Shown: positions 1 to 64,000 of the stretch, piece by piece
Numbering within the stretch: position 1 is the first letter of the stretch
Layout of the letters: every line of letters begins with the position of its first letter
DNA from: Pocillopora damicornis
Taxonomy: Eukaryota
Direction: 5' to 3'
DNA length: 64,000 nt
Assembly (NCBI RefSeq): GCF_003704095.1
Contig: NW_020844919.1
Location: forward strand, 1 to 64,000
Program-made: the position numbers and the translations under genes
Notes under the pieces: model-generated
The model's database searches: none
Told to the model about the DNA's origin: nothing
What the model saw: only the letters and a program-made list of their open reading frames with translations

Positions 1-133
1 AAAAAAAAAAAAAAAGAAAAGAAAAATGGCGCGTATTGTCTGCTCGCATAAAACGAAGTAAACTTGACCATATTTAAAATTCTACGTCAGAAGCGGATAG
101 GAATGCGTCGTGTCACTTATTGTTTAGATACTA

Positions 134-588
134 CAGTCGAATCTGTATTAAGCAGCACCGCATTAAGCGGTCACCCTATATTAAGCAGTCGGTTGTCAAA
201 GTCTCGAATTTGTTTCCCTTTATCACTGTAATTTACACCTCTATTGAGCAGTCGTGGTCAGCTTTGAATGAGTCCTAAAGGCCTGTTTGTACTGTCCTCC
301 ACTTGTATTAAACGGTCATTTAGGAGGAACCACTCAAATAAAACCACTAATAATCTTTCAAGTAAAATTAAATCCATGTTTCTCTCCCGAAATCAATGTT
401 GGTAGTATTTTTTAGCAATTTTTTGTACATAAGTGGTCAATTATGGAGTCAAATGGCGTTTTTTTTTAACGTTTTTTACATTACCCCTCTTCTGTGGAAC
501 CTGTATTTAACGGTCAACCTGTATTAAGCCGTCGTTCTCCTAGGGTGACCGCTCAATACAACCGATTATGTATATGACCGTTTGACTG
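134..588. mobile_element. Non-autonomous Tc1/mariner-pogo-type MITE
   Basis: TA|CAGTCGAA at 132-141 and TTTGACTG|TA at 581-590 give inverted termini with TA duplication; TATTAAGCGGTCA-like subterminal motifs repeat at both ends; no ORF. Confidence 0.75.
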
Positions 589-708
589 TATGGAGATAAT
601 CTAGTGTCCTTGTTTTTTTTTTTCTTGGAAATTGTAGGCCTGTGTTCCGTTACCAGAGTAAGAGTTTTTCATACTGCTCATCTTTTTTTATGTTTTCTTT
701 GTATTTAG

Positions 709-825
709 GGGTTAGAGAATAAAGTTAAAGGCAAAGAATTTTCTGCCACAGATGAAATTTACCTCCCAGCAGATGGAGAAGAAAAAATAGAAGAACCAGC
801 GCTCAAGAGAAGTAGGGAATGCTGA
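709..825 (+). CDS. Probable terminal coding exon of an unidentified gene starting left of the window (GLENKVKGKEFSATDEIYLPADGEEKIEEPALKRSREC*)
   Basis: Pyrimidine tract plus TAG acceptor at 706-708; open frame to TGA 823-825; protein-like composition ending in an NLS-like PALKRSR. A possible 20-nt exon at 638-657 (AG...GTAAG) joins in frame. Confidence 0.45.
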   Translation, partial: GLENKVKGKEFSATDEIYLPADGEEKIEEPALKRSREC

Positions 826-3058
826 GACTGTTTTCAAAATTGTCGCTAAATCATCCGACGGCCTACGACGTTCACAAAGTGATCACAGCCACTAGGCGGC
901 CACTTGAAAATCAAGCTATTTCATGATTGCGTGAGTTCTCAAGCGTGGTTTCATAGGATCTTCCCAATCATCTCAAACAAAAAAATCAAGGCGATCTGAA
1001 GTATTTGAAAACACAACACAACTAGTTACTGTACGACCCGAACGATCATGATGATCGGATAGAAGTAAAGAGTTCTATCGAGACGAGTATTTTCCCGATG
1101 GTCCTGCGGGTCAGTGATAGCCTATGCTGTGTTCCCGCATAACCTTCCCGATCGTCTGGTAGATAACCATTTAAGATTTAAGATAATCCTTTTTGCTGGC
1201 CGAAATCATAACTTCAGACACTTACAGAACCACAGAGGGCTAGTTTTTAAAGGTGACCGAAGCAAAATGTCAAGAAATACTTCTTGAATTAACTTCGTGG
1301 ATGTTATGATTAAAAAGTCTTTGAATCACATGGCAATTTGTTTTCCTTGCGCGTGAGTGATAATTTGTGATGATAGTTTATTGAGCACTTGAGGAATTTC
1401 CGACGCATAAAATGTGTGAAAGTCGTTAAGGTATTGGTTAACTGTATTTTTGATTGAAATAAGAGCAATGATGTTACTATTGCAGGTAGATAAGATATCT
1501 GAAAATAGTTCAGAAATTCTGATACATATTTTAAAGTATGAACAATATTGATCAATATGAATGTTCTGGGAACTTAGCAACCGAAAGTTTAATCGGGAAG
1601 TATTTGTATGGATGATTATTGTGGAGTGAGAGCTGAGGCTTAACAGATACAGTGAAGGTGCAATCATTTGCTGTCTGCTTTTAGTATTTTTGTTCAAAGT
1701 GATATAATTGTAATGTGAATGAAAGATTTTCGCCATTTTCCTATTGACTGAAACGATGTGAGGAATGGTATTTTAATGAAAATGAACAGAAGCTAAGTTT
1801 ATTTTCTCTGCCATAGATGTCATGCGCAGAGTCGCTATTGAATTACATTTCCCAAAGCGATGTGAGACTGGTTTTCATGGCTCCGCCTGAACGAGAAGAT
1901 TTTAATGTACCACAGTATATGAATTGTCTCTTTTAGGCAATCATGGTTCTTAAGGTTATGGTTACATAGGGAAAAATTTTCATATGCATCACATGATATG
2001 CGACTGGAAGTTCGGAGGTATGCTTATTGTAGCAATGCGCTTGTCAGTTTGGTCAAAAACAGACCTCACATAAAAGCCCTGGCCTATGCATCTAACTTCA
2101 GGTCATTTAGAATTCCTAACATGTCCTTAGCTCAGTTTCGCTTTTCAGATATAAAGGTAAGCGAAAAAAAATTGCCTTCGGTTAGCGGGAGTGTCGAGTC
2201 ATCTGTGATGTCATCAAACGCTTCCCCCATCCCTGAAGGAATATCTTTCCTCAGTCTAGTGTCCTTTCTTAGGACTGGCGTTCTAATGGGGAGTGAGTAG
2301 GTGAAGAGGGGGGGGGAGGGGGTGAAGCAATCTCCCGTTCACCCGTCTTCCACAGCTCTTAATAATTATAAGCTACTCCCTAACTGGTATTTTTTGAAAT
2401 GATTGAATTTGGTCATTAAAATTCAAATATGCACAAATTCAAGCTTCCGCTTTCTTCAGTCTCTAGGCATTTCAAGAAATGCCGAAGATTGGTAGTCTCT
2501 TCCACGAAAAAATGTCTTCTAAATTAACACGCATATTACAATTATTTCCACATATGTGCGTTCTTGGCTTTTGCTGCGGGAACCTTCGCATTCTGAAATA
2601 TTTCTTGATGAATTATGTCATCTCAAACGAAAGAAAAAAAATAACAATTATTCTCTCAGATGAGAGACTCTGAGACATGAAAGGTATACCGGCTCCATCT
2701 TCTCTGCTCTCAGTGGAAACAAGTCTTTTACTAGTGACATGTAAGTAACACAAAGACTTCGTAAAATCTCGTATAATATCGCTTATCGTGAACTCAAAAC
2801 GAAACTATTTTCCAAATGTGTGGCCTTGAAAATGATCGCAAACTAAGAGGTCTGAGCTGTAGTCGCGCAAGGCAGAATTTTTAGAGCAGTAATTGACCAA
2901 GAAACAAGTTGTTACCGGTAAGTGAACCACTGTGATGTCAGCCATCCTGGACCCGAGTTGTGAAAAATACTTGTTATATTAAAGCAACCGTTTATAAATC
3001 AAAATTCCAAGTTGAGTCAGTAAAAAAAAACAAAAAGGAAGGAAAATGAAAAGTTTAG

Positions 3059-3131
3059 TGGAGGACCCGGGCATCGATCCCGGTACCTCTCGCATGCTAA
3101 GCGAGCGCTCTACCATCTGAGCTAGTCCCCC
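3059..3131 (-). tRNA. trnA-AGC: tRNA-Ala (anticodon AGC)
   Basis: Reverse complement GGGGGACTAGCTCAGATGGTAGAGCGCTCGCTTAGCATGCGAGAGGTACCGGGATCGATGCCCGGGTCCTCCA folds into a 73-nt cloverleaf with the G3:U70 alanine identity pair and A73 discriminator; T-runs follow downstream. Confidence 0.96.
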
Positions 3132-3243
3132 TTCTTAATGTTTTTATGTGGAATTTAATATATTTAAATCTCAATAAATTCACTCCTGGCTACGTCACTG
3201 CAATATTTTGCGCATGATCGCTTGCTTCGTTACCATTTCAAAC

Positions 3244-6200
3244 ATGGCTGCCATTTTGACTTGTCTTTTTAAATCCTTTCAATGGATTCCTGTACTCTTT
3301 ATCAACGCAGTGATTGTCTGGTCTTACTATGCTTACGTCTTGGTTCTTTGCTTTGGTGAGAGCTCAAAATTTTAGGGCTTAAAGGCGTTGAATTGTTGAT
3401 TTCGTGAGCATTATACAGTTAGTGCTCTTGTGCCGAGTTAGGAAACTAAAATTCTGCCTTCCGGTTAAATAACTTTCTTATGATCTTGTTCTCTTTGTTT
3501 CGATTTCAGAGAGTGTGCAGTCTCCATTCGAAAGAGGTAAACGAAACTCTGCTAGAGACGTTAATAAAAGTTTCGTGTGAGGAATACACGAATTACAATC
3601 TGATAAAATCAATACAACTTGCGTACTAATGTTTTTGTGAATTTCGTAATTTGATCGCTTCGAAATGTTGCCAAATTATGATTTCTCCTTCTTTTAAATT
3701 TCAGCTGCGTATTTGATCTTCTATCATCCTTTCTTCCTCATGTTGTTGATCTCATACTGGAGAACGATATGTACCTCTTCTGGTCTTGTTCCCTCGCAGG
3801 TTTGTTTAGTTTCAAATATTGGCTTAGTTGTCATCGATTTAGCAAATGGTGCTGTAATACTTTGCAAATCAGAGAATGTTCGCACTCTTAATTTGTAAAG
3901 AGTGCTGTGAAAACGAAAATAGTTTAGGATTACTTCTACCGCCGTAAGTGTGATCAGATGACCTGATCTTGAACTTGGGGATCTTAAACTATTATATATA
4001 TAGGAAACATTTGTAGAAGACAACTCACAGCTGTATTAATCACGGACTTCAAAACCCAGGTTGCTCCTAACTTAGAGCCAAAACTGTTCTAAATGTTGCT
4101 ATAGTTACATGTTACTAAGAATTCCCAGTTAAAGTACAAACTCGGTTGCAAAAAGCTGTTTCTTGAAAAATTCTGTACAACATTGCAAATTATAAAATTT
4201 GGAATGAATACACTTTTCATGAAATGGTTATCCTTTTTAAAAGGAGTTTTAAGACTACACCCCATATCATATATAATTAAATGTTAATCTTGTTTTCAAT
4301 TTGCAGTTTTTCCTGTCAAGAGCAGACAGGGAGGCATTAGATAATGGAGTATGTAATTTACTAATTGTTCTTATTAATTTTAAAGCTATCTAGACTAAAG
4401 ATGCTCCCTGGATGATGCCTTTTTGAAAGAAGTAAAAAGAAACCAAATTATTTAGATCTATGAGGATAAGAGTCATGTTTTGCCCTGTTTCAAAAGGCAC
4501 ATCACTCAACAGATCTAAGAATTACCAATGCAAGTTTTATAACATAGCTTCTTTAAATTAAAGAACCTGTGTAGTACTCAGCCACTGATAAAAGTTTGTC
4601 ACAAAATGGTATATTTATACACAAGGAAACTTTGTTGCAACACAGGTTTTGTAATTAGATGACAATGTGTCATGAATTTTGGGGCACAAGAAATTTTCAC
4701 CCTTAATGAATAAAACTGCTCAGGTCAGGAATTCTGCATCAATATTCTTGGAGGTTCACAATGTATTTGCTGATGTTTTTTGTTATCTTTTAACCTTCAA
4801 AATATAAATGATTGGAAATATATTTCCATCAATAAATTACCATCAAGCACAGTTTACTTTTAAAGTAAACTGTGCTTGATGGTAACAGATAGATCAGTAG
4901 AAATGCTTAGTAATAACTGGCCTAGTAACAAACTTACGTTATTTAAAAATTCTAGTGAATTTTTTTTGCAATAAGCATCATTAAGGATAATTAATTAACA
5001 CTGAATTCTGATTAGGGAGGCTACTCAGGAGTGACAGTGAGATTAAAACAGATGTTTTAAAAAGAAAAACTTTATTTTTTTGTGATGTGTTGTCTTTCCT
5101 TTTTAGTGCACAATGTACATTTATGAAAACTGTTTTCCTTTGAAATCTGTCTCTAGGATCCTAAAGAAGTCTTAGAAAAAATATCAAGAAAACTTCCAGT
5201 TTTTACACAGACCATATCAGGAGGTAAGATCTTGATTTTATTGGATTTTCTTGTGTCTTGTCACCTCAATATTATTGAGTTTTTTTAAAATAATTAATTG
5301 GAATTCTTTTGCAGCTGCTAGGTTTTGTGATGTTTGTCAAGCCATCAAACCTGACAGATGTCATCACTGCTCCATGTGTAGAAAGTAGGTTGAACAAGAG
5401 GAGACAAATTTCATTTTCAGTTGAACAAAATTTGATTTTGTTATTTAATTTGGTAGAAAATTATAGTGATGGAAATTAGGCATTTTGGAACACTGATTAA
5501 AACTATTTGGTTACAAAATTTTTAGAAGGGGTGAGGAGGAGTTTCACAAAGCCATACGCAATTGTTAATCTCTTAATTTGCAAGGCCAGATTGATCATTA
5601 CCTTTCCCTTTTAGTATCTTAACATTTCCATGTGAATTAAACCAAAAGGATTTGGTGTAACCTTATGATAACACCATTAACCCTTTCATTCTCAAGATCT
5701 TAATAGCAATTCTCCTTACTTTTGCAGTTTGGAAAGCCACAAAACACTAGAACAAAAATTTATCTTCCAAATCAGCACCCTTAATCCCCATGGAATCAAT
5801 GAGCGCTTTTCATTCTACTAATTTATTCCTGTGTTCTCGTCACCATATTCCCACCAATAGCCTAGCTCCACTTTCCGCATATAAACCCACACACAACCCA
5901 CAATTCCTCCAATTGCTCTGATGAAGGGCTNNNNNNNNNNNNNNNNNNNNNNNNNNNNNNNNNNNNNNNNNNNNNNNNNNNNNNNNNNNNNNNNNNNNNN
6001 NNNNNNNNNNNNNNNNNNNNNNNNNNNNNNCATATAAACCCACACACAACCCACAATTCCTCCAATTGCTCTGATGAAGGGCTAGTGCTCGAAACATCAG
6101 CTTTTTTTTTTACCCATAACAGTGGCCAATTTACATTTTCAACTCAGTTGTTAACACTAAATTACCTGTAATTTTCCTTACTGTCTACCATACGATTCTT

Positions 6201-8714
6201 ATGATGTCAGTTTGGAGAATTTGGTATGGGATCAAGAGATAATTCCATCTTGATCACTCATGGGAGGTTAAGGATTAAACTGACAGTATGGGATCAAGGG
6301 ATAATTCCATATTGGTCACTCATGGGAGGTTAAGGATTAAACTGACAAGTACTCGGTTTTCTTTTTACTCGATTGCAGGGTAATGTGGCCCTTATATTGC
6401 CAGGGAAAGATTCACCTTAACCCTTTAACACCCAGGATCTCATTAGTAATTCTCCTTACTGTTGCCATACAGTTCTTGTGATGTTTGTTTGGAGAATTTG
6501 GTATTGGATCAACTTATAATCTCCTAATTTATATTTTTCTTTACTCTTGTCACTTTTCTGCTTGATGTTTTATTGATATTATAAGGAGAAATTCTGTCTT
6601 GGTCACTCATGGGAGTTAAAGGGTTAATCATTAATAATAAATGGGGCTGAGGGAAAATAATGTTTTTTTAATAGTTTATTTTGTATTTATTATAGATGTA
6701 TTTTGAAAATGGATCACCACTGTCCATGGGTGAATAACTGTGTTGGGTTTACAAACTACAAGTTCTTTCTGCTATTCCTGTTTTATGCAATCCTTTACAC
6801 ACTCTATGTCACAGCAACAGTTACAAAGTATTTCATTGCATTTTGGAATGTAAGTCTAAGAAATTTTCAATATCTTTCCATTTTTACTTTTGTTATTTAA
6901 AGGGATGTCAAAGATTTGATAGCAGTGTGTTCCTTGGGTGATGTTAGATAGATCCATCCTTGCCAAATTTTATAAATGTTTGTAAAATATCATTGTTGAC
7001 AAGAAAAGGTTGTCATTCACTAGGAGAGTACTTGTTTCAAGGACATAACCCAATGTAACAGTGTGTTGAAGATTTTTCATGTTGTCATTTTCTTGTCTCT
7101 TACAGAACTCTTTGGAAGGTGATGGAAAATTGCACATTTTATTTCTGTTTTTTGTTGCCCTCATGTTTTGTATAAGTCTTTGGTCACTTTTTGGTTACCA
7201 TTTATATCTTACTGGTAACAACAAGACAACACTTGGTGAGTTTGAAGTTTTAGTTAATATCTTTTTCTTCTGCCAAATATGTGCATGGTTATGAAGTAGA
7301 TATCTTTTAAATAGCTAAACATAAGCAATGAAATGAACATTTTACCAACAGCTGATGATATACAATGTAGAGAAATGACCTTCACTGGTAAGCTGCAATT
7401 AAATCAACTACAGAAAAGAGGCCTGAAAAATTCAGGCCTCAACAGAATTCAAAACTGAGCCTCCCACTTATTAGTTAGGTGCTTAACCAGGAGGCCCTTG
7501 TTTGAATCCCATCCATTCTGCAATTTCTTTCATTGCAGCTCACCTGTGAAGATCATCTCTCTACTCGTTAAACATGTTAAGTAATCTATCCTTGGAAGCC
7601 TAATTTGTTTTAACTCTACCTTCTCCACATACCCTTCAATGATTTTATATCATGTGAGTTTGATTTTTTCAATGAAAATATTAAGCTTATTATACATTTT
7701 TCTCTGCATGAGTTGCAATGCTATTCATGTCTAGTTCTCAAATATTTTTTAAAGTAGTGTTAAGTTCAGAAAAGTTTTTAAAATTTGTTTATCTGTGATG
7801 ATGTACATGTAGTTCCTCTGTTTCTTCCTGACAGAGTCATTCAGAGTTCCTCATTTCTCTTATGGCCCAAATAAGGATGGCTTCAGTTTGGGAACTGTAA
7901 TTAAGAATGCAGAACAAGTTTTGGGACTCAACAAGTGGTATTGGTTTTTACCTATTTTCACCAGGTAAGAGTTTTGTAAATGCATTCCACCACCTTCTCC
8001 CCACCCCTCCCCTCCCCCTCCCCTCCCCCTCCCAGACAAACACACACTTTCCCCTCCCAGTGTACCCAGCTAAAAAGCCATGTTGGAGTTTTCCTTACAT
8101 AATAACCATTAGCTACTCTGAACCCCACCATCTGATTTATCAGGTTTCATAAAAATTAAAAATAAAGAAATAATAAAAAATAAATTTATAATGGTAAATA
8201 CTGGTTTATTGAAAGAATATAAAGAACAACCCTGCTGACTCAAACTCCCAGAGGTTCCTCTGTATATCCACAAGTTGAGGGTTTATATACAAAACTCAAA
8301 ACTGTTATTACTCTGCACTCCTAGTACAAATAGCATAGTAGTATTGTTTGATAGCAGCCTAGTTTAGAATCTTGAAAATTACTAGCTCAATTTTGAGTTA
8401 AGAAGTGACATTTTCCAATGTTTCATTTCTTGGACAGTATTGGTGACGGAGTTCATTTCCCACTGGTAAATCAACCTGAGCAAGACTCATTATTAAATGA
8501 TCAGCAAAGATGGATGGAGGAAGGGGAGTTGGATCCACAGGACACCCACTCCAATGACGGCAAAGGAGATTCTACAACTGTGGCCATTGATATTACATCA
8601 GAAGAGCTGCTGCATGAGAACGAGGTGGAAACTCAGGTGCCATATGCTCACAGGGCCAAACCAGATGTGCTGGCAGTTCAGGAAGATGACATTCAAGATG
8701 GGACGGCATTGTAA
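3244..8714 (+). CDS. ZDHHC2: DHHC palmitoyltransferase, ZDHHC2/15/20 subfamily, 10 exons, 367 aa
   Basis: Exons 3244-3355, 3510-3536, 3705-3799, 4307-4348, 5157-5223, 5315-5384, 6696-6849, 7106-7235, 7835-7964, 8438-8714 (GT-AG, total 1104 nt, in frame). Motifs: [65 protein letters not shown]. Orthologue within 2/15/20 is not resolvable by eye. Confidence 0.93.
4837..4885. repeat. Perfect 24-bp inverted repeat with 1-nt spacer (intronic)
   Basis: TTACCATCAAGCACAGTTTACTTT-T-AAAGTAAACTGTGCTTGATGGTAA. Confidence 0.95.
5721..6169 (+). mobile_element. 5'-truncated Penelope-like retroelement inserted into a piggyBac-type MITE
   Basis: Encodes [29 protein letters not shown] (~5732-5821), typical of the end of a PLE GIY-YIG endonuclease; hammerhead motif follows; flanked by AATTCTCCTTACT (5708-5720) and AATTTTCCTTACT (6170-6182). 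Contains an N-gap. Confidence 0.8.
6068..6101 (+). ncRNA. Minimal type I hammerhead ribozyme motif (Penelope-associated)
   Basis: GCT-CTGATGA-A-GGGC(TAGT)GCTC-GAAA-CA-TC-AGC: conserved CUGANGA and GAAA cores, stem II, and stem I GCT/AGC. The stem III palindrome reads ACAT rather than ACGT. Confidence 0.7.
6224..6346. repeat. Tandem duplication of ~62 bp covering a MITE end
   Basis: GTATGGGATCAAG.GATAATTCCAT.TTG.TCACTCATGGGAGGTTAAGGATTAAACTGACA occurs twice in succession. Confidence 0.85.
6421..6623. mobile_element. piggyBac-type MITE, intact copy of a family recurring through the window
   Basis: TTAA|CCCTTTAAC...GTTAAAGGG|TTAA: inverted termini with TTAA duplication. Related decayed copies at ~5677-6279, 9956-10159, 25287-25490, 26820-26990, 37226-37440, 37490-37696, 37901-38112. 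Confidence 0.85.
7367..7564. mobile_element. Inverted pair of tRNA-SINE-like fragments
   Basis: GTAGAGAAATGACCTTCACTGGTAAGCTGCAAT at the left end is the imperfect reverse complement of ATTGCAGCTCACCTGTGAAGATCATCTCTCTAC at the right; internal B-box-like GTTTGAATCCC and a GAGGCCTGAA/TTCAGGCCTC hairpin. Confidence 0.5.
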
Positions 8715-10906
8715 TATCCACTCTGAAGCGCTAGTTTCCCTGGCTGGAACTGTTGGTGTTTGCCATGGACTCTTGCTGAGGCAGTATTTCATCAACATAA
8801 ATGTCATTGAAAAAAATAATGCTGGCTGGTAAACTTTTCCATTTTCTGGAACAAAGGAAAAATTCCCTGCGACTCAAGCAAAGAATGGCCTCTTACTGAC
8901 TTGGGAACCAGTGGTTGAATAACATGTTGTGACCATTTTGGAAAAGTACTTGGTGCTTAGTCTATGATATTTACATATGACTGCAAGTGTACATTGATTT
9001 TAGTTTTGTGCCAAACATTTATGGAATGCTGTATAGATTTGAGAGAAATCTAGGGACTAAAATGTGTTAAAGCAACATTTGATTTATTTATCACATGGCT
9101 GATAGATCATGGATTATGGATTTGCAAGATAAACAATTTGTTGAAGTTCCCTAGACTAGGTCATTATTTCTTAAATGTAATTTTATATCTGAGTAAATTT
9201 ATTTAAAAACCTAATTTTGGTGTTAGGTTTGAGCAACAACCCAAAAGGTGGGTAATGTTATAAGGAGTCTTGAGTTTTGGACACCAATGAAAAAAATGAA
9301 AATTTGCTGCAGGTAAAAATAGTCGCAGATTGTAAATAGTATAGACATCAGCAGATATGTTATTAAACTAGCAATCAGTTTGATGATATCTAGCTAAGAC
9401 TCTAATTGTCCAATGCAATGTAAATTCTTTCAAGCTCAAGACAGCTGCAAGTGACTGTAATTGTATATGTTTTTTGTATTGTGTATGTTTTGAGCTTAAA
9501 TACTCAAACTGAATCAGCTTTAGTAGTTTTGTAGATTCTTCACAACAGTTGGGTCATATATCAGGATACTTCCCTTGGTTGATCGTTTTACAAATTATTA
9601 TTACCTGTTGTTCAGCATGGTATAGATTTTCAAGGAGAATTTATATTTTGGTCACTCCTGGGAGAGGAGATAACCAAAGAGAATTTTGCAATCATGATCT
9701 TGCTTTTTTTTTTTTTTGTTTAAATCCCAATGTAAGGTCAAAGCAAATTTTGTAATTAATGAACTGATAGAGTATATGTTCTTATCTTTATTTTGCTTGA
9801 TGAAATCAATGGAATGTATGTGGTGTTTCTTTTAGAATTTTTGTACTTACTGTATCAAAAGATTAATTTTGCTTTCTTACTTACATGGATTAAAGATGGG
9901 ATTACAAAGGTGTGGGGTAGAGTTTTGACATCCGTTTCTTTTCAACAATGTGATGTTAACCCTTTACACCCTGACATCAGTATGAATTTTCTCCACACTG
10001 TTCTCTGTACACTTTCAAAGGTGCCGACAGAGAGAATTTGTTTAACGATCAAGAGGTTCTTTAGGTGGTTATCATATTCTTTATTCTCGTGATCTTAATG
10101 TTTAATTTTATTTAATTTAATTGTAAGGAGAAATTAGATGCCAGTCACTCTAAGGGTTATATAGAAAGTGTCTGTTTTCGAAGGCCAATAGGATGGAGGA
10201 TGGAAAAGCTACGTTGCTGGCCTCTCTGGGTGTTGTACCTCATATGGTAGGTCATGGGAAGGCCCCCATCAGCATTGAAGGCACATCCATACTACTACGG
10301 GTAACTCTTCTTCTGCTGCCGACCATCGCACAACATATGAAAATTAACGGCCAACAAATTCTGAATACATTCTTTGTTATAGAAGGAAAGAAGTGTCTAC
10401 AAATTGATAAATATCTTTAAAACTTAGGTTTCCTTAAAGCAATGCTGAAAACGTACAATGCTTACATGCAGTTGAATATTTTGCCGCTTCTGTCACCGGG
10501 TCCAAACGCAAACGAAAATATTAATCAAACTAGAGAAGATTGGGCTAAAACGTAGGTGGAATTCATCGCTCGTTTCCTGAGATAGGATTGGTCAGTTTTG
10601 GGTGAGTGACCCTTGAAACCGAAATCGCACACAGGTGGAAAGGAGAGGGAAATCATATTTACATTCAAGCACTAGGCACTCGAAATACATCTGACGATTT
10701 TAAAGAAAGACGACTAAGGGTATCTCTTCTTCTGCTGAATACGACTGCGTTTGATTGGCTTAAAAAATAATAAAGATTATTTAAACAATTAAGCCAGGTA
10801 TAGGAAATCATATATGCATACAATAATTTTCTGCGTTATAGCAATACTTGTTCAAAAGATCCACTGTTATTAAGCATTTCTGATAGCGAAAGATTTAGAA
10901 AAAACA

Positions 10907-11593
10907 TTTCATATTAAAAAGTAGCGAGATTAAAACATAATGTTTCGGCGACGACATGTCACCATTATCAAATGTAAACTATTGTAAGTTCAGTGACGTT
11001 TTATAGAGGAAGGAAAGTGTGAAACTTAATCAGAATGAAAATGAGATGGAGTGAAACAAAAGAATGTACACAATTAAATAAACAGTTTCGCTGGAATGGA
11101 GTCTTTGATTGTTCAGAGTCGGTCTCTTTTTCCTTATTAAAAACATCTCATCAGATAAGGCATTCAAACTTTCCGCGGCATTTCTTTAGGATGGCAAATT
11201 GCTCGTGAAGATTGTTCGGTCTTTGATTGTGTTCGTCTTTAAGATGTTTTCCGATGACGGAATATTTGTGCTCCTCAATACGAAGGTGGAGGTGACGGTT
11301 CTTGTAACCTATAAAATTCGCATCACACGAATTACATTTAGATTCATATACAACGCTTTGTTGGTTTACCAGTGACAGCTTTGTTTCCGTGATTTTTAAA
11401 CCTTTCGAGATTTTCCTACTTGTGAAAACTGGTTGTAGTACACGACTGATTCACTCCATCTCATTTTATTCTAATTTCGTGTCACACTTTCCATTCTCTA
11501 TAAAACGTCACTGAACTTATAATAATTTTACATTCGATAATGATGACATGTCTTCGCCGAAATGTTTTAATCTCGCTTGTTTTTATTATGAAA
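10907..11593 (-). mobile_element. Truncated Penelope-like element: GIY-YIG domain remnant between inverted ~150-bp terminal repeats
   Basis: Minus strand 11444-11074 reads RVLQPVFTSRKI...NQQSVVYESKCNSCDANFIGYKNRHLHLRIEEHK...ILKKCRGKFECLI, then (frameshift) EMFLIRKKRPTLN and (frameshift) DSIPAKLFI*. 10907-11055 is the diverged reverse complement of 11450-11593. Confidence 0.88.
10935..10975 (-). ncRNA. Minimal hammerhead ribozyme motif with U3:A8 variant core
   Basis: Minus strand ACAT-TTGATAA-T-GGTGAC(ATGTC)GTCGCC-GAAA-CA-TT-ATGT: stem I ACAT/ATGT, 6-bp stem II, GAAA core, and UUGAUAA in place of CUGANGA. Confidence 0.6.
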
Positions 11594-11949
11594 TATCATT
11601 AAGCAGTAAGTTTAAATAAGCGGCATAAGTATGATACAAAAAGTGCTATATTTAGGATTTCACCTCAGAAGACTTTTGTCTTATATTGGTCTCTTTTGAT
11701 TTTTTTCGAGAGAAAATGAAGCGATTCTCCGAGAAAAAGAATTCACGGAAAAAGTTAAGAGCTTAAAAATCTAAGAGTAAAGTTTGTCTCTCCTCCGTGA
11801 CGTTTCGAAGTCCTTTACATGAAAAGTAGTGATCGACAACACAGTCGTTTGCATCAGGTGTCATACCTCTTGCTTTGATGCTTTTGGCTGGTTGGTCTGT
11901 GATCTTTAAGCTCTCTTTTCATATTATCACCGTGGCGACTATTTCTACG

Positions 11950-13179
11950 TCACAAGGAATATGTCGGCCCAAATTTAATGCTCGATATCCCATGTACACC
12001 TCGGCTGCTTGCTGGCTGTGTCGAGCTATCTGCTCGATACAAAGATGGCTTCTGATTATGAGAGCAATTGTCTTGAGGTGGAAATCTTTCTTCACTGCGT
12101 TCAAATGACACGCCGACTTTGTTTCCGGCCAAAGTTCGTCGGGTGCTGTTCGCGGGTTCGTCCGTTGCAGTGTCTGCTTTGACATCGCTCGCGGTACCGT
12201 AAGATACCCACACCCTCAAAGGCGCTAAGATTCGCAGGTACTCCGCGCGGATGGAACGATTCATGATGCCATAGATGATGGGGTTCAGGGAGGTGCTAGC
12301 AAATCCAAAACAAGTGTAACTCACGTAAACTTGGCGTTTGAGTTTCCAGTCCGCGTTTATGAAGTCAATCATGTCGATAACCATCACAGGGGTCCAGCAA
12401 GTTAGAAAACCAATTACAACCACAAGGAGAATATAGGTAACCTTTACTTCGTCCACGGATAGAAGACTATCACTGCGATGGTTGAGCTGTCTTCGTTTTT
12501 GACTAAGTCGAAAGTTGAGGTTATGTTTTCGAACGGTGAAGAACACTTTGGTGTAACAAGTTATGATGATAATCAAAGGAATAAGCACATAAACGAGAAC
12601 CAAGTAAGCTCCATATCCCTGGTATAAGCTTTCAGCATTGTGCGCACAGAAAACTTTACCAGTGTGAAAGAAAAACTCGTGTCCGGAAACAACGTATGGA
12701 AGTGGCGCAAACAGAGCCAAGATCCACAAAATCGTGATTGTTACCTTTGTTGTCTTGATGTTAAAGTACTTTTGATACTGCGTGCGAGATCGAACAACAC
12801 GGAAGTATCTATTCACAGCAGTGACAGCTAAAGTTTGTAATGACACTGCACACATGAGAAGAATCCAGAAGCCTTGAAGCTGGCAGACAAAGTTGTTGAA
12901 AGGCCATTTTCCAACGATCAGAGAGGCGACTGAGAAAGGAATTCCCAGCAAAGACATCAAGAAGTCTGAGACAGCCAAAGTTATGATGTACATATTGGGA
13001 ACAGTCTTGCGAAGATTCGGGTTTTTGATGACAGCGATTCCAAGAAGAAGATTCCCAAAGAAAGAGAGGGAGTTGATAAACAACATGAAGAACGACTCTG
13101 TGGCCTGAATGACAGTCGATCGGCTTTTTAACTGCCAAGAAAAGACTTCAATTGTGGTCAGTGATGCGTTATCGCCCAT
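11950..13179 (-). CDS. Class A GPCR (melatonin-receptor-like, NRY motif), single coding exon, 409 aa from first ATG
   Basis: Seven hydrophobic segments with GN (TM1), LAVSD (TM2), C..QG...AVNRY (TM3), CWTP (TM6), NPIIYG (TM7). First in-frame ATG at 13179; the ORF track starts at TTG 13224. Probable 5'UTR intron ~13324-13669. Confidence 0.92.
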   Translation of the reverse strand: MGDNASLTTIEVFSWQLKSRSTVIQATESFFMLFINSLSFFGNLLLGIAVIKNPNLRKTVPNMYIITLAVSDFLMSLLGIPFSVASLIVGKWPFNNFVCQLQGFWILLMCAVSLQTLAVTAVNRYFRVVRSRTQYQKYFNIKTTKVTITILWILALFAPLPYVVSGHEFFFHTGKVFCAHNAESLYQGYGAYLVLVYVLIPLIIIITCYTKVFFTVRKHNLNFRLSQKRRQLNHRSDSLLSVDEVKVTYILLVVVIGFLTCWTPVMVIDMIDFINADWKLKRQVYVSYTCFGFASTSLNPIIYGIMNRSIRAEYLRILAPLRVWVSYGTASDVKADTATDEPANSTRRTLAGNKVGVSFERSEERFPPQDNCSHNQKPSLYRADSSTQPASSRGVHGISSIKFGPTYSL

Positions 13180-16100
13180 GGTTGTGGTCTGGTTGATCTC
13201 CGTGGTGTAATTGAAAGACTGCAAGACTCAGAGTCCCTGCCAAACGATCGTTTTGCTACCAAAGTTCATGATATGGTTAGGTGTCGCTGGATTTTTAACG
13301 CTTTCGTGATGTTTAGATGGGCCCTGATAAATAATTAAATAAAAAATGATAGTTTCGTCGCGGAAGTTTCACGAATATATCACCGAATTAATATGGATAG
13401 AGAGAACGAGCGAAAATTGAAAATTCGTGATAGTTTTGCTTTCGGATACGTACTTGTCATCAAATATCCTTTCTTGGGCGTTCACTTCTTTCGGATTTAC
13501 ACTCAAACTTTAACTGTTTGGAATGATTTTCATAATAGCTTAAACATCGTTTAGTTGTACAGGTTTTCCAGTCTTTTTACCGTTTTTCAGTTACAAAAGA
13601 GGAAAATTTTCCGAATTAAGCAGAGGCGGGCTGCAGGTGTCGTCAATGGAAGTGTGAAAGTAAACTCACCGTTTTTAAAAAGCTATGTTTCAGCTTTTGT
13701 CAACACAGCCGACAATGTTTGCTTGTAACTCAAACGAATCGTGGCTCTTAAATGTGAGCGAGCGGTATCAGATTCCTTCCGCGACTAATGCAATATATGT
13801 CTAGAAAAGGCTCAAATACATTTTGCAAAACATCATATCTACCAATTTGATAAGTCATCTTGGAAATATTCTGCTTGATAATTCGTGACCTATGTTAGTA
13901 AGTTTTGTCTCTGTTTGTTTTATTGGGGAAATGTTATTTACTTTTTGCAAAAACATTTCCTCACTTATAAAAATGAAAGTAATTCGACATTTATTTTTTC
14001 ACGTCTGTTCCAACACTGATTCCGATTGAGCAATTCATTAGCAAAACCGAAATGTAGAACTTTATGATTTCTCATAAAAGCCTCCCTAATTATCAGTTGG
14101 TTTTTTTTTTTGTAAAGTTGTCATCAAGTTTTCTTTCAACGCGGAGATGAAGGTGGAAAAATAACACGACAAACAGTCATGCTTTTCAAAGGTACTTTCT
14201 GAACAATACCTTTCCGTCAACTGTGCCAAGATTGCAGGAAACACTCGAAATGTTCCTTTAAAATTCATACTGGTTAATTTTGAAAGCACTTAGTTTATCA
14301 TGCAAGATGTCAAAGTTGTCGGAGACTTACATTGATCACTTTGAAGAACAGGGAGGACAAATCTTGATTAATAAAACATTTCAAATGATAACCGCAAGAA
14401 TTGTGTTCACTGAGCCAAACGGGACTCAGTTTTTGCATTGTCAGATGAGTCAAATGTTGAAATTCTTTCTAGAACACTCGGCCAAAACAAACATTCCGTA
14501 TTCGGCGGGGTTGAATCACCCACAAATTTCAATGAACGTGCATTTAACTTGAACGGCTTTGTGTGATTCCACAAGTTCTAATTATCTTGCATCCTTTCCT
14601 ACAGACAGTAATTGTCGTTTTTTTAATAAAAGAAACCTGAATATATAACGCTTTCATTTATCAGTATTAGACAGGTTGCTAATTAACTACAACACGCCGG
14701 TCTTTCATTTACCCAGAAGCACGTTGCGGTAAATAATGAAAAGGTTATTCGTTTTTCTAAGCCCTGTGACCGACTAATTTCTTTCCTGGATTATTCCGCA
14801 ATTGATTCGACCAACAATCCGCAATCCAACCTGCAAACTACTCACGCGCCGGTCGGAAATGTTTTTGCCTTCCTTCTCACAGCGGGAAATTGCAGCGTAC
14901 GTAGGGAAATTGAAATGGCGCCATTTTGGCTTTGAATTGTGTGTAGTTTACCGCTCCACTTTTTTTATGTTTTACAAAAGTCACTTTTAATAATTATAAA
15001 ATTGCTTGTATTTATGCCAGCGTATTTCGTTTCTTCGCGTTCTTCAAACAGGTTTGTTTTTTGGTAATGGTTAACAATGTGAATGAATGATCAGCACGGT
15101 GAGCCTATCGCTAGTCCATTCCTAATTCAAGTGTATCGCTTTAAAAAGAACTCGAAAGAGAACCGCAACACGCATCTTGTATCCGCTCGTGTTTCGTGTT
15201 TGGGGCATGGCTCTCTTGGTTTCATCTAAAGAAGTTATTTGGTCTTATGAGGGGCCAAAACGACAGGCTTCTGCGGAGCCGGTTAGATCATGATGAGTTA
15301 TATTATTTATCTTTTGGTCATCCCATCCCCTTGCCTAAGGGGTGCCAGCTTTGAATGCATTCCGCTCTGACAACTTCTTTATTTTTGTTTTGGAGGCTGC
15401 GCAGGATGATTAGCAACGTGTTCTCAATAAGATTTTTCTTAAGAGAATCGAATTATTTTCCGTGATCACTTTCGATTGAGAAATCTCCCTTACCTCACGT
15501 GCTGTAACTCCAGAAACCAAATGGGAAATTATAGTATATATTAGTATATATTAGTATAGTCGCGTACCGCTTTTACTTTTCTTCTTTGTTTCGTTTCGAT
15601 GCTAAGAAAAGCCAAAATTCATCGCAACACTATTTGGATTGATTCTTTTAAGTAAACAAGTTAATTTCTTTCCCTGAAAAAAAAAATTTAATTCGGTGAC
15701 TAAGGGAAATTCTGATTCAATGTGAACGACACATTTTCGGAGCTAATTGGGATTATTCCAGAGGACGGTAGATCTTGGCAATATTACAAACTGGCATGGT
15801 GCCGAATAACACTGTCACATTCTTAAAACCTGGAGTCTAAAATATTAATTGCGCAAAGTCATCACTAGATCTCGCCGGAAATATCCAAATCGTAGACGTG
15901 TCGTGAAAAAGCGTAATTTTCAATGTGACGATTATATTTACGTCTGTATGCCAAGTTCCTGTTTAGTTTTTGTGGTTAAGCAAAACAGTTATATATCCCG
16001 CTTGCGAAAGGCGATGACATTTTCAACATTTATGTCATTGTATCAATTTGTTTGCCTAATCTTCTTCAAATATTGTTTTCTTTATTAGTGTCTGGTCGTT

Positions 16101-17335
16101 GTGTCGTGGAAGCCTAATCGTTGTCAGCATTTAGGACAGATTCCTGGCAAGGTTGCTTTCGATTTGCCATGTCTTAAAGCTCTCTTTCAGTCGAGCGAAA
16201 AACGTGGCTGGAACATTACGTTTTGAAGCATCATAAATTTAGATGTATTTTACTTGGCAAATTTCGCTTTTCAAAGTAAATAGACTTAACTCCAGGTCTT
16301 GATCAAATTATGAAGATGTTTAGTGATGATTCCGTCTACGAATAAGGAAGGGCCATTTAATTAGCAATTGAAAACCAATGTTTGGACGCTGCAGTTGACC
16401 TGAATTTTGAATCACTAAACTCGCACCACCCTCTTCATTTTCCAAACACATCCTCCCAAAAACGCTGTAAATCCAATCGCAACCTGATCCCAAGCGTTCT
16501 TTCGCGCTTGAGACAGTTTGATGCTTTTGAGTATAAATTCTCTCTCTCTCAACTTTTGTAAATTCACAGCACAGCGACAACAACGCATAAAATTAATCCT
16601 GAATTTTTAGTTGATGTCAAATACCTTAAAAAGGCTTGACCGAACCTTTAAATAATAACAGAGATCGAAAACTATTATTGTTTCGTGATGCCCTGTCTTA
16701 CAGTCACCTTGTTTTGAACATTATTTTTAATTTGCCCGGAAGCTTTTCCTTCCCCCGTGACCTTGTATGTAGGTCCTCAGCCTCTTCTATTGGCCCATTA
16801 AATTCATCTTGAGAATTCATGAGTCCAGTTAGAACTTAGGACCGTAATTTTTAAGACACTAATGTACTCAAAAGCAACTACTTCAGAGTTATTCAACATG
16901 GAAACTTCAATTTCAGTCTTAATTTTTTTTGACAAAATTGAAGTACACCAGCCATCACACATGCGCAGCACCAGAACTTTAAAAGTTCTTGATGCCAAAG
17001 AAATATTTCATTTTCGTTTTCGAAAGTTTTGGTTTCTGCGGTTGTGTGGAATGCGGCTAATATAAACCACAGTAACGCATTTTTTAATATTGTCGATAAA
17101 AAAATCTGCATAGAATGTTTGGGTTCATTATTCCGTAGCTTTCAGGAAGAAGAGTGGGCAGGCGTAAATTTGTAATCACCGTGAAACCACGAGGACGATT
17201 CACTGCAGACGAGTTGTTAACAAGGTGTTAAATCTCTCAATAATTCATCGGAATTGTAACATTTATTTGAAATCGAAGATTACAAACATCTGCTGATCAC
17301 GAAAGTGGACAACCTTTATACCTACTCAGTCTAAA

Positions 17336-18316
17336 ATGAATGCAACACTGAACGCAATTGAAATATTCGCCCGCCAGTTACAAGACCGTTCTCCTACAAG
17401 TCAAGCCACAGAGTCGTTGTTCATGTTGTTGATCAACTTTGTTTCCTTTGCTGGAAATCTTCTGCTCGGAATCGCTGTCATCAGAAACCCAAATCTTCGC
17501 AGCACTGTTCCCAACATGTACATCATAACTCTGGCTGTCTCAGACTTCCTGATGTCTTTGCTGGGAATTCCGTTCTCAGTCGCTTCTCTAATCGTTGGAA
17601 AATGGCCGCTCAGCAACTTTTTCTGTCAGCTTCAAGGTTTCTGGATTCTTCTTATGTGTGCCGTTTCGTTAGAAACTTTAGCTGTCACTGCCGTCAACAG
17701 ATATGTTCGTGTCACCCGATCCCGCGCGCTATATCAAAAACTCTTCAGCCTAAAGAAAACGAAGATAACAATCGCGATTTTGTGGATCCTGGCATTGTTT
17801 GCGCCCCTTCCATACATCGTTTCTGGTCACGAGTTTTTCTTTCACGCTGGTAAAGTTTTCTGCGCGCACGATTTAGAAAGTTTGAATCAAGGATATGGGG
17901 CTTATTTGGTTCTTGTTTACGTGGCTATTCCACTAATGATCATCGTTATTTGTTACACAAAAGTATTTATAGCGGTGCGCAAACATAACCTTCAACGCAG
18001 GCAACGAAGGAGGCAAATGGACCTGCGATCCGACAGTGGGCTATCTGTCGAAGAAGTGAACATTACAAACATTCTCCTTGTGGTTGTAATAGGTTTTCTA
18101 GGCTGCTGGACTCCCGTATTGGTGATTGATATAATCGATTTTATAAACGCGGATTGGAAACTAAAACGGCAAGTGTATGTGAGTTACACTTGTTTTGGAT
18201 TTTCCAGCTCTTCGTTAAACCCCATCATATACGGTATCATGAATCGTTCAATTCGAGCGGAGTACTTCAGAATTTTTAAAACCTTGAAGAATTTTGTTTT
18301 TAGACAAAAGAAGTAA
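17336..18316 (+). CDS. Class A GPCR (melatonin-receptor-like, NRY motif), 326 aa, paralogue of the minus-strand receptor
   Basis: Same 7TM motifs; long stretches identical in amino acids to 11950-13179, e.g. TVPNMYIITLAVSDFLMSLLGIPFSVASLIVGKWP and IDFINADWKLKRQVYVSYTCFGF. Confidence 0.94.
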   Translation: MNATLNAIEIFARQLQDRSPTSQATESLFMLLINFVSFAGNLLLGIAVIRNPNLRSTVPNMYIITLAVSDFLMSLLGIPFSVASLIVGKWPLSNFFCQLQGFWILLMCAVSLETLAVTAVNRYVRVTRSRALYQKLFSLKKTKITIAILWILALFAPLPYIVSGHEFFFHAGKVFCAHDLESLNQGYGAYLVLVYVAIPLMIIVICYTKVFIAVRKHNLQRRQRRRQMDLRSDSGLSVEEVNITNILLVVVIGFLGCWTPVLVIDIIDFINADWKLKRQVYVSYTCFGFSSSSLNPIIYGIMNRSIRAEYFRIFKTLKNFVFRQKK

Positions 18317-20064
18317 TCCAGTGGTAGATATAAAGAAGGTTTTGGAGAAGGTCTCCTCCTTCCCCTTTCGCCCTTTTTTTATAAACCAATACCTAAAAAT
18401 ACAAGACCGAGGCGACAAGATATTTCTCAAACTTATTTTGGAAATAAGGAACTTCCTCTTCCTAGTGATTCTTGCAAACAGAAGATCAGAAAAGTAAAAT
18501 AAAACGTAATTATATACATTATACTTTCGTTTATTAAATCAAGGAGGTGTAGCTTTTCTTCATTTAGTCATTTGTCGGCATAGCACAGTTAAACAAACAG
18601 AATAAAAAATAAGCATTATCACAGAACTGATTTAAGATATAATCAGAGGCTTGTTTACTGAATTATTTTCTACCTAGGACATGGAAAAAGGAATAAAAAC
18701 ACAGCAAACTCTCTCTTGAAATTATTTCAACTCTGGCCTAGAATTAACTTCTTTCAGTTTACTCCCGTTAGTATCATGAACTGTTGCCTCAAACTGAATG
18801 TACACTCAGCGCAAAAGGCCGATATTCTTCTGAGGTTATGCGAGCCAGACACAAGACAGGAAAAAGTTGAATAGCTTTCAATATTGGCCTTGTTCCTAAG
18901 GTTGTATCTATCACGTTATTTTAAGATCATTTGTGAACTAAAAATACATTTTCCGCCCTGGTCTTTGTGGCGAGTTCTTCCACCTTATGCGAAGAGTTCT
19001 GCCACAAGTAGAAAGTATAGTATACTAGGGGATTTACACTTTTTCGACAACAAATCATAAGTCTATTTAACTTATCCTATAAGTACGAAATCAGGTATTA
19101 CGCTTGAGAGCTTTTTGAAAATATGCCCAACGAAGGATGCCATGCTTTCATAACATCACGCACGTTAACGGAAATATCTGAAAGCGGTCAGTTGTTTTGT
19201 GGTTACAACTAGTACTGAACACACACGGTTCCAGTCCCCCCCTCACTCCATCTCAGCCAGTCATAAGGATAATTTGGTTTAATCTTGTAATACCTCCCAC
19301 CCACCCCACCCCCCGATGCAGCGCCATAGTTTCTTTATTCTTGATAATGTAAATTGGCTTTCGTGTATAGTTTCTAGAGCTAACGGTTCGAGCGTGAGCC
19401 TTACAACTAGCAATTGTTCCCTCATGTTGGAATGAATATTTCTGAATAATATTTGACAGGAGCACATGGTGGGCTCCTCTACTTGATATGAAGTCAAGGG
19501 GATTGTTCAATAATATTCACTCAGCCTGAGGAAAAATAATGGAGTTATATCAGGCATCAGGCATCTGGCATCTGCGTTGCTCACCTGTGTGACAGATTTC
19601 TCGTTCCCAGATCTCTTTAGTTCTCATTGGCTGCGGTTTCTTTCGAAAATGAATGCGCTTGAAGAAATCGAATTATGCGCAGAGCGCCATCTTGCGGAAG
19701 ACCGGTATACGAATTTGTACCTGTTTGGGTCCTTGTTTCTTGGGTCAAGTTGGACTGTTTCTCGAGTTTAGAATTCAGAACAGGAGTGAATTGTCTGAGG
19801 AGACAGAGGTGAGTGTTTTTCTGTTTGAATTATTATCCTAAACATACTTAATCATCATTTGATGACAGCTGTAGGAGTCGCCCCACATGATCGATAGGTG
19901 CCACGATATATTCGAATAATTTCGAGTGTTTTACTTCTTTAGATCGTTTTTCACGGATTGCAGGGACTCTCCTGCAAGGGTTAAAGTGGATTTACTTATG
20001 TATAGAAGCACCTCCAGTTGACCGAGGGTGAAAGATTAGGTTGGTTCACTGTGACTGGAAAAAA

Positions 20065-22405
20065 ATGCCATCCACTGTGAATAATTTCAACATCAGAGAC
20101 GTATGGAAAAACAACATGGAAGAAGAGTTCGCTAAAATAAGAGATGTAGTTGAAAACTATCCTTATGTAGCCATGGTAAGAGTAAAATATTTCGTTTTAA
20201 CCTTTGTTGGAGTAAATTGCTTTAAAAGTGAATCATTCCGGTGGTTAACATCATCAAATAGTACAAAGGCCTTTGAGTTAAGTATTGGTGAGCTCTTATT
20301 GTTTATTTCTTGACTGATAGAGGAAAGCTTGCATAGTTAATAGAATTGTTTTTACCTGACAATGCAAATTAACTAGACAAGCTTAATTGTACTTGTTTTT
20401 TTGATGGTAGGACACAGAATTTCCAGGTGTTGTGGCAAGGCCTATAGGAGAGTTTCGCAGCACTTCAGAGTATCAGTATCAACTTCTAAGGTGTAATGTG
20501 GACTTATTGAAAATCATTCAACTTGGCTTATCCTTTTACAATGAGAAAGGACAACAAGCACCTGTTGGAGCCACTTGCCAGTTTAACTTCAAGTTTAACC
20601 TAACGTAAGTTTTATTCTGCGCAACTGTGAAACAAATCACAGATGCAAACAGCACAGAAAATGTTCAACACAAGCTTGAATATTTCTTGAGTAAGGCCTG
20701 CTTATCTCAACCCATGAGAAGAAGTGGGTTGAGATAAACACAGATGGGTACCTCTGGTGGCAGAGGAACAATAAGCACCTGGGCTTCAGAAACTCTGGCA
20801 AACTATAGAAGTGTGATCCACTTAGCACATGAACTAGGTTTTTTTTTTCAATTATCAGAATTCTTGTTTCAAAATTTAAAGAGCTTGAAAATATTCTGAT
20901 GTAGTTTGTGGCTGTCAGAAACCAAACATAATAGGTCTAAACTTTGCAAACGCACCAGTTTAACAGTATTTATTCAATTGATTTTACAAATATTTACCAC
21001 AGAGAGGACATGTATGCCCAGGACTCAATAGATTTACTCAACCGAGCAGGTATCCAGTTTAAAAGGCATGAAGAAGAAGGAATTGATGTGAATGACTTTG
21101 CAGAGCTTCTGATAACATCAGGACTTGTTCTGAATGAAGATGTCAAATGGCTATCATTTCACAGGTAAATATTACTAAAGACATGCCGGGTGGGAAATAA
21201 GTTTCTTTGCTCAGTATTGCATACTTTTCTCATATTTAAAGGTGTACAAGGTTTTCTTTTATGGAACATTATGTTTTAAAACTCATATTTTGATAACATT
21301 GAGTCTTCCATAGAGAAAGATATTTTCCTTTATGTTATTCAACATTTCCTTCTCTTCCATTCTGATTTTGTGGCTAAATTTTTTCACCAGTGGTTATGAT
21401 TTTGCATACCTGTTGAAAGTGGTGACAGCACAAAATTTGCCAAGCGAAGAATCAGAATTCTTTGACCTACTGAAGATCTACTTTCCAAATATTTATGATG
21501 TTAAATACTTAATGAAGAGTTGCAAGAGTCTTAAGGGTGGCTTGCAGGAAGTGGCTGAACTGTTAGAGGTAAAGTTATAACTTACAATTCATCATAGCTC
21601 AATCAAATTGTAGCAATTATTATAATCTCATTAGTAAGCCTTCTTGGGATCTTTATATATATATATATTTCCAACCATCTCTTGAGTGATGGGAGATAAT
21701 AGAGATGGTGTTTGTCTGAAACTTAATCAGAGGTAAAACTCTAAGGTTTTTAATGATATTACAAAAGGTAGCTGATAACATTTGACAAATTGGTATTATT
21801 CATTTTGCTTTGAGTGTGATATAAGGGAAAAGATCAGTGTACCCATGAAGAATCAACCCTAAACATCCAATTGTGATGCTGTACCACCCAGTGGTAGAAT
21901 ATTGGAGAGTGGTGTGCGAAAATTTTGAAGTTGTGTGTATCAGTTTCTGGGATTTAATTTTCAACAAAAGGACAAGTCTTGAGAAAAATAGAACAATAAA
22001 GTACCCATGCAAATACTTGATAGATATAAAAACCAAGTCTATATTTTAGCTTTTTTTTCATTTCTTATAGCTTGAAAGAGTGGGACCCCAGCACCAAGCA
22101 GGAAGTGACAGTCTATTAACAGGAAATGCATTTTTTAGAATGAGAGAGGTATATCATTATATGTTTATTTTGGAGTTGTCGCCCTTGTTTTACTGAGGAC
22201 AGTATCTGATTAGAACAGGTAAAGAATTTCAATTTAACCATTTTAATAATTTTTCTATGCATTTTGTATCCTACAGATGTTTTTTGAAGATAATATAGAT
22301 GATGCAAAGTACTGTGGACACCTTTATGGGTTGGGAACATCATATGTGAATGGAGGACAAGCATACAGTGGGCCAACTTCCAACAATAATTCCAATTCAT
22401 CCTGA
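20065..22405 (+). CDS. CNOT7: CCR4-NOT deadenylase subunit CAF1 (CNOT7/8), 6 coding exons, 283 aa
   Basis: Exons 20065-20175, 20411-20604, 21003-21164, 21391-21568, 22071-22148, 22277-22405 (852 nt). Motifs: [81 protein letters not shown]. Non-coding first exon ends at donor 19808. Confidence 0.96.
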
Positions 22406-23726
22406 TGCTGGCTACTGTACACTGCTTCATGCAGCTTTCAATTCAACAGGTTGTAAATCTGCATTTTAACTAGGCACCCAAATGTTCTTTTCCTTTGGGG
22501 AATCTTAATGAGATTTTTAACTGTTCCTAAGTTACAAGATGCTTTGCTAGGGTCCATATCCTTTTCATCAGTTGAAGATTTTTTAAGAAGATCAGTTTAC
22601 TAAAGATAAAAACTGTACAGTTCTGTTAAACAACCTCTATGAACCAGCAATCAGATAAGTGCATTTATTTGGAACTCCTAAAAACTGATAGGTCAGGGTG
22701 TTTCAAAGTTTGAGAAATAGAAAGTCTAAGGCCCAAGAAACAGGTTTGTTTGAAACTTCCTTCTTTTGCTTCAATGAGACAACTTATCTACTCAAAAAAG
22801 TAGCAAAACTGAATTGAGCTTATCACTTGTTGAACTCTCAAGACATTTTTTGTGCAGTTTTTAATACAATGACACTGTAGATATTTAGTATTTTTATGGT
22901 AAGATTTTCATGTAGAAAAATTTGACAGGAGTAAGGACAGTGGCAAGTATAGTTATGCTGGAGAACTGATTAAAATCTTTTTAAAGTTATTTTTAGATTT
23001 AACATGATCATTGTAAAAGATAGATATATATTGCTCTTTATGCATGCTTAAGTGTACATTCATTTTAGGATTGGATTGTGTTAGATTCCCTTTTGCCTTT
23101 TCCCTTTTTGTGTTTATTGTACTTGCTGTTTAGATTTGATGGGCAAGCACAATGAAGCCAATGTGTATGGATTTGAAACAATTTCAAATAATTTTACAGT
23201 GAATGCAGGATTTGGTTCTTCACAAAAACCTAGTGATTATCCAACAATTTAAAGCAACATCTTCTAAAGCAAAACAACAACAACAACAAAAGGAAACAGA
23301 GTAATCTTTTTTAGGTCATGATATGTCCACCTTTTTTCACCTTCATGGAAAACATGGAACATGGTGAGATGATTAAATAGTAACTTGAAACAACCCTCCT
23401 ACAAATCAAGCAAGTCTTAAAGTCTTTACCTTGGAAGTGCTCGGTTGGAATCTAACAGTTTTTACACTAGTGTAAAAAGGTTTGTTCATTGCTAAAGCAT
23501 GCATTTATAAATATATATATCGAGTCTTGTAAGTAGTACTATAAGAAATTTTGCAACTAAAGAAAATTATTAAAGTTAAATGTTATGGTAATGATGCAAG
23601 GAAATCCTGACTCTGTTTGGTTGTTTTGATTATTAAATTTATTTATATTATTGAATCACCTAACTTTTGTGGGAAATCTTTGAATCCTAAGGAGTTTGAG
23701 CCAATTGGAACACATTTCATTATTGC

Positions 23727-23982
23727 AAGGGTAAATCTCCACCCCATATCAACTTTTTTTTCATTACAATCACCACAGGCCTGTAACCTTTATATGAAAG
23801 GTGTTTCCTCTAGGCCTAACTCACTTTAGAAAGGTCTCCTTTTCAAACATCTCACTATTCTAAGGGTAAATCTCCACTCCATATCAAGTTTTTTTTCATC
23901 TACCATTTATACAATCACTGCAGGCCTGTAGATTTTAGAGGGAAGACATTTCCTTTAAGACTAACTTACTTTGGAAAGGTCT
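23727..23982. repeat. Diverged tandem duplication, two ~115-bp units
   Basis: AAGGGTAAATCTCCAC.CCATATCAA...TACAATCAC..CAGGCCTGTA...CTAACT.ACTTT.GAAAGGTCTC at 23727-23838 and 23862-23982. Confidence 0.8.
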
Positions 23983-25753
23983 CTTTGTCTCAGTGGTAGA
24001 CCATTGAAGCCTTGCCTTAGATTTAGCTCACCATCACTCTGATGGTTGTTTCTGGAATCTGGTGGCACTGATGTTGTGCTTGAATTTGAGAAAGTAATAC
24101 TTAAAGTGAAACCTTACTTCAAGTAGCATTGGAAAGTGAGTGGGGATTGGAAATGTTTCTTAGTATTGAAATTGAAGTTTCAAGCTCTTAATGGCTTTTT
24201 ACTGTACAAAAGGAACAATGCTGAAAAATAAATAAAAGAAAGGAGTTTTAGTTGGAGAGTAGGTAAAAAGGGTATGGCATTCTGGCTGCCAACACCATTT
24301 TTTCAGTGCTAAGTAAATTTAGACAGCAACAAGTGTTCCCAATTATGGTTATTCAGTTCCTCTGGCAAATTTATTGGCATGAGCACATCACCCACATTGA
24401 AAGCCAAGCATGAAGTTACTGGATCTTGTTCTTGAAGGTTGTGTCTTCATTACTACCATTAACTATTCATTAACACCATTTTGCACTAAAAAATCTTTAT
24501 TTACAATCACTTATTCTGAAGTTCAACCCATACACTATAAACTGACAAGACTATAAAGCAAGGTAGAATGCTAATGTAAGATTGTGCTTGACAAGGCAAC
24601 ATTTTACAACAATGACAACAGAACAAAAACAAACTATAGCTTAAGTAACACATGCAATGAACATTTTTGTTGATCATACAAATCCAAAACTAACAAAAAG
24701 CATCCTTTACAAATTTGTACAAGATTACAATGACAACATTACATGTCATACCTAACTCAAAGCAGTCTCTTTCTGGGTATTTCACTGGGAAATTAATTCT
24801 TTAAATCCACGATTAACAGTTTTTTCTCTTTCTAATACCAAATACAACTGTAAACTTACTCTTTTCAAGCTCCCAAGATTCATTTCTGTATGTGAATGAA
24901 TCTAGGTCCCTAGCTTAGACTGTCAGACTGAGCATCATACATTTTTAAGTATCCTGCACACTACATGCATAATTGATGCCTTGCCTGTGCAATAGAAAAG
25001 AGGAAGCTCTATTTGTATTACCAATTCATTTCTTTCCTTCCCTTGTTTAAGCAATTGCCTAGACATGGTCTGTTTATTTTCATATTATTAGTAATTGCAC
25101 TTTTGGAAGTATGTCATGTTTCATCAGTTGTCCCTCTTATCTCCAAAGTAGATTCAGTGTGCATGACCTCAGTAGCAATTTGCAAGAAAAGTGAACAAAT
25201 TAATGATTTCAGTCTCAAGTATTCCTATAATCCTAAACTTATAACAAAACCACAAACACTTCAACTTTTGAAATTCCTCAAAATCTTTAACCCTTTGATC
25301 CCTAAGATGGCTCAACATTTTAATTCTCCTTACAATGTCATCCCTGAATCAAACATTATAGCCATGAGAATAAAGGAAACAATCAGCAACCTAAGAGTCC
25401 CTTGATTTTTAAACAATTTGTCATCAGCATTTTAGGAAATGTAAACAGAACAGTATGGAGGACATGCATACTGATGCTGGGGTTTCAAGTAAAACAAATA
25501 TCTTCCCACTTAAATGTGTTCATCCTTGAGTACCCACTGTCGGGGCATGCTGCATCTGTGCATCAGGGTTGTCAAAAATGTTAATGATTAACTGGGCTTG
25601 TCAACAAAGTAGTGATACATAAACAATGTGCTTCCATGCTAAACATTGAGCTGCAATCATTCAGAAAAGTCAACACATTTTTTCAGGGTAGAGGGTGAAA
25701 TGTGCCAGATGCAAACTTATTTTGACAACCCAGGTGCATAAACTATGTACACA

Positions 25754-26108
25754 CCATATTTCCTAGAATAAACACCCAAGTTATTATTTAAAAATTCAGC
25801 TAAAAGAAAAGGAACATAATTAAGGGGGTAGGATGTAATAAAAATTAAAATAACAGATAACGCACATAAAGGAACTCTGTGAGCACATGGAGGTAGAAAT
25901 AACTGGAACTGACTTATATGGAAAAGATGGTATTTTCCTGTCATGATAACCCTGTAGTTGGAGCTGAAACAGTTGTAAATGAAGTGGCAACAGGTTTTTA
26001 TTGTATCCCTACTATTTAAAAAAGTTAGGGAGGAGGGGGCGCTTGTTTGGTATTGTGGCCTATAGGGTGGGAACCATAGGAGAAGGGTGCTTGTTCCAGG
26101 AAATATGG
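25754..26108. mobile_element. Tc1/mariner-type MITE remnant
   Basis: CCATATTTCCTAGAATAAACACCC and GGGTGCTTGTTCCAGGAAATATGG|TA are inverted termini matching at 21 of 24 positions. Confidence 0.65.
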
Positions 26109-26294
26109 TACATATTAAAACCTACTCATGTTACAGCGTAGGGTCAGAGTAAAGGAACTGCCATAGTGCAACACTTTCTTTTGCTTACAACTCTCTAATT
26201 GTAGTCTTTGGTAAGAGAGAATCACAAAACCTTCAGGAAATTGAACTCCTTTTCTCCTCATATCCAATCTGACCACTATGTATTTACAGCAATC

Positions 26295-27437
26295 TCATTC
26301 CAGTCTCTGTTTGCAGAAGACGCAAAAACTGAAGTCCATAAGATGGATTGTGTTGCGGTGCTGTTGGCATAAAATTCTTTTTCTTCCCACAAATGACTTT
26401 CCACATCCCCTGCACTGGATTGTTTCCGGAGATCTGTTACAGTTACAGGCAACCTCCTAAAAGTAAAAAACGCAATGTTTGACGTTTCTGCACTCCATCA
26501 TTAGGAACTCCCTGAAGATTTTAAATAGCTTTACACTAATAAGTAACAGCTCGTACATGGGAAAATAAATTGTGAGATTACTGAAGCGAAAAGGCAGAAT
26601 GCAAAAATAATTTTGAAAGAAAAAAATTTTAAAAATCAAAATAAGAAAGACAAGAAAACTGATGAGGTCATTGTCAACAAAACTAGTTTTATAGATTGTA
26701 AAATTTGCAAAGTGTGTTTACAGTAAATGAAGAGCAAGCTTTTCCTCAGTAAACCTTTAACAGTTGAATAAAAAAGCATGTACCAGTAGGTAGGCATGCT
26801 TTAAATGTTGCCAGTGTACACTTTACCATTAAAATCAGTATGCGTTTCCTCCATACTGTTCTCTTAACATTTCATAGGCTCTTACAAAGAGAATTTGTTC
26901 AACAATCATGAGCCTCTCTGACTGATGTTCATTGCTTTGTATGTGCGATTCAGGGCGATGTGCTGAGAAGTTAGATGCTAGTCACTGAGAGGTCTAGTGC
27001 ATTCACATTTACATTTGAGACTGGACAGTCCTACGGAATAACCCGTAGTGAATAATGACTTATCAGTAGAAGACGTAGAGAAAAACATGAAACTACTTTT
27101 TTTTTAACTGTACCAACTGCTTAGGAAACTTCTTCAACTGCTTAGGAAACTTCTTCAACTGCTTAGGAAACTTCTATTCAAGATGCGAGATAACGTTTTA
27201 ACTGTTTCTTAATAAAACGAATACTTCAGCACTGAGCCACAATGCAAGGAAAGCTCTTATAAGGAAAAACACCTTCAGTTATTTCTTACTATGCATCACG
27301 AAATAGGATAGATTTGAGAAAGAACTAAAGTAAAAGAATATATGTTTATTCAATAAAAACAACACCTACACGCCAATTCGCACACTGACTTGAGCACAAA
27401 CACTAAGAAATACCAGAAAGATAGAGGTACTCACCAT
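26295..27437 (-). CDS. 54-aa Cys/His-rich putative zinc-binding microprotein (resembles Drosophila CG13380-like proteins)
   Basis: ATG|GTGAGT at 27437-27435 splices to exon 26456-26295 after a TTTTACTTTTAG acceptor, giving MEVACNCNRSPETIQCRGCGKSFVGRKRILCQQHRNTIHLMDFSFCVFCKQRLE* with CxC, CxxC, CxxH and CxxC. Upstream UTR exon donor near 27651. Confidence 0.75.
27114..27175. repeat. 21-bp minisatellite, 3 copies
   Basis: (CAACTGCTTAGGAAACTTCTT)x3. Confidence 0.9.
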
Positions 27438-30400
27438 CCGAGGTTCGTTATTATTTTTTTCCGAAGACTCAGTTACGTTTATTGCTTTAGCTGCAATAGG
27501 AATAACCGAAAATTATCTGTGAGTCAGCTGTCTTCAATCTGCGAGCAACGCTAACACTGGCAAATTTTATCACACCATTAGCCTCCAAACTACCGAACAA
27601 AAATCATTGACATAAACGAGGGGAGACTGTCTTCCATAAATAAGATACTTACAATCCGTGTGATAGTAGCCGTACATCAAGTTTCTGTTCATTTTAGCAG
27701 AGGATTTTTGGCTGGCTAACGTAATGCTTTGACTGAAACCTAGTTCTCATTAGCGAGGTCCTCAAATGACAACTACACTGTGTGCGACCTCACATGTGCG
27801 CTTTTTTGGCGGGAGACGTCACTCACACCCAGACCCTGGGGATCGTGGGAAATTTAGTAGATTTAAAGACGATATGATATGATTGGTGCGCTTTTGTCTT
27901 GACGATTAGTAAGCGTTTCCTCTTATTTGCCGCCAATGCAGTAGTTACAGCTCTAATATTCTCTCAGCGACGATCAATGAAGTGAAGGCACCTTAAGGCA
28001 TTATAATCATTTTGTTCTTTTGCCCTTCTACACTTCTCTTAATTAAAAGTGATTTCCGCCGTCAATTTATTGACTATTTGATCTGATCGAAAGCAATTAA
28101 TGTCATGCTTTGAGTCAGTTGTTGCTGACTCGTTTTAAGATCTGTCGAAAAACTTGGTAGCAGTAAAACAAAAAAAGGAAGAAAAAGTTAATCGCAGTTG
28201 TCACGCAAAAATACTTATTTCACCTTCGGAATTTTATTTTTTTAACCGTTTAAACTCCGGAAGTAAACAGTTCCACCCACTCACCAACAAGGGCCACGTG
28301 TGTCAAGAAACAATACCACCCAAAATAGACTCCATGCAAACATTAGCAGTGCATCTGGAGAGAAAAGATTACTCATGAACCCTCTTTCCAAGCCCTGTCT
28401 ATCACACCCGTCATGCAAAACGATTGGGCCACAAAATTACGTCTGCGTCAGCTAAATTTATGATTTTCTTACGACCTGGGTATGCATGAGTGATTATAAA
28501 TAGTTATTGAAGTAAAATACCGGAACAGCAATCTTCCACTTCCTTCGAAATGATATTCGCTTTTCACTATCGAAATAGTTTCACGTAATTTGGATACAAC
28601 TGTTTGTTCGCTTAGAAGAGGGAAACGCACATCGAAAAAAGCGAATTTAGATTTGAATGATTTGCGCCAAGGTTATCTTGAGTAAGATGATGCCGCCAAA
28701 GTTGTGGAAGAAATATTTCCCTTCATGTCGGATGAGAACAATAGGAGCTCGTTTGCAATCAATAGGTGAGAACAAAAAATTATTTCACACCACCTTTTGA
28801 TCGTTAACGTTATTTTAAGTTATTACCGACTTAATGATCAAAAGAGGCGAAGCCGGAAACAAACGAAATGCTAAAACAAAAAAACAAAAAAGACAAAACG
28901 AAAGGGAAAGTAACAAATAAACTCTGAATAAATGAGTGAAAGAGTATATGAATTATTGATTGATCGAATGAATAATAGAAAGAAGGGAGTAACTGCATTG
29001 GAAGGTTGGGGGTTGGGGCAGGATGAACTAACATCAGTTGCAAAATGAGTTGAGTCATGTTACCACTACAAGAGGTCACCACGCGATCCAACACGTATTC
29101 CCCCACCCCCCCTCTTGCAATGATGGTAGCAAAGCAGTATCATGTACAAAACCTCGACGAACAACAATGAATCGAGGAAGGGAGACTGTATTTGTTTTCC
29201 TAGCACTGTAGATTACTTCTCGAACTTCTGATGAAGTAGGGAAATGAACTTTCTGCGCAAGGTGTCTCAACATTTTTGCAATTGGTTGTAACTTGAGCGA
29301 TCTTGCTGAGCGTAGTCTCCGAAGTGGTACCAAGAGTTTTACCACTGCTTTGCAGTCACAACTTCTATAGCATTCTCTCTCTCTAACTCCAACTATTATT
29401 ACTAGAATAACGTACTACTATAACCATAAACTGCGTTGAATCACATTAAGTATTTCTTACGGAGATTGAAGGCAAGACATCATGGATTTCGAGTTCTCAA
29501 AATATATGTATATTTTCCCGTACATTAATTTAAATCTTTTACAATGTTTATGCCAATACGAACGGTAGGAATAACTACAGATATTGGAGAAAAATATTGC
29601 AAGAACTGATCGCTTAGCTTAATAATATTGTAAGTGAAGACAACTGTTGGATGGAAACTCTACAGGGCTCATATTAATAAATTAATGCCATCTATTGACA
29701 GCCATGTAAAGAAATAATTTTCTTTATTTATGGGAAAAATATACTTTTCTTTCGAGTGTTCAGAGATAACTTACTCGTTGTCCTATGTTGTTTAGCTAAA
29801 TCGTCCAAAATCTTTCAAGAATGGAGTTTAGAAAAATTAAAGGACACTCTGGTCAGAAAAAAGAACTAAATTCGCACCTACTTGACGGGTAATAATTGGT
29901 CATAAAAATTTTGTTGATCACAGCCGCTGAAATCAACCTAATCCTCGCAAAAGACAAGTTAACAGAATTTGAACCTGTAACACTCAGCATTTGCGCAAAG
30001 GGAATCAGTCCAATTTTTATTTCTTGTTCCCCAAAAAAAGGAAACTAAGGCTTCAATTTCAAAGTTAGTCAATGTTTCCGCTTCATTTCTTCTCAAAAAG
30101 CGTTCAATTGAAATTTTGACAAGTAACGAAAACATTTTTTGGGGCGGAGTTCCCTGAATAAAACGGACTAAAAAAGTTTTCCGCCTTTGGAAGTGATGCA
30201 TTTTTTTCCCCGGAATAGCGCACATGAGTAATGTAAAGCCGCGAATTCACGACGAGTCATGCAAGGTCACACCTAAACGCCCCTCTACAACTTGTTCCTG
30301 ACATTAAAAAAAAATCTATAAAACCGTGTTCAAACGTAAACGGCAAATTCCATCTTTGATTTCGCTTACAAGGCCCAAGTTCAATTCTTGCCAATGGTCA

Positions 30401-30546
30401 TTCAAATAACCGCGATTCTAAATCACTCTGATCTATGAGCAACCGTTGAGTAGGTTATGTATTCCAGAGAGCATTAGAACGTTGCACTTTAAGATCAATT
30501 AAATCCTCTTATTCATTTTGAAGGCCCGTGGACACTTGATGACATA

Positions 30547-33500
30547 TTAAATGAGGAACGTAGCGTAGTACATCACAATGGCGAATAAAACTATCATGGC
30601 GGAAAAGAGTCCCAATTGAACTTTAATGAACACATTCAGACCTGTCTCTATGTGCGAGATTTTTCTGTTGCTGGTATCAAGCTGAAAAATAAGAAATGTG
30701 CAAAATTAGCATGAGCAAGGCTTTGGCAGCTTGTCGGCGGAAAGTGAACAACGACGTGTGTGAAAGGGGTGAGGGGGGTATTCTACCCTTGTTGATATTA
30801 AATACCCCCTCCCCTCCCATCCCTTCTGATGTACTTGCCTTTTTCTCCACGTCACTCAGCTGTCGTTGAAGAGCCTGAATGCTGTCGATGGCCATACTAA
30901 GAGTTACTGGTTTACCTTCCGCAATATCAGAATACTGACCGGAAAGCTGAGAACTAGACGCCAGAAATCGGCAACGAAGTCTGAAAGAAAATTCAGAGAT
31001 AGGCTCAAACGCGTAGGGGGGTGGGAGAGGGGAGTTTGGAAGCCCGCTCAGTTGAACTTAATATTCAACGCTCTAACTAAAAGAGCTACGTCACCGGAAT
31101 ATCTTTATTAAAAAAGAAACACCTAAGAACTACAAATAAACCAAAAAAAAAAAAAAACAAGAAGAGGAGAGATGAGGAGAGAGGAAAGAAAAAAGACGGA
31201 GAGGCCTGACACGGTTTGCACGAGAAAAAATAGTAAAACAAGTTGGGGTCTGGGATAGCTGTGCCAGAAGTAAAAGAGAAACGATGAAAATGAAAGTCTT
31301 CGGGATGTACTCGCGACTGTTACTCAAAAGAGTTAAAACACAAAATATACTGGGGAAATATTCTAACCTGTGTTCCACAATATTTGCTTTTGGTATCGTT
31401 TTCCATAATGCAGCAAGTTCACTTGGCGACTTATCATCCTGTAACTCAGTCGACATCACCAAGAACTTGTCTTTTACTACGCTGGCAGCATGACCTAATG
31501 TAACACCACGACATTCCTTTATACTACTCGCGCTTTATCAAGGAACTAATGATTATTTTTAGTTGCCCGCCCTCAAGGACTGAATAGAAAAGAGAGGCAA
31601 GCACTAAATTACTGCAAACCCTGTAATCTTTCTCCCGTAAATTACCGTCAACGATTAGCTGGGATTTTTTCATTCAGCTATTTTCTGATATCTCATAAAA
31701 AAATAAAATAAAATAAATAACACTTCATGGTCCTCTTATGCTGAGCAACCTCTAGAAAAAATATTTTCAAACTTTACCTGGCTGCAAAAAGACACTGACA
31801 TCTGCAGAGGAGTTTGCAGGAATTATACCCGAGCTTGGTCGGACTCGATAACTCTCTGGAGAGGTTGTCTTTACCTGTAAAATCAAAAATTCGCACAGTA
31901 TTAGCGAACAATGTCTACAATCTTTTACTATTCGCGTTAGGCTTGAGTTTTGCCCTTTTCTCCGATCCGGTCCTCCATTTTCGGAGGGGAAGCGGGGAAA
32001 AGAAGCGCGGGCTCATTTACCGAACAGCAGCTACTTACGACCTGTTGGCAGTCACGACAAAATTATTTAAAGTAGTTCTATATAAAATATAAAACTACTG
32101 ACCTTGAAAGCTACTGTTGACAAGGTGTTGTTGGTGAGCGACAACGATTGAAGAATTTCTCCAGTAGAAGTTGTTCCGGTGAAAACTAATTCCTCCGCTG
32201 GCCTGCAATTACCAGAATCGATCAGAATTACGTGCTACAATAATCATGGCGACACACTTCCCGATTTTATACGCCGATCGCCATGATCTGCGATATAAAT
32301 CGCCAATATTTGATATGTTAGATGTCGGCGATTTTCGCCGGCGATCAATTTGCCGCGATTGGAGGATAAAATCGCCAAGTGTGTCATCGGCTTCAGTTTT
32401 AGGTTTGGCTAAAAACTTAGTAGATACGTCAAAACGAAGAAGGAGAACTTCTAAAAAAACAACACATATGCAAAGATTGAGAGAGACTAGAACGGGCTGC
32501 CTTACAACAATATGGAATCTGAAAGTTTATTAAACAATACTAACGTAATACTAAGCAGACTTCCTGTTCTAGTAAAGCCGTCTGGAGGTGCTCGTCTTTG
32601 TGATGATCTTGAACTTACAGCTCGAAGTGTGAGCTTTGTTGAATTATTCCTCTACACAAGAAATAAATGAGTCAGTCTTTAATCTAACCTTCCTCAACAT
32701 GACTGGATGTTCCCCAAAATTATTTCGGGGGTGTTTTATGGTCGTGTGTGAAACCGTAAAGGTCAAAGAAAAAAATTGTTATTTCATTAAAATCGTAAAA
32801 TGAGAATGGTAAAATAAATTCATGAAATTCGTGGTTTCCATGAAGTTGAATGTACGGTTGCTTTGTCTTTTTCAACTCCACACGAGAAAAAAAAATCAAA
32901 CAAAAACCACAACAAAATGAGCTGCACGGAAGTCAAGAGGTACATAAGCCGGTATCTTGCAGCATGGGTGGCCAAACAGGACACCGCAAAGTCATGCCCA
33001 CTTTCGAAGCCTGGTCAGCCAAATAATCTAAGGTTTACGTTGTTCAGGTTAAGTAAATTTAGTACAGTGACTTTTTCGCATCACTCGCCAGCTTGCCATA
33101 TCTGTAACATTCCCAAAAGGAACTACAAATAGACTACGACTAGAGGTCACACGATTAGGAGCGAGAATCAACGGATTAAAGTCGAAAATATCAAACCTGC
33201 TTTGAATTCGACTGAGAAGATGCATTTTCAAGACTCTGGTCGGCTGCAGTAGAAGGCGCATCCTCAAACGTCACCTACAAGTAATCAAAATAACAGCAAG
33301 AAAAAAATTGAGAAAATCGAAAGCTTACAGGCAAAGCTCTGGTAAAACATGCGTTCGATTTGAATAAAAATTCCTGTGAATCTCATATCCCAAGAACTCT
33401 ACAAAACGAAAAAATTATGAGTCAAGCGGCACCAAAGAATTTCTTGGATGGTTGTTCTTTACAGCAAGACGAAAAAGAAGCTGGTTTGACCTTATAAGAG

Positions 33501-36500
33501 ATGTTCTCCATAACTGGAAGTTTAGCCGATGTAAGATTAATCATATGTCTGACAAAGTTAATCCTAAGTAGCGGAAATGAAGGCCGACCGCTCAGCACCG
33601 CTAGGGCAGATCATGTCAAACATTCGTAACAATTGAGTTGTAAGAAGCTTAGAAAACATGAAAATGATTTAACTGGGGTGAAGAGAAAACACATGGTGAT
33701 GCCCAAGGACAACTATTTTTTCTTATCATTATTCGTTTTTTTTTTCCCGAGGAAAGGAATTGCGTGGGGAAGGAAGGAAATTGCCTATCTAACAGCCGGT
33801 TCGGTGAGAAGTCACGCAATGCTCAGCCAAGCGAGGAAGCATTACGTGACCTTCTACGTGACGAATGCGAACCAGACTACTCAGAGAAGGAGGGAAAAGT
33901 GAAGGGAGATGAAAGGAGTGGATAGAAAAGGTGTCAAGAAGGGACAAATTATCGAATCACAAAGATGTTAAGTCATGGTTTGCCTATTCTAAAAAATTCG
34001 AGTTCTCGTTAATTCCCTGTGATCATTATCTTTGTTCTGACAGGCCGTTCTGCAAATTAAACTTTGGTCTAAGTTTGCGAAAAAATAAAAGAAATGCACT
34101 CTGTATGTCTCTGTGAAAGGAATGAATCTTTCTTTATGGCTTTGTTCAATTCTAAATCATCTGTACAAATGATGGAAAGTGTTATGAAATCCTTGAGAAG
34201 TTCATCTCCCGAAGTACCTTCTTTGTATTGGACGGAGGAGCCTCTTCACGCGCATCTTCGCAACTGTCATCGTCAAAATCATTGCCTTGGTTTACGGTAC
34301 CATTTTCAATGAGGTTATCTTCTGTACTGTTGTCAGATAGAGAAAAAAATATCGCATACGATATAAAATATTGGTCTGCAGTACGTATTTGTGCAGGCTG
34401 AGCGAACAATCAAACTCTGCCGCAACATTCCGCATGAACACACCCTTATTTCTTTGATTGGATTTTACAGATTTTGTGCTGGAAACACATTCAGAACCAC
34501 AGAGAAACAGAGAGCCGAGCTTAATAGACTTAAACTGTTGTAATATTATCCTTGTAATATTATCCTTGGCTAAGCATGTTCGGCACGATTTAGGCCTTAC
34601 TTGCCAAACATGCAAAATTTTTCGGAAAATCTTTCATAAGATCTCTGATAGCCTAAGCCCTTCATAAGTTGATAAAACTTTGCAGAGGGCTGTTAAATGG
34701 GCCCCTGACAGGCTGGGGATAAGGAGACATGGCAAAGTTAGACGATTTGAGGGGATAATTTTTCACTTTCTGATTACAAAAAATGGTATTTGATATAAGA
34801 ATAAAAGCACTAGTTACTTTACTACATACAGGCAGAAAAGATCAATAAAAAACATTCAAAATACTTAAGAAGTAGCTGTAACCTAAGATAAAGTTGATGT
34901 TATTTTCCAGAACGGCTTGTGGTAGGAAAAACTTGTGCTTACTTTGTGGATTCAGTGATACCAAGACTGACAAGAGCTTCTTTTGTGGGTGGATAAGAAT
35001 ATTCATAGGGATCCTGTTCAGAAAACATAAAAAAAATTATTCTATTCAACCTGACAATTTACAATTTCACCAATTTTCACAAATAAATTATCATCAGCTA
35101 TTGGCTCTATGCTGTATGCTTTCAATTCACAACATGCCTAAATCACAAAATGAGAAACAAGTCATTATTTTTAAATATGACTTGAACCAGTCTGATTCCA
35201 TAAAGAGATGCTTTTGTCCTCTTCCGCCTACGCTTTGATCTAGGATAGTAAATCTATCCTAAAAGGCACTAATTTTGTGTACAGAGTTTATTCCTCTTAC
35301 ACTCAATTTATTTTCACTCAGAGTTCAGGATAACCATGCACAGGAAAACTTTTGAACTATCCAGCACTTACAGTTCCACCTAATCTAACAAGTAGCTTGT
35401 CTTCATCAACTAGATCCAAAAGTTCAGGTTTGTTTAAAAATCTGGAAGAAGTAAAAAACCATGAATTTTAATGACAAAGCCTTGCATGCCAGCATGGATT
35501 TCTTGAATTGGAGTCAAGCACACCATCTCTAAGCCAAAATATCTTCTTAAGCAGCAAAAAATATCAAACAGCTCGTGAATAAAGTATAAATCTTAAACTG
35601 AACCTGATTTTTTTGACAGCTTCAGGGCTCAGCCATGACTTGACAATTTTCCATGTTGCTGTGGTAAAGAAACAAAACAGATAAAACATGAATCCAAGAA
35701 GATGCAAGAAAGGGTACTCCCTACTTATAAAAGTAGTGATTTAGCAAAGTTGGTTGAGAAATAATTATTAGACTGAGGGAAGTTTGATGTCCTACCATCC
35801 TTGGAGACCCATGGGCTGTCAGTCGATTTTCAGTCAGGGTGGAAGAGCCCCTGAGACTGGGCTCTTCCACCCTGACTAAAAATTTACTCACAGCCCCTGA
35901 GTCTCAGAGGATGATGTCCTGCTCTTAAAGGCCTACTCTGACCAAAACTCACCTCTAGAACAAAAATATCCACTGAATTATGAGTAATCCTTCACAGAAA
36001 AGAGTAATTCCATTGATCTACTTCAGTTAAATGCTTATGTTTTATATGTAGATCAGTATGAATTAAACAAAAATACCTGATAAAATCCAGGGCATTTCCA
36101 CGACTACTAGCCATGCTAATGATAGGAAAGGGAATATATTTTACATTTAGTAACCAAAGGTGGACTTGCATCAGAATAAAGAAATTCATGTTATCCAGCT
36201 TAATTTCATCTCCTACCCAATGTCCATGGAAAGTAATCTCTGAAACAACTTATGATAAATTTTACAAAATCCAGGTCCTAAAACAGCAACAATAAAATAA
36301 TTACATTTTGTAACAGTTATTATAATTATAATAATTATCGCTTGTGACTTAATTTCAAATATTGATGTCAGAATGTTGCAAATTTAAAGAAAACTAAATA
36401 AAGATAAGCAACATTTTCCTAAGAATTGTATTGTAACTCCACCTTCACATAAACACGTAACATATTTTAAATATATCAAAGCTCACCATATTTGATAACC

Positions 36501-39500
36501 CAGTATCCTGCATGTCAAATAAAAATGTTACTTTTCTGCCAGGGAACATTTTCACCTACAACAAAAGAACTATTAATTACTAATGTAGATATAAAATCAT
36601 GAAATACACCTGAGATACCATGAGCACCCTGATAATTCAAAAACCTATCATTTTATTGTACTGGTAAACCCATAGAAAATTGAACTTTATATTATAAAAG
36701 CAGTCCACTGCACTTTCTACCAGTTTAATGGCATACGTAAAACGAAGTCCACTTGGGAGGTTGGGAGAACAATTTATTAAATGTATATATCTCTTGCTGA
36801 TGTGCAAATACTGAGTGCAAAAAAGCTTCAAAAAGGAAAAAAATTCAGGTGAAGACTTCTTAAAGTTTTAATTTAGACAATAAGTCAATGTGACTTACAT
36901 GTTTTTCTAGGAGGAACACAAGGTACCTCTTCAATTCTGGATGTTGCTGTGGATCTTTTTTGTAAAGTTTTCCAATGTAGATGACTGGCAAGATATGATG
37001 AAAATAATTATATTCAGTAAGTAACTGTCCCAATAATAAACAAAGTCACATAAAAAAGTAAAGTTCCCAAACATAGCTAGCCTTCTATAAAATTGAGAAG
37101 AGAGGTTGTAAATTTCAAGCTTGGCCACAGAGGAAAAAAAGTTGTTATTTTTTGCAAAAGATTCCTTTATCCCATGAGCACAGTAAAACAATCAATCACT
37201 TTCCTGATTGACTGCTGATGAGGTTAACCTTTTAACTCTTATAAATGATCAAAATGTAGCTTCTCCCAACTACATCAGAAATCTTAAACCAAACAGATGA
37301 CCAGAAAAAGACAAACTTTGTCAGCAAAGTTGTTGTTACCATCATGATGATAACACTGACTCAAAGGGAAATCTATCTATAGCAGTTAAAGTTGGACGAA
37401 GAGATTCCAATCAAATCTTGGGTGGTCAAGGATTGACCATTCAAATTGGTTAGAATCCCCATCTGAATAAGATACACCTGTCAAAGAAATCATCTAGATC
37501 AACCTCCATTTAAAAGATCTCAAAATAAATTCCCCCCACTCTTTGCTGTACATTTGCTCATAGCAAATAGCTAAAATAATTTACGGTGAAATCAGTCAGC
37601 ATTTTCTCTTCCCCCTCATCACCTTTTGGCCTCATAGCATAATGATATTGTAAGCAAAAATAACTTATTGGTTCTCCATTGGTTAGAGGGGGTTAAACAC
37701 TTACTTAACGTATTTCCATCTTTGTCCCGATTATATGGAAAGAGGAAACCAGCCTCAAACAGTCTCCGGTCTACAGAACGCTCTGTAAGTTCTGCAAATG
37801 TGAATATATCATCAAAAGTAAATCAAGACATGTTAAAAAATGTATTGAATAATCTATGCATCACAAATGAAATTATGTGCAAAATTGTACTATCAATCCT
37901 TTAAACCCTAATATCAGTATGCAACTTCGCCACACTGTTCTCTGATATATTTTTTTGTATTGTCTATCCTACTTACAATCAAACTTTGTCTAACAATCTA
38001 GAGCTTCTTGAGTTTGCGACCATTTCCTTTTTCTCATGACCTTAAGGTTTGATTCAGGGGTGTTAGATTTGGGAGAAATTAGAAGCTTATCACTCTTAGA
38101 GATTAAAAGGTAAATCAACTTGATTTTGTAAACAAGAGTAGACCATTAAACATACCATTAACTCCAAATGATTTTCTCCATCTTAAACACTCCACCTAGC
38201 AGAAGGAAGTAGAAATTTAAATCATTTCATGAGCACAGAGAAGCAATGTTTCTTTATTTTAACAGTTTTTTGTAACAGAAGTTCAAAGCATGGTGCACCA
38301 AGCTTTACATGTAGGTGTAAAATAAAGTCGATCCAATCCGTGTTATAGGTAAAATTACAAGACCATTTGGATAATACATTCTTGGTGGATGGACAGTGTC
38401 GAGTAGTCAACAACCGTAAGGTTTACAACAATGTCAGTGAATACAAAACTGTCAAATTAAAATTCCAAACACTTATCTTCAAGATTTCAACATAATAAGG
38501 ATGCAGATACTCTCAGGAAAGTTTGATTTATGTCCATCAATAAGAGAATCTAAGAATTATTTCTTCTCTAAGAGAGGTCCACTGAAAGGAAAAAATGACT
38601 TAAATGCACATAACTTACCAAGACAGATAATGCAATGTCTACATCCTGCTTGCGAGATTTCAGAAAGCAACTCAACCAGAAGTCCTCATCACGGACTCGT
38701 TTCACGTCTTGTTCATCAAATTCTTGCAAAATTGCACCTAAAATCAAGGATTGGTAGCTTGTGACATAATGAACCCTTAAGATTAATACCACGCAATCTC
38801 TGCCTAATTCCTGTCTCCTACTCATCTTTTCGTGCACATCCACTTTCTGTGACTCAATACTTAAAGGCTTGTTAATTTATTATAGGATAAGGAATTGGGT
38901 ATAGGGAGATAGATAAATGTGTACGCTTGAAAACTAGTGTCACTCGACAATGTGTTGTTGAATGATGAAACATTACATTTCAGACATAAAAAGAAATTAA
39001 AAATTATTAGAGGAGAAAAAAATCCTTAGTGCGAATGAAAGTAGCCTGCCGTATCACTCAGCCCTGATAATGCGGAAAAATTAAATTTGAACCAAGAGAG
39101 AAAAGTAACTTGTAGGAAGAAAATGACGTCATTGTATTTTACTAACATCAAACTGATTAGTACCACAATGAAACTCTCGTTCATAAAATTTAAGATAAAT
39201 TGTTTAAAATCTGTTAAATGGTATTGTTGAAAACATTTTAAATTAAGGAAATTCTCATCATCAAGTAATTATGTTTGAATTAGTATTCGATCTGAATAAA
39301 GTTTCCGCGTTATTTGGTGGCATGAACTGGTTCGAGATGATTCCTCCAGTTTTTTTTTACCGACATTCCTTACGAAAGCAAAAGGCTTCTACTACGTAAA
39401 ATTTAACGTACACTGAAGCTAACCTAGTGAGCACAGTTTCCACGTTTATTTTCCATAAAATTCGTCGAACTTGCATACAAAAACACAGCTGAGAAATAAC

Positions 39501-39681
39501 TCAAAACATGCAACCTGGGAAAGATTTACCGTTTTCATGAAAAAACCGCTGCCTGAGCTCATCGATTCGTTTGGCCTCTAACTCATTCTGTCAAAAAAGA
39601 GAGAAACCGGTGGTATTTATTAATCTCGAAATCAAAACAAAATGCAAAATGCATGAATTGCAAGATTACCTCCTCTGCCAT
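30547..39681 (-). CDS. MOSPD2: Motile sperm domain-containing protein 2 (CRAL-TRIO + MSP + coiled coil + C-terminal TM), 20 exons
   Basis: In-frame exon chain: MAEE|NELEAKRIDELRQRF, EQDVKRVRDEDFWLSCFL, ECLRWRKSFGVN, RDKDGN, FLFDMQDTGLSNM|DLDFVKFIISCFRDYFP, EMPWILS|ATWKIVKSWLSPEA, RLGGT|DPYEYSYPP (CRAL-TRIO); PAEELVF...VAFK|VKTTSPESYRVRPSSGII, DKFLVM...EHR|LRC (MSP); ends QLGLFSAMIVLFAIVMYYATFLI* at 30547. Last intron is GC-AG. Confidence 0.93.
32250..32391. mobile_element. Palindromic CpG-rich MITE (Harbinger-like) in a MOSPD2 intron
   Basis: GACACACTTCCCGATTTTAT and ATAAAATCGCCAAGTGTGTC are inverted termini, with internal inverted ATCGCC/GGCGAT motifs. Confidence 0.65.
35796..35913. mobile_element. 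Fold-back MITE with 9-bp target duplication (Mutator-like)
   Basis: The whole element is an inverted repeat (CATCCT...AGGATG; perfect 19-bp inner arms AGTCAGGGTGGAAGAGCCC/GGGCTCTTCCACCCTGACT), flanked by ATGTCCTAC (35787-35795) and ATGTCCTGC (35914-35922). Confidence 0.8.
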
Positions 39682-39960
39682 CTTTGAGTCACGGGTTTCA
39701 TCGGTTTCTGTCGGAAGAACTCAGATTAGTTCGTGAATTTCTCGGACTATATTCGTCGCCGATCTACTCAGGTCGGGAGAGATGGCGGGAAATTCGCGTT
39801 CAGCTCACCTGTTTAATTCTTACAGGTAGGTTTTACCATAAAACTGTCTACAAAATGCATTTTTGATGAGACCTTCAACTGAGAAGATCTTTCCCATAAA
39901 CGAACTGCAAAATGACGTGACTTCGTAGGTGTAAATTACATTTCGTTCGAAACGACAGGT
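39682..39960. promoter_or_regulatory. Probable bidirectional promoter between MOSPD2 and the BPI/LBP-like gene
   Basis: Divergent ATGs 280 bp apart; CpG-retaining sequence with TGGCGGGAAA (E2F-like) and TGACGTGA (CRE-like) motifs. Confidence 0.55.
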
Positions 39961-42900
39961 ATGGAAGAACCGTTCATCAAAGGAACACTGTTTCAAAGAG
40001 TATTCGTTTTGTTTTCGTCGGTAATTTTTGTCGTTGAACATTGTTCAGCCAAAAATATCGACATCGACTTGAATTTGGCACCAGAATGGAAACGAGAAAT
40101 TACTCAGAGAGCGTCGGATTACGGTAAAAATTTATTCGTTGAGAAGATCAAGTTCTGTTACCTATGTTAAATTTAATATCAATCGATATCACAATCTTTC
40201 CCTGCTCTTTGTATCTTGGCAGAGAACAACTTGAACTGACGCTAACGAGGCATTGGTGCTCTTTTTAAAAGCTTAAAGCAATGTGCTGTGAAATTTGTTT
40301 ACCAATTTATATTTAATTTTATACAGTCTACATCACTGATCGTTCTCTCTCGAATGAATGAATCATCGCTCTGCATAAACGACGGGAAAGGTTCCAGATC
40401 TTAATAAGCCTCGACAGCTAACCGCTCCGTTGGAAATAGGCCATCAATAGGGCCTCATATACTCACCGTTATCTTAAGGAAAATGTCAGTGATATTTTTT
40501 TATTTGTTAAGTACACCATAGGGTGCCAATTTGCACTTCGGCTGGTGGTTAATAGAGGTCACCTTGATTAGCGTTTCACTTCTGAGGACTTGTGGTTTGC
40601 AGGTTCCATAATTTTTTGGATAGGTTGAAAGCTTAAAAAAGCAGATCAATTTACGTGTAGAACGAATCAAATGATTTTCCATCAACTTATAGAAGCTATG
40701 CATACTTTTAAGTAGGCTAGAATGTTTTGGTTATGCCATTTGGAGGTGATGATACCAAACTTCGTCAGCTGGTGAATGTGATTAAAAATCATATCCCCTC
40801 TCTATCCTATCATTTAATCTAATTTTAAGCTGGTAGATTTGTGAAAAAATGGTATGTGGTTAAAGTTGGATTGGGTTTGCTTTGTAATTTTTCACCATTC
40901 ATCTTCACATTTCTGTAACTGTAACTGAAATTTGGGGAGCAGAGATAGTGCAGATCTCCTGCTGCTGTATCCAGATGTTTATTAGTGGACCCTGTGTCAC
41001 ATACGAGTCCAGTTAATTCAATTTATAATTTTAACTTTTTTGCTTTTGATATTACAGATCTCTTCAAAATTTGTATTTGCATAACTTTTTAGGCTGATTT
41101 CCAATGGTTTTTTCTCAACTTTACAGTGGACCACATCATTCTTCCATTCATTTCTAAAGAACTCAATGATTTATCAGTTCCCAATCTTTCTGGAACCATC
41201 AAAACTCCATTAGGAAATGTGCAGTACGATCTCAACCAGTAAGTTCTTTTTTAAAACGTCTCAAGATCAACCTGGATATGGAAATTTGTTTAATTTTTCC
41301 TAGACTGTATGCATAACTGTACCAACTTTTATCAATATTTTAACCAGATGAGTGAATTGTTTGAATCATAGTTTCAAATTAGTCCAGTCTTATACTATAC
41401 AATTTGATGTATATTTTTAGGATCAAGTTGTCCGATGTAGTGATTAAGAAGACCAATGTTTCACTATTAGCTGATCACGGGTTACGGATTTCTGCTAATG
41501 AAGCCTCAGGAAATATGGCAGCTAATTGGCACTACAAAGAGAACTCTTGGTTTGTTGTCTGTAGATATGTTTCTTAAGTTGTTTTGAGGGAGAAAAAATG
41601 ATAGAAAAAAATTAAAATTAAAAAAAAATATATGATTTAAATCAAAATTGCATTGTCTACATTTTAGGGGCAAGGTGGTTGAGAGCATTGTTTTATTATT
41701 ACTAGTTGTAACCTTCAGTTGATGATTTTCTTCTGGAAAATGGATATTTTGCATGAGTCTTGCGGTATATTGGACTAAATCAGCTCTGCTCTGGTTATAA
41801 TGTCAATCCAGTGATTTAGCATACAGAAGGAAGGGATCACTTGAGAAGAAAGCCCCCTCTTCCCCCCCCCCCTACCTAAGCTCTGATATTCATTCTATTG
41901 CTGGGCTCCTGCTGAACCTTATTGTGTGGCCAGACAGTCCTCTAGACTAGAATTGCCTTCTGCTGTGTTGAGAATTGGTAAAAAGTACTGTCTGTGTGTG
42001 CATGGGTATTTCTGAGTAAGACTGAAGGAGTCTATACTACTGAACTCAGCTCTGCTCCGGGAAAACCCTGATCAGTTGGCCAATTATTGTACATTGGTTA
42101 CTGTCTATTGTGCTACAGATACAATTTTACCATCAGTTCCAAAATCTAAGATTTAAGAGATTGTGAGTATATTAATTTTTTGAATTGTTTTTGTTGATAA
42201 GGCCTCACATCTCTGATTCAGGATCATGTGACCTATCAATCAAAGACCTGTCACTTGGAATGGCTTTCTATGTTGATGGTTAGTACAAGCCTACAAGTGA
42301 GATCCTATTTCATGAAATGCATACTTTTTAATCCTAAGTGGAGGCTTTGTGATTTTTAAAATTTACAAGATTTTCTGAACATTTCTCCAAGTATCCTGTT
42401 ATGGATCACCTTTGTACAGATTCACCAAACTCTGTAACTACCAGTGAATAACTTTATATTCTAAATATTTTATTATGTCTGGCATTGAAGGTAACTTGGG
42501 AGAGAAGAAGGGAAAAGTCAGTGCAAAAGACTGTACCATGAAAATTGGCTCTGTGCATATCAAGTTCAAAGGAGGTGCAAGGTAATGATTTATGTTGCAA
42601 CTGCATACATCATAGTTGAAGAAACAACAGTTATAATGATGGTCTAAAGCTTTACCACTCCACCTTCTATAGCGGGAAGCAACTAATTTTGCTGATTTCT
42701 GCCTGATTCAAATCCTACCTGTGTAGATAACACTTTTGGAAGGATATTTCCAGGAATAGGGCCAAAATATGCAAAATCCAGTTTTTGACTCAATTTGAGT
42801 AGAATAATATAGGGTTTTCATATTATATCTTGGTGAAGAGGTTGGTTTCACTTCCAGAAGAGACCAAAGAGGTAATTTCTCTACATAATAACAATATACT

Positions 42901-43783
42901 TTCAAGTTCAGGTGACAACCAGGAACAAACTATGATTAATATTGATTTAATACTAGATTTGCAGAACTCAAACCATAAGCAATGTATGGGAGAAAGTGGA
43001 AAGAGTAAATTCTCAAGTAGTGCTAGATCTTGAGTGTGAAATACTTAATTCAATATTTTCCTTCCACAAGCTGGTTGTAATTTTTATGTAATTTTAATTA
43101 TTTTTTCACAAGCTGGTTGTATAATTTATTTGCCGATGGCTTAGCATCAAGCCTTAAAGACCAACTCTCCGCTCAGGTAAAAGTCACTGGTAATAACATT
43201 TAAATTTATTCATAACTGTGAAGTGATTTTTTATAAATTTTTAATTTAATTTTTTCAACCCAATTATGTGTCAATTAAAACACTGACAAGTACTGTATTT
43301 CAGCACAAGAGCTCACACATTTTTCTGAGTACTGATCCCATCATTCTTTCCCAACTTTTTTCAAACCAACATGACTGTTTTCTGGAATGAAGGTTTTGAG
43401 TCAAATCACATGGCTTGTTGAGCAATGATAGCAGTTGTGAGAGTGCCACAAAGTTGATATTATCTGACTACACTAGTAAAACATTTTAGCAGATGATAAT
43501 CCAACATGTACATATAAAGCTAATCCATTCTCCATCCTTCAGAGTTTCACAGTTTGATGATGAATGATTTCCATATTTTTTTTCCAAAAATACAAAACTT
43601 GTTTGTATCGAGTACACACTGATTGACTACCAGTTGTTAGTAAAATTAACATCAATTTCCATATTTTCTCACTTTTAATTGTAGATCTGTAAGACTGCTA
43701 TCAGCCTGATTAGCTCCAAAGCTACTCAAGCCTTAGACAATTTCCCTTCAATTATGAGGAAGTTTCATGGAGTGCAAGACTGA
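39961..43783 (+). CDS. Secreted BPI/LBP (TULIP-fold) family protein, N-terminal domain only, 7 exons, 244 aa
   Basis: Exons 39961-40123, 41127-41238, 41421-41549, 42202-42278, 42491-42581, 43113-43176, 43685-43783 (735 nt, in frame). Signal peptide, then ITQRASDY, LSVPNLSG..LGNVQYDL, ANWHYKENSWPHISDSGSCD, KDC...IKFKGGASWLYNLF, QIC (conserved Cys pair), then stop. Confidence 0.87.
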
Positions 43784-44841
43784 ATGGAAGGAGTTGAGAG
43801 AAAATCCTAGCCCAGCTTTATTTTCCAAAGTGCTTTCATTGTTACTTGTGAAAAAAATATAAATACAGGGCTGTAGGCAATGTCCATAGATTATCCATGA
43901 AATTGGTAATGACTTAAACTTATCAGGTAGAAGTTTCCATCTTGATCTAACGCCACATTCTTGTAACTATATACAAGGAAATGTGTGGCAGAAGGAGGGA
44001 TCAATTAAAGATCAGATCTTGGGACATTGTACCACCAGGTCAGCAAAAAATGCTGGTAATCAAATCACTGTTTAGTCACCAAATATTATATTTTTATTAC
44101 TACAAGTGGAAACAGATGTGTACTTGTGCAAAGAGAAGTCTTGCAATGAATGTTGGATGATATTTATGACAAATCCAATAAAACTTTACAATGTTTATAT
44201 ACAGATCTGGGCTCACGCTTGTCTGTGGGAAATGGTCAGTTCAGCTCCTTAGACTAATCCTTGCTACTTATCATGCAGTAAAAAGTAAAGCAACTGTTTT
44301 GCACCATGTAATAATTTACTTTATTTTACATTTCTGCATAATTTCCAACCTGTATATAATATTTTCCATCATAGAAAATTGCATCCCAATGAAAGACTGA
44401 CAAACATTTTCTCAACTAGTTTAAATGACATCTTACAATTATATTTAAGGTAAAAGGAAGCTCATTGGTATGATCTCTATATCTATCAATTAATATCTTT
44501 TCCAAAGACCTTTGCATATTCACTTGAACAGGCTAGTTACATGCACATATCTCTTTGTTGCTGTAGTCCTGGCTCCATTTTAATTACTGAAATGCACGGT
44601 CAAGTGTCATAGATTTATCAAAAATTATAGATACACTATGTACATCCAGAAATGTGTCCCAAGTTCTGATGCATCATGAGATAAGAACCTTTCTGAGCAC
44701 TGCAATTATTCTGGTTTTTCCATAGTATAGCACCCACTCTATTTCAGCCTTATGAAGAGGACTTCCACTATGCTGGCTAACATCTTTTTTATGATCCATG
44801 GGTCAACATCCTCTGATCTCCAGAAATTTCCTGCCTGACAT

Positions 44842-47800
44842 TCAGCTAATAGTTTGAGGCAAGCTGGCAGTCTGAGTCACCACTCTATACTCATAAAAGT
44901 GCAAAAATGTCTGCCCTATGTTCCAGCCCACAGCAAGAGATACAATGTACCCCATCACTACCAACAAGACAGGATATAGTAGCACTACAGTACTTCGAAG
45001 AAATGGTAATGCTGTGGATATTTATGAAAAAAAAAAATCAAAGAGAAGTTAATAATCAAATACTCATGCAATGCAAGCAATTAAATTATTTTGAATGTTC
45101 ATGAAATTTTCATGGCTCATCGATTGAAAGGGTTGGCAGTCATTTTCACAGTTAATAACTTTTGAAGCTCATCAATTTTACATTTATGAGGCTCAAGTAA
45201 ATGCTCCTCTGAACAAAAAACTTTGTGAAAGTATATTTAAGTTTAGTGTTAAATGGGAAAGACATTGCTAACAGAGGCAGGAGGTTGTTATATCACAGCA
45301 ATGAAAACATCAACAGGTTTAAAAGACATCATCACTCCAAAACAAAGTAATCTGACCAAAATACATTACAAGTAAAAGAACTTATGTCAGTAATAATTTT
45401 CCTTTAAAGGTAACTCAAAGTGATATCCCCAACAAGGACAAAATATCAGTGAGCAACAGAGCAGCATTGCAACTGCAAGCTACATCACTGATAGTCAGAA
45501 TTATAAGGAGAAATCATACTACTTATACATATCTGAAGAAGTAAAAACTCACCGCTGTATCCTAGGAAAGAAATATAAATATAATACACCAAAGCTATGA
45601 GCCAAAGAGAGTTTCCAATAAACCTTGATATGAACCAAGGATTGTCTATGATGACTAAAAGAGACAAGGAGAGAGTTAAGGTTATTTATTAGACCAACTA
45701 TGAAAAGCTACCATGGTGCTGTCCTCACCCTTATTTGTCCTTTTAANNNNNNNNNNNNNNNNNNNNNNNNNNNNNNNNNNNNNNNNNNNNNNNNNNNNNN
45801 NNNNNNNNNNNNNNNNNNNNNNNNNNNNNNNNNNNNNNNNNNNNNNNNNNNNNNNNNNNNNNNNNNNNNNNNNNNNNACAGACCTTTTGCCTAGCTTTGC
45901 AAAAGGGAAATGCATAATACAAGTCATTCATATTCTAGTACTTCTCAAAGTAACACTCCTGGGATATTGCCACATCCATGTACTACTCCAATACTACAAG
46001 ACTAACTGAAGATAATTTGCATAGCCTTTGATGAAAGGGGCAGAGTGATTCCCTAAAACTAGCATTAAACTAAATGTACATGAATTGCCAAACAGCTTCC
46101 TAGAAAATTCATCTAACATATCTAAACATCACATGCTTTTGAAAACAAATGCAAAACATCAGAAAACCATCACCACACGAAATATTTATAAATATAATTA
46201 TGTTGTGCTTTGATATCAACTCTGGTTCAAGTATTGATAACCTTTGTTCAAAACTCATCAATGAATGTTAGTATTAAAACTACTCCTCAAACAAGGAATA
46301 AGAAATGCAATATACACTTCAAGTTACTATACACAATTAAAGTGATCATCCATTTCAGCTACTAACAACTGGTTAACAGAAAAAGCATATTTACTCTTCA
46401 TACAAAAGAGTTGGATGACATGTAATATTAACAGCAAAGGGAAGAAAGCATTTAGGTGAACATCAAATGCATAGGCCCATTCTACTCTTTGTCCTGGATC
46501 ATGTGCAGTGGATATCCTCAGGTATCTGTTGCAAAAGAACCTATAGAGGTAAAAGAACCATTATCAGATACAGTAGCTTACTTAACAAAGCATCAAATAA
46601 TATTTTTTCCATCAAACAAGCTCAGAAGAAGATACAACAAGCAATCAAAGACAAGCAGATTCATTTTTAGTGAGTGACTTTCACTCGCATTTAAATATGA
46701 GACGAGAATTCAAGCAGAATGTTTGCCAAATGGCTACCAAAGGAGAGGATGTGGTCAAAATAATAAGCAAACTCAATAGCCTTGTGGTACTAACTTACCA
46801 TAATAATGATGCGATAATGAGACCCACAGCAATGCAATCCACAAATACAACCCATAATAAAAACTTTAAAAATCCTAAAAAGGGTAGCTTCAACATAACA
46901 GCAAAGCCAATAGAAGATGCTGAGGATGTAAAAGGAAACAAGGACTAGTTGAGTGCTGAAGGAAAACAAAACACTGCAACCAAATTCACCAGTCAATTAT
47001 TTTGAGTGCAAAATTACTTATGAACAAAAGCTACATCAGATTGACAGAATTAACTTGTCAATGTCAATAAGCTTTCATACCATTTTCTGAAGAACACTTA
47101 AAAGTAATCTAAACTGAAGACAATTTGACTTATGTCAAGTTATCAAATTATTCTTCGGTCTTAACCAGTCACATTCAGTTCTCTCAAAACCATTCCACTA
47201 TAACCTCAAACTCAGGGTGACTCTGATTTTATTTTGTTCCCTGCTTGTTAGATTTTTCTTACGCTAACCATTTACTTCCAGTCATATAGAAATAGAACTT
47301 CTAAGAGCACATGATCCTGTTCAGGGACTTGTCACCAACCCCATTTTAAATCTAATTCCCTATTAAACAGATGTTCAACATCTCCTTTCCTGTGACAAAT
47401 ACTGGTACAAAAGGGTAACTAATACATGAAACAAGTGTCTGCAGTGCTGGTTACTTACCACACAACCAAATACTAAGCAACACAAGAAAAGCAGGATCAT
47501 CCCTTGCCCACTGGTCTTTTGTTTCTGTATGAGACAGGAAAGTCAACTATATGTTCCAGTAATAATCACAAAACGAGCTTCTGATAGAAGTTTCTTTTAA
47601 AAAAACAAGGCAGTGCTTATACATGCCAAAAAATATAATTCTAACATACCTCTAGAAAATGTTCTTTACTGAAAAAATACACTAAAAATATACAGATTTT
47701 CAGTAACAGCAGTACACCTTGAGGTGAGCCATTTTGACAAGTAAGTGTCTTCTGAATTGTCATTTGATAAAATAAAGGATGCAGAATAAATTGCCATACA

Positions 47801-49424
47801 CTACTACCAAAAGAACAAAACATGTTTAGTCTAAATATTGAGTGAGTAATGCAGTAGTGCAGTGATGATTGAAATCTGACAAGGAAACGAGTATGAAAAG
47901 CCATGCCAGGAGAGAGCTTTTGTCACTTGAGTAAAATAACCATGGTTTACATCTACAAGGTACTTACGTTTGTGGTAATGAAAATTTCTGTATCTGAAAA
48001 CAGTAAAAGACCAAGAACAACATTGATTATGAATATAATTATTTGAGCAAAGCAAGTATGGGGTGTTGCTTTACAATACACCCTTCTAGGAGGGGGGTCT
48101 AAGGGCATGCTCCTGCATAATTTGAAATTTGAAGTTCTCTGAAATGTGATATCTGGCATTCAGGGATGTATGTGAGTAACTTTTTGTTTTATCCAGCCAC
48201 TGATGTCTGCAGTTTTTGCCATCTACTAGCTTCTGATGACAACCTCAGATCACATACTTTAATTGCATTCAATGGAGGCAAAGAAACTTGAACTGTGTCT
48301 CGGTCAATATACGTCAAGGATGCTTCTTTGAGGGTGAATAATATGACAGATTTGCAGGCTCCAATAGCATTGCAATAAAAATCTAAACTCTACTCATAAC
48401 AACCAAACAGTTGGTCATCAAAAGAGAGTTTTGGACGATGGTAAACATAACCACAACTTGAATGGATTCAACATCAGATTCACGTCATTATCAGAGTAAC
48501 TTAAATAACTGATGACGTCTTTGTCTCTGGTTTTCAAAATGTCTGTCACTGTCTACAACTACAGCCTTTTTTGGAACTTCTCTTGAGCAGATGAATCAGA
48601 CTACCAAGTCTACTGCTAGTGCTGTACATGTACTTCTGTATTCAAGGCATTGACTTACCTATGAGCACACCTTTTGATGTTTCAAAAAACAGTAGAACAA
48701 CAGAATACAGGGCCACTTATCAACTTGTCATTCAATCAAAGTGTTCAGCCTAGTTCTTCAAAACATGCCGACGAGGTGGACCTCAGTGGCTCTGTATTCT
48801 GTAGTTGCTCTCAAAAAACTGCTAGAAATATTAGGACAGTGTGATAACTGTGACAGAAAATAAAGTGAAATTTTATGTTACAAATTAAAGAATAATTTGA
48901 CAAAAAAAGGAAGAATCAACAAGAGGAAAAAGTTTCATTTCGAGAACGTATATCTTAACTTTCACACCAATTAAAATGAACTGGTTTCAACCGTCACATC
49001 AGGTGAACAGCTCATCAAAGTCATTCATGACTACAAACTCGCATGTTTTAGAAAAAAATTATGTGTTCTCAATTAAGCATAAGCTTTCGCAGGTAAAATG
49101 TACGGTACTATGTTTATAAGGTCTCGCTTTCTGGCAGACACGTCAAGCTGACACAGCCAATTATACAAGCGTGGCAACCTTAAAATAAGCTGGCAAGTCA
49201 AAAATTTCGCCCCGTATGTTGAAATCATGGAAGAAATAACAACATACTTACACTTTTCTTGGTGATACGCAAAGGTAGAGCATCTGCCATAGGGCAAATT
49301 CAAAATCCATATGCCGATATTTTAAGATCCGACGAAGAAACTTGTACTGCATCGAGGTCGACATACATCGCGAACGCTTCTTTGAGGGCGAATGATAAGA
49401 CGAATTTGCAGGCTCCGGTAGCAT
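44842..49424 (-). CDS. UNC50: UNC-50 homologue, 7 coding exons
   Basis: MLPEP...YKFLRRILKYRHMDFEFALWQMLYLCVSPRKV|YRNFHYHK|QTKDQWARDDPAFLVLLSIWLC|...WVVFVDCIAVGLII|...VEWAYAFDVHLNAFFPLL|...GNSLWLIALVYYIYISFLGYS|ALPFLRSTVVLLYP...GWN...FYEYRV...*. Exons near 49424-49252, 47993-47968, 47524-47458, 46919-46799, 46540-46395, 45654-45553, 45011-44842. Confidence 0.95.
48281..48432 (-). pseudogene. Decayed partial copy of the first coding exon and leader of UNC50, inside the following intron
   Basis: Aligns by eye with 49335-49487: AAGAAACTTG...GCTTCTTTGAGGG.GAAT...ATTTGCAGGCTCC..TAGCATTGCAATAAAAT...AACCAAACAG...GTCAT.AAAAGAGA. Confidence 0.8.
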
Positions 49425-51105
49425 TGCAATAAAATATCTATATTCTATTTGTAATAACCAAACAGTCTGTCATTAAAAGAGATTTTTGATTTATACGCCA
49501 AATTATCTTGTACCTTAGCAGTAAGACTGCACAACAAGTTTGTTTTCGGTTAATATTCTGCGCATGCGTTGACACGTCAAAGTTTTCCATGATTCTTTGC
49601 AGGGAAATTTCCCTCGTGACATGTCACGCAAAATCACAAACACGTCACGCAGAAAGGATACTGGGCAAAAGCACTGTTTCCCCAATCTCAAATCGAAACG
49701 AAAACAATCAGAAGAATGTATCATCAGCCTTTCTCAATTCTTAGGCAAATCAGTAATATTTGGGAAGTTATCATCACGTATAATTGGTTATTCACCATCC
49801 AATAAAATTGTCACGTTACATATCATTACTTAATATTTGTACTCCATGGAGTCTTCTTAATCTTTATATCATGTGCTTAGCTGATTAGAATCGGAATGAC
49901 TGTAAGCGAACTTGCGTACTGAAATTGGACGAAATGAAGGGTTGATGAATGGATATATGTGCGAGTTAAACACTTGTCACCCTTAGTTTGGTGACCATTT
50001 CAGAGGTACATTTGATGAGGAATCGGAGTAATCAAGGAGTAAACTTATTGGAAAGCATCAAATATGATCCGCACTTACTTAATTGGCTTTTTTGTCATTA
50101 TCAAACCGAAACTGTAGCTGTCATATTACATTCGATAAAGGCTCATACTATTTTAAACGCCCATTTTATTGAATTAAATGTTCTTAAAATCATATATTAA
50201 TACAGCTGCATGGTAACTTTCACTAAAAATTGTACTTATGTTACGGTACAGGAGCCCATGGGTCCTGACTATATCAATTCTGAAACGACAGAAAAATAAA
50301 ATTACCCCAATATCTCTATAAAGCTTCTCTAAACGGCCGGTCTTTGCCGACAACAACTAACTCTGCTGGTGGGCTTATTCATCTTCACGTAACGTTTATA
50401 TATAAGGCATTTTAGAAAATACAAAATAACTATCATGGTTGCATTACATCAATTTTTGCATCGCTTAGTACTTTAAAAAAGACTGAAAATCTCTTACAAA
50501 CCACGAAATCATTGTAAATATGCAGAAATTAATTAATAAAGAGGAATGATTTTGAGAAAGCTGCTGATCTTGGAAAATCCTTTTTTTAAAGAGAGTTTTT
50601 CAAGCATTAAGTGCACCTGTTTTTCGTATGGGAAAGGTAATTTATTTCACGCCTGACAAACGGTCAGGGTGAAAGTTCTTCCGCCTTGTTCCGTTCACGT
50701 TTTACGTGTGGACATGCTACGTTGACGTTAGCGTCTCAAGTCTGCCATGAGTGAGTCTCGCTGGTAAGCTTACGTAGACTTTTGAGATAACTAGATACAT
50801 GAGCCTAGAAACGTTTGTATACTATACAACAATCAGCTAGCTAACTACTCCCCATATCAAAATTTCATGATCTTTAAACGGTACTTTTCGGGTTGAAAAA
50901 TAGATGTAATAATGACAAATGGTTACCGCCACAGTCAGAAATAAAGAGGACACACGGTAAGACCGCAGTTCAGTACATTTTACAATTTAANNNNNNNNNN
51001 NNNNNNNNNNNNNNNNNNNNNNNNNNNNNNNNNNNNNNNNNNNNNNNNNNNNNNNNNNNNNNNNNNNNNNNNNNNNNNNNNNNNNNNNNNTTCTAGGCCA
51101 TTTAC

Positions 51106-52058
51106 CTGTAGTATACAAAAACTGCCGTAGTGCTGAACATTCCAACGAAAGGAGTTAACCATAAGAAAAATCCAGAAATAAGGAGGAGAATGTAAAAAAG
51201 TTGCTCCTCATACACGATACCCAGAACACTTGTCTCATACACTCGCCACTTCACAACGAATGCATAAAAGTACACCATAAGTACTAGGGATACTTCGCCT
51301 CTTAGTGGTGGAAATCCCAGCCAAAAGAAGATGCTAAGGAAGATTATCAGCGCATTCAACCAGTTGGGTAACATCCCAGTAGACTGTTGTATTAACCAGG
51401 GGAAGAAAGTCAAAGCAAGCAGTAACCCGGATAAAATCTTGAAGTAACGGGCAATCGAGCGACGTTTCGTGGGAACGATGGTCTTGATTAAGTAGGACAC
51501 GAGGAATGCGAGGAATAGGCAAGAGAACAAGTAAAACTGCTCGCGCACCTCTGGATGACCGATCTCAAATTGTTGAGTGCAATGTCTCACTGAAGTGTTC
51601 TGTCCTTTTGAAGTTTGAGGGACATCACTGCAATTGAAGCCTTTGCGCATGACCGCGCCAAGCACGTAATCGATGACGTAGGCAGATGGAATAGCGCCAG
51701 CGCTATAGATGATGCAGGGTATGAGGAGATTGACTGTGATCACCAGAAAAACCAGTATGATGCTCTCTAAAATGCCTTGTAATGGATTTTTCCAGTTGCA
51801 TAAGTAACCAGCTCTGCTTCGTATGTGCTCAAAAAAAATTTTATGCCAATCCGGATCATCCGTTCTTTCGTGTCTGTATTTCCAGTCCAAGTAGGCAGCG
51901 GCTGTGTAATTTCCTCCTGAGACGCAGCTCACGTAACCAAATTTAACTTCACGATGTAGAAGCCTTCGCAACACACCTGAGCTCAATGCAGCAGAGCGAA
52001 TTCCACCACCAGAGAAAGCAACGCCAATCTCTTCCTCTGGAATGTGTATCTGTGCCAT
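51106..52058 (-). CDS. Membrane patatin/cPLA2-like lipase, paralogue 1, first coding exon only (interrupted by assembly gap)
   Basis: GVAFSGGGIRSA glycine-rich loop, YVSCVSGG nucleophile Ser, then several hydrophobic segments; AG|GTAAAT donor at 51106/51105, the same position as in paralogue 2; gap begins 15 bp into the intron. Confidence 0.85.
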
Positions 52059-52493
52059 CTCTATCTCTGGTTATTTCTGATGCTGTAATAATTCCCTGGA
52101 AATTCTTGAAAATGAAAAGAACAATTCCAATTACAATCCCGTAGTACTCCTCACTATAGTAGAAATTGCACATTTCCGCCTGAACTGCAGGTAAATAGAT
52201 AACCATTCCTATTATTTCTGTTTTCTCATAACTGGAGCGGGTAAAACAAATTTAAAAATGCTCATTGATAGATATGTAAAGAGATCAATAATAGTATGGA
52301 AGCTGAAGGCTTGCTGGTTTAATTATAAGAGAGTTCCAGCGTCTATACCCGAGTTTCCCAGTACTTATCAACAGTCGTGTTACATGTCACGTGTCTTGCT
52401 ACTTATTGACAGTTGTGTTACATGTCACGTATCCCCCTAATGAGGTCTCATTTGCAAACAGGAAATTGCCATAATTTTTGGGAAACCGCCTTC

Positions 52494-52524
52494 AGTCAGC
52501 GTTTATTCGGAATAAACGCTGACT
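52494..52524. repeat. Perfect 15-bp inverted repeat with 1-nt spacer
   Basis: AGTCAGCGTTTATTC-G-GAATAAACGCTGACT. Confidence 0.85.
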
Positions 52525-52543
52525 AAACTCAAATCAATGATAA

Positions 52544-55155
52544 AGCTGGTTGTGCTTTTCCCTTCGCATGAAAGTGGAGATAGCAAATTACAATGTAAGA
52601 AAGGAAATTTTCTGATTGGACACCCGAGCGAGGAAAAAGAAACCAGAAAGTTTTCCAGAAGTTTTATGACTTTTACAGTAATTTAGGTTCAACATAGTAG
52701 CACTTCGTACGAGGCAGTCAACACAATGTAAACTAAAACGAATTTTGTCAAAACATTTTGCGAAATTCGAGCGTGGTTTTCATGCCATGCAATGAATCCT
52801 TTACGAAACAAGTTTGTTCAGTGAAGATGGATATTCGTGTTACCTCACTTCAAATGTAATACATCCGGTGGAGAACTTATAAAACATTCAATTTGGGCAA
52901 TCTTGACTTTACGCATCGTCAATAAGGCAGGTTCATCGAGTAAATAACATCCCAAATCGATTTTTTTGTCATATACAGTTCATTAAACCTCTTTTAAGCG
53001 ATCACGAAAAATCAAGACAGTTCCAAGATACTTACAAAGTATTAACCGACCTTTTAAGTGCGGTCACTTTCAAACGATAGCTTAGCCTGATATGAAGACC
53101 ATGTCTTTATGAAGATTGTACGTCCATAACAAAATATTTTCGAAAAATGCATATATCCTCAAACAGCAGACGCAAACTTTACTTACCTCTCCGCTTAAAG
53201 TAGCAAACAAACAATTCCTAACTCCACTGAACTATACCTTTTTCAAATATCTCAGTTTTAAATGAGCTCACAGTGGGCGGGGGTTTACCCCCACAAAACA
53301 CTTTCATTTTCAGAAAGGAAGTCCCTCTTTAATGTTCGCATATGTCTTCCGGGAGAATTATCAGTGAAGCTGTGCTAATCGCGTAATAGGTTTATATGTT
53401 TGGCGGTCTTTTGGTCGCTAAAAGAAAACAGCTGCAGTGATTCGAGTGCAGGAGCATCTACCATTTCTCCCAAATCACACACACAAAATCGTCTACCACT
53501 GCTTCTCTAGCCACAACTTTTTCATTCATGTTTCGAGAAATTACTTATTATTATCAACTCTTTCCCTGACCGCTTTCACTTTCGAGGTATTGATTATTCA
53601 AAATCACGTCAATGGCAGGTATTCTTAAGAAACGAATTGAGGCGAGCCATGTTTAAATCACTTACTTTCAAACATAAAACGCAAATTGATAGGTATTCGA
53701 TGACGAATTACAAACTGATATCTCAAGACACCTGTACACAGTAAGCTTATTTACACTTATTTGTGTAAAACGAGTTGATAAACACAGATTAATAAATGAA
53801 TCAATGTTAATTAAAGTGTCAGACAAATAGATTACATGAATTATAATAAGATTATTGACACATTTCGGCTCTACTCGAAATGTATGGAACATTAAGGTTA
53901 TACATAATGTTGCAGCTGGTTGCGCTTTTCCCTTCGCATGAAACTGGAGAAAGCAAATTACAATGAAAGAAAGAAAATGTTCTAATCAGACACCCGAGGG
54001 AGGAAAAAGAGACCAGAAAGTTTTCCAGATGTTTTATGACTTTTACAGCAATTGAGGTTCAACATAGCAGCACTTCGTACGAGGCAGTCAACACAATGTA
54101 AACTAAAAAGAATTTTACTAAAACATTTTCGAAATTCGTGCGTGGTTTTCGTACCATGCGATAAATCCTCCATTAAACAAGTTTGTTCAGTAAAAATGGA
54201 TATTCGTGTTACCTCACTTCAAATATAATACATCCGCTCGAGAACTTATCAAACATTCAAGTTATCAAGCATCGTCAAAAAGGCAGGTTCATCGAGTAAA
54301 TGATATCCCAAATCGATTTTTTTTGTCATATAAAGTTCATTAAACCTCTTTTAGGCGATCACGAAAAATCAAGAGAATTTTAGATTCGTTAAGATACTTT
54401 CAAAGTATTAACCAAGTTTTTATGTACAGTTACTTTCAAACGATAGCTTAGCCTGATAAGATGGCCATGTCTTTATGAAGATTGTACGTCCATAACAAAA
54501 CATTTTCTAAAAATGTAAAAATCCTCAAACAGCAGATGCAAACTTCACTTACCTCTCTGATTAACGTAGCAAATGAACACTCTTAACTCTTCTGAACGCT
54601 TAATGAATCTATCGTTAGATTTCACAGTGAGCGGGGGGTTTCCCCCACAAAACACTTCCGCCCCTCTTTACGTAATCCGTCAAACTGTGCTAATCGAGTA
54701 ATAAGCCTGTGTGTTTAGCGCTCTTTTTATTAATTAATTGAAGATTATTCAAAATCATAACAGTGGCAGGTAGCCATGTTTAACCAATGCTGTCACTGCT
54801 TTTCTAGCCACAACTCTTTCATTTATGTAACGAGAAATTACTCAATATCATCAGTTCTAGATCTTTCCCTGACTGCTTTCACTTTCGAGGTATGACGTGT
54901 CATTCAATTAAATGATGATTATTTATATCATAACAATGACAGGTAACCATGTTTAACCACTTACTTTTAAACATGAAACGCAAATTAATAGGTATTTATT
55001 TTACACTTATTTGAGTAACAATAGTTGATAAACACAGATTAATAACCGAATCAATGCGAGTCAAAATATTGGACAAATAGATAACATAGGATATAATAAG
55101 ATTATTGACACACTACACTCTTCTCGAAATGTATGGAACAATCAGGTTATACATA
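52544..55155. repeat. ~1.3-kb tandem segmental duplication (52544-53906 and 53914-55155) covering the promoter and 5'UTR exon of lipase paralogue 1
   Basis: Both units start AGCTGGTTG.GCTTTTCCCTTCGCATGAAA and end CTCGAAATGTATGGAACA...AGGTTATACATA; each has an ACTTACCTCT minus-strand donor (~53181, ~54547). Confidence 0.9.
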
Positions 55156-55585
55156 GTTTAAAATGGCGAAGAGTCACCGTCTGATTTTTCATTTAAAATC
55201 GCGGATTTTTGTGAGGTTTCTCAGTTCTACTGACATTTCATTTCGTAGTTTTGCTCTCAATCTGGCGAAAGAGTTGATCGAGTTGAATCGACGATCGGGA
55301 ATCTTTGGTACAAACGTTGTTTGATGATATGCCAAGTACGCATACTATAGGAACAATCAATAGTGTATTGTCGTGACGGACATCATGCATGAAGAAACAC
55401 AAGCATGCGGTTTTGTCCTCATTATCGTAAGCTTAAGATTCCTTCTAAGAAAATTTTAGAGGAAATACACACCACAAAATTGCAAGCGTTCTTGGATCAA
55501 GTGGCGAAGAAGAGCTTCTTTCTGTTACCAAAGAAGATTGTCAAGGTATAAGTACGAGCTCGTCCTCGTGTTGTTAAACCATAAG

Positions 55586-55792
55586 TTATGCCCCGTTCAA
55601 ACTGTCATAGTGGTTAATGATAGTTTCAACTATCACGCGTATTTGAACACGAACTATCATGCTCTATCATCGACTACTTTCAACTATCATGCAGTTTGGA
55701 CATTTTCAAATTCGACATGATAGTCCGGTTGACGATAGTTTTTGCCGTTTGCACGAGCAGATGATAGTGAATGATAGTTTTTCGGGCAGCAG
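55586..55792. mobile_element. Probable PIF/Harbinger-type transposon end
   Basis: TTATGCCCCGTTCAAAC followed by repeated AACTATCAT motifs and their inverses ATGATAGTT; no second terminus identified. Confidence 0.45.
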
Positions 55793-56980
55793 TTTTGCCA
55801 AAACTGGGCTCAAACCGAGATGGCAAAGGATAAAATGAATTAAGTAGCCGTAAAAATTCCTCAGAATGTCTTGAAGTTCATTCTAATCATCTCCTGGTAG
55901 GCTTCAGTATCTTCAACTCGCAATTTCTTGACAATTAGGTGCTGCAAGGGGTCTGCACTTATTGATGACCGAATATTTTGGTAACATGTGACATTATCTT
56001 AAGATGTCTTTTCTTTAACTCGCAGTTAATCCCTACGATCACATGACTATTTTCCGCCAAGTCAGAAAAGCAATTCTAGCTTCTAAGATCTCCAGCGCGG
56101 AGACTGAAGACTTTTACGGAATGTTTAAATCTATATGTACTCCAGAGAACGTCCTTTTAAAGGTCTGATTTGAAAGTCGGGTAGGATTCAAAGGACTGTA
56201 AAAGATGTAGGTTCATCTACAATCAAGCTGGGAAGCGGTCATTAGTGATCGTCTTGCAAGGGAGGGGGGGCGGGGCGGGAAGCGAAGGATTTTGGTTCTG
56301 TCACAATAAAATTTACCTGATCCCTTCTAAGGCGCTGTAGCATTCTAATAAACTCCCTTTCAATTTCTTTATTCAATTTTTTTTGGTGAAAATGTCACTT
56401 TCAATTAACAAAAAAAGACTAGAGAGAAATCCTGGAATTGGTCGGACATAGTACTATTTGGCATATGGCGTGACAGCTTTTTACTCAGCTTCGCATTTTA
56501 CACTAGGACAGAACACGCTCTTTCAACCGATGACAGAGCACGTTATATCCGAACTTTATTATAAACCATAATAAACGGCTGAATGATGCCTCTTACAGTC
56601 ATTTTTTTTTCTCGCTAAAATAAACTAGCATTACATATATCATACAAAAATTTTGAGGTTTTGAAACTTTGTAAATTATAGGGAATTCTGTAATCTCAAT
56701 GAAGATTCAATGGAATCCTTTATTCTCAAAGACCCTCATTCATTCACCCTCCCGACCCAATCTTTCATGGTCATTAAACGGTAATTTTTTCTAAGCAATC
56801 TTGCAATAATAAAACATTTCTTTTGTTTTCCCACCAATAAACCCTCGTTTATAGAAATTTTCTCTTTAAATTAAATTTCTTAAAATTTCTGCCAATTTCT
56901 ATTCAGAGGGTACAATAAAAGAACATGCGCAGTCCCTTACTATTTTCATTCTCCGTAGTGGGACGGTACGTTCTTCTTCA

Positions 56981-59900
56981 TTACACAATATCTGCGAGTT
57001 CAGTGGCATCACACTCCTTAAGAAATTCCTCGGCACCAGATTCTACGCATGCACGATACCCCTCGCGGTGATAAGCTGTATAGAGTGAAGACGTAAAGAA
57101 TTGATTGACAGTTGACGTACTTGGGAATCCCAAACAAAGCTTTTTAGATATCCACTGAAGGACTTTGGAGTTTGAGTGACAACATTCACAGCAGCAGAAC
57201 GTCAAGCGGTCAACTTCATCTTCGCTGAGAACAGGCCCTTTACCCCACTCTTTTTCGTCAAGTCGCTCTCCGGTATCTTGGTGGTACTGATCCCAATTAT
57301 TTTCCAAATCTAGAGATGGTTTTCCATACTTGGGGTAACGAGGTGCGATGATCATTATGTCGCCTTCACTCACTTTCTCGTAGCTTTCATCGGGTTTTTT
57401 GTCGTAATACTGCACCTTAAATCTATGATATCTTGGCTGGCGACCTCGAGGTACGTCAACGTACGTTTTACGCATCTCCTCCTTCACATCACGGCCACCA
57501 AATCCCACAAACTCACAATTCAGGACCTTTCTGGCTTGATCCATCGATTTCAGGATCTGTTTGGCGTAGTCTTCATCGTTCACTATAAAACTTCCATCCA
57601 CGATTAAAATCCGCTTAAGTCTTTTCTTCAGTAGTGGTAGCAAACCAAATTTCTCCAGGCGACCACCATCACTGAGAGATAGCAGTGCTGGGGGCCTGGG
57701 GCCGACATTGTTCACTTGAAATAACTCACGCAACATTCGAACATGATATAAATGTACGTGACACCATCTGTAGGAAACAAAAGATCAGGGTCACTAAAAG
57801 TAATAAAAGCTGTGAAGTGCGCCAAAAGGTTTGATCGAAGATAAAGTTTTCAGAAAATACGTTTGTTTAAGAAGACAAAAACTATCGCGGCATTTTCGGA
57901 GCGCAATTAATGACAAAAAATAACCTAATGACAGGCTTTTCGAAAAATTAACCATCGTTAGAGCAATTTAAAATCAAATGTTGTAAGTAATCCAGGATTA
58001 AGAAGTTTTTTTTTTCATTGTGTGCTATGATTGTTATAATAAACTCAAAGCTCTTTCCCGCACAATCAGATGTAAAACGTAAATCAGACTGTTGCGTTTC
58101 CTTTGTTCAGCTCTGATTGTCAGTCGTAATTATCTTAGACTTGTTTTTATATGACATTCCGGCAATTGACAAGCGCTCAACTGAAGCATAGATTTTCCAT
58201 TCTGTACGGACACACACTGATAAGGTAGAACTCTCAAATTTCTCACCTTGCAAAGTTGTCGAGGAAGCATGGTGTTCTACGGCCAGTTTGCAACAAGGCA
58301 ATTCCGAAAAAAATTATAAAATAGACCACGAACGAAGCGATAGCGGCTCTCTCAGCATTCTTCATGTCCCAAGGAGAATGCCAGATGGCTGCAAGCAATA
58401 TTATCGGGAGGGCTGCGATGCTCTGGATTAAAATCGCTAAAATCTGAAACAAAAACGCCAGACAACACAATGAGACAACGGAATAAAAACGATCGGAAAT
58501 AGAAAGTTGTCGATGGTCAGTGGAGAGCTTATTTTGTTATCACCACGAGTCGTCCGTTTAACCACCCGCCGCCGGCCACCCACCACCTGCCAACCGCCGC
58601 CTACCGCCTGCTGCTAGCTGCTTACCGCCTGTTGCCCGCTGCCTGCCGTCTACTACCTGCCGCCTACTGCCCACCGCCCGTCGCCTACCGCCTGCCGCCT
58701 GCAGCCTGTCGCCTGTCCGCCTGCCGCAATTGCATTCGCCTCTCATATCGTTTTATCGTTTTCCTAAAGTTAGGTTTCACATTGCAACCCACCTTTGAAG
58801 CTAATTCTCCTCCACATCCGAAAGACTCATTCGGATTACTCCTGATTCCTTTTCGGAGGGTTAATCCCAAAAGCATCTGTAGATCTCTGAACGGCTCCTC
58901 CTGCTCCGGACTCAGTGCCATCACAGCAGCAGAGGTTACCATGGCATCCGTCTGATTGACGTATTTTGGATACAATTTGTCCTCCACACTAGGTTCCCCC
59001 GGCTGATGGTCGATTCGTTCATTCTCAGTCGGTGACAGTGCCATGATGGCGTAGGAAGGCTCTTTTAGGATCGGTTTCTTGCGCCAATAATCCACTGCCA
59101 CGTTACTGATGTATTGCGGTTTGACTTGCTTTAGGTCATCCATAACTAGAGGTTCTTTGGCTGGGTCGTGCTCCTCGGGGCTATAGCAGGACAGTATCGG
59201 GAAGAAGTCTCGGCAACTGATTCCGTTACAGCCAAGTAAACCAACGCTTTTCTTCGTAAAAAATGCTCGCTGCAGTCTCCACCTGAAATTGAAAAGAACT
59301 TCGCTCTATTACCCCATTCACGCAAAATATTTTTAGTTGAACCGGGTTTAACTAAATGAAAAGGACCAATATCAGTATCTGGGCAACTGCCCACCTACCC
59401 CTCCCCTAACCCAACATTAACCCTAAGTTGTTATCAATAGACTGTTGTTGGGTTAGGGGAGGGGTAGGTGGGCAGTTGCCCAAATTAGAAACAGAGAACT
59501 AAAAACTGAGTTTCCATAGGATTCAAGTAATCGCTAACTTTTGTTTTCAGTGAGCTACATTTAAAGTCGACAAACATCGGTTTAAGCAGCTTCTGTGAAG
59601 TAACAAATTTATAGAACTGTGTTTAACAAAAAAAGTTTAAAACACATTTAAGGTTTAGTGTGAATGAGGTATAAGATTGAAAGAGGCTTTTTGAAATCAT
59701 TCGAGTGTGCGCAGTAACTCTGCCTCCATTGAACTATGTTCCTCTCCTTGTCTGTATATCGCAGCCAAATAAATGGTTAGAAGCGTGATAACGTTAAAAT
59801 GAGGATTGTTCGATCCTTGGCATAAACCTACTTGATCTCCGTTCGTAGATGACAACACAACAGCTACCTCTTGAATTGATTGAGAAGTTAGCACTACTTA

Positions 59901-60839
59901 CTTGTAGTATGTAAAAATTGCCGTGGAGCTGAACATTCCAACGAAAGGATTCAACCATAAGCAAAATCCAGAAACGAGGAGAAGATTGTAAAAAAGTTTC
60001 TCCTCATACTCGATACCTATAACACTGGTCTCATACACTCGCCATCTCACAACGGATGCATAAACGTACGCCACTAGTGCTAAGGATGCCTTGCCTCGTA
60101 AGGGTGGAAATCCAAGCCAGAAAAAGATGCTCAGCACGATTACTAGCGTATAAAGCCAATCGGGAAGAACCTCAGTAAACTGCTCCATCAACCAGGGAAT
60201 GTACGTTAAAGCAAGCAGCGACCCGGACAAAATCTTGAAGTAACGGGAAATCGAGCGAAGTCTTAATGGAGCGATAGTCTTGATGACGTGGGACACAAAG
60301 AATGCAAGGAAAAGAAAAAAGAACAGGTAAACTGGCTTGCGCATCTCTGGCTCGTCGATTTCGAATTGTTGAGTGCAACGTTTCCTTGAATTGTTCAGTC
60401 CTTTTGAAATTTGTGGGACATCGGTGCAGTTAAAGCCTTTGCGCATGACCGTGCCAAGCAGGTAATCGATGACGTAGGCAGATGGAACAGCACCGGCGCT
60501 GTAGATGATGCAGGGGATTAGAAGATTGACTGTGATCAGCAGGAAAACCAGTATGATGCTCTCTAAAATGCCTTGCAATGGATTTTTCCAATTGCAAATG
60601 TAACCAACTCTGCTTCGCATGTGTTCAAAAAAATTTTTATGCCATTTCGGATCATCCTCTTTGTTGTTTCTGTATTTCCAATCCACGTAGGCGGCGGCTG
60701 TGTAATTTCCTCCGGAAACGCAGCTAACGTAATCAATTTTAACTTTACGATGCAGAAGCCTTCGTAACACACCGGAGCTCAATGCAGCAGAGCGAATTCC
60801 ACCACCGGAGAAAGCAAGGCCGGTCTTTTCCTCTGGCAT
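56981..60839 (-). CDS. Membrane patatin/cPLA2-like lipase, paralogue 2, complete, 4 coding exons, 803 aa
   Basis: Exons 60839-59902, 59282-58793, 58443-58247, 57767-56981 (2412 nt, phases compatible). Motifs: GLAFSGGGIRSA, DYVSCVSGG, TM block, YYKWRLQRAFF, PQYISN, DAMVTSAA, two further TM segments, LSLSDGGRLEKFGLLPLLKKRLKRILIVDG (catalytic Asp), FPSTSTVNQFF...YTAYHREG. Non-coding upstream exon donor ~61883. Confidence 0.88.
58561..58728. repeat. Degenerate GC-rich heptamer minisatellite (CCGCCTR)n in an intron
   Basis: Repeated CCGCCTG/CCGCCTA-like units; these explain the low-complexity ORFs here. Confidence 0.8.
59362..59482. mobile_element. Palindromic MITE in lipase intron
   Basis: Perfect 37-bp inverted arms: TGGGCAACTGCCCACCTACCCCTCCCCTAACCCAACA (59380-59416) and its reverse complement (59446-59482). 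Confidence 0.8.
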
Positions 60840-62996
60840 GATGTGGTAATTCCCTAGAAAATCTTGAAAATAGATGGGACAATTCCAATTAGATATATCT
60901 CAGCTTAATATATATTGCATATTTCCGTTCTTATTCACGAGATAAGTTATGCTCATTTCTCGATCTGGTTATTTACTCATCAGCAGAATTGATCAAACAG
61001 AAACAAATAAAAAATTAAAAGAATAAAAATCAAATTTATAAATGCTAATTCGAGCATAGGATAGCTCCTCGGTTTAGACCTGAATAACAACGTTGCGTTA
61101 CATGTCACGCGTCCCGCTTGTCAAATGGACGGAAATCCAATCTTTCATCATGAAAGCGGAATTTTTAATGTTTCCGTGATTCTACCAATTGCATCAGCCA
61201 TCCAAGATTACTACTGTGTCGTAAAGTCACAAATTGGAAAGCTTTACAGGTGAATAAAAGCCGATCAAGTTCAAAATGCTCAGCTCCCATTCTATAATAG
61301 TGCGGTCTGGTTTTTGTTAATTGGATCTCTGAGCGAGAGAAAAAAATTCAATGCTTGTTAAGGAATTTTGACTGTGACTGATGTTAAACTGCAATAGTTC
61401 GTCTTAAGACATTCAAAGCAGAGAAACCAAAATGAGTTTCGTCATTTCATTTCGAAAAAAAGCGCAATTCTTTCGTGTAATCTTCGTACACTATGATGAA
61501 TCCAATATTGACAAAGTTTGTTTGATAAACGCAACGACTTGTTTTGCCCTACTCCGTACGAAACGTTGAATAGATCTCAGCAAACATCGAGCCATCTTGA
61601 CCTTAGGCACAATCAATAATCATTCAAGTGAATCAAGTAAACAAGATCGTAAATTGAATGTTTTCCATTTGAATTGCTTCAAACCTCTCCTGAATGATAG
61701 AGAGAATTGACGCAAGAGTTAAAAGATCAAATTCTTACAAAATGTTTATAAAGTTATCTTTCTCAGATATTCAACTTTCAATTTCGATTCAGGAGAGAAA
61801 CACTTCCATAGGTGCGTAGCACATTCCTGAAAAGGATACTTAGAGAAAATTATAAAAAAAAAACAATGATAAACTGCGCTTACCTCTGAGGACTCTCACT
61901 TATTCAAATTATACACAGCTTTCAAGGAAAGCTCTTTATATCCATTCTCCTCAAATTCCTTTGCGGTTTTTTCCCCTCCCATCGGTTCAACTTCCTGTTC
62001 TGTTGTCCAGTAGTTGGCCGGTGACGCACGACGCACTCGTGATGTCACATGGATAGTGTAAAGATCCTCATTTCCAATCTAAGAGATAAAATTTGAGGAA
62101 AAAAAGAAATACCTTATTTTTTTATCGGCTACTCTGTTTATTTTATAAACAATATATCACGGGCAATAAATCACGGGAGTGACTCAAAACACTTCCCTTC
62201 TCAGAAAGCCCGGAAAAGTTGAGCATATGTTATGTGAGGCGCCTATAACCTCTGTACCCCTCTGAAATTTCAAAGTGTCAATAGTAGCTTTGCTGATCGA
62301 CATCAAACTCACACGATTTCTGATAAGTCCCCCACAAAAGTTGTTGACGTGTTTTGAAGTTACCGTCATCAATTCTTTCCCCAACTGCTTTAATTTTCGA
62401 GATTTCTTTCAGTTTCATTTAGCGTGTTTTAGCCGGACCATGTGTCACGCTATAACCCACTTTGAGCGTGACGTGTTCATAAATTCGGGCTTAACATGCC
62501 AGCTCGCGCGTAAGTTTCCACTGACGACAAAGCCACGTTGGTTTCCTCTTTTTTTTTTTGTTCATTACTTTTTCGAAGGAAAGAGTGCGTACATAGTATG
62601 AGCACAACACAAATCTATAAAATGTTGTAATGCAGTAGAAATAGATCTGTGATATTTTAAATCCTGTATGATGTCGGAGATACAGCCTCCTCTTTGCGTT
62701 CAAATCTTGATCCATAGTACTCAATTAATGTTTAATTCTACATATTTGCCGTTCGTTCTTCCACGAAGGTTGTGTAAAGAAAGGGAAACGCTAATTACGT
62801 ACGAACAGCGCCCAGGAAAAATTACACGGAAGGTAAACAATAACTATTTCATCACAGACTATAAACGGTCGCTTAGACTTTTCATTTTTCTTGCACGTTG
62901 CAAGCGCTGCTGCATTAAGCAGTGTTAAGATTAAAAAAAAATGATAAAAAAGGAATAAAATTTCGTATAAGAGTAGACATAACCCAAGATTTATGT

Positions 62997-63730
62997 TATC
63001 TACGCAACAGGCTATCTCTAACTACTTGCGATCCGCAAGAGCGCACGGTAAGTGCGTTTCCGTGATCCCTCTCTGGCTTGATCCAAAGCGAATTATATTT
63101 TTCATATCTGAAGGCTAAAAGTCATCAACGTGTATGGTGACAAATGCAATTTCCGGGACTTGTTGTGGGGTTGTTGTAAGTGGGAGGTTTGTTACGTGAA
63201 CCAGTGATCCAGATCAAAGAGGAATTTAGCGAAAGAATGATCAAAACATCACATTGCAACTAAAATTGAAATCTTACCTTTGCATTTGATTCCTCTTTCT
63301 TTGAAGTGCTACAGTCAACTTTCAAAAATACGGGGTAGAAGCACAGAGGATCGAGAATCTTACCTAAGTCGACCTTGGCTTTGTCTTTCTCAACACGTAT
63401 CATGCAGGTATTCTGGGCTTGTCATTTGATACAGTGGTTTCAATTCTTTGCTCATCATATTTTATATCAGATGACAAACCCCACTTGAATAGCAGTTGGT
63501 TAAAAATCGACTTAACGCAGATTAACCGTAATGAAACTTTCGCGCGGATCGCGCGCTCTCGCGAAAAGAGGCTGGGTTACAAAGCCCTTGTAATGGCGAC
63601 TATGTTCTTTGGAGATGTCCGAGGTTGATTTTGGTCGATTCCACCGCAGACTTGTTTAGGATAGTTTCGACCTTTAAGACTTCAGAAATAACCTCTATAG
63701 TTCTATTGTCAAAGGTGGGAATCAAAGGGC
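62997..63730 (-). other. Possible terminal exons of an unidentified minus-strand gene
   Basis: AG|GTAAG donors at ~63364 and ~63278, acceptors at ~63730, ~63308 and ~63107; more than one open spliced frame and no recognisable motif. Confidence 0.3.
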
Positions 63731-64000
63731 TGAAAAAGATGTAGTTTGAAGTGGACTCAATGTATTTTAGCATGAGTGAAAGACGTTTCTTTTCTCTTCT
63801 ATTGTCATTCACTTGGTTTTTGCCACTACAAGGGGGCATAAACGGTAAGGAATTCTTAGATAGTTTAAACATGGCGAACAAATCATGATATCATCACATC
63901 CAAACTAAGTAATGGTTTTCTCAAAAGTTTACACTAGATTTCTTTCCCTTCTCTCGGAGAATCGATCAAAATTAAATGTTATGTTTATTACATTTAACTT

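Follow-up and report, generated by a model that had tools for sequence, protein, structure and literature searches.

An expressed coral gene for a probable integral-membrane acyl hydrolase with a cPLA2/patatin-type fold

Introduction

The cPLA2 (group IV PLA2, PF01735) and PNPLA (PF01734) enzymes are central to lipid signaling and are viewed as soluble proteins that depend on recruitment to membranes, which in cPLA2 is Ca2+-dependent and occurs via the C2 domain. To our knowledge, animal PNPLAs are soluble or carry at most an N-terminal anchor, and we know of none with helices inside the catalytic domain. The patatin fold and its Ser-Asp dyad are also found in CBASS CapV/CapE and in the toxins ExoU/VipD, which are soluble, need a cyclic nucleotide or a host cofactor for activation, and are encoded in defense or virulence loci.

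We analyzed a 64,000-nucleotide stretch of the Pocillopora damicornis genome (the window; contig NW_020844919.1, positions 1 to 64,000), in which a complete gene encodes an 803-aa protein related to these enzymes. Like cPLA2, its best structural match (Z 22–23, 329–374 residues aligned over the whole model of a homologue), the protein has an SGGGxR loop with a phosphate-binding Arg, a Ser nucleophile approximately 30 residues further on, an Asp in a D-G-G/A motif far downstream, and a big insertion between Ser and Asp. Unlike cPLA2, it lacks a C2 domain, its insertion consists of membrane helices (6 + 2) rather than a soluble cap or lid, its nucleophile motif is C-V-S-G-G instead of G-L-S-G-S, and it falls under the PF01735 cut-off. 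The Ser-Asp dyad, glycine-rich loop, and alpha/beta fold are shared with patatin/PNPLA proteins, from which it differs in that the Pfam match is limited to 55–70 N-terminal residues and lies at or just below the cut-off. The order of motifs and helices recurs in bacterial “patatin-like phospholipase family proteins” of 700–1400 aa with internal helices (for example, from Methylocapsa sp. S129, Gallionella, and Acidobacteriota, and a Bradyrhizobium “cell division protein”), which are as uncharacterized as the coral genes but are longer, lack the Cys cluster and introns, and form a separate clade. We consider it probable that the product of the coral gene is an integral-membrane acyl hydrolase with a cPLA2/patatin fold and that the gene, which is expressed, belongs to an old family that already bore introns in the sponge-cnidarian ancestor.

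Gene structure and expression

Open reading frame (ORF) and splicing analysis placed the complete gene on the minus strand (60839..56981), with 4 exons and 803 codons. The coding total of 2412 nt corresponds to 803 codons plus the stop, with no internal stops, and every intron is bounded by GT..AG. The features are listed below in the direction of transcription, followed by those of a paralogue in the same window.

59902–60839, minus strand: exon 1, aa 1–312 and 2 nt of codon 313, with start ATG (ORF; RNA joint at 59900/2); contains the SGGGIRSA oxyanion/phosphate loop (Arg16 at 60794–60792), the CVSGG nucleophile motif (Ser42 at 60716–60714), and the first membrane block
60581–59904, minus strand: first membrane block, approximately 6 predicted helices, aa ~87–312
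59283–59901, minus strand: intron 1, phase 2, directly preceding the WRLQ motif; skipped in RNA contigs
58793–59282, minus strand: exon 2, aa 313–476 (tblastn with five anthozoan proteins); middle soluble catalytic segment with the WRLQRAF helix, YISNVAV strand, and AMVTSAAVMA block
58444–58792, minus strand: intron 2, phase 0; joint 58443>58793 in RNA run X2
58247–58443, minus strand: exon 3, aa 477–541 and 2 nt, with RNA joints at both ends; second membrane insertion, a two-helix hairpin at aa ~477–495 and 509–527 by hydropathy
57768–58246, minus strand: intron 3, phase 2, 11 residues ahead of the LRELF motif
56981–57767, minus strand: exon 4, aa 542–803 and stop (ORF, tblastn); contains LSLSDGGRLEKFGLLPLLKKR with the predicted catalytic Asp575 (57670–57668), the C-terminal sheet, the Cys cluster CCCECCH (57196–57176), and the FPSTSTVNQFF motif
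51106–52058, minus strand: first exon of the paralogue, ATG at 52058, with an intact donor site AG/GTAAAT at 51106
50991–51090, no strand: assembly gap of 100 N, interrupting the first intron of the paralogue

The complete spliced gene that had been predicted from the letters is borne out by the open frame and by exact exon joints in RNA contigs (57767>58247, 58443>58793, and 59280/2>59900/2), which come from 3 RNA runs of 3 studies and cover all 3 introns; a DNA-like run, in contrast, reads straight through the introns. The joint across intron 3 is present in three RNA runs, one contig (X2 record 25) spans exactly the 58793–59282 interval of exon 2, and the 3′ UTR reaches at least to position 56700. 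The 803-codon coral gene is therefore real and expressed. Chance ORFs or relics of a decayed gene would fit a copy elsewhere in the genome that has stop codons (C1129:739872-740817) and the incompleteness of the paralogue in the window, but spliced mRNA in three independent RNA studies, 803 open codons, invariant catalytic residues, and a dN/dS of 0.33 leave this reading with virtually no probability, and for the complete gene we reject it on the spliced mRNA and the open frame.

Catalytic motifs and family assignment

The motifs SGGGIRSA, VSGG, SDGG, and CCCECCH start at aa 11, 41, 574, and 733, respectively, all where the original prediction had placed them, and the predicted catalytic residues are the nucleophile Ser42 and Asp575. 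The glycine-rich oxyanion loop (aa 11–18) fits G-G-G-x-[RK], with G12, G13, G14, and R16 invariant across 42 first-exon and 40 full-length sequences. Ser42 is equally invariant in both sets and lies in a nucleophile elbow (C-V-S-G-G) of the G-x-S-x-G type, in which Cys or Ser takes the place of the initial Gly. SDGG (aa 574–577) fits D-G-[GA], its Asp being invariant in the 40 full-length sequences (alignment D581), and the AMVTSAAVMA block is the counterpart of patatin block III. In the family comparison, the CC.CC cluster was confined to the eukaryote side, where it most probably serves for palmitoylation or as a metal site.

Profile matches to described families were short. Pfam Patatin aligned with aa 8–62 of exon 1 at 27.4 bits (gathering cut-off 27.7), and scored 19.8 bits with the paralogue, 27.7 with Acropora P0153, and 18.4 with Stylophora P0166; the match covers ~55–70 N-terminal residues and the first third of the model only. 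Against PF01735 PLA2_B (cut-off 23 bits), the main gene had no match and the paralogue reached 9.1 bits, while one bacterial relative scored 29.2 bits. No Pfam match to a C2 domain was found, the catalytic strand beginning at residue 7, and no PDB chain was matched by sequence. In UniProt, the anthozoan proteins already carry the label “PNPLA domain-containing protein.”

Fold and membrane architecture

The fold was examined on the AlphaFold2 model of Stylophora homologue P0166 (pLDDT 82.1, pTM 0.82), which is only 45–50% identical to the window gene. VIA-align matched this model best to human cPLA2 delta (5izr; Z 22.9, 329 residues aligned) and cPLA2 alpha (1cjy; Z 22.0, 361 residues), with weaker matches to PlpD (18.6), CapE/CapV (15–16.5), patatin (15), iPLA2 beta (14.2), and ExoU/VipD (Z 10–13). 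Apart from the last pair, these matches span model residues 1–800. The cPLA2 scores stand 3–4 Z units over the next family, and Foldseek also puts cPLA2 at the top, so that the patatin/cPLA2-type fold proposed earlier is upheld at the level of the homologue model. The full-span alignment of that model to cPLA2 suggests that Ser42 and Asp575 come close together.

Hydropathy and AlphaFold2 agree with the earlier statement that membrane helices part the Ser and Asp motifs, and resolve them into two blocks: approximately 6 helices at aa ~87–312 and 2 at aa ~477–527. The AlphaFold2 model of exon 1 (pLDDT 84) has helices at 87–114, 164–189, 192–220, 227–243, 245–268, and 280–312, and the Stylophora model has homologous hairpin helices at 480–499 and 511–532. 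The catalytic domain is made up of three soluble segments (aa 1–85, 313–476, and 542–803). Topology was judged from hydropathy, the lack of a signal peptide, and a weak charge bias; the lack of a signal peptide and the even number of helices in each insertion would place the catalytic domain on the cytosolic face.

Distribution and evolutionary origin

Full-length relatives were found in hexacorals, sea anemones, one octocoral, the sponge Sycon, several protists, and many bacterial phyla. Beyond Anthozoa, the eukaryotic members are from Sycon, Planoprotostelium, Protostelium, Paulinella, Cyanophora, and Gefionella, together with one MMETSP transcript. The profile search returned 13,845 representatives at E ≤ 0.001 and 284 at E ≤ 1e-30, and the bacterial loci recorded number more than 500 and come from many phyla. 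As predicted, the motif series is shared with bacterial proteins: profile–profile comparison (hhalign) of the anthozoan profile with bacterial proteins gave probabilities of 99.6–99.7, with common blocks SGGGIRSA, VSGG, R..L..AF, the SAAA block, SDGGH.ENLG..LL.RR, and FP..ST..QFF, and bacterial proteins scored 160–211 bits against the eukaryote profile. The homology with bacterial proteins extends through most of the length, with 450–640 of 824 profile columns aligned. No named bilaterian orthologue group occurred among the named matches, on which alone bilaterian and medusozoan absence was judged (many matches are unnamed transcripts); this accords with the expectation that the coral proteins belong to no named, broadly distributed metazoan orthologue group. 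The family is old, being widespread in bacteria, scattered in protists, and present at ~13 loci in the coral.

In quick tree searches, with SH-aLRT as the only support measure, bacteria (100), Cnidaria (97), Sycon (99), and Cnidaria plus Sycon (92) were recovered from 513 columns, and the grouping of Cnidaria with Sycon received 95 in a second tree. All three coral introns match introns of two Sycon genes in residue position and phase, intron 3 being common to both Sycon genes. On this comparison of gene structures, the ancestor shared by sponges and cnidarians would already have had an intron-bearing member.

The original prediction had offered two origins, horizontal acquisition and an ancient family lost from model animals and now expanding locally, and the trees and Sycon introns favor the second, an ancient and vertically inherited animal gene. 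Transfer of a bacterial TM-patatin gene into the cnidarian or anthozoan lineage, followed by intron gain and expansion, would account for the abundance of the architecture and motif series in bacteria and for the patchy occurrence among animals, and the AU test did not reject a tree with Cnidaria beside the bacterial clade (p 0.155). However, the sampled bacteria form one clade (SH-aLRT 100) without cnidarian members, Cnidaria group with Sycon (92–95) amid protist sequences, and the Cys cluster is common only to other eukaryotes. Horizontal acquisition by cnidarians is thus unsupported, given the separate bacterial clade, the Cnidaria-Sycon grouping, and the shared introns, and we regard it as very improbable.

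Predicted activity and alternative roles

The literature searched contained no description of the family and no enzymatic data for any member. In the integral-membrane acyl hydrolase that we favor, the catalytic domain would sit at the cytosolic membrane face, and the TM1-TM2 loop, a predicted beta-hairpin with two conserved Cys and N-glycosylation sequons, would point toward the lumen or the outside. The helices would occupy the place of the cPLA2 cap, fixing the active site to the bilayer at all times, and probably provide the route that brings a membrane glycerophospholipid to Ser42. In that case, the enzyme would be a constitutively membrane-bound phospholipase A or lysophospholipase, possibly a transacylase. 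Members from protists carry a fused class-3 lipase domain or fused C1 domains, a composition that fits lipid metabolism or signaling.

Should the dyad instead shift acyl chains among membrane lipids, the protein would be an acyltransferase or transacylase engaged in lipid remodeling. cPLA2 epsilon and some PNPLA enzymes transfer acyl chains, so that established enzymology offers precedents; an active site in or at the bilayer would favor lipid acceptors over water, and the lipase and C1 fusions are compatible with such a role. The sequence, however, has nothing that separates transfer from hydrolysis, and we hold this to be an unlikely alternative. A role as an immune or suicide effector, inactive until a signal and then destroying membranes in the manner of CapV/CapE or ExoU, with expansion driven by an arms race, appears improbable. 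It would be in keeping with the shared fold class (Z 15–16.5 for CapV/CapE), the multi-copy family with tandem duplicates and one decayed copy, and the divergence of the two first exons in the window (dS 0.39). On the other side, the coral protein shows neither a sensor domain nor a nucleotide-binding domain, and the dN/dS of 0.33 indicates constraint, not diversifying selection. PADLOC models, moreover, match neither the coral nor the bacterial proteins, and at five bacterial loci the flanks are mutually unrelated (a PIN-domain gene, a flavohaemoglobin-like gene, cytochrome c, LysR, a GH3 glycosidase, and a PGAP1-like lipase), with no conserved or defense-type neighborhood and no adjoining cyclase (CD-NTase) or sensor gene; PIN domains are common in toxin-antitoxin systems. 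The CapV-like role suggested earlier is therefore not sustained, and an immune or symbiosis role of the family has no support yet.

More tentatively, the integral-membrane hydrolase may exemplify an undescribed cPLA2-type class, in which eight helices replace the cap as an in-membrane substrate gate, which is conserved in bacteria, protists, sponges, and anthozoans but was lost in bilaterians, and whose expansion in the coral would help to remodel a specialized membrane, for example, the symbiosome. If so, threading the catalytic domain through the bilayer would be a further means of coupling a Ser-Asp lipase to its substrate, and thousands of unnamed bacterial and protist proteins would gain a function. 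In coral biology, the locus contributes an expressed, lineage-expanded family of lipid enzymes that is missing from the usual model animals and, for that reason, invisible to homology-based annotation; it is a reasonable candidate for symbiosis, bleaching, and single-cell data sets, to which our analysis itself drew no link. The introns in common with a sponge would also mark it as a clear case of a gene from early animals that bilaterians lost, and not of horizontal transfer.

Related copies and intronic repeats

The second gene in the window, predicted as a close paralogue, is represented by its first exon only, which has the same motifs as exon 1 and 76% protein identity to it (dN/dS 0.33, dS 0.39). 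Exons 2–4 are not present in the window, nor at comparable identity elsewhere in the assembly; the first intron runs into the 100-N gap, and the remainder of the gene is unassembled. The genome as a whole has approximately 13 copies of the first exon, spread over 9 contigs with several of them in tandem, and the predicted tandem arrangement is clearer on C2150 (3 copies), C535 (2), and C1129 (2) than in the window.

Two introns of the complete gene house repeats. Intron 2 contains a G+C-rich simple repeat (~58560–58740), and intron 1 a high-copy palindromic MITE-like repeat (~59292–59579), on which the DNA-run depth is ~29,700, compared with ~10 alongside.

Gene structure and expression

The gene at 60839-56981 on the minus strand belongs to a widespread but unstudied family in which a cPLA2/patatin enzyme is built as a polytopic membrane protein; no paper on the family came up in literature searches that covered this architecture, surveys of PNPLA enzymes in cnidarians, and the identifiers of six genes. 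Four minus-strand ORFs of the window (59898-60839, 58685-59143, 58243-58470, and 56981-57736) are parts of this single gene, the order of its exons being given by tblastn with 5 full-length anthozoan proteins, which are collinear with the four ORFs. The gene and the sequence motifs of its product are as follows:

60839-59902, minus strand: exon 1, GT..AG introns
59282-58793, minus strand: exon 2, its start set by tblastn upstream of the first ATG of its ORF
58443-58247, minus strand: exon 3, GT..AG introns
57767-56981, minus strand: exon 4, GT..AG introns
Amino acid 11 of the protein: SGGGIRSA
Ser42 of the protein: within CVSGG
Asp575 of the protein: within SDGG
Amino acid 733 of the protein: CCCECCH

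The concatenated exon frame was the basis for length, stops, motif positions, and hydropathy, and individual exons or natural full-length homologues served as queries in database searches. Summed over the four exons, the coding sequence amounts to 2412 nt (803 codons plus stop). The joints 57767>58247, 58443>58793, and 59280/2>59900/2 are present in RNA contigs from three libraries of three studies, and in the same comparison the introns are unbroken in a DNA-like run; the gene is therefore transcribed, and its splicing exactly matches the model. The original prediction of a complete 803-aa gene with three introns agrees with both the codon count and the RNA joints, and the SGGGIRSA, VSGG, SDGG, and CCCECCH motifs that it named were all located in the frame.

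Two of the introns contain repeats. Intron 1 harbors a palindromic MITE-like element of approximately 290 bp (59292-59579), the arms of which are mutually complementary, one carrying gggcaactgcccacctacccctcccctaaccc; its copy number is very high (DNA-run word depth of ~29,700 versus ~10 in the flanks), and some RNA contigs contain a variant with a 119-nt internal deletion (59384>59504), which is not a GT-AG intron. Intron 2 includes a G+C-rich simple repeat of ggcgg/caggcgg units (58560-58740; local GC up to 0.44) that gives rise to one spurious ORF on the minus strand (58558-58746) and another on the plus strand (58632-58955).

Catalytic fold and membrane helices

Pfam Patatin matched the first 55-70 residues alone, at 27.4 bits against a cut-off of 27.7, the PLA2_B threshold was not reached, no exon matched NCBIfam, a PDB sequence search with exon 1 gave no match, and matches in the ESM Atlas were limited to generic clusters of bacterial patatins. 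The fold was modeled on the natural full-length homologue from Stylophora (P0166), which is 45-50% identical to the window exons, using a 40-sequence alignment (pLDDT 82.1, pTM 0.82). Foldseek ranked human cPLA2 alpha and delta at the top, and in VIA-align the predicted patatin/cPLA2 fold was recovered with cPLA2 as the best match (5izr, Z 22.9 over 329 residues; 1cjy, Z 22.0 over 361 residues), followed by PlpD (18.6), CapE/CapV (15-16.5), patatin (15), iPLA2 beta (14.2), VipD (13), and ExoU (11). Since all these alignments cover model residues 1 to ~800, the three soluble segments build one cPLA2-like catalytic domain, in which Ser and Asp would lie close together.

The membrane helices lie between the Ser42 and Asp575 motifs, as had been proposed from the sequence. 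A model of the window gene's own exon 1 (42-sequence alignment, pLDDT 84) contains six helices (87-114, 164-189, 192-220, 227-243, 245-268, and 280-312) and a beta-hairpin (136-143, 150-157) with two nearly invariant Cys residues and, in the window gene, the sequons NCT and NNS; exon 3 contributes two further helices (aa 477-495 and 509-527). The protein begins directly at the catalytic strand, without a signal peptide, the number of helices is even in both insertions, and the far-side loops have no Lys or Arg, which together place the catalytic domain on the cytosolic side and the beta-hairpin on the lumenal or external side in the predicted topology. Compared with 48,161 PDB representatives, the six-helix block matched no known membrane fold, the best hit (Z 7.5) involving generic helical hairpins only.

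The fold, the invariant catalytic residues, the membrane helices, and expression of the gene are established. By analogy with cPLA2, Arg16 is predicted to contact the phosphate of the lipid, and hydrolysis or transfer of an acyl ester would fall to Ser42 and Asp575. Whereas cPLA2 has a cap, this family has membrane helices in its place; with no C2 domain needed, these would anchor the enzyme to the cytosolic leaflet and direct the substrate. A CapV-like role in defense, raised in the original prediction, gained no support: PADLOC models gave no matches, and gene neighborhoods at five bacterial loci showed no conservation, their neighbors being mutually unrelated.

Distribution of the family

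Full-length relatives of ~800 aa occur in the corals Acropora, Montipora, Oculina, Stylophora, Pocillopora, Porites, and Desmophyllum and, elsewhere in Anthozoa, in Exaiptasia, Nematostella, and the octocoral Dendronephthya, where they are labeled “uncharacterized” or “PNPLA domain-containing.” Searching 1.84 billion representatives with a profile yielded 13,845 proteins at E ≤ 0.001, 284 of them at E ≤ 1e-30. The named noncnidarian top matches comprise one animal, the calcareous sponge Sycon ciliatum, together with Planoprotostelium, Protostelium, two Paulinella species, Cyanophora, Gefionella, and an MMETSP transcript; none of the named matches is bilaterian, medusozoan, ctenophore, or placozoan, and a named bilaterian orthologue group was not encountered.

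Some protist members carry a fused class-3 lipase domain or C1 domains. Three protist relatives, P0342 (Planoprotostelium), P0371 (Paulinella), and P0346, are much longer, with lipid-related fusions to class-3 lipase and fibronectin-III or to C1; P0346 is encoded by an intronless 1304-aa ORF (L094:10001-13915) on a contig that also contains a piggyBac-type transposase and a reverse transcriptase.

Bacterial relatives of 700-1400 aa were found at more than 500 loci in species-representative genomes, spanning Acidobacteriota, Pseudomonadota, Bacteroidota, Planctomycetota, Verrucomicrobiota, NC10, and other phyla. The anthozoan profile aligned with two bacterial proteins by hhalign at a probability of 99.6-99.7, over the same motif series that had been listed as shared with bacteria. 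Against a profile of noncnidarian eukaryotes, bacterial proteins scored 160-211 bits, with 450-640 of 824 columns aligned.

Origin of the cnidarian genes

The original prediction had offered two origins, horizontal acquisition or an ancient family lost from model animals. Trees were quick searches on sequences fitted to family HMMs. In the tree of 94 sequences and 513 columns, bacteria form one clade (SH-aLRT 100), and the Cnidaria (97) and Sycon (99) clades group together (92) within protist and unnamed eukaryote-like sequences; a 42-row tree gives the animal group a support of 95. On the 42 rows, a topology that joins Cnidaria to the side of the bacterial clade is not rejected by an AU test (p 0.155). 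In a 174-column tree, Sycon, on a long branch, stood weakly beside bacteria (support 67), and on 513 columns it moved to Cnidaria.

Intron positions give evidence that does not depend on the tree, each of the three window-gene introns having a Sycon counterpart at the same position and phase. Intron 1 (codon before WRLQ, phase 2) and intron 3 (11 residues upstream of [LIF]RE[LFV]L, phase 2) are matched in both Sycon genes examined, and intron 2 (just ahead of the seventh helix, phase 0) in P0284, the sister sequence, which is assigned to Sycon because it shares an assembly with the Sycon gene. The CC.CC cluster is confined to the eukaryote side, being absent from all 38 bacterial rows and present in one of the 42 top metagenome matches, that one an MMETSP transcript. 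Taken together, the trees, the shared introns, and the CC.CC cluster suggest that the ancestor shared by sponges and cnidarians already had the gene, introns included, and that Cnidaria did not import it; this favors the ancient family over horizontal acquisition by cnidarians.

Family copies in the Pocillopora genome

The “close paralogue” of the window stands as a first exon alone (52058-51106, minus strand), with 76% protein identity to exon 1 of the window gene (dS 0.39, dN/dS 0.33); its 3' end has a good donor (AG|GTAAAT), followed after 15 nt by a 100-N gap (50991-51090), and exons 2-4 were found neither in the window nor, at similar identity, in the assembly. The set searched comprised 234.35 Mb in 4393 contigs; the 234-Mbp P. 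damicornis assembly has been judged probably under-assembled (PMC9646523).

First-exon homologues occur at ~13 places on 9 contigs, with tandem sets outside the window on C2150 (three copies), C535 (two), and C1129 (two), in line with the suggested local expansion, and last-exon matches agree with the first-exon loci. In several paralogues, on C2150, C535, C3498, C580, and C1379, the last-exon region gives two separate matches (query aa 2-108 and 104-246) and therefore contains an extra intron, which is absent from the window gene, the C2698 copy, and the C1129 copies. One first exon on C1129 (739872-740817), adjoining an intact copy at 735033-735962, has several in-frame stop codons and is probably a pseudogene.

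Other features of the window

Further assembly gaps lie at 5931-6030 (100 N) and 45747-45877 (131 N). Two intronless rhodopsin-family GPCR ORFs are located on opposite strands with ~4 kb between them, one of 424 aa (11950-13224, minus; Pfam 7tm_1, E 7e-44) and the other of 326 aa (17336-18316, plus; Pfam 7tm_1, E 8e-48).
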